Shown in pieces: positions 1 to 24,511 of a stretch of 24,511 nt of DNA (positions are counted from its first letter, which is position 1; the number at the start of each line of letters is the position of its first letter). Location of the stretch: IMG/VR virus record IMGVR_UViG_3300016464_000088, positions 1-24,511 of that record, one strand, 5' to 3'. The position numbers were made by a program, and so were the translations under genes. Source of the stretch: a virus (Duplodnaviria > Caudoviricetes). The notes beneath the pieces were generated by a model that was not told where the DNA came from, searched no databases, and saw nothing but the letters and a program-made list of their open reading frames with translations.

Positions 1-618
1 CAAGGCAAATACTAGATCACTCATCATATGATTGGGAGTCCAGTTAGGGAACAGAGCAAAGGCCGCTGATAGACTGCCATTGGAATATCCTCTTGGCACC
101 ACTGGTGTAGATGAGTTACCACTGAAACAGTATATCTTGATTAATCCATTAGGTGATGAATCAACAACACCATCTGGATCTACATAACTGGCCACCGTGT
201 AGCCATCGTTTTGAAATGTCACACGCTGTTGGTTCCAATAGATATCTTCAAAGGTTATTTGACTGGCTGTGCCATTAATCAAGTTGCCAGTCTTTTCACA
301 GAGTGCAAGACAATACCACATGGTTTGATTGTCATTGGTCAATACGGCATCAGTGACGATGCCTCCTATGAAGCCTTCTCCATAGAGCACTGGTATTGAA
401 TGATCAGTGTCAGGATCTACCTGAAGCCTAACACCTGGATCTGGTCTATTATTAGTAGCAGCCTCAGGTCTTTGGTTTTCTTTTTGAACGCTGCCTGTGA
501 CTTCTTTGAGCAAATAACCTAGAGCAGTGGCTCGTGCCACTCCTGAGGCTACTCCAGGACCTGTTAGAGCGTTCCAAACTGAACTGCCCACATCTAAAAT
601 GTCATCTATAAAACTCAT
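1..618 (-). CDS. Tail tip / host-specificity (TipJ-like) protein, N-terminal part, truncated by window edge
   Basis: Not in the ORF track. ATG at 618 overlaps the upstream stop (ATGA) and the frame is open to base 1: MSFIDDILDVGSSVWNALTGPG...SIPVLYGEGFIGG. The IPVxYG motif and position after the distal tail genes fit a tail-tip protein. Confidence 0.75.
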   Translation of the reverse strand, partial: MSFIDDILDVGSSVWNALTGPGVASGVARATALGYLLKEVTGSVQKENQRPEAATNNRPDPGVRLQVDPDTDHSIPVLYGEGFIGGIVTDAVLTNDNQTMWYCLALCEKTGNLINGTASQITFEDIYWNQQRVTFQNDGYTVASYVDPDGVVDSSPNGLIKIYCFSGNSSTPVVPRGYSNGSLSAAFALFPNWTPNHMMSDLVFAL

Positions 619-1226
619 TTAGGTGCTCCAAAATCAAATGTTGCATTTTCTAAGTTAGGCACACGATCAAAACTCACATCCGTAGGATAAAATCTTTTCA
701 TTGACTGCGGATTGGTTTTTCTACCACTGGTCTTTTGTTCTAATACGCCTACTGAACTAGCACAGGTCAACACCAATGTGTTGCTGGCAGTTCTAGCGGC
801 TGTGTCATACTCTTCATTGAGACTAAAGTTGTTGACGAATCCACGGAACCTACCTAATGGATTGCCAGCGATGTCTATCTTTTGTCCTGTGTTAGGATCA
901 AATAACACACGATATACTCTCACAGGAGATCCTTTGAGTTTTGAGTGCAGGATTTCATAGATACTGCTGTTAGGTATGCCGCTGAGTGTTATGGTTATTT
1001 CTCCAGGCGAAACACGGATTTCAGAAGCACTGGATGTGATGCTCATCAACCTACCTAGACCAACATAGGATTCACTATTGATAGTGTATGGTGTTAGTAG
1101 GTCTGAAAATCTCAGAACATTGGCTGTGTAGCCACTGCTGGGTGATGTGCGATACTCTGCTATGTCTATTCTAACAAATAGGTTGCTTTGTATGGCACTA
1201 TAGGCTGTTAGATCAGGCATGGTCAT
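615..1226 (-). CDS. Minor tail / baseplate hub-like protein
   Basis: Track ORF 615..1262; start reassigned to ATG 1226 (ATGA overlap with upstream stop). Second gene after tape measure; C-terminal 'SMKRFYPTDVSFDRV' resembles siphophage hub proteins. Confidence 0.65.
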   Translation of the reverse strand: MTMPDLTAYSAIQSNLFVRIDIAEYRTSPSSGYTANVLRFSDLLTPYTINSESYVGLGRLMSITSSASEIRVSPGEITITLSGIPNSSIYEILHSKLKGSPVRVYRVLFDPNTGQKIDIAGNPLGRFRGFVNNFSLNEEYDTAARTASNTLVLTCASSVGVLEQKTSGRKTNPQSMKRFYPTDVSFDRVPNLENATFDFGAPK

Positions 1227-1858
1227 ACTAGATTCTCCACAAAGGTAAATGAACCACTCCAACTGACTTGATCACGAGCCATCAGTGTCCAATCTGGGAA
1301 GTTGGTGCAGATCACTGACCATTGACAATGTTGTGCTACCTTGATATAAACACCTGAGGCTGTGCTATCTAGCACTGGGCGATGCAGGGCCACAGTGGTG
1401 CCACCTGAGGCGACATCAGCAGCCACTCTATAACATTTGCCTGAACCTAACTGTATGTAATCACCTGCACGGAATCTGTATGTGGCTCCTACAGGCATTG
1501 ATGAAAAACTAGTCAGCGTGATTTGATTTGAGCCTTGAGTGATATTGCCTATGGCAATAGCGCCACCTAAGCCTGTGATATTAGTAGATGATCCTTGATA
1601 GCCTACGATCCAAGAATGACCAGTGTTAGAAAACTGTATTGTAGATGCTGTGGTTCTGTCTAGGGTTTCTGCCTGTGTGATATATTGACGCAGTTCAGTC
1701 CAAGGAATACCATCAGGTAGTTTGACATCAAATGTCCATACCTGACCTCCTCTGCTGACTGCACGAGTAGTTCCATCACGAGCCTGTGTAGAAGCCACGA
1801 TCTTTTTTGTATTGATGCTGATTGTTTCAGCACGATCTATAATCCATTGAAATGACAT
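1223..1858 (-). CDS. Distal tail-like protein
   Basis: 211 aa immediately after tape measure; beta-rich; AAGGAG SD upstream. Confidence 0.65.
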   Translation of the reverse strand: MSFQWIIDRAETISINTKKIVASTQARDGTTRAVSRGGQVWTFDVKLPDGIPWTELRQYITQAETLDRTTASTIQFSNTGHSWIVGYQGSSTNITGLGGAIAIGNITQGSNQITLTSFSSMPVGATYRFRAGDYIQLGSGKCYRVAADVASGGTTVALHRPVLDSTASGVYIKVAQHCQWSVICTNFPDWTLMARDQVSWSGSFTFVENLV

Positions 1859-1863
1859 TTATT

Positions 1864-4563
1864 TTATCTCCTTGATGGAACTCCACCTTGACCCTGTAAT
1901 GATAGTGCGTAGATGAAACTTGGATCTTGTGCCAGCATCTGTTTGAAACTCATAGCATCTACAGCGTTGATGTTGTAGGTCACTGCTGTGCCTCCACCCA
2001 TAGGTGTTATGTTAGCAGGACCACTGACAAACTCAGGACCATTTTCACCAACAACACCAAACTTACCTTTGGGCAATGAACCACCATTGGCAAAGAATCC
2101 ACCAAAGAAATCGCCAATGCCACCTATGATATCGTCTACAAAGGAACTGCCGCCACCGCCTCCACTACTGCCACCAAACAATCCTCCAATGGCATCAGTG
2201 ACTCCACCAAATGCTGATCCTATGCTAGAACCAATACCTGATACTGCATCCCATACTCCTGATCCAATGTTGCTGACTGTTTCAAATACGCTGGAACCAA
2301 AGTCTTTGACTCCTTCCCAAACTGATCCTGCTGTGGATTTAATAGTTTCCCATATGCCGCCACCTTGACCCTGTCCTTGACCCTGTCCAAAGATGCCGCC
2401 CATACCACCCATGCCACCGCCTCCTCCAGAAACATCATAGACATACAATGGATCATTCATTGATTTACCAGTGCCTGAACCACCGCCACCACCGCCAAAT
2501 ATGCTGGAGATACCGCCTAGTATTGAGTCAAGGAATCCGCCTGAATCTTCTTGACCACCACCGCCACCACCTCCAAACAGTCCGCCAATGGCTCCCATGA
2601 TACCACCACCGCCTGGGCTCATTGAGTCTTTCATACCGCCTAATAACTGTGCAAAGATCTGTTGTATCTGAGCACGAAGCAGTTCTTCTAACATCATTGC
2701 CACAAAGTTCTTCCATTCAAACTTACCAGTCTTGGCAAAGTTTACTATGAGATCCTCCATGCCCTGTGTGGCTTTGCGGAAAATGCTTTCCGCTCTCTTG
2801 GCAGCATTGGTAGCATTGTCCACATATTCTTGATAGGCCTTCTTCCAACCTGTTGAGAACTGACGACTCTTGTCATAGAGTTCTTGATTGGCACGAACTA
2901 GGTCTTCAGTCTTTTGTTTGGCTGCTTCGTAGTATTTGGCCTTTTCTTGTTCTGTTAGTAGTGTGCCACGAGCGGCTTCCTGTGCTTTGATTTCTGCTTC
3001 TGCTCTTTCATAGGCATCACGCTTGATCTGTGCTGCCTTTTTCTCCATTTCACTCATGGTAGAAGTGGCTATTTCAAACTGGATGTCACGAATCTGTTTT
3101 TCAACATCTATTTGACTTTGACGAGCAAACTTTTCTAGATCATAGGCTCTGACACGCTCTTGACTGTTGCGTATGGCAGATTCAGTGGCTTCCATGTCAG
3201 CCTTGGTCTGTTCACGGATCTTTTGTATCTGTTCATCAATGACCTTGCCTAGACCTGCGTTGACCTGTGCTTCTGTGAGTTTGGCACGCTGTTCTTCTAG
3301 TTTGCGTATCTCATCGCTTTCACGCTTCATTAGGTCAGTTCTAGCCTTGACTACTTCTTGTTCTTCACGGCTCTTGCCTATTAGAGCAGTTTGATTTTTG
3401 ATCTGTTCAATGTTCAGTTGATTAACACGAGCATATTCTTCTGCCATGCCACTGAGTGCTTGACGCAGTTGTTTGAATGGATCAACCACTTCTCTAACGA
3501 CCTTACCACCTTCTTTGGTAGCCTCTGTGTTGCGTTTGGTAGCATCAGTATTTTTATCTAACTGTTGTGTATTGTCTTCTACTTTGAAACCAAAAAACTC
3601 TTTGACAGAGTCAGTGGCTTCACCAATGGCTGCACTAATCTTGGCCGCAGTTTCTGGAAATAGTGTGGCCAATGCGATAGCGGCAGCACCTAGTGCGGTT
3701 AATACCCTGCCTACAATGGTGCCAAACTTTAGAACATTAACTATGAGACCCAATAACACACTGAGCACTCCAGAGAATGCTATCTGTAATGCCTGCATGG
3801 CTGCTGTGACCCTACCTAATGCTGACAGCGCCACCAAGGCCGCTGCTAGTTTAGTGATATTTTCTATAAAATCTAATACACGAGTTTGATCTAGACTGTT
3901 GATAAAATCAGCCACAGGACTTAGCATCTCAAGCAAGACCATCTTAACTTTGCCCAAGGCTTTTTCTAAGTTGCCCTGTAGTTCAGCGGCTCTGGCAATG
4001 GCTTCAGCATTCTTTCTACTGGCTTCTGTGCTTTGATTTAGGTATTCATTAAAACCACTTAATGAAACATTGCGAAACTCTTTGCCTAATAACTGTGTAG
4101 CCAGTGCTGATCTAGTGGCCTTGTCTGGAATAGATTCAAGTCCTCTTAAAACTTTTGCCAGTATGTCTTGTTCTGATAGTGTGGCAAGATCATTAAGGCT
4201 AACACCTACTTTTGAAAATGCCAACTGTAGACCTGCAGATCCTTCTGCGGCTTCACCAACATTCTGCACTAATCTAAGGATGGCTTTGTCAGCACCTTCT
4301 GCAGATCCACCAAATGCCTGCACGGCTTTTTGAAAACCTAAGATGTTGGCAGTGGCAATGCCTGTGGCATCACTTAGATCTTGTATATTGTCAGCAAATC
4401 TCAATAGATTGCCAATGATGCTGCCTATAGCGATGCCAGCAAGAGCATTTTTTAATCCACCAAATGCATCATTGACGCCTTGGACTTTGTTTTGTAAGTT
4501 GTTTAATGCCTGTATGCCATTGGTAGCATTGACATTGACATTGTAGTTTAAGTTAGTAGCCAT
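1864..4563 (-). CDS. Tail tape measure protein
   Basis: 899 aa, Ala-rich helical/coiled-coil. 'GWKKAYQEYVDNATNAA...MEDLIVNFAKTGKFEW' resembles the lambda-family tape-measure C-terminal domain; ends FANGG...VVGENGPE; follows the chaperone genes. Confidence 0.95.
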   Translation of the reverse strand: MATNLNYNVNVNATNGIQALNNLQNKVQGVNDAFGGLKNALAGIAIGSIIGNLLRFADNIQDLSDATGIATANILGFQKAVQAFGGSAEGADKAILRLVQNVGEAAEGSAGLQLAFSKVGVSLNDLATLSEQDILAKVLRGLESIPDKATRSALATQLLGKEFRNVSLSGFNEYLNQSTEASRKNAEAIARAAELQGNLEKALGKVKMVLLEMLSPVADFINSLDQTRVLDFIENITKLAAALVALSALGRVTAAMQALQIAFSGVLSVLLGLIVNVLKFGTIVGRVLTALGAAAIALATLFPETAAKISAAIGEATDSVKEFFGFKVEDNTQQLDKNTDATKRNTEATKEGGKVVREVVDPFKQLRQALSGMAEEYARVNQLNIEQIKNQTALIGKSREEQEVVKARTDLMKRESDEIRKLEEQRAKLTEAQVNAGLGKVIDEQIQKIREQTKADMEATESAIRNSQERVRAYDLEKFARQSQIDVEKQIRDIQFEIATSTMSEMEKKAAQIKRDAYERAEAEIKAQEAARGTLLTEQEKAKYYEAAKQKTEDLVRANQELYDKSRQFSTGWKKAYQEYVDNATNAAKRAESIFRKATQGMEDLIVNFAKTGKFEWKNFVAMMLEELLRAQIQQIFAQLLGGMKDSMSPGGGGIMGAIGGLFGGGGGGGQEDSGGFLDSILGGISSIFGGGGGGSGTGKSMNDPLYVYDVSGGGGGMGGMGGIFGQGQGQGQGGGIWETIKSTAGSVWEGVKDFGSSVFETVSNIGSGVWDAVSGIGSSIGSAFGGVTDAIGGLFGGSSGGGGGSSFVDDIIGGIGDFFGGFFANGGSLPKGKFGVVGENGPEFVSGPANITPMGGGTAVTYNINAVDAMSFKQMLAQDPSFIYALSLQGQGGVPSRR

Positions 4564-4566
4564 CGC

Positions 4567-4857
4567 TTATCGCCCCATGATCTGTTTGATTCTTTTTCTT
4601 AGCCATTGTTCCCAAGGCTGAGTCATACCCTTAGGTGCTTGTTTTGACCAACCTTCATCCAAACGCTGTGCATATGGATAATCTGCTGAGATAGTATCCC
4701 CTTGCAGAGTAGTTCTACGACGAGCATTTCCTGAACGGATAGGAGTTAAACTACGAAACTCAGCCAATCCTTGTCTAGGCACTTTGGCCAACTCTTGTTT
4801 GATCTTTTTTATTTCACCTGTCATAAGATCATTGACATCTACTTTAACTTCTACCAT
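4567..4857 (-). CDS. HK97 gp10-like neck/tail completion protein
   Basis: TPIRSGNARR...YAQRLDEG..QAPKGM motifs; start reassigned to ATG 4857 (GGAG SD). Confidence 0.75.
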   Translation of the reverse strand: MVEVKVDVNDLMTGEIKKIKQELAKVPRQGLAEFRSLTPIRSGNARRRTTLQGDTISADYPYAQRLDEGWSKQAPKGMTQPWEQWLRKRIKQIMGR

Positions 4858-5436
4858 GTTTACGCTCCATCTTCTTGTCTTTGACAGCATCTAGCATGGC
4901 TCTCATCTGTTTTTGTGAAAGTTTAGACCTTGCGGGAGCCGCACCCTGAGGTGCTTTTATGCTTGACTGCTGTGCCTCTTGATATTTACTATACCTATGA
5001 AAGGTATCTAACACATACAAATCAAATGTAGTAGCACAGGCCAATGCTTCAGATGGCAGCATCTTATAGGTTTTAGCGAGGTTATGGAGTGTTAGAACCA
5101 TCTGTGCTTCATCCGCTCCCCAGTCTGGTTCCTCGCCTATTACTTTCCCAGTGTTTCAACCACTTTCTGGATGATACGGATTAGGATCTGAGTAGGCAAC
5201 ATCACATCATCTTTGATCACTATTTTGCCTTCTTCATCTAGGATAAGGTCCTTGACGATCTTGATGATTTCTTCTGGGTTGTCTTGTTTGACGCTGGCTA
5301 ACTTCATGAACTTATCTAAGGGTTGACGATCCCAGGTCCAAAACTCTAGTTCTTCACCTAGTTCTTGGCGAGTCTGTTCGTCATCTAATACCACTTTGAT
5401 CAGTTGTGGTTTGCTGGCTATTTGATTGATTTTCAT
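4844..5436 (-). CDS. Tail assembly chaperone, -1 frameshifted long form (gpGT-like)
   Basis: GGGAAAG just before the chaperone stop; the -1 frame reads GKVIGEEPDWGADEAQ directly into track ORF 4844..5101. Confidence 0.85.
5140..5436 (-). CDS. Tail assembly chaperone (gpG-like)
   Basis: 98 aa between tail tube and tape measure; AAGGAG SD; ends at a slippery site. Confidence 0.85.
   Translation of the reverse strand: MKINQIASKPQLIKVVLDDEQTRQELGEELEFWTWDRQPLDKFMKLASVKQDNPEEIIKIVKDLILDEEGKIVIKDDVMLPTQILIRIIQKVVETLGK
5143..5149 (-). other. Programmed -1 ribosomal frameshift site G GGA AAG
   Basis: Identical to the lambda G/T slippery heptamer, in the right frame and syntenic position. Confidence 0.9.
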
Positions 5437-5439
5437 CTT

Positions 5440-5613
5440 TTAATCTCCTTGTCTATTAATCAGTGTATTGGCCAGGGCTAGTAAGAATCTTATTCTACCC
5501 TGTGCTTTTTGTATGTCGCCTTGAGCACAACGGATTTCGTTCTGCGTCTTGGCTATTTCTGCGATCATTGATTGCAGTAGTTCTTTGTCTGTCTTTGAAT
5601 CTAAGATATCCAT
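5440..5613 (-). CDS. Hypothetical 57-aa coiled-coil protein
   Basis: Below track cut-off: MDILDSKTDKELLQSMIAEIAKTQNEIRCAQGDIQKAQGRIRFLLALANTLINRQGD. Fills the gap between the promoter at 5630 and the chaperone. Confidence 0.75.
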   Translation of the reverse strand: MDILDSKTDKELLQSMIAEIAKTQNEIRCAQGDIQKAQGRIRFLLALANTLINRQGD

Positions 5614-5629
5614 AAATCTTCTCTCTAAG

Positions 5630-5637
5630 TATTTATA
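5630..5637 (-). promoter_or_regulatory. T4-type late promoter TATAAATA
   Basis: Exact consensus, intergenic, directly downstream of a terminator and upstream of the tail chaperone/tape measure genes. Confidence 0.75.
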
Positions 5638-5643
5638 GCCTCT

Positions 5644-5673
5644 AAAGAAAAAGGGGGTTTTTACGCCCCCTTA
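5644..5673 (-). terminator. Rho-independent terminator after the tail tube gene
   Basis: Minus strand AAGGGGG-cgtaaaaa-CCCCCTT followed by TTTCTTT. Confidence 0.85.
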
Positions 5674-5698
5674 ATCATCGCTCCCTGGGCGGGATTGA

Positions 5699-6175
5699 TT
5701 ACGCTACTGTGTAATCACCAGTTACAGTGATAGTGAATGGAGAGACCCATACTGGACTATCTGCTGAAACTGTTGGTGCTAGACCAGTGACATAGCCAGA
5801 ACCTGAAATGGTCTTGCCATTACCGCCTGAGTCTGTGTCACCTAGGTATAGATCAAAATCAATCAAGACCTTATTCTTGCTTAGACCAAAAATACCATAT
5901 TCAACGGCTGTGTCAGTTGGAGAACCGCCTGAGCCAAAGAACTTGTCTTGATCTAAAACAATATTACCACTTATACTGTTGGTAGCAGTTGTAGCGATTT
6001 GTTTCTTAGAACCGCTGTCTAGTTGTGTCCAAGTGAAAACATCGTTAGCATTATTGATAGTGATGTCCTGTAGTGCTGGCACAGCCATTCCTGTGTCAGC
6101 CGCATTAGAATTAACACTGATTGTCAATGTTGCTTGAACTCCGTTTACCCCTGGTGCTGGATAAATGTAAGCCAT
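5699..6175 (-). CDS. Major tail tube protein
   Basis: 158 aa, beta-rich, ends SGSGYVTGLAPTVSADSPVWVSPFTITVTG; synteny. Confidence 0.85.
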   Translation of the reverse strand: MAYIYPAPGVNGVQATLTISVNSNAADTGMAVPALQDITINNANDVFTWTQLDSGSKKQIATTATNSISGNIVLDQDKFFGSGGSPTDTAVEYGIFGLSKNKVLIDFDLYLGDTDSGGNGKTISGSGYVTGLAPTVSADSPVWVSPFTITVTGDYTVA

Positions 6176-6186
6176 AGTTATATTCC

Positions 6187-6582
6187 TTATGTTGAAAGTT
6201 TAGTAAATCTAAGATCTAGTTCAGTAACCAGCAGGTCTGCTTCAATGGTAGTATTGACCACACATTCTCTGCGGTTTACACCTGAGATAGTTGTGATGTC
6301 TTTACCACGCTTGATGTCACTGACTAGAGTTTCATAGTTACTGGGTAGTTGTTTAGCGTCGCAGGCGAAAAAGACCCTGACCACACCTGTTTCTGCATTG
6401 ATATTCACGCCATCAAGAGTTTGTAGAATAGGCTCATTGTTGTATTCAACCACATCCACATAGATCTTCTTGGGATTCTTTAGATACAGGGCTGTGCCTG
6501 ACTCTTCCCAAGGAACTTCTTGGCTCACTACAAATGAACCAAGGCTCAGTGTGTTGATGTATTCAATGATTTCTGTTCTCAT
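6187..6582 (-). CDS. Tail terminator / completion protein (putative)
   Basis: 131 aa directly upstream of the tail tube; call rests on synteny. Confidence 0.6.
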   Translation of the reverse strand: MRTEIIEYINTLSLGSFVVSQEVPWEESGTALYLKNPKKIYVDVVEYNNEPILQTLDGVNINAETGVVRVFFACDAKQLPSNYETLVSDIKRGKDITTISGVNRRECVVNTTIEADLLVTELDLRFTKLST

Positions 6583-7088
6583 CTCACTCTCTTTAGATTG
6601 ACCTGACCTGGTGATTTCTCAGATGATTCAATGGTAGCATCATCATCAAAGTCATACCAGTCTCCAGCGGTTATGAGTTCAGACAATAAACTGTCTGCTC
6701 GCTGGGTGTAATAGCCCATCTTTTGGCGTTCTGCTGAATCCTCATTGCCAAAATCAGCGATTGAAGGCAGAATAAACTCAGCCAGTGCTGTGTAAACACA
6801 GAGATCTGTAAAGTCATTCTGCCTTGCTTTGATTCTGTCAGGATCTAGAGCAGGAATATCTGCCACAGTCCGTATGGTAGTAGAGGTATTACGATTTACG
6901 AAATAACTCCTCCACCAGGCTGAGTTTCGCAATCTTGTTAGAATGCGTTCTGTAGCCCTTACCAACTGACTGTCTACGATGTCATCAGAGAGGCCTTCGT
7001 TGGCATCAAAAAGTCGTGAATCTTTGCTCACAACATCTTGAAACTCCGCAAAACTGACTGTAACGCCGTTTTCAGTAACGAAAGCCAT
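6579..7088 (-). CDS. Head-tail connector/adaptor (putative)
   Basis: 169 aa helical protein right after the major capsid gene; AGGAG SD. Confidence 0.65.
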   Translation of the reverse strand: MAFVTENGVTVSFAEFQDVVSKDSRLFDANEGLSDDIVDSQLVRATERILTRLRNSAWWRSYFVNRNTSTTIRTVADIPALDPDRIKARQNDFTDLCVYTALAEFILPSIADFGNEDSAERQKMGYYTQRADSLLSELITAGDWYDFDDDATIESSEKSPGQVNLKRVR

Positions 7089-7100
7089 CTTGATCTCCTA

Positions 7101-7961
7101 TTAGATGCTAGAATCGTATTTTAGATAACGGCCATAACCGTCATACAACTCGCCAACACCGTAAACGGCAGTAGCAACTAACTCATCTGCACGAAGACTT
7201 GCATCACGCTGAGTTTCAATCTTGATGTCTTGCATCATTGCTAGACCCAATGCATCTCTGTGGAACACAGCACCTGGGAAGTCACCAGCGTTGGTAACAT
7301 AGTCAATGTTAGAAGTTTCATAGATTGGGATACCTGCTAACATACCTACAAAGCCCATTTGCATTGCTTCGTTAGCAACATTGGTTACACCACCGCCGCC
7401 TGTGAATGCAACAGAACCACTTGTGGTCAATGCTTTCTTGAGATCAAATGCGATCTCTGGGTGTAGAACTGCTACACAGCCTGCTGGATCAACACCAGCA
7501 CCACGCAACTTGGCCACTGACTTGAAGATCGCTTCAGCAGTGATTTGAGTTGTGTAGTCACCTTCACCTGCAGAGAAACCTGCGAATAGTGCTGTTAGGT
7601 CTTTGTCCATCTTAGCAGCGATGGCTTCACCAAATAAACGGCCTACATCAGCGATCACATTAGATGCAGAAGCGTTACGAGCCATATCTGTCACAGTGGT
7701 CATGATACCAACTTCACCAACTGTTAGAACTGCACCAGAAGTAGCAACTTCAGTGTTGGTTAGGTCAGTGCCTTCATTTACACCAGCGGCAGTCTGCTTT
7801 GGATATACAGGAACTGTCACTGTCTTACCGCTACCTAGTGGTAGAGTAAAGTTACGAACTAATCCACGCATGATGGATCTTTCTTGAGCAACGAACAGGG
7901 CTTCTGCTACGATGCTTGGGAGTAAGTCATTTAGACTTGTGGTTGTGCTTTCATTAGCCAT
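7101..7961 (-). CDS. Major capsid protein (HK97 fold)
   Basis: 286 aa; GKTVTVP, EGTDL, AVLHPE, GMLAGIPIYETSN, FHRDALGLA, VYGVGEL motifs; follows the scaffold. Confidence 0.93.
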   Translation of the reverse strand: MANESTTTSLNDLLPSIVAEALFVAQERSIMRGLVRNFTLPLGSGKTVTVPVYPKQTAAGVNEGTDLTNTEVATSGAVLTVGEVGIMTTVTDMARNASASNVIADVGRLFGEAIAAKMDKDLTALFAGFSAGEGDYTTQITAEAIFKSVAKLRGAGVDPAGCVAVLHPEIAFDLKKALTTSGSVAFTGGGGVTNVANEAMQMGFVGMLAGIPIYETSNIDYVTNAGDFPGAVFHRDALGLAMMQDIKIETQRDASLRADELVATAVYGVGELYDGYGRYLKYDSSI

Positions 7962-7982
7962 AATAGTTTTCCTTTATATGTT

Positions 7983-8669
7983 TTATCGTATGCCAAGGGC
8001 CTTACGATGTTCTTTATACAAGGCACGGTGTTCTGGATTTGACATGTCAAGTTTGGTGATGTCAACCTTCTTGGCCATGGCCTTGTCAGTGATATTGCTT
8101 CTGGTTGCAGTTGTAGCAGGATTGGCAGTTCTAAAGTGAGGATTTGTGTCTAAGAACTCTTTGACTAAATCTTCTACGCCTATGGGTTCACCTTTGTCTG
8201 AATAACGAACTGAGCCCTTGCTATCTACTACTTCAACTTCACCGCTGTCATTTAAACGAATATTAGACGATAATAGAGCCTTGACTTGATCAGCGTTGAC
8301 AGCATTGTATTTTGCCGCGGCACTGAGTAAAGGTGTATTGATCTTATATTCTTTGATCACAGCATCTCTCTTTGAGATTTCAGCATCCTTTTTGGCCGCA
8401 AGTTCTTGCAAGGTCTTCTCAAACTCCCCGCGTTTGATCTGTTGTTCCTGTTGCTTCTTTTCCCATTCTGTTTTAATGGTTCTAAGTTCTTCAGGATCAC
8501 CCAAATCTTCATATTTTGACTGGAACTTCTTCTCTAGTTGAGATTTTGTTCTAGCCAAGATAGCATTGACTTCTTCTTGCGTGAATGTCTTTGTGGCCTG
8601 TTGTGCCTGAAGTGCAGAATCCGCTGCGGGTTCAGTTCCCATATCCGTTACCAATGTATTTTCTGACAT
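7983..8669 (-). CDS. Capsid scaffolding protein
   Basis: 228 aa; KTFTQEEVNAI motif, charged coiled coil; GGAGGT SD; precedes the capsid gene. Confidence 0.88.
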   Translation of the reverse strand: MSENTLVTDMGTEPAADSALQAQQATKTFTQEEVNAILARTKSQLEKKFQSKYEDLGDPEELRTIKTEWEKKQQEQQIKRGEFEKTLQELAAKKDAEISKRDAVIKEYKINTPLLSAAAKYNAVNADQVKALLSSNIRLNDSGEVEVVDSKGSVRYSDKGEPIGVEDLVKEFLDTNPHFRTANPATTATRSNITDKAMAKKVDITKLDMSNPEHRALYKEHRKALGIR

Positions 8670-8700
8670 TGTTGCATCACCTCCAATGAGTTATAATAGT

Positions 8701-9129
8701 TTATTTATTAAGTTCTGATTGATTCAGGTCTATTTCATGACTATCTGCGTTTATCTTCTGCCTAAGTTCTCTGAGTCTTGATCTATCCTGTTGGATCAAT
8801 ATGCTCACAGGACTTGCGAATGGGCCATATCCAGGATAAGAAAACAGCCATTCATCCTCACCATGATTCAATCCCTGACAGATGGCTTCCACTGAATCAT
8901 CTGGTTCATTGATCACATACACACGAGCTTCTAGATCACCTAGTGGTTCTACTGATCCTGTATATTCTTGTATCTTGATCTTACCGTTTAGGTAAGCTGT
9001 ATAGGCCCAAGGGCACTCTACACGAATGCTCTTGAAGTAACTATACCAATCAACGCTTTGGTGGTTTGCGACCTTTTCCACGACCTCTTCCCATATTAGG
9101 CTCCTTGTATGTTGGGTGTAGATATTCAC
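8701..9129 (-). CDS. Hypothetical protein (true start probably further downstream)
   Basis: Open frame filling the gap between endonuclease and scaffold; ECPWA and LFSYPGYG motifs; function unknown. Confidence 0.6.
   Translation of the reverse strand: MNIYTQHTRSLIWEEVVEKVANHQSVDWYSYFKSIRVECPWAYTAYLNGKIKIQEYTGSVEPLGDLEARVYVINEPDDSVEAICQGLNHGEDEWLFSYPGYGPFASPVSILIQQDRSRLRELRQKINADSHEIDLNQSELNK
8702..8708 (-). promoter_or_regulatory. T4-like late promoter ATAAATA for scaffold/capsid genes
   Basis: AATAAATA overlaps the upstream stop codon, about 33 nt before the scaffold ATG. Confidence 0.65.
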
Positions 9130-9400
9130 TTACTGGATCTGCTGTCAAATACTTTATAAGATTATTTGCTATCGCAGCCAGCCTGCCTATATCTACACGA
9201 TTGCGGGGCATATTGTTTTCTATCTTGCCTAATAGGGCGTTACAGCCTCTATGAAGCACGCCTCTTATTTGACCCGTCTTATGACAGTGATCTAATACAG
9301 CATCATCTAAAACAGTTTGCCCACATAGAGAACAACAATGACCCTGGCGGATCAACTGCTGTTCTCTTAACTCCTTTACTTCTCTATACTTTAATTTCAT
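9050..9400 (-). CDS. Recombination endonuclease VII family protein (T4 gp49-like)
   Basis: CSLC...VLDHCHKTGQIRGVLHRGCNALLG matches the endo VII His-Me signature. Confidence 0.9.
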   Translation of the reverse strand: MKLKYREVKELREQQLIRQGHCCSLCGQTVLDDAVLDHCHKTGQIRGVLHRGCNALLGKIENNMPRNRVDIGRLAAIANNLIKYLTADPVSEYLHPTYKEPNMGRGRGKGRKPPKR

Positions 9401-9480
9401 CCTTTACTTACTACCCAATAAGGCAGGTAGTAGGCAAATAAGAACATCATAACCCAAAAGTCTAAGATGTTTTCAATCAT
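9397..9480 (-). CDS. Putative 27-aa hydrophobic peptide
   Basis: MIENILDFWVMMFLFAYYLPYWVVSKG; ATGA overlaps with both the portal stop and the endonuclease start. Confidence 0.55.
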   Translation of the reverse strand: MIENILDFWVMMFLFAYYLPYWVVSKG

Positions 9481-10988
9481 TCAGAATCTTCTTTGTGATA
9501 CCATCCTTGATTGGCAAGCACAATATGTTCTTCTTGTGTTCTTGCTACACGCTCCTCACCAGTTACTGGATCCTTCATTGTGTGAGGAGTGAATTCATAG
9601 TAATCATCTTCTTCTGGAACAGAATTAGGTTTGATGATGCGATTGTCTTGTATAGTAGCCAACTCATCTTCATCAAGATCTAACCAGTCTAGAATCTTAG
9701 CATCAATGGCTGCACGAACTCTAGGATCAGCAGGCTGTGCGGCAGCGGCTTCACGCAACTGCGAGATTTCTTTGCCAGTGTCACGAATGTTGAAACTACC
9801 TGGGTAGTCTATTTCACCATCCCAAACTGTGCCCATATACTCGCACCATATCTTCCACATTTGCTCTTCAGCCAACTCAAGATTGTCTGCTTTTTCACTC
9901 AGTCGTGCATTCAGCAATTGAAATTCTGTTTCCATAGCAACACCTGATAGTGTGCGGCTTTCTGTGGCACGAACAGCACCAGTGTTGGCCATCTTGTCAA
10001 TGGCTGCGACCGTGGCTTCTATGCTCTTGTATATTGAATCCACAGAAGCGCCACCAAACTCTAGGATATAGGGTTTTAGTCCAGGGTCTAGATTCTCTGG
10101 CATATGGATCAGTGAACCTGCTCCTGAACCCGCTTGTGTTTCTGGTGTTTTCACAAGACTTGGGTGGCTGTCTAGTCTAATGCTTTGCTCTACTTCTGAT
10201 GTGCAGTTATAGATATATTTCTGTGCGTCTGCGATGTCTGAAATGTCTGAAACACCAAAGCCTCTGACTATTGAACGACCATTGTAGGCACAGACAGCAG
10301 GTATTTTACCTAGTTGATTGACCTCAACAGTTTCTTCCATGATTAGGTCTTTCTTGGTATTGACCACTGTGGTTTTGATTTCTGATTCAGTCCACTCACG
10401 GACTGTGCGTAGATCTCCTGTGACATCTTCTAGATAACGGATATAGGTTAGGACCACACGACCATTGGGCTGACGCTTGTAGTTCCAATCTAACACTACC
10501 ATAGGTGTCAATAGACTCACATAAGGACGGATGCCCAAGGCCTGTTCATCTGCCACAGTCTGTGCGCCAACATTGGGTTTTGAAACAATGATCCAACAGT
10601 GACCAAACACTGATGACCAAGTAGACACATCTTTCATAAATGCATTTAGACTGCGTCCATCTAGATCAGAATCATAAAGAAAATCTTCTAATTCAGGTAG
10701 ATTAGTTATTGAACCAAAATCTCTGTCTGGATCTTCACGGAATAAGAAACTGTTATACACTGAAATCACTGACTGGCAGTGATTGTCTAAGGGTGTGGTT
10801 TTCAGTCTGGCCGCATACTCTGAGTCTGTTTCCAGTTGATAGCGAGTTAGGTGTCCTGCTTGGCGATATTCCATACCACCAACATATGATTCTAGCAGGA
10901 ATTGCCAGCGTCCATAGTAGTCTTGATACAGTTGGTTGCCCTGTAGCAATCGTTTAAGTTCGTCTGATAGGGTGTCAATGACATTCAT
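9477..10988 (-). CDS. Portal protein
   Basis: 503 aa directly after terL; 'LSGVAMETEFQLLN' portal-type motif; GAGG SD. Confidence 0.9.
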   Translation of the reverse strand: MNVIDTLSDELKRLLQGNQLYQDYYGRWQFLLESYVGGMEYRQAGHLTRYQLETDSEYAARLKTTPLDNHCQSVISVYNSFLFREDPDRDFGSITNLPELEDFLYDSDLDGRSLNAFMKDVSTWSSVFGHCWIIVSKPNVGAQTVADEQALGIRPYVSLLTPMVVLDWNYKRQPNGRVVLTYIRYLEDVTGDLRTVREWTESEIKTTVVNTKKDLIMEETVEVNQLGKIPAVCAYNGRSIVRGFGVSDISDIADAQKYIYNCTSEVEQSIRLDSHPSLVKTPETQAGSGAGSLIHMPENLDPGLKPYILEFGGASVDSIYKSIEATVAAIDKMANTGAVRATESRTLSGVAMETEFQLLNARLSEKADNLELAEEQMWKIWCEYMGTVWDGEIDYPGSFNIRDTGKEISQLREAAAAQPADPRVRAAIDAKILDWLDLDEDELATIQDNRIIKPNSVPEEDDYYEFTPHTMKDPVTGEERVARTQEEHIVLANQGWYHKEDSE

Positions 10989-11002
10989 TTAGTTTTCCTC
11001 AT

Positions 11003-12238
11003 TTATGCCAGAGCATGACCCCAGCGTTGTGGTTTTAGTAGTTCTGGATCAACATCACGGCGCACTGGGAATATGTAGTCTACTAGGTAGCCTAGTGCGT
11101 CATTTTGATGATCATAACCAGAATCCTTGTCAGGTTGGCTGGTGCCTGCCTTATAGGTCTGGCGTTCTAATCCTTCAATAGTATATTTACACTTGGGGTC
11201 TATGAACAGCCTTCTAATGCCTATGGTATCGCACAATCTTGAGTTTACTGCGTTGATACGATCTCTCACGGGTGTGTGTGAGTTAGGCACCTTGACTGTG
11301 AATCCTGCGTTGCGTAATATGGTGATGTCAGTTTGACCACCCGCAGATGATTTACGCTGATTGCCCGCTGGATCTGGATAAACCCATATTCGCTGTTTGG
11401 GGAAGCGTTGTTTCAGTTCGTCACACATTTCCTGGGTGTTAGAACTGAAAATCCTTACTTCATCTATGATATGTAAGGTATCTCCAGACTTATGAGCAAT
11501 GACCGCTGACATTGGATCTATGTTAAAGTCCATGCCCACATAGATCTGTTCAGGCAAGGGGTCCATGTATTTACGGATATTGGCCTGGCGATCAAATGCG
11601 TAGTAAATCCTGCCAGCAAATGTTTCAAAAGTGGCCATGAACTCTTGACGGAATGTTCGCTCATCAAGATCACGCTTGGCTGCTTCTATTTCTTCTGGTT
11701 TGACATTGCCACCATCTACAGTGGTAAATGTCCATGAACGCCAACTGGCGTCTTCTAGTGAGTTTTGATATATTTCATAAGCCCAGTTGCCAATGCCCTT
11801 GGGTGTGCCAATGAAAAGAGCACCACCCTGCTTGTCAGCCAAAGTAGGTCTAAGAGTTTCATACCAAGCCTGTGGATCAATGTCAGCAAACTCGTCAAGC
11901 ACAATAAAATCAAGACCAACACCCCTAAGACTGTCATAGTTGTCAGCGCCTTTAAGGCTGATAGTAGAGCCATTAACAAGTTGAATAGTGAGTTCTGTTT
12001 CATTATGCTTTTTTACCCAGTTAAGATCCTGTAGGCGATTTTTCAGTTTACGCCACACGATCTGTTTGGCCATCTTGTAGGTAGGAGCCACATACCATAC
12101 TTCACGATCAGGTATACGGGCATGGTAGGCTAACTCACGGATGGCTAGATGTGTTTTGCCAAATCTACGACCTGCTATGACCACACGGAATCTTGTGGTG
12201 TCCTTGGCTATTTCCTGCTGTGGTCTACTCAGTGGCAT
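11003..12238 (-). CDS. terL: Terminase large subunit
   Basis: Walker A AGRRFGKT, Walker B FIVLDE, coupling motif IGTP, nuclease motifs GMDFN and DHQNDAL. Confidence 0.96.
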   Translation of the reverse strand: MPLSRPQQEIAKDTTRFRVVIAGRRFGKTHLAIRELAYHARIPDREVWYVAPTYKMAKQIVWRKLKNRLQDLNWVKKHNETELTIQLVNGSTISLKGADNYDSLRGVGLDFIVLDEFADIDPQAWYETLRPTLADKQGGALFIGTPKGIGNWAYEIYQNSLEDASWRSWTFTTVDGGNVKPEEIEAAKRDLDERTFRQEFMATFETFAGRIYYAFDRQANIRKYMDPLPEQIYVGMDFNIDPMSAVIAHKSGDTLHIIDEVRIFSSNTQEMCDELKQRFPKQRIWVYPDPAGNQRKSSAGGQTDITILRNAGFTVKVPNSHTPVRDRINAVNSRLCDTIGIRRLFIDPKCKYTIEGLERQTYKAGTSQPDKDSGYDHQNDALGYLVDYIFPVRRDVDPELLKPQRWGHALA

Positions 12239-12726
12239 TATTCATCTTGGCTGAATGGCAAGGGTTTCTTGTCATCAGCATTGGTAGGTGTATCGCTCAT
12301 GCCCAGCATGTTCTTGGCAAGGAAGATCTGTAGAGCCGCATTGCCGTTTAGAGCATTCTTAAACATGGCATTGCGTAGCGCGGTCTTCATATCTTGGCGA
12401 CCTTTTGCCATGATCTCCGCAAAGTTATATCTCAGTGTATCTTCTTTGATGTCAAACCACACGGCTATTTCACGATCACTGCAACCCAATGCGGCTAACT
12501 TATAGATGTCCTCTGGAGGCACTATGCGTTTTCTCAGTCCACGACCTACTTCATAGCCAAATACTTCTATGCTTTTCAGTTGTTTGGGTTTGTTGCCAGT
12601 CTTAGAGGGATCCCTTGGAGGTGGTTCTTCATAGGGAATGACCTCCAAGTTCTGTTCAGAGGCCTGTTCAGATGGTTTAAGGTCAAATGCTGCCGCTTCA
12701 ATCACACGGCCTGGTTGGTTGCTCAT
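12238..12726 (-). CDS. terS: Terminase small subunit
   Basis: HTH-like LAALGCSDREIAVWFDIKEDTL plus 'GNAALQIFLAKNMLG'; abuts terL. Confidence 0.8.
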   Translation of the reverse strand: MSNQPGRVIEAAAFDLKPSEQASEQNLEVIPYEEPPPRDPSKTGNKPKQLKSIEVFGYEVGRGLRKRIVPPEDIYKLAALGCSDREIAVWFDIKEDTLRYNFAEIMAKGRQDMKTALRNAMFKNALNGNAALQIFLAKNMLGMSDTPTNADDKKPLPFSQDE

Positions 12727-12731
12727 ATTAC

Positions 12732-12739
12732 TATTTATA
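12732..12739 (-). promoter_or_regulatory. T4-type late promoter TATAAATA, 5 nt before the terS ATG
   Basis: Exact consensus, embedded in inverted repeat 12721-12744. Confidence 0.78.
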
Positions 12740-12760
12740 TGAGCCCCTTAGTTTGGTCAG

Positions 12761-13027
12761 TTAAACTGATGAGTTTTGCTGTTTTAACACCAAGAGTTCC
12801 TGCTGTAGGTGATCTAGACGCTGACGCTGTGCTTTGTTGTCTATGATAAGGCGGTGATTCTGCTGACTTAACTCACTGATGATCTGTTCATTGTGATTTA
12901 GTCTCTGTGCAAGACTTTTCATGATCTCAGAACCACTGTTAATGGCCAAGACACATTGTTGTATATTGTTTCTGGCCAACAAGAGTTCTTCATATGGATC
13001 CCAACCAGTGCGCCAATCATCGTTCAT
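12761..13027 (-). CDS. Hypothetical coiled-coil protein
   Basis: 88 aa; GTAAATA-N5-ATG upstream. Confidence 0.7.
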   Translation of the reverse strand: MNDDWRTGWDPYEELLLARNNIQQCVLAINSGSEIMKSLAQRLNHNEQIISELSQQNHRLIIDNKAQRQRLDHLQQELLVLKQQNSSV

Positions 13028-13032
13028 AAAGA

Positions 13033-13039
13033 TATTTAC
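13033..13039 (-). promoter_or_regulatory. Late-promoter variant GTAAATA
   Basis: Same 5-nt spacing to ATG as the sites at 12732 and 13832; overlaps the upstream stop codon. Confidence 0.5.
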
Positions 13040-13512
13040 TCTTGCACTTCAAATAGGTTGTGGAACACAGTGGTTCTGGTGTATTCTTCTGTTTGTTCAA
13101 CAATCACTTTGGGCATGGGCTTCTGGACTTTTTTAGCGTCCTCATTGGGGATGTCTAGATCGTGTATGCTATTCCAGACTTCACGGAAAGTGTTGATCAT
13201 GGCCCAGGCTATGCGTTTATTGGCTTTCTTGTCTAGAGCACGATCCGTGCTGTGGCGATCCTTCTTTAAGGCTGTGATGGCCCGCTCATAGTTGTTCTTG
13301 TGATAGGCTTTGACAGAGTCAGGTGCTGTGTCTATGACAGCACCAAATCCTGCCAACATGTCACTCCAATCTTGATTGTCCCAACGGTGTAGATAGCCAT
13401 CCCAGATCTGTCTGTTGTTGATGTCTATCTTCTTACCTGTGGTCTGTATGATGTTGTTCAGTGTTTCTGCTATAGAGCCTATGTGATCTAGGCCTCTTGC
13501 GATGTTTGCCAT
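13036..13512 (-). CDS. Hypothetical protein
   Basis: 158-aa ORF in the tightly packed minus-strand run; GGAG SD. Confidence 0.75.
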   Translation of the reverse strand: MANIARGLDHIGSIAETLNNIIQTTGKKIDINNRQIWDGYLHRWDNQDWSDMLAGFGAVIDTAPDSVKAYHKNNYERAITALKKDRHSTDRALDKKANKRIAWAMINTFREVWNSIHDLDIPNEDAKKVQKPMPKVIVEQTEEYTRTTVFHNLFEVQE

Positions 13513-13826
13513 TTACGCTTCTCCTGGTTTTCAAGTTTTTTGTATAGTCGCTGACGACGGATGTGATCTAATCTCAGTGTGCATGTGACATTGTTTCTGT
13601 GCCAAGCACCTTTGGGATCAGTTCTGGTTAGGCAGTATTGATTTGAAGCACGACCTTTGAGATGCCAATGATCCTGCCACAGCCATTGAAAATCCTCAAA
13701 TGTCAACTGCCAAGATTCTCCTCTGTATGAGGCCTGTGCTTTCATCTGTAGCCAAGCACAATACTGCTGGTGAGGGATTTCACCTTGGACTTTCCATACA
13801 TGAGGTCTAGATCCTGTTCTTGGCAT
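13488..13826 (-). CDS. HNH-like (His-Me finger) endonuclease-related protein
   Basis: A..RGESWQLTFEDF..LW...GR....YCLTR.D.KGAW...NV pattern resembles small phage HNH-like nucleases. Start reassigned to ATG 13826 (MPRTGSRP). Confidence 0.6.
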   Translation of the reverse strand: MPRTGSRPHVWKVQGEIPHQQYCAWLQMKAQASYRGESWQLTFEDFQWLWQDHWHLKGRASNQYCLTRTDPKGAWHRNNVTCTLRLDHIRRQRLYKKLENQEKRKWQTSQEA

Positions 13827-13831
13827 AAGTT

Positions 13832-13839
13832 TATTTATA
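13832..13839 (-). promoter_or_regulatory. T4-type late promoter TATAAATA, 5 nt before ATG 13826
   Basis: Exact consensus in a short AT-rich intergenic gap. Confidence 0.75.
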
Positions 13840-13854
13840 CAATGAATAAAGACA

Positions 13855-14151
13855 TTATTCATTTCCTGGAGCACATTCTGCTATGCGTTCACTGATCCAC
13901 TGTTGTATCTGCTGTTGTCTAGATTCAGTGCAGTGAATATAACCTGTTTCCAGACTAGGAGACCAATGTAATATTTCAGGGCCCCATGCACCCTTGTATT
14001 GCTGTTGATCACTGTGTTTGATTGCATTGAATAATCTATGGCGAGGATCCTTGGGTTGCCATATTTTGATATAAGAATATTGCACCAGTTCACTGTGTTC
14101 ATACCAGCGCATAACTGGCCGCCAAGCAACATCAACGACTTTTTTGGACAT
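13855..14151 (-). CDS. Hypothetical protein
   Basis: 98-aa Trp/Tyr-rich ORF contiguous with its neighbours. Confidence 0.65.
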   Translation of the reverse strand: MSKKVVDVAWRPVMRWYEHSELVQYSYIKIWQPKDPRHRLFNAIKHSDQQQYKGAWGPEILHWSPSLETGYIHCTESRQQQIQQWISERIAECAPGNE

Positions 14152-14347
14152 AGCCTATGGGTTCGCCACGCTGGGTGTAGATAGTTTCACGGCCTGAGGT
14201 AGCACCACAGAATCTGGGATAGCGGCCTTGATTGTTTTTCAGTTGGCAGGGGTCTTGGCGATCATAGAAACTGCTGAGTATAAGGGGTTCGCCATAGGTG
14301 CCACAGCCTGTGAGTATTAATAGGGTGAATAGACAAATGATTCGCAT
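14132..14347 (-). CDS. Small lipoprotein
   Basis: Signal peptide with lipobox LTG-C (MRIICLFTLLILTGC); GGAG SD. Confidence 0.75.
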   Translation of the reverse strand: MRIICLFTLLILTGCGTYGEPLILSSFYDRQDPCQLKNNQGRYPRFCGATSGRETIYTQRGEPIGYVQKSR

Positions 14348-14348
14348 A

Positions 14349-14556
14349 GAGTCTCCAAAAAAGGTAAGGGTGGGACTTTGGTTCTAACCCTGAGTCCCGC
14401 AGGGGCCTTTCCTCGCAGATCTGATTCGTGGCTATCGCGGAGATGATCTGCCGTTCCCATAGAACCTTGGGGCCACTGAAGTTTTGGGCACAGACTTCTG
14501 GCTGCGAGAAAGAGCCATGCCTGGCTCAGCCCTGTCACAACCACCTGGAGTCACTC
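14349..14556. ncRNA. Candidate ~210-nt structured RNA / cis-regulatory element
   Basis: GC-rich intergenic island with nested inverted repeats (gggact/agtccc, gcagatc/gatctgc, gaagt/acttc, gagcca/tggctc), a closing stem ctcca/tggag and complementary loops ggttcta/tagaacc. Confidence 0.6.
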
Positions 14557-14736
14557 AGGGGTTGCCAGTAGAACCCAATCTTCACAGAAATCCTCTGCTA
14601 GGTATTCTAGGTCAAATCGCTCAGAAACTCGTTCAATACCCGCCTGATAGCCCACAGCCAAATATTGGTCCGTGAGTTTAAACACCGTGGCAGTCTTGTT
14701 GCCCTGCTGATATTCAGATAATATTTGCGGAGTCAT
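14551..14736 (-). CDS. Hypothetical protein
   Basis: 61 aa ending 'AEDFCEDWVL'; in operon context. Confidence 0.7.
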   Translation of the reverse strand: MTPQILSEYQQGNKTATVFKLTDQYLAVGYQAGIERVSERFDLEYLAEDFCEDWVLLATPE

Positions 14737-14893
14737 AATAGCGTTCTCTGTGATTCAGTTCCTGTTGTTCTCGTTGTGCTCTGCGTAGTTCTCTAATCTT
14801 ATTTAAGGCAGCCTGTCTACGCTGATCGTGTTTTAGGCGTTCTTCTGCATTGAGCCTGCGGATCTGTTCAATCAAGGTTTCGTGAGTGTTCAT
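14714..14893 (-). CDS. Hypothetical basic coiled-coil protein
   Basis: Start reassigned to ATG 14893 (AGGAG SD, ATGA overlap); 59 aa. Confidence 0.65.
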   Translation of the reverse strand: MNTHETLIEQIRRLNAEERLKHDQRRQAALNKIRELRRAQREQQELNHRERYYDSANII

Positions 14894-15045
14894 TCTTGGA
14901 TCTCCTGCTCTTGTGCTACCATCCACTGTAAAGTGGGTATAACCTCACTCTCAGCAAATGCCCATTCTTCTTGCTCAGTGGGCTCACGGCCATAGATCTT
15001 CTTAAACACCTGTTGGACCCTAGTCCTGATTTCACTCTCAGTCAT
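14890..15045 (-). CDS. Hypothetical 51-aa protein
   Basis: Not in track: MTESEIRTRVQQVFKKIYGREPTEQEEWAFAESEVIPTLQWMVAQEQEIQE; GGAGG SD; ATGA overlaps at both ends. Confidence 0.7.
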   Translation of the reverse strand: MTESEIRTRVQQVFKKIYGREPTEQEEWAFAESEVIPTLQWMVAQEQEIQE

Positions 15046-15428
15046 TCTTGAGCCTCCATTTTGGCACGGAAGGCTTCTGCAATGAGTCTGTCACAGTATT
15101 CTGGATAACTGCGGATAATGTCCCAACCTTCGCCAAACAGCCATTGGTCGTCACAAGCGTTCTTTTCTGCCAGTGCTTTGAACTCTTCAAAAGTCAAGGG
15201 CCAGGGTGTATTAGTATAACCTAGTTCTTTGGGTGTAGGTGTAACTTCTGCTAGATCACCTTCTTGAATCATTGCCGCAATGATATCTTGGCTGGTAGTT
15301 TGGTGACTCATACCCCAATCAAAATAATCTTCTGGGCTGTTGTCTTGGCTGATCCAAGTGTAGCGTCCAGAATCTAACTGAGTTTGGACTTCTGCAAATA
15401 CCTTGCGTAGTGTGCGATTATTAGCCAT
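15042..15428 (-). CDS. Hypothetical acidic early protein
   Basis: First gene after the consensus sigma70 promoter; likely start ATG 15428 (MANNRT), alternative 15467. Confidence 0.7.
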   Translation of the reverse strand: MANNRTLRKVFAEVQTQLDSGRYTWISQDNSPEDYFDWGMSHQTTSQDIIAAMIQEGDLAEVTPTPKELGYTNTPWPLTFEEFKALAEKNACDDQWLFGEGWDIIRSYPEYCDRLIAEAFRAKMEAQE

Positions 15429-15473
15429 TTGTGTTTCTCTCACAAGTGCAACGGAACATACCGTCATAGTATT

Positions 15474-15502
15474 ATTATACGACTATTTTGGCTCCGTGTC
15501 AA
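15474..15502 (-). promoter_or_regulatory. Consensus sigma70 promoter
   Basis: TTGACA (15502-15497), 17 nt, TATAAT (15479-15474); perfect consensus. Confidence 0.9.
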
Positions 15503-15683
15503 TGGCTTTGGGATCCAAAATCTCCCCTATGCCCGCCAATAAACACAAGGTGGCCTGCCATTCTTGGGTGTCCCAATAATAGACTTCCAAAATGAAATCA
15601 TATGAGATTTTGGGCTGGTCTATGACAAGATATGTGAGACCCTGTTCTTCTAGTTGTTGTCTAGTGACCTTTAACACAGGCAT
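15483..15683 (-). CDS. Hypothetical protein
   Basis: 66-aa ORF abutting the upstream gene. Confidence 0.6.
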   Translation of the reverse strand: MPVLKVTRQQLEEQGLTYLVIDQPKISYDFILEVYYWDTQEWQATLCLLAGIGEILDPKAIDTEPK

Positions 15684-15684
15684 A

Positions 15685-16041
15685 TTAGATCAGGGAAGCA
15701 CGACCCACGCGGTGTGCATAGTGAGATTTCAATGAGAGTTCTTTGACCACATCCTGCCACTGATTATCTGGAGTCAGTGGCTCCTTCATCTGCTGTTCAT
15801 AGTATTGATCCACTGTCTTGGTGTTTATAGCCTGTGCCAAATCATTTGGTGTATAGGCAGCCCAGTCTAAATGACTTTTGAGTCTGAACAGTTCTTTGTG
15901 TTTGGCTAGATAAAAGATCTCTCCATGATCCGTGATTCTTATCTGTCCAGAATATTCTTGTGCTAGAACCGTGGCCTTGAGTCTCCTTGAGATCCTCAAC
16001 CATCGTTGAACCAATACAGGATCTGTGATGTTAGAACACAT
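15685..16041 (-). CDS. Hypothetical protein
   Basis: 118-aa ORF overlapping the upstream stop. Confidence 0.7.
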   Translation of the reverse strand: MCSNITDPVLVQRWLRISRRLKATVLAQEYSGQIRITDHGEIFYLAKHKELFRLKSHLDWAAYTPNDLAQAINTKTVDQYYEQQMKEPLTPDNQWQDVVKELSLKSHYAHRVGRASLI

Positions 16042-16330
16042 ATCTTGGGTCCTTGTCTAGTTGACGCACTGGCCATAGATCAATAAGGCTGTGTCCTAGA
16101 TAGGTCTTTTGTTTCTCTGTCCATGATTCTCCATTCCATGAGTTTAACAGATCACGGATATTGCTTCTGTGGTGATTTCTTTCAGTCCACTGAGGTGTTA
16201 AATGCATCATTAGCCATTGACCCAGTGAATAGAGATCTTGATCTCTTTGTTCATGAATCCATTTAGTGCGTTCATATTGATTACCTAGGACAATAATATC
16301 CATTTCATCTAACAGATTTTCACTTAACAC
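16031..16330 (-). CDS. Hypothetical protein
   Basis: 99 aa; GTG start with AAGGAG SD. Confidence 0.72.
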   Translation of the reverse strand: MLSENLLDEMDIIVLGNQYERTKWIHEQRDQDLYSLGQWLMMHLTPQWTERNHHRSNIRDLLNSWNGESWTEKQKTYLGHSLIDLWPVRQLDKDPRYVF

Positions 16331-16362
16331 CTATAACTCCTTGATTAGTTATTCAATGATTT

Positions 16363-16391
16363 ATTGTATATTATTGGTCTTGCTAAAGCAA
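16363..16391 (-). promoter_or_regulatory. Putative sigma70 promoter
   Basis: TTGCTT, 17 nt, TACAAT upstream of the ORF at 16330; the -35 lies in palindrome CTTGCtttaGCAAG. Confidence 0.5.
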
Positions 16392-16797
16392 GCCCAGTGA
16401 TATGTAATAAAATCCAACTTCACTGCGTTCAGTCGTCTTTTATTCCAATCACCTGAGTAAAAGCACTCATTTGAGACACAAACATTAGTTGACTTGAAAT
16501 GTGGAGTCAAGAGGGGACAAATGTAGTTTCTGAAACAAAAAAAATATTCTGCTTCTCACTACTTTTGTCCCTACCTCAACTACACAAATCAACTAATGTG
16601 TAAGTCCCATCTCTGGGGAGGTATCTTAGGCTGCTTTACGGAAGAAGTTTGGCTATGTTTAACTTCCAACCATCGCTGGTAGCAGTGGACTACACCCTAG
16701 TGACTTTATCCAAGATAACTTACAGTCACATTATTGGGCAGTGGAGGATATATCCCTATTATGAACTCCACCTTTATTGTTTCTACCATTAGGTAGT
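16375..16797 (-). ncRNA. Candidate large structured ncRNA or replication-origin region (~420 nt)
   Basis: Longest ORF-free gap in the window, tiled with hairpins including a ~118-nt stem-loop at 16482-16599 whose G-U pairs favour the minus strand. Confidence 0.65.
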
Positions 16798-17130
16798 AGG
16801 GTTCTGTGTTTTAGCCTGTTTAAGTTGTTTGATTTTCATTCTTGCCTGTTGTAGTTTAATGTTTTTGTGATGCCTGGTATTAGTGCCGTTGATTGCTATA
16901 TGTTGTAGTTTAGTTAAATGCTTGTGCCTTAAGGGCTGTTTTTGATTATAGACCCAGTGCCAGAAGCAGTCAAGACTCTGTTTGTTGCTTTTGGTAATAT
17001 CTTCCCAAAACTCTTCTTTGAGTCTAATCAATAATACTAAATCATCTGCACATGGATGAGATTCTAGGTCTTTGGCTTTGATGCCTCTCTGCCAACAGAA
17101 TAGATTGGTTTGGTGTTGAATAGATTTCAT
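16789..17130 (-). CDS. Hypothetical 113-aa basic protein, predicted sRNA-regulated
   Basis: Start reassigned to ATG 17130 behind the SD-like GAAAGGGA; Lys/His-rich C-terminus. Confidence 0.72.
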   Translation of the reverse strand: MKSIQHQTNLFCWQRGIKAKDLESHPCADDLVLLIRLKEEFWEDITKSNKQSLDCFWHWVYNQKQPLRHKHLTKLQHIAINGTNTRHHKNIKLQQARMKIKQLKQAKTQNPTT

Positions 17131-17175
17131 TGCGTCCCTTTCAAATACTTGCCATTGCCTGAATAGTTGCAAATG

Positions 17176-17182
17176 TATTTAG
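17176..17182 (-). promoter_or_regulatory. Late-promoter variant CTAAATA
   Basis: Intergenic, downstream of the terminator; predicted +1 at 17170. Confidence 0.55.
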
Positions 17183-17221
17183 CATAGACAAAAAAAAGTG
17201 TTTGAAAATAGACAGAATAGT

Positions 17222-17326
17222 CAAACGAAAGCCCCATGGCGGGGCTTTCTAACAGAGTTTGAAATGTTAGCAACTATTTCCAGGACATCCCTAAATGGCA
17301 AGAAAGGGACTAGGTAGAACTCTGCT
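17222..17326 (-). ncRNA. Candidate ~100-nt antisense-type sRNA
   Basis: Bounded by a CATAAATA promoter and an intrinsic terminator. 5' stem AGCAGAGUU/AACUCUGUU starts at the predicted +1; two internal hairpins; complementary to the minus-strand leader at 17134-17170. Confidence 0.72.
17223..17249 (-). terminator. Rho-independent terminator (possibly bidirectional)
   Basis: GAAAGCCCC-N5-GGGGCTTTC perfect 9-bp inverted repeat, followed by GTTT on the minus strand. Confidence 0.85.
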
Positions 17327-17331
17327 ATGTG

Positions 17332-17339
17332 TATTTATG
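17332..17339 (-). promoter_or_regulatory. T4-like late promoter CATAAATA
   Basis: Overlaps the stop of the ORF ending at 17335; predicted +1 (17326) is the first base of the sRNA stem. Confidence 0.65.
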
Positions 17340-17877
17340 TTTCTTTGTTTTTGTCGTGGTAAAAAGTGATGGTTTCTTGATCACTGTCCAAAATAGTTTT
17401 GGTCAACATGACTCGTTGGCGTTGTTGATTGCCCTGTGTGTTGTAGGCACCTTTGGTTTCACGCATAAAGTCATTGAATTTGATTGAAGCCGCTGAACCC
17501 TGTAGTTCAAATTTTCCATTAAATGGATTTTGAAACATACCACAGGTCACGCATTTTTGTCGCCAGGCTTTTTTGCTGTTCTTTTGGTGTAACTTCGCTT
17601 CTGTTTCACGACCGTTGGGGCAGGTTCTTCCACAGTCTGCACACTCACAGGCTGTTCGTTTGACTTGGGTGATCTGCGGAGGAAATGTAGGATTGGTTCC
17701 GTCAAACATTTCCAAAAAGACTTGTTCGTGTTCATCTTGATATAGTTCCTCTTTGGTTGGTCTTCCTGGTTTGCGGGGTCGTTTGGCATCCCCTGAAATG
17801 GTTCCAGTGACTGTTTTGGGTATGCGCCATTCCGCTACCTCTGTGAGTTTTTGTTTGAAAAGTTTGTCGTCCATCAA
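17335..17877 (-). CDS. Putative Zn-binding DNA-binding protein
   Basis: CECADCGRTC and CVTC cysteine clusters; AT-hook-like RPRKPGRP. Confidence 0.7.
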   Translation of the reverse strand: MMDDKLFKQKLTEVAEWRIPKTVTGTISGDAKRPRKPGRPTKEELYQDEHEQVFLEMFDGTNPTFPPQITQVKRTACECADCGRTCPNGRETEAKLHQKNSKKAWRQKCVTCGMFQNPFNGKFELQGSAASIKFNDFMRETKGAYNTQGNQQRQRVMLTKTILDSDQETITFYHDKNKET

Positions 17878-17898
17878 ACATAGTTATCTACTCAGATT

Positions 17899-18144
17899 TT
17901 AAAACTTCATTAAAATGGTTCCAATCACACCTATGAGTGCAACCACGATAGATCCTGCAGAAGATATGATAGTGGTCTTCAATGACTTTTGACTGTCAAT
18001 GATTTCTTTTTGAACGCTTTCCATCCTAACCTCCAAGGTGATCAATCTCAACTCTAACTGTTTATAGCGTTGGCTGCAGATTGACACATGGGCTGGTAAA
18101 CTTTCGTGTTCTATTTCTGTAGTTTCTGCTAGATCACTCATCAT
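17899..18144 (-). CDS. Holin-like / XhlA-like membrane protein
   Basis: Coiled coil followed by one C-terminal TM helix (IVVALIGVIGTILMKF); downstream of the fibre genes. Confidence 0.55.
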   Translation of the reverse strand: MMSDLAETTEIEHESLPAHVSICSQRYKQLELRLITLEVRMESVQKEIIDSQKSLKTTIISSAGSIVVALIGVIGTILMKF

Positions 18145-18467
18145 GCACTCCTTGCTTCTACTTTCACACGGAAGTTTCTGCGATCAATCAATCCATTGGC
18201 AGTGGTAACTCTGGCAGTGACTGTATAGACTTTGCCTTCCTGTCCATCGCTGAGTTCAATGTAGGTTCTAGTGCCTGACTGCACACCTGAACTGCGATTG
18301 ATCAACGGATCTGGATCATTGACACGAGCCTGGATTGAATATACCACTGCTGAGATTGAATCTCCCGTGGGCAACCATTCACTCCAATCAAAAGTGTAGA
18401 ATAATCTTGCTTCTGTGTCTTTTTTGATAGTAAGACCTTGGACGGTCTGTTCAAAACCTGTGGCCAT
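18141..18467 (-). CDS. Phage fibre-adaptor-like virion protein
   Basis: KD.EA.L.YTFDWSEWL..GDSI...G..G..Y.VT..VTT..G...RR.F pattern typical of small proteins found next to fibre genes. Confidence 0.7.
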   Translation of the reverse strand: MATGFEQTVQGLTIKKDTEARLFYTFDWSEWLPTGDSISAVVYSIQARVNDPDPLINRSSGVQSGTRTYIELSDGQEGKVYTVTARVTTANGLIDRRNFRVKVEARSA

Positions 18468-18468
18468 A

Positions 18469-21400
18469 TTAGTATCTCCTTATTTTATGTATTCTAGTTT
18501 CCTCACGGACAACTTTGGTTCTGTTTTCTTGTTGGATCTTCCATGCTCTAGTTTCTTCAGGAATGATCCAGACATATTTTTCTAGGTCTATGTCACGACC
18601 ATCTATAACCATAGTAGATTGTAGATTAAATTGTGCCTGAGCACCAATTAGTTTATTGGCTAAAACCAATTCAATACTAATACCACTGATATTAGCACTA
18701 ACAGATCTTATCCTAGTTACAGATGCTGTCAATTCTCCCATGCTTTGTTCTAACATGGCGAATGCACGAGTCACACTGGCTGTGGCTGATACAGTGGTTA
18801 CAGATATAGAATTTACAGATGCCTGTTTGATTATTCCTGCACTAGCAGTTAGCACAGTGGTGCTGTTAAACTGACCTTCGCCTGTGATATTGGTAGTGCC
18901 TTCAACCTGAATATTGATATCTGAAATAACTTGAACAGCGGTGCTTCTGGTTCTATTTGCAGTTGATGATAGTGTTTGTGTGCTTTCAATTAACAAAGCA
19001 CCACGAGCAATCTTAACAGGCGTCGCTGACAGCACAGAATTTACATCTGCCGCGACCATAAAACTGCCTATTTTTGCAGTCGCTGAAATTGTGACGCTAA
19101 ATGCTGATAAATCACTGCTAAATTGAACTATCTCGCCTGCAACTGCTGATAAATCTGTGGTTGAAATCGCAGAAATTGCATTTTCACGAATTCTAGACGC
19201 AGTAGTATCTACACCAGTGGTTGAGGTGATTTGACCATCAAAAGATCGTGTTCTAGCATTATCTATGATTGTTGTGCTAACAACTTGTAGATTGGCTACA
19301 AATTTGATCAATCCTTGTGTGACTGCATCTAATTCACTGGTGCTGTCTAGATTAGATTGACCATATGCAATATAGCCTACATCTGTTTGTTGTTGGCTGT
19401 CTATATCTAGACTGCTGGTATAATACCTTATTCTTTGCCCATCAATTTGTGTTTGACTTTGAGAGATCAAATCAGACTCAAAGTCTACGCTAAGAATACC
19501 ATCTGCGTTAAACACCGTTGTTGAACCAATACTTAGATCAAAACCAGCGGTTTTTACTGCCACAGCATTAAGTTGGCTAGTAGAAGTTAGTGCAGTATCT
19601 GTGGTTCTGTTTAGAGCCGCTACTGTAAACTGTATTGAAATTCCAGCGATGTCAACTTGTGCATCTACAGTCTTTACAGCATCTACCACTGATATTGTAG
19701 TGGCAGTTTGATTAGAATCTAAACCTCTGATACGATCTGCGTTAATGGCTGTTTGGCTAGTAGATTGGATCTGTGCATCATGACCTCTGATACGATCTGC
19801 GGCGGCTGATAACTCAGCAAGACCTAGAGCACTGAGCACAGTTTCACTGGTTCTTTGTGCAGTAGCAGATAGTGTGCTGGTAATGGCTGAATCAGCACGA
19901 CCATTTTGGATACCTGTCAATGAGGCAGTCACAACCACTGTGCTTAATAACTGTGCCTGTTCTATGACAGCATATCTTGAATCATCATAGAAGTCAGTAT
20001 TGAAATGCACCAACAGATCTGTTGTGGCTGTGTTGTCCCACTGTTTTGTAGGAGGTGTAAATGATGATACAGAAGTTGATGTTAATAATTGATCTGTGAT
20101 TAACAGTTCATCTATAAACAGAGAATTAGTAGATGCTGTGGTTGATTTAATCCAAACTTCAGCATTGGTTAAAGAAAAAGTTCCTCCCCAAGAATCAGCG
20201 AGATTTGATTGGCGTTGACCATTGATCCATATTTTACAGACTCCTGACTCAAAACCTATTCTGATATGATTCCATCCGTTGTTCAATGAATTGAGACCAT
20301 TGCTATAGGCATTAACACCTAAACCATCATTGAATATACCATTGACTTGAAGACTACCATTACTTTGAGTAATTTCAAGATATTTGTTTGATCCGTCGCC
20401 TTTGATACTTAAAAATCCACCGCCACTCAAACCAGCACCTGCTAGCCAAAAATCAATAGTGGCTATTGAATTAAAATCATTAGTTAAATTTAGGTATTTG
20501 ATCTTTCCAGGTAATGTATTTTCAGGAACTGGCAATGAATACTGTGTGTAAGAATTAGCATTAGTGCTGACATTAACTTTATTGTTGACAAAATTAATGA
20601 ATCTAGTTCCTGTCCAAATTGTTGGAGTAGATGCATCAGCACGATAGTAAAGATCAGGACTCAAATCTGATAAAGCAGATAAATTTGAACCAATTTGTGT
20701 TTTACTTGTAGTTTTAACAATAAATTGACTATTACCACCTGTTATCCATTGTGCATAATTTTGTGCATCATTGGCAATAGTAACTCTGGTCCATGTTCCA
20801 GAAACACTTGATGCATAAGAAATATAACTTGCACTACTACCGTAATGTCCTACTACATATTGACCGTTTATGAATGCATAAAAGTTTCTAGATGAATTAT
20901 TAAAATTACCATTGGCTCTGCTAGTCCAAGTAGTTCCGTTAGTAGAACTATAACTCATATGGTTAGTATAGTTTCCGCCATGAAACGATAATTCAGATCC
21001 ATTGTTTATAAATCCTGCCAGACTGAATCCATCAAAATTTGAAGAAAATTGGCTGAATACCTCACTTAAATTAGTAAATGAAGTTCCTCTCCATATACGC
21101 ACACCAGTTGTGGCTACTCCTATTACATAATAGTAAGTTCCTACATAGCGAACTATACTTCTACGGCTAAAACTAAAATCACTGATATTGCCTGTGGTAG
21201 CAGTCCAGGTTTGTCCATCTGAAGATGTATAAAATTTATCTGTATTACCACCGCTGCCTACAAAAACTACAAAATTGCTGCCTACTCTAATAACATTGGT
21301 AAAATCTGCAGAAGATGGTAAGTTATTGGTATATCTTGTCCATGATGTGCCATTTTGATCAGAACTTACATAGGTATATCCATTTGAAATGTAATATACC

Positions 21401-22776
21401 TGTGTTCCAACAACAATGAATCTTTCTGGTTTATTAGATTCGTTTGGATAAGGTCCTTGATTAGTAATACTTGGAATTGATAACGAATTAGAACCAAATT
21501 GTGCATAATTGTTTAATGCAAGAGTGGTATAACCATCACCTGCATCAGTAGTAAAGGTAGTTCTTGGTGCTAAAATCCTGCTGGCAGCCAATAATATTGA
21601 AATAGATTCTATATTAACTGCACTGGTTTTATTGGTGTTGGCAATAATTGATGATACTGAAGTTGCTGCCAGTGATGCTTGTATTAATCTAGATACAGTA
21701 AAGTCGCAGACCAATTGGCTTTGACCAAATGCTGATAAATCAGCGCCTTCAATATGACTGATAGTGGCAGTGATTTCAGTTTGTGCTACAAGATCAGCAG
21801 ATAATGATTTTTGTCTAATTACATCTGCACTGGTAGTGCTTTGACTGACCAAATCAGCATTAGTGTTGAATATTCTTAATGGTTGAGCAGACTGCGTTGA
21901 ACTTGATTCAAATGTTGCTGATAACTGTTGAATTCTTAGTGCATCTATTGTAATAACATTTTCTATGCTGATGTCTGCTTGACTAAATCTTACTCTTTGT
22001 GCTTGAAGAGTTTGTTCTGTGCTAATGACTAATTGTGATTCATATTCTCTAATGGCTTCTACTTGGATAGATACCACTGCATCACTAAATGCAGAAAGGT
22101 CAGCACCTTCAATATGACTGATAGTGGCAGTGATTTCAGTTTGTGCAATCAATGTTGATGCAAAATCTCGTTGCATCTGTGCAGACGAATTTAAATCACT
22201 AAAAATAGTATGTGTGCTATTTGCATCACTGATCTTGTTTGCAGATACAGATATTGCAATTATAGTTTGAACTTCAATAGATGTTTGTTTGATTACAGAT
22301 ATGTCTGCATTTAAATTTGAAGTTGAAATTAAATCAGCACCATTTTGATTACTCTTAAGTCCATCACAGACAAAAGAAAACGCAGCCTGCTGATCTGATA
22401 AGAATGCACGGCTGCGTCCAAAGTCTGCAGAAACAGAACTGGTAGCATCTGCCTGTGCTGATAAATCTCTCAGTCTACGACCATCTGTGGCAATGTCAAA
22501 TATCGCTGTGGCCAATAGTTGGCTATCTCTGATTAACTGTGCCTGTGTGGCCAGTTGGCTTTCACTGAGTGCAAATAAATCAGCACCTTCAATATGACTG
22601 ATAGTGGCTGTGATCACTGTGGTAACAACCATATCTGCCTGTGCTTGTGTAATTTTTCCAGCATCACAAGTCATAGTTGAAGTCACAGACTGAGCAATGG
22701 CAGCATCTGCAGTATAGACAAAGTAACCTAGACTGGGATTGTAATAATTTTCTTCAATGTAATATAAATCTGCCAC
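18469..22776 (-). CDS. Large virion fibre protein: ~20-aa repeat shaft with central beta-propeller and LamG-like domains
   Basis: 1435 aa; Ser/Thr/Ala-rich repeats flank Asp-box-like motifs (YTSSDGQTWT, YSSTNGTTWT) and a LamG-like domain (TIDFW...WNHI...IWING...IDEL); GTG start with AAGGAG SD. Confidence 0.8.
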   Translation of the reverse strand: MADLYYIEENYYNPSLGYFVYTADAAIAQSVTSTMTCDAGKITQAQADMVVTTVITATISHIEGADLFALSESQLATQAQLIRDSQLLATAIFDIATDGRRLRDLSAQADATSSVSADFGRSRAFLSDQQAAFSFVCDGLKSNQNGADLISTSNLNADISVIKQTSIEVQTIIAISVSANKISDANSTHTIFSDLNSSAQMQRDFASTLIAQTEITATISHIEGADLSAFSDAVVSIQVEAIREYESQLVISTEQTLQAQRVRFSQADISIENVITIDALRIQQLSATFESSSTQSAQPLRIFNTNADLVSQSTTSADVIRQKSLSADLVAQTEITATISHIEGADLSAFGQSQLVCDFTVSRLIQASLAATSVSSIIANTNKTSAVNIESISILLAASRILAPRTTFTTDAGDGYTTLALNNYAQFGSNSLSIPSITNQGPYPNESNKPERFIVVGTQVYYISNGYTYVSSDQNGTSWTRYTNNLPSSADFTNVIRVGSNFVVFVGSGGNTDKFYTSSDGQTWTATTGNISDFSFSRRSIVRYVGTYYYVIGVATTGVRIWRGTSFTNLSEVFSQFSSNFDGFSLAGFINNGSELSFHGGNYTNHMSYSSTNGTTWTSRANGNFNNSSRNFYAFINGQYVVGHYGSSASYISYASSVSGTWTRVTIANDAQNYAQWITGGNSQFIVKTTSKTQIGSNLSALSDLSPDLYYRADASTPTIWTGTRFINFVNNKVNVSTNANSYTQYSLPVPENTLPGKIKYLNLTNDFNSIATIDFWLAGAGLSGGGFLSIKGDGSNKYLEITQSNGSLQVNGIFNDGLGVNAYSNGLNSLNNGWNHIRIGFESGVCKIWINGQRQSNLADSWGGTFSLTNAEVWIKSTTASTNSLFIDELLITDQLLTSTSVSSFTPPTKQWDNTATTDLLVHFNTDFYDDSRYAVIEQAQLLSTVVVTASLTGIQNGRADSAITSTLSATAQRTSETVLSALGLAELSAAADRIRGHDAQIQSTSQTAINADRIRGLDSNQTATTISVVDAVKTVDAQVDIAGISIQFTVAALNRTTDTALTSTSQLNAVAVKTAGFDLSIGSTTVFNADGILSVDFESDLISQSQTQIDGQRIRYYTSSLDIDSQQQTDVGYIAYGQSNLDSTSELDAVTQGLIKFVANLQVVSTTIIDNARTRSFDGQITSTTGVDTTASRIRENAISAISTTDLSAVAGEIVQFSSDLSAFSVTISATAKIGSFMVAADVNSVLSATPVKIARGALLIESTQTLSSTANRTRSTAVQVISDINIQVEGTTNITGEGQFNSTTVLTASAGIIKQASVNSISVTTVSATASVTRAFAMLEQSMGELTASVTRIRSVSANISGISIELVLANKLIGAQAQFNLQSTMVIDGRDIDLEKYVWIIPEETRAWKIQQENRTKVVREETRIHKIRRY
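21746..22608. repeat. Three in-frame direct repeats (ITATISHIEGADL)
   Basis: 41-bp identical copies at 21746-21786 and 22106-22146; shorter third copy about 22580-22608; spacings 360 and 480 bp. Confidence 0.9.
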
Positions 22777-22787
22777 AGTCTGCTCCT

Positions 22788-24511
22788 TTAAGTTGGTATT
22801 TTTCCATTGTCATCAAAAATAGCAGTTGATGAATTTGTGCCATCACCATGGATCAATAATAATGTATTTGCGTCTGCTTGAAATGGTGCTGTAGGTGCTG
22901 TGAAATTAGCGGTATAACGATTGGTAGATGATATGCGTATTTCATCCATCCAGATGTTAGGACGAGCACGATAGTATGAACCCATAGAAAGTCCGTGGTT
23001 CTGAATCCACATAGTGCCTGTTAATGTGCCTGAGGCTCTTTCTGTGCCATCAATATAAATTTTAATGCCTGAACCTGTTTTAACAAATGCAAGATGATAC
23101 CAAGTATTTGATGCCAGTGTGGTAGATGATGTGATCTGTCCATAGTTAGCATAACTTGAATTGTAAAGATAGGCAAAACGAACTGTGGCATTATTCAAAA
23201 CACCAAAACTCCATGCAAACGGATAGTCTGTGGGATTTTGCAACCCAATACACACTGAAGCAGGTGTATCGCCATCTTGTAAATTAGTAAATCCTGGCGA
23301 TGACGGCACATATAACCAAAACTCTACAGTATAATTGGTATAGTTAGGCATATTGGTAATGGTCTGTATAGTGGCATCATTCCAAAAACCATTTAGATAA
23401 TTAGCGGAACCCCCATTTGTTCCATTAAAATAAACACTGGATCCACCAAACTTTGATTGAGTAGTAGATACAGCCGCATTTCCTACGGTGGTGATATTGA
23501 TAGGCGATCTAGTTGATCCGTTGTCATCACGGAACACAGTAGTGGTATTAGAACCATTCATATGCATCAATAACAATGTATTTGTGTCATTGACGAATGG
23601 TGCAGACGGTGCTGTGAAATTGCCAGTGTAGCGAGCAGAATTAGATATTCTTATTTCATCAATATAACCTTGCCATACCACAGAATCAGTAGGCACATTG
23701 TTGTTAGTTGAATCATGAAATGTGCCTATCTTTAATTGATTTACATTGGTATAATCAGTGGTGCTGGTAAATGTTACTTTGCTGACACCATCTACATAGA
23801 TAGTGACATTATTAGAACCACTGCCGTTCCTAACCACTGCAAAATGATACCAAGTATTGGCAGCAATGGTGCTATTGGCAGATTCATAAACTGTTCCACC
23901 GCTGAATAAATTTTCCCAACCAATCCTACCTGTGCTGGTTATTACATACAAACCCCAACCGCCAGCATTGATGTTGTCATAGTTTCTTTTACTAATAATA
24001 CCTGTCTTTCTTGTAGAACTTGCCTTGGTATTGTAGATCCAACCTTCTATGGTAAAATTACCAGTTCCAAAAGCAAAATCTCCAGTATCTCCTACATTTA
24101 GAAAATCTCCTGTTCCATCACCAAGATAACTTGATCCATTAAATTTACTGACCGCTGTGGAAATCTGAGCATTGCCTGATGGAGTAATACCAATTTGACC
24201 ACGGATACCATTGTCATCTTCAAAGAATGTTGAAGCATCAGTGCCATCAGCATGGATCAATAAAAGTGTATTTGCATCATTGACGAATGGTGCAGTAGGT
24301 GCGGTAAAGTTAGAAGTATATCTGGCAATATCTGAAATACGAATTTCATCTATATGTCCATTCATACCTGTAGTTCCTGTAGTATCTCCACCTATACGAA
24401 TAATAGCATTGGAAATTTCAGGTAAGGCACCACGACTAGCCACAGCAGTTCCATTCAAATATAAAATCATTGATGAAGGTGTTTGAACCCAAGCAAGATG
24501 ATACCATGTAT
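22788..24511 (-). CDS. Tandem LamG/concanavalin A-like domain virion protein, 5' truncated
   Basis: Frame open to the window edge (TWYHLAWVQTPSS precedes the track Met). At least 3 repeats of WYH.A.V...Y.DG...DEIRIS...RYT.NFTAP.APF..D.NTLLL.H. Confidence 0.88.
   Translation of the reverse strand, partial: TWYHLAWVQTPSSMILYLNGTAVASRGALPEISNAIIRIGGDTTGTTGMNGHIDEIRISDIARYTSNFTAPTAPFVNDANTLLLIHADGTDASTFFEDDNGIRGQIGITPSGNAQISTAVSKFNGSSYLGDGTGDFLNVGDTGDFAFGTGNFTIEGWIYNTKASSTRKTGIISKRNYDNINAGGWGLYVITSTGRIGWENLFSGGTVYESANSTIAANTWYHFAVVRNGSGSNNVTIYVDGVSKVTFTSTTDYTNVNQLKIGTFHDSTNNNVPTDSVVWQGYIDEIRISNSARYTGNFTAPSAPFVNDTNTLLLMHMNGSNTTTVFRDDNGSTRSPINITTVGNAAVSTTQSKFGGSSVYFNGTNGGSANYLNGFWNDATIQTITNMPNYTNYTVEFWLYVPSSPGFTNLQDGDTPASVCIGLQNPTDYPFAWSFGVLNNATVRFAYLYNSSYANYGQITSSTTLASNTWYHLAFVKTGSGIKIYIDGTERASGTLTGTMWIQNHGLSMGSYYRARPNIWMDEIRISSTNRYTANFTAPTAPFQADANTLLLIHGDGTNSSTAIFDDNGKIPT

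Follow-up and report, generated by a model that had tools for sequence, protein, structure and literature searches.

The window analysed here is the whole of a 24,511-nucleotide stretch, IMG/VR virus record IMGVR_UViG_3300016464_000088. It belongs to a widespread freshwater phage family with a genome of ~30 kb and a full set of head and tail genes; its features, all on the minus strand, are listed in Table 1. Capsid, scaffold, portal, terminase, tape measure, distal tail and fibres were recognised by family searches, which bears out the sequence-only reading of the locus as a siphophage building its own virion. In relatives the fibre unit starts at a TAAATA box (10/12) before a gp80-like gene, a part absent from the window. 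Near-perfect sigma70-type sites occur in several relatives in the region that matches the promoter at 15474..15502.

Table 1. Features of the window (aa, amino acids; relatives, genomes or copies in which the feature is found)
Position	Strand	Feature	Conservation or remark
1..5613	-	57-aa ORF, chaperones (by position), neck, tape measure, distal tail, hub, tail tip	tail tip cut by contig end
4983..4988	-	TAAATA within 85-aa ORF	not generally conserved
5630..5635	-	TAAATA box predicted to restart transcription for chaperone, tape measure, distal tail and tip genes	34/35 relatives
5651..5672	-	intrinsic terminator following tube gene	hairpin and T-run in relatives
5699..8669	-	scaffold, major capsid, then connector, tail terminator, tail tube	last three by position only
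8702..8707	-	TAAATA box for scaffold-capsid-connector-tube unit, predicted +1 at 8696	61/62 relatives
9050..9400	-	Endonuclease VII-like HNH gene	5/11 genomes
9477..12726	-	terS, terL, portal	phrog_309, phrog_2, phrog_145
11184..11189	-	TAAATA within terL (C-K-Y codons)	TGT AAA TAy in 35/35 distinct copies
11568..11573	-	TAAATA within terL	partly conserved, 15/26 copies
12732..12737	-	TAAATA box 5 nt before terS ATG	25/29 relatives
13033..13038	-	TAAATA box 5 nt before ATG of 88-aa ORF (12761-13027)	8/16 relatives
13036..13512	-	158-aa ORF	slot holds at least 5 dissimilar protein families in relatives
13488..13826	-	112-aa HNH/PacI-like protein	
13832..13837	-	TAAATA box 5 nt before HNH-like gene ATG, predicted leaderless	29/36 relatives
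14800..14805	-	TAAATA within 58-aa ORF, upstream of 61-aa ORF	conserved 6/6
15474..15502	-	perfect sigma70-type promoter TTGACA-17-TATAAT ahead of small variable ORFs	
16789..17130	-	ORF without assigned function, predicted small-RNA target	
16945..16973	-	sigma70-type promoter TTGACT-17-TATAAT	
17176..17181	-	TAAATA box for ORF 16789-17130	3/3 relatives
17221..17326	-	conserved structured small RNA with terminator hairpin	5' helix begins at predicted +1
17332..17337	-	TAAATA box for small RNA, predicted +1 at 17326	TAA = stop codon of 180-aa ORF
17335..17874	-	180-aa Cys-rich protein	14/16 genomes
17899..24511	-	LamG fibre, 1435-aa fibre protein, gp77-like adaptor, 81-aa membrane ORF (possible holin)	

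The minus (coding) strand carries every site on which the sequence-only reading was built: TATAAATA at 5630, 12732 and 13832, ATAAATA additionally at 8702 and 17332, GTAAATA at 13033 and CTAAATA at 17176. Counts of the longer words are at chance level, TATAAATA occurring 3 times against a shuffle mean of 1.14 (8/100 shuffles reach 3) and ATAAATA 5 times against 4.62 (48/100 shuffles). The hexamer TAAATA, in contrast, is found 11 times on the coding strand and never antisense; its antisense word is the most depleted coding-strand hexamer of the window (0 vs 7.5 expected from a 4th-order Markov model). TAAATA-N5-ATG occurs 3 times against a shuffle mean of 0.38, and 0/100 shuffles reach 3. The strand bias of the core, its spacing to ATG and its recurrence at orthologous unit starts in relatives all lie well beyond chance. 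Four further TAAATA, at 14800, 11568, 11184 and 4983, each lie within a gene, so the earlier statement that no box is mid-gene is valid only for the 7-mer. At 8702 the box shares sequence with the final codons of the ORF upstream, and the boxes at 17332 and 13033 include upstream stop codons. The site at 11184..11189 is likely an internal promoter for portal; that at 4983..4988 is possibly a chance occurrence. The window also avoids TGATA on one strand (0 vs 72).

Relatives were collected through terL and capsid matches. All terL-match loci were retained, unselected; of 80 capsid-match loci, 55 (mostly low-GC and HTVC111P-like) had no strand bias and were omitted, and the 25 kept were picked after GC and box counts had been inspected. 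G011 (62.8 kb) and G013, which matched the small-RNA pattern, proved to be unrelated phages without the depletion described below and were dropped. In 105 sequences there were 550 coding and 92 antisense TAAATA sites, with the spacer between box and ATG peaking at 5 nt (69 sites). The same unit starts keep the box even in rearranged genomes, for example in 29/36 relatives at the HNH-like gene (18 at exactly 5 nt from ATG) and in 61/62 at the scaffold (Table 1), and it was found before the inner capsid and tube genes in 0/58 and 0/33. A 5-nt spacing also separates the box from the 5' helix of the small RNA, and separate Shine-Dalgarno sites lie 10-40 nt downstream of the box. Within coding sequences the hexamer has been purged from both strands, with 14 antisense sites observed against 127.8+-9.3 in synonymous shuffles and 27 sense sites against 104.2+-9.4, which suggests that the hexamer alone fires. 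The antisense ratio of observed to expected was 0.00-0.31 in 15/15 clade genomes and 0.17 in phage DSL-LC06, compared to 1.24 in the cultured relative HTVC111P.

Late promoters of T4 span -13 to -6 and have no -35 element, according to the available text of PMC2988020. Those of the T4 family (gp55, gp33, gp45) resemble the clade sites in the core TAAATA at -11 to -6, the missing -35 and the association with virion gene units; ATAAATA is given for jumbo phages CBB and GAP32 and NATAAATA for cyanophage S-PM2 in the portions available (PMC2988020, PMC5259590, PMC2984593). The two bases preceding the clade core vary, being TA in 47/188 sites, so the element is nnTAAATA with -13 free and not TATAAATA; the proposal of a T4-late-type promoter stands for the core at unit starts and not for the longer consensus. 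No -35 hexamer was enriched (5/188 sites vs 6.5 in shuffles), as had been claimed, but a weaker fixed element had been overlooked: C-R-W-W-W at -41/-42 is present in 34/84 de-duplicated clade sites against 9/139 jumbo sites, and is missing from T4, HTVC008M and jumbo promoters, so a co-activator of the clade's own is possible. Predicted leaderless starts are frequent in the clade, as in HTVC008M, whereas none was found in 80 kb of T4 examined, and the purge is stronger than in the T4-type phages tested. Taken as a prediction, the TAAATA box is very probably a functional gp55-type promoter. An assembled RNA contig over the scaffold gene extends to 8802, beyond the predicted +1 at 8696, and contigs of RNA library X5 cover 24/30 bins; assembled contigs cannot show starts, nor can their depth rank genes, and the early-region bins that no contig covers carry no weight either way.

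As the earlier reading had proposed, no sigma-like gene is visible. The gp55 profile gave 0 matches at E<1 in six frames of 16 small genomes, six of them with terminal repeats (controls E 9e-90 and 3e-29), and neither the window nor the complete relatives hold a gp55-type sigma. A Sigma70_r2 match in relative G010 (E 0.005) contains an internal stop, and the 158-aa helical ORF was rejected as a hidden sigma given the dissimilar families in its slot and the lack of an Atlas match. Clade scans gave no family match for polymerase, primase, helicase, integrase or endolysin with positive controls, and in the complete clade genomes the family scans recognised no replication, lysis or integration genes; since the majority of small ORFs match no family, a function counted as absent here is one that went unrecognised. 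The same library does detect the DnaD-like, endolysin and HTH proteins of HTVC111P. That pelagiphage type is of similar size, with a capsid 54-57% identical to the clade's and a homologous terminase; it differs in having no TAAATA bias and in a divergent early module with genes for DnaD-like, HTH and lysozyme proteins. Homologues of its DnaD-like, endolysin/lysozyme and HTH proteins were found in 0/16 clade genomes, and the clade looks like a derivative that lost these genes.

No host-integrated copy was seen. A GTDB genome scan gave 12 loci with terL at <=50% identity, none a close relative and none a host link; the LamG fibre, tried as a host clue, had one close viral locus and cyanophage matches of only ~35%, and gave no link either. 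Phage DSL-LC06 (OR003941; proposed 'Nanhuiviridae') shares the clade's virion layout on a 29.8-kb circular genome, with the 112-aa family, TAAATA before several units and the purge; its capsid is 42% identical. The available text of PMC10611076 treats it as an ordinary phage and mentions neither promoters nor helper dependence.

The 112-aa HNH-fold gene, with a putative nuclease or DNA-binding product, is the only non-structural gene common to 16/16 genomes. It has no PDB sequence match; its model aligns with PacI (Z 5.3, rmsd 5.2, 90 aligned) and has a weak fold likeness to T4 Srd-type proteins (Z about 3). The 180-aa Cys-rich protein is a clade marker (567 clusters at 50% identity) with no fold match above Z 3.6, no cultured-phage match, no usable Atlas match and only its own family in BFVD. 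Its model has a weak likeness to AP2/arm-type DNA-binding sheets (Z about 3), and it is a candidate DNA-binding factor. Both proteins are candidates for an activator or replication initiator of the clade's own, which would count against a helper.

The relaxed box and one gene family of the clade recur in freshwater jumbo T4-type phages, which have a gp55-like sigma of ~300 aa: a SegE-like gene found in two clade genomes has relatives of 52-69% on large contigs, 21/22 of those tested with a gp55-like sigma. Five such jumbo records (GC 0.36-0.44) purge TAAATA. Their logo matches that of the clade, with -13 free and A at -12 in 52% (clade 55%), and pelagiphage HTVC008M has a similarly relaxed, leaderless geometry with 11 sites at 5 nt; on sequence, the free -13 consensus fits these phages better than T4. 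The clade and the jumbo class have little gene content in common (one family in 2/15 genomes, one further ORF in G008, none in the window). No gp45 was detected in 14 jumbo fragments, so activation by a gp45 clamp stays conjectural. For PA5oct only TATAATA/TTGAC motifs are given in the text available, which counts against the helper reading.

A T4-type late box before gene blocks, together with the lack of recognisable replication, lysis and sigma genes, makes it likely that these phages multiply only in cells co-infected by a large T4-type phage. We think it fairly probable that the clade phage is a non-integrating, virophage-like satellite which makes its own virion and borrows late transcription, and probably also replication and lysis. 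As to the parts, the sigma for the box is quite probably supplied by another phage; borrowed replication and lysis are also favoured, somewhat less firmly; and the jumbo T4-type class is a tentative choice of helper. After injection the two sigma70 promoters alone would fire, giving small variable proteins. Once a co-infecting T4-type phage enters its late phase, the likeliest being a freshwater jumbo phage that carries the ~300-aa sigma, all TAAATA promoters would fire via host RNA polymerase and the gp55-type sigma, several mRNAs being leaderless. The -41 element may strengthen polymerase binding and so let the satellite compete with its helper. The helper replisome would then copy the genome, possibly from a nick that the HNH-like protein common to all genomes introduces; clamp loading could be a further role of this protein. 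Packaging by the phage's own terminase into its own head and tail would follow, with release through the helper's lysis. Survival is a problem for a non-integrating, co-infection-dependent phage, and no waiting mechanism was found, which weighs against a helper.

The clade could instead be an autonomous minimal phage in which the 112-aa or 180-aa protein activates TAAATA by binding to RNA polymerase or to the -41 element, with host enzymes and an unrecognised initiator for replication and an unrecognised lysis protein. The -41/-42 element foreign to T4-type promoters fits this, as do the universal 112-aa gene, to which transcription from the sigma70 promoter at 15502 could read through, the weak fold likenesses of the two proteins, and the abundance of the clade, which is easier without a helper. 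However, neither protein resembles sigma (hhalign probability 0.3% and 5.0%), the 112-aa gene itself stands behind a TAAATA box and the 180-aa gene closes a late unit. Box and spacing are identical to those of T4-type phages, the both-strand purge implies that the bare hexamer is enough, and recognisable function would have to have been lost three times independently; autonomy is unlikely.

Dependence on host state rather than on another phage would follow if a host sigma or sigma70 variant, eg of stress or stationary phase, read TAAATA, and the -7 T is relaxed in some Alphaproteobacteria. TAAATA misfits TAnnnT in either register, though, and has no -35, while the phage's own sigma70 promoters are canonical; we know of no bacterial sigma with a TAAATA consensus, and the missing replication and lysis genes would be left unexplained, so this is quite improbable. 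That the hexamer is no promoter at all, but signals in translation, arises as a by-product of stop codons or is a restriction site retained on a single strand, is very improbable: chance-level counts of TATAAATA and ATAAATA, the three sites at gene ends and the one-strand avoidance of TGATA are in its favour, but the box lies behind a terminator and ahead of a non-coding RNA, occurs alongside separate Shine-Dalgarno sites, is purged inside genes on both strands and persists at the same unit starts where genomes are rearranged.

For a helper-dependent phage of this kind the nearest parallels are partial. Virophages Sputnik, Mavirus and Guarani are small dsDNA viruses with their own virion genes and the helper's late promoter motif upstream of genes (available text of PMC6723459); they are eukaryotic, with Lavidaviridae-type capsids and giant-virus factories, whereas the clade is of tailed phages with a putative dependence. 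The MiniFlayer and MulchRoom satellites, like the clade, have their own capsid and packaging genes, an HNH gene and no key replication genes, and MiniFlayer is likewise non-integrating; they lack a full tail of their own (helper tail or short fibre), while the clade encodes tube, tape measure, distal tail, tip and fibres (PMC10690885, in the part available, the main text of which does not use the word 'promoter'). The small elements cf-PICI, EPIP, Ando and P4 finish their cycle with a helper, as proposed here, but integrate and borrow tails or capsids (PMC10690885, PMC13587820, PMC12822802, as far as available). Compared to PICI, cf-PICI, P4 and PICMI, no integrase, chromosomal residence or primase was found in the clade, and no recognisable structural part is borrowed. 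In P4, it is Ogr, an activator encoded by the helper P2, that switches on the late promoter. What known phage satellites take from a helper is structural parts; a phage that took gene expression and replication, yet made its entire particle itself, would be to bacteria what virophages are among eukaryotic viruses. A search of the literature, without most subscription journals, gave no report of gp55-type promoters in a helper-dependent phage. We put forward, at slightly short of an even chance, that this large and common freshwater clade are true bacterial virophages, which have a complete virion, never integrate, rely on jumbo T4-type phages for late sigma, replisome and lysis, and out-compete them through the HNH-fold protein and the -41 element. 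With ~760 IMG/VR stretches matching the terL patterns (a search-tool estimate of stretches, not genomes) and the 567 marker clusters, many 'small lytic phages' of lake viromes may then be jumbo-phage parasites that fail to plaque alone, and a genome-wide TAAATA purge would be a sequence test for such parasites in any metagenome.

Rfam gave no match for the small RNA or elsewhere within the window, and one chance match among relatives. Three 9-nt stretches of this RNA could pair with the leader and the ribosome-binding site of the ORF that follows, a complementarity reached by 0/300 shuffles. Judged by this pairing, the RNA at 17221..17326 is likely an antisense regulator of ORF 16789..17130.

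The window is a linear virus contig of 24,511 bases (CheckV completeness 86%), every real gene of which is carried on the minus strand. PHROG and Pfam scans identified terS, terL, portal, scaffold, capsid, neck, tape measure, distal tail, hub, a gp77-like adaptor and a LamG fibre. The gene layout is common to the window and ten relatives (G001-G010, 26.8-31.4 kb), four of the ten having terminal repeats; judged against relatives, the remaining tail tip, the gp80-like gene and fibres are absent from the window. A 16-genome set consisted of the window, G001-G010, the further relatives G012 and G014-G016 (two with terminal repeats) and GenBank DSL-LC06.

The promoter sites named in the sequence-only reading are present in the window, but their number is at chance level. 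The actual word is TAAATA, found 11 times on the coding strand and 0 times on the opposite one. It stands exactly 5 nt ahead of an ATG at three sites, against 0.38 expected. The T4 late promoter element spans -13 to -6 (available part of PMC2988020), and with that numbering the 5-nt spacing puts +1 at the A of the ATG. At a fourth box the predicted +1 coincides with the beginning of the helix that closes a conserved small RNA. Predicted window starts are 12726, 13826, 13027, 8696, 5624, 17326, 17170 and 11178. The statement that no ATAAATA lies mid-gene does not extend to TAAATA, four further copies of which are within window genes. Conservation was followed in 105 sequences, comprising 25 of 80 capsid-hit loci (picked after GC and motif counts had been seen), terL loci, ten full genomes and the window.

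Features of the window and conservation of TAAATA among relatives. Counts are distinct upstream regions with TAAATA within about 110 nt upstream of the gene.
Feature	Window position	Strand	TAAATA upstream
Scaffold			61/62
Post-terminator 57-aa gene			34/35
terS			25/29
112-aa gene (HNH/PacI-like)	13488..13826	minus	29/36
gp80-like gene			10/12
88-aa gene			8/16
Portal			11/69
Capsid			0/58
Tube			0/33
Chaperone			0/35
terL			1/63
180-aa Cys-rich gene	17335..17874	minus	
Exchangeable slot	13036-13512		
Small RNA	17326-17221	minus	
Predicted target leader	17170-17130	minus	
Stretch of about 460 nt without long ORF	16330-16790		
Sigma70 promoter	16973		
Site with exact C-R-W-W-W match	5630		

With duplicates kept, the 105 sequences hold 550 copies on the coding strand versus 92 on the opposite strand, and the spacer to ATG peaks at 5 nt. 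The flanks of the box differ among relatives, the two bases 5' of the core being variable, and no -35 element was found at the boxes across this set. RNA library X5 contains assembled contigs of the window phage, and its scaffold contig extends past the predicted +1, though contigs cannot show starts. The TAAATA boxes are real and strongly selected, and very probably form a promoter system of a large uncultured clade.

Avoidance of the word within genes was determined by comparing long ORFs of 11 genomes with synonymous-codon shuffles. TAAATA was observed 14 times antisense (127.8 expected) and 27 times in sense (104.2 expected). Two of four control words were near expectation (166 vs 161 and 118 vs 133), and the two overlapping TAAATA fell slightly short of it (199 vs 238 and 84 vs 118). 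The antisense ratio was 0.00-0.31 in 15/15 clade genomes and in DSL-LC06, and 0.49-0.60 in the gp55-bearing pelagiphage HTVC008M and the examined parts of T4 and DSL-LC02. The antisense purge was absent from HTVC111P, a cultured pelagiphage related by capsid (1.24), from ten HTVC111P-like loci (1.25) and from G011 (1.07). In terL the codons for C-K-Y spell a TAAATA box in 35/35 copies, with portal about 195 nt downstream; this in-gene box is, to judge from the codons, retained by selection ('on purpose'). From the purge on both strands and the retained terL site we infer that the bare hexamer would fire as a promoter during phage growth.

The expectation that the phage encodes no sigma-like gene was borne out in complete genomes, gp55 and sigma HMM searches being negative and their controls positive. 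Family phrog_234 was found in 0/11 genomes (HTVC008M control positive), and the Sigma70_r2 profile gave no real match in 17 records while recovering HTVC008M gp55. A gp55 profile built from T4, HTVC008M and ten jumbo-phage gp55-like proteins gave no match below E 1.2 in six-frame searches of the 16 genomes (controls 9e-90 and 3e-29). Only two non-structural genes are near-universal, those for the 112-aa (16/16) and 180-aa Cys-rich (14/16) proteins, and neither resembles a sigma profile. The predicted model of the 112-aa protein is HNH/PacI-like (pLDDT 92.7; best match PacI, with a middling Z of 5.3), and it weakly matches HNH genes of T4-type phages. Fold searches with the 180-aa protein matched no known fold.

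Proteins searched against PHROG and Pfam were 36 from the window, two sets of 77 and 71 ORFs from five genomes, 78 G005 ORFs including alternative frames, and 116 ORFs of nine genomes, limited to ORFs within one sequence half and, in the nine-genome set, to those of at most 700 aa. They gave tail parts, methylases, glycosyltransferases, Dps-like proteins, HNH and GIY-YIG nucleases and one weak holin match; no polymerase, primase, helicase, integrase, endolysin or HTH regulator was found in these ORFs. HTVC111P served as a control: its DnaD-like, endolysin and HTH proteins are detected by the same library, and their homologues occur in 0/16 genomes. No host-integrated copy was seen, the best GTDB terL match being 50%. 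The longest of 20 metagenome contigs was 31.9 kb, the longest contig for 77 homologues 32.9 kb, and the longest among 120 listed of 241 homologues 35.6 kb.

A satellite to which a T4-type phage would supply sigma, replisome and lysin is the simplest account of a genome that has a full virion module and gp55-type promoters but in which those three functions are missing; the clade phages are probably helper-dependent. Against this, a non-integrating phage would need to wait for its helper. An activator of the phage's own would also count against a borrowed sigma, and an element at -41 could be its site. At -41/-42, C-R-W-W-W is found in 34/84 de-duplicated clade promoters vs 9/139 from jumbo phages (freshwater large T4-type phages), a difference that the Fisher p of 9e-10 overstates because the sites are phylogenetically non-independent. 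Only one window site matches exactly. Weaker upstream peaks at about 10-bp intervals accompany the element in clade promoters, and the profile is flat in T4 and HTVC008M. The position suits alpha-CTD/UP contact or a DNA bend.

If the sigma is borrowed, the closest likenesses in working principle are the virophages, whose genomes contain the late promoter of their helper (PMC6723459, available part), and MiniFlayer (PMC10690885, likewise in part); the clade is no member of the PICI, cf-PICI or P4 groups. T4 loads its clamp at a nick in the non-transcribed strand, and late transcription is boosted as a result (PMC2988020, in the part available); by analogy, the universal 112-aa protein may have such a nick/clamp-loading role. 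At least five dissimilar 117-163-aa families fill the exchangeable slot behind its gene, and are possible helper-interference candidates.

As helper, the jumbo class is a circumstantial candidate, since the window has no gene in common with the jumbo records. A SegE-like gene is present in G003 and G004, with relatives outside the clade 52-69% identical; among length-chosen contigs bearing such relatives, 21/22 have a frame of about 270-340 aa for a gp55-like sigma, and judging by contig completeness the full genomes would be near 350 kb. The nearest counterparts of one such sigma are in Phosso, PA5oct/MIJ3/Paride, Atu_ph07 and PBECO4-like jumbo phages. In five jumbo records TAAATA is purged, no box lies <5 nt from an ATG and the logo resembles that of the clade. 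No gp45 was found in 14 jumbo fragments; the available part of the CBB paper gives ATAAATA at 35 sites and a gp55-like sigma, with gp33 and gp45 undetected. The same relaxed, leaderless geometry occurs in HTVC008M (11 sites at 5 nt), compared with 0 in 80 kb of T4 and 1 in 80 kb of DSL-LC02.

A TAAATA box precedes both the small RNA and the leader of its predicted target, and in G005 the pairing sequences are changed with the match preserved. No Rfam family was found for the RNA; the arrangement resembles antisense regulation of the c4/CI type or a toxin-antitoxin pair of type I. The unrelated phages G011 (62.8 kb) and G013 match the pattern, so this type of RNA extends beyond the clade. In G001-G004, L091, L097 and L109 a conserved non-coding stretch with GGCA repeats and hairpins replaces the target ORF downstream of the second box, and is a candidate second RNA or replication origin. 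Another candidate origin is the window stretch that has no long ORF and follows the sigma70 promoter.

The tail regions of several relatives (G003, G005, G007-G010, G012 and G014) have opposite-strand TAAATA near the gp80-like gene, where G008-G010 carry one or two inverted ORFs, each behind its own box. A Dps/ferritin-like gene adjoins portal in G007, G008, G009 and G016, with an inverted glycosyltransferase additionally in G007 and G008. In DSL-LC06 (L082, OR003941), a published complete genome, promoters follow the same logic, TAAATA is likewise purged, and glycosyltransferase genes are numerous. The coding strand of the window has 0 copies of TGATA against 72 on the opposite strand (25-77 on the coding strand of ten relatives), which looks like one-orientation avoidance of a type III restriction site and like a host fingerprint. 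AGCT is present in only two copies in the window, low as in G001, G003, G005, G006 and the jumbo fragment G021.

What the first reader, a model, noticed from the sequence alone, without database searches (positions are those of the whole stretch)
17128..17339. Tandem sRNA complementary to the leader and RBS of the next gene
Seen: an interrupted inverted repeat spanning a terminator: gtccctttc 17134-42 / gaaagggac 17302-10; cttgccatt 17148-56 / aatggcaag 17294-302; cctg 17158-61 / cagg 17281-84; aatagttgc 17162-70 / gcaactatt 17270-78. Each half has its own TAAATA promoter on the same strand. The upstream unit would make a ~100-nt terminated RNA whose hairpin loops expose UUCUUGCCAUUU and part of AAUAGUUGC. 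The downstream mRNA is predicted to start at 17170 (GCAACUAUU...), exactly where complementarity begins, and pairing covers its SD. Inference: a same-strand, trans-acting antisense repressor of the 113-aa ORF, like type I antitoxins or plasmid Rep copy-control RNAs, but driven by T4-like promoters.
Basis: partly seen in the sequence, partly recalled or inferred. Interest (0 to 1): 0.85.

Follow-up and report, generated by a model that had tools for sequence, protein, structure and literature searches.

The report
Phage sRNA that reads start codons
A small freshwater phage and dozens of relatives share a gene for a predicted ~100-base folded RNA whose exposed loop matches the Met-Ala start (AUGGC) of the next transcript and of other non-structural genes, so it likely damps them by base-pairing once late transcription starts.

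Summary
The complementarity is real and the upstream unit is a conserved small-RNA gene with no Rfam match. On the minus strand: promoter TAAATA (17332-37), +1 at 17326, closing stem, two hairpins, terminator (17249-27), second TAAATA, leader from 17170. The same unit occurs in 30 relatives found by DNA pattern and in 9 of 12 further phages found through the target protein. Stems covary around an invariant GCCAU loop, the complement of the Met-Ala start AUGGC. A variable arm tracks each phage's own leader 5' end and SD (0 of 4000 permutations). AATGGCAA opens 23 of 36 non-structural but 1 of 52 structural Met-Ala genes. It works like P1 C4 or P4 CI RNA but is not a member. No transcript was shown. 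The scan noted C4-like designs on other DNA, nothing on this family.

The parts
17335..17877 (-). 180-aa Cys-rich gene of unknown function; fixed upstream neighbour of the sRNA, its stop codon overlaps promoter A
   Evidence: family present upstream in 29 loci
17332..17337 (-). Promoter A, TAAATA (T4-late-type core); inferred +1 at 17326
   Evidence: AGCAG begins exactly 5 nt after TAAATA in the relatives (partly imposed by the search pattern, but also true of the four loci found by protein)
17222..17326 (-). Predicted ~105-nt sRNA: closing stem 17326-18/17259-51, hairpin 1, hairpin 2, terminator
17287..17310 (-). Hairpin 1; loop 17304-17293 holds the invariant GCCAU (17299-17295), complement of AUGGC; its 5' stem strand is the anti-SD arm in this phage
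17261..17284 (-). Hairpin 2 region; CCUG and AAUAGUUGC, complementary to leader nt 1-13 (variable, leader-tracking arm)
17222..17249 (-). Intrinsic-terminator-like hairpin with an imperfect U tract
   Evidence: stem covaries; not called by the consensus scan
17176..17181 (-). Promoter B, TAAATA; inferred +1 at 17170
17131..17170 (-). 40-nt target leader, with SD AAGGGA at 17140-17135
17141..17155 (-). 4-codon upstream ORF (Met-Ala-Ser-Ile-stop) whose AUGGCAAG start is what the invariant loop matches; out of frame with the 113-aa ORF
16789..17130 (-). 113-aa basic, soluble, all-helical protein of an unnamed phage family
   Evidence: 97 representatives; pLDDT 95
16420..16790 (-). Conserved structured non-coding element at the 3' end of unit B; large RNA or origin-like element, no Rfam match
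   Evidence: 22 of 71 pairs change on both sides in 4 sequences; z -4.0
13506..13515 (-). Candidate second target: 10-nt perfect loop complement over the start codon of the 158-aa non-structural gene (ATG 13512)

Best explanation
The unit at 17326-17222 is a conserved phage gene for a predicted ~105-nt structured RNA, likely made from a late TAAATA promoter, that would repress other phage transcripts in trans by base-pairing. Its invariant GCCAU loop would kiss Met-Ala starts (best AAUGGCAA) and its variable arm would grip the 5' end and SD of the phage's own unit-B leader. In this phage the kiss on the upstream ORF would zip into a ~30-bp duplex that buries the 5' end, the upstream AUG and the SD of the 113-aa gene; the 158-aa gene is a likely second target. 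The likely role is to cap or shut off the non-structural module (unit B with its large structured element, plus some sigma-70 early genes) as late transcription rises, while most virion genes escape because they start Met-Ala with GCU or GCC. Shown: sequence, conservation, covariation, start-codon bias. Inferred: transcription, pairing in vivo, repression, timing.
For: Family: 31 distinct units including the window (73 pattern hits, 35 distinct, 4 dropped for lacking TAAATA or terminator), plus 9 of 12 distinct phages reached through the target protein without any RNA pattern. Closing-stem pair G-C 16, A-U 10 of 26. Loop hairpin: 158 of 203 stem cells pair in 29 distinct hairpins against 90 expected, maximum 113 in 5000 shuffles; GCCAU unpaired at mean 0.89 against 0.45 overall, 33 of 35 at 0.8 or more. 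Variable arm against leader, 19 leader classes, loop masked: longest complement 6.13 against 5.04 +/- 0.25, coverage 9.0 against 5.1 +/- 0.8 nt, 0 of 4000 permutations, also without the window. Trans action: a sigma-70 cassette inserted between the units has a leader that matches its own phage's sRNA, 10 nt in L039, and three sites of 7, 6 and 7 nt in L081 where it lies on the opposite strand. Start bias: GCA as codon 2 in 30 of 36 non-structural against 11 of 52 structural Met-Ala genes; by family 13 of 17 against 4 of 15 (p 0.012); AATGGCAA 23 of 36 against 1 of 52, where base composition at other starts predicts about 5 in each class (my arithmetic). SD unpaired probability falls from 0.62 to 0.01 on co-folding.
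Against: No transcript or interaction was observed. Whole-duplex energy barely separates cognate from non-cognate pairs in relatives (-22.6 against -21.1, window an outlier). Loop-flank covariation with the adjacent start is weak (6.82 against 6.60, 2% of permutations). Three distant units with a CGCCAU loop have no called ATGGCG start within about 6 kb, and L067 and L083 keep the loop though their unit-B gene starts AUGAAA, so own-genome targets do not explain all loop conservation. Structural counter-examples exist: the tail-tube gene starts ATGGCATAT in 4 of 5 complete relatives, the capsid gene ATGGCA in 2 of 5, one tail gene AATGGCAGTA. Starts were picked by script, classes by position with one family moved by hand, and the phages are related. 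In 17 of 30 loci the leader has no protein to repress.
Confidence: 0.68

Rival explanations
1. Cis occlusion as in T4 genes e, soc, 49 and I-TevI: transcripts that read through the weak terminator fold back on the leader and stay silent, and only transcripts from promoter B, which lack the upstream arm, are translated. No free RNA is needed.
For: A read-through RNA 17326-17100 folds at -62.1 kcal/mol, z -4.2, and buries the SD as well as the dimer does. The U tract is imperfect. The geometry (arm upstream of a late promoter) matches the T4 cases (PMC3014915, passages).
Against: It does not need a dedicated promoter, a closing stem that starts at +1, or a covarying terminator between the arms. 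In relatives the segments are not co-linear (loop lies 3' of the anti-5'-end arm), 360-nt inserts separate the units in L039, L047 and L081, and a matched leader lies on the opposite strand in L081. It may still act as a fail-safe alongside trans action.
Confidence: 0.12
2. RNA-level control of replication, as with P4 CI or ColE1 RNA I: the sRNA binds the nascent unit-B transcript and changes termination or the folding of the large structured element, which would serve as primer or origin; translation is secondary.
For: In 17 of 30 loci the leader has only a 4-45-codon TTG frame yet keeps the pairing and 3-4 GGCA copies in its first 75 nt. A conserved structured element follows. No replication gene was recognised among 49 ORFs of five complete relatives. 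P4 CI works this way (PMC4825925, passages).
Against: Nothing here shows the element is an origin; GC skew is uninformative. The invariant loop is the complement of a start codon, and the variable arm covers SD sequences in coding leaders. The start-codon bias at distant genes is not explained. The two mechanisms can coexist.
Confidence: 0.13
3. The loop's main target is outside the genome (Met-Ala mRNAs of a T4-like helper phage or of the host), or it is a protein-binding loop; only the variable arm acts on the phage's own leader.
For: Loop kept where no own target is seen. Five complete 30-32 kb relatives use TAAATA promoters but show no sigma-70 region 2 match and no polymerase, helicase, primase, integrase or lysin among 49 ORFs scanned. 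In T4 such promoters need phage gp55 (PMC3014915, passage). A satellite sRNA acting on both genomes is known (SviR, 10.1101/2022.04.08.487710, abstract).
Against: No helper or host is identified; many ORFs are unnamed and could supply these functions; the Pfam model may miss gp55-like proteins. Own-genome starts are strongly sorted by the loop complement. This extends rather than replaces the best explanation.
Confidence: 0.06
4. A DNA-level inverted repeat, or chance complementarity in an AT-rich spacer.
For: Several unrelated windows come within 1-4 kcal/mol of the cognate duplex.
Against: Shuffles never reach it; stems covary with G-U pairs on one strand; arms are permuted in relatives, which a cruciform would not tolerate.
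Confidence: 0.01

Closest known systems
C4 antisense RNA of phages P1/P7 (Rfam RF01695)
   Same: Small structured RNA encoded upstream on the same strand as its target; complementary segments in loops; pairs around a ribosome-binding site and blocks translation (PMC12197685, section 9 read).
   Different: No Rfam match. Own promoter and terminator, separate target promoter, T4-late-type promoters, no antirepressor target or sign of lysogeny; invariant loop reads a start codon; several targets. That C4 is processed from its target operon is recalled.
CI RNA of satellite phage P4
   Same: Same-strand antisense RNA in a small phage pairing with several short sites in a leader that controls replication genes (PMC4825925, passages); fits the non-coding leaders with repeated GGCA.
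   Different: CI is processed from the primary transcript and causes premature termination in lysogens; here a stand-alone unit, no integrase found, no sequence match.
T4 e / soc / 49 / I-TevI translation-initiation hairpins
   Same: Arm upstream of a late promoter pairs with the SD downstream; late-promoter transcripts lack it (PMC3014915, passages).
   Different: Those are local cis hairpins; here a promoter, closing stem and terminator define a separate RNA, and matches occur on the opposite strand and far away.
SviR of Vibrio cholerae PLE
   Same: Conserved trans-acting sRNA of a phage-dependent element with several targets (10.1101/2022.04.08.487710, abstract and outline seen).
   Different: PLE is an integrated satellite lacking a full virion module (recalled); these phages encode full heads and tails; helper dependence is unproven here.
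Type I antitoxins and plasmid copy-control RNAs (recalled: Sok, CopA, RNA I)
   Same: ~100-nt hairpin RNA, loop-initiated pairing, an upstream mini-ORF before the main gene as with tap-repA.
   Different: Mostly encoded on the opposite strand of their target; the protein here is neither a small hydrophobic toxin nor a recognisable Rep.

Membership tests
C4 antisense RNA (RF01695) | Match to the Rfam covariance model | tested here: not met
   No C4-type match at E <= 5 in the window or E <= 1 in 8 relatives
C4 antisense RNA (RF01695) | Same-strand RNA with loop-exposed segments complementary to a downstream RBS region | tested here: met
   (predicted structure and covariation)
C4 antisense RNA (RF01695) | Sits in a c4-icd-ant operon and controls an antirepressor | tested here: not met
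   Downstream genes match no Pfam or PHROG family and have their own promoter
P4 CI RNA | Processed from the leader it regulates; sites up- and downstream; causes premature termination | not testable with these tools
   Own promoter and terminator argue against processing; termination effect needs an assay
Type I toxin-antitoxin | Target encodes a small hydrophobic membrane toxin | tested here: not met
   113 aa, pI 9.9, GRAVY -0.93, best 19-residue hydropathy 0.37; soluble helical model; toxicity not tested
Plasmid Rep copy-control RNA | RNA encoded on the opposite strand, overlapping the target leader | tested here: not met
   Both units on the minus strand in tandem
Plasmid Rep copy-control RNA | Target is a replication initiator or primer RNA | tested here: inconclusive
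   No Rep match; structured element of unknown role follows
T4-type cis TIR hairpin | 5' arm upstream of a late promoter, pairing co-linearly with the SD, conserved as a cis hairpin | tested here: inconclusive
   Met in the window; not co-linear or on the opposite strand in relatives
Satellite sRNA (SviR-like) | Element depends on a helper phage and the RNA pairs with helper mRNAs | not testable with these tools
   No sigma or replication genes recognised; helper unknown
tRNA / tmRNA | ARAGORN call | tested here: not met
   0 genes in the window

The most novel reading that the evidence does not exclude
These phages run a start-codon address code: one late sRNA with an invariant anti-AUGGC loop silences a whole class of genes chosen by the synonymous second codon (GCA repressed, GCU/GCC spared), while a fast-evolving arm locks it to each phage's own unit-B leader. 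If the phages borrow late transcription from a T4-like helper, the same loop could also throttle the helper's Met-Ala mRNAs.
Probability: 0.35. Interest if true: 0.9.

Novelty: new variant of a known kind. Interest (0 to 1): 0.74.

Why it matters
Few trans-acting sRNAs are described from apparently non-integrating phages. Here a family has a defined promoter, covarying structure and targets predictable from sequence, so it can be tested at once with reporters. If the start-codon sorting holds, a synonymous codon at position 2 would decide membership of a regulon, a simple way to switch off non-structural genes in a phage with no recognised repressor or sigma factor. It also points to an overlooked group of 30-kb freshwater phages that use T4-late-type promoters without a recognised gp55, and to an unlisted ~350-nt structured element under this control.

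Tried and rejected
Rfam on the window and 8 relatives: nothing relevant. ARAGORN: none. GenBank phages: no match for the sRNA region or the 180-aa protein. The 113-aa protein alone found no viral loci and one distant homologue by word search; the ESM Atlas gave only sub-threshold hits; Foldseek PDB nothing at E <= 0.001 and VIA-align best Z 6.8, a generic helical bundle. One freshwater metatranscriptome holds pieces of this phage as contigs (17339-17575, 17588-17784 and others) but none over the sRNA or unit B; short RNAs and low depth make this uninformative. Whole-duplex energy was a poor test of covariation because the arms are not co-linear in relatives. The test that CGCCAU or GACAU loops go with ATGGCG or ATGTCA starts failed. 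GC skew shows no origin. Large ORFs that replace the structured element in L043, L046, L054, L064 match no family; a polymerase-like look of two of them is my impression only. A likeness of a motif at the element's 3' end to primosome assembly sites is recalled and was not confirmed by a paper search. Literature: searches (listings) showed no description of this RNA or phage group; five short motifs were absent from 6 supplementary files of PMC10690425, but 3 files could not be searched, so it may be among that paper's unnamed candidates. Earlier scan notes: none on this genome or look-alikes.

Full report
Setting. The window is a 24.5-kb linear virus record of a small tailed phage with all genes on the minus strand: terminase, portal, capsid and endonuclease VII were named by PHROGs. 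TAAATA occurs 11 times on the coding strand and never on the other. In the window plus five complete relatives it occurs 74 times on the coding strand against 18, and 14 of the 74 are followed exactly 5 nt later by an ORF-opening ATG, with at most 2 at any other spacing. This marks TAAATA as a promoter core with +1 at the sixth base (inference), resembling the T4 late promoter that needs gp55 (PMC3014915, passages).

Observation. The predicted RNA 17326-17222 folds into a closing stem, two hairpins and a terminator (z -3.4). Its duplex with the leader is -41.8 kcal/mol and no shuffle of 2000 reaches it. With the 78-nt body alone the leader ranks first of 9,725 windows, though only by 1 kcal/mol. 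Co-folding drops the unpaired probability of the SD from 0.62 to 0.01; the main AUG stays open.

A family. The upstream 180-aa protein gave four relatives that all keep promoter A, RNA, terminator and promoter B. Pattern scans then gave 28, 8 and 37 loci; 73 pattern hits collapse to 35 distinct units, of which 4 without TAAATA or terminator were dropped, leaving 31 with the window. The closing stem has one pair that is G-C in 16 and A-U in 10 of 26 sequences, and the terminator stem covaries. As an independent route, an alignment of the target protein gave 19 loci, 16 of them new and 12 distinct; 9 of the 12 carry a TAAATA-started, stem-closed RNA with a GCCAU loop, several with quite different closing stems, one group has a GACAU variant and two have none in range. 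Across 29 distinct hairpins the five loop bases GCCAU are invariant while the stem changes freely: 158 of 203 cells pair against 90 expected (relatedness can inflate this). The loop is predicted open in 33 of 35 units. No Rfam family matches.

What it pairs with. GCCAU is the complement of AUGGC, a Met-Ala start; TGGC lies in the first 45 nt of unit B in 33 of 37 loci. With that loop masked, the rest of the RNA tracks its own leader: over 19 leader classes the longest complement is 6.13 nt against 5.04 +/- 0.25 for permuted partners and coverage 9.0 against 5.1 nt, 0 of 4000 permutations, and the result holds without the window (unit ends for nine loci were set by hand). The matches fall on the 5' end and SD, for example 8 nt in L082 and 9 nt in L067. 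In relatives the loop lies 3' of this arm, so the pairing is not one helix and whole-duplex energies barely discriminate (-22.6 against -21.1); the window has the two hairpins in swapped order, which makes its duplex co-linear and unusually strong. Covariation of the loop flanks with the adjacent start is weak, although the window shows a compensatory C-G there.

Trans, and more than one target. A sigma-70 cassette is inserted between the units in L039, L047 and L081. Its leader matches the resident sRNA: 10 nt just after the -10 box in L039, and three sites including the start codon in L081, where the cassette lies on the opposite strand and cannot fold back in cis. In the window the only other ATGGCA gene start, the 158-aa gene at 13512, carries a 10-nt perfect loop complement. 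Over 27 loci (four near-duplicates and the 180-aa family left out, one tail family moved by hand), Met-Ala genes use GCA at codon 2 in 30 of 36 non-structural against 11 of 52 structural cases; by family 13 of 17 against 4 of 15 (p 0.012); AATGGCAA 23 of 36 against 1 of 52. Ala codons in gene bodies are 40% GCA in both classes, and composition at other starts predicts about 5 per class (arithmetic). Against this: tail-tube genes start ATGGCATAT in 4 of 5 complete relatives and capsid genes ATGGCA in 2 of 5; three units with a CGCCAU loop have no matching start nearby; starts were chosen by script.

Unit B. The next gene varies: 11 of 30 loci have a long ATG-Ala ORF (113-aa family, a 125-aa family or others), 17 have only a 4-45-codon TTG-GCA frame with 3-4 GGCA copies, one starts AUGAAA, and the window has the mini-ORF. 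The 113-aa protein is real (97 representatives; confident helical model; like four uncultured-phage proteins) but has no named family or fold and no hydrophobic segment. It is followed by a conserved structured non-coding element, 16420-16790 (22 of 71 pairs covary in 4 sequences; z -4.0). Five complete relatives show no sigma-70 region 2, and 49 ORFs I selected from them gave no polymerase, helicase, primase, integrase or lysin, so unit B may matter for replication and the phages may lean on a helper; neither is shown.

Mechanism. Most likely (0.68) a late trans-acting antisense RNA: loop kiss on Met-Ala starts, arm on the cognate 5' end and SD, repression of the non-structural module as late transcription rises. 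Rivals: control of termination or folding of the unit-B RNA (0.13), which fits the non-coding leaders and can coexist; T4-type cis occlusion by read-through (0.12); a mainly external or protein target for the loop (0.06).

Comparison. It works like P1 C4 (PMC12197685, section 9) and P4 CI (PMC4825925, passages) but fails membership by Rfam and gene context. It is not a type I antitoxin. I found no description in ten paper searches (listings only); PMC2864571 was seen as passages; three supplementary files of PMC10690425 could not be searched and may list it unnamed. Verdict: a new variant of a known kind, interest 0.74, with no transcript evidence yet.

Noticed in passing
window 16420-16790 (-): Conserved ~350-nt structured non-coding element with many covarying helices and a U-rich internal loop; other sequence types fill the same slot in relatives, often followed by a GIY-YIG (SegE-like) gene. 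No Rfam match. Large RNA or origin-like element.
   Followed up: partly
window 12732, 13033, 13832 (-) and relatives: TAAATA followed 5 nt later by ATG: leaderless mRNAs from T4-late-type promoters (14 of 74 sites).
   Followed up: partly
G001-G005 (L095-L104): Complete 30-32 kb genomes with full head and tail modules but no recognised sigma factor, replication, integration or lysis enzyme; possible dependence on a T4-like helper.
   Followed up: partly
window 17141-17155 (-): The mini-ORF resembles the first and last bases of the 125-aa gene that precedes the 113-aa homologue in L037, L067 and L076, so it may be a deletion stump.
   Followed up: no
window 17236-17240 (-): The terminator loop is also GCCAU here and similar in L009 and L033, but not in most relatives.
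   Followed up: no
L046:10791-11807, L064:7820-9526, L054:10763-11461, L043:8078-9414: Large unnamed ORFs replace the structured element in unit B of some relatives; candidates for alternative replication proteins.
   Followed up: partly
L039, L047, L081 between the two TAAATA promoters: A ~360-nt mobile sigma-70 cassette with a short coiled-coil-like gene, in either orientation, whose leader matches the resident sRNA.
   Followed up: yes
window 15474-15502 and 16945-16973 (-): A perfect sigma-70 consensus promoter before the small early genes, and an 11 of 12 match inside the 113-aa ORF that could transcribe the structured element separately.
   Followed up: no
L053:7610-7738, L071:9956-10086: An unrelated element with AGCAGGGTTC...GAACCCTGCTAG inverted ends in two other viruses, one beside a tRNA-like gene; dropped as outside the family.
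   Followed up: no
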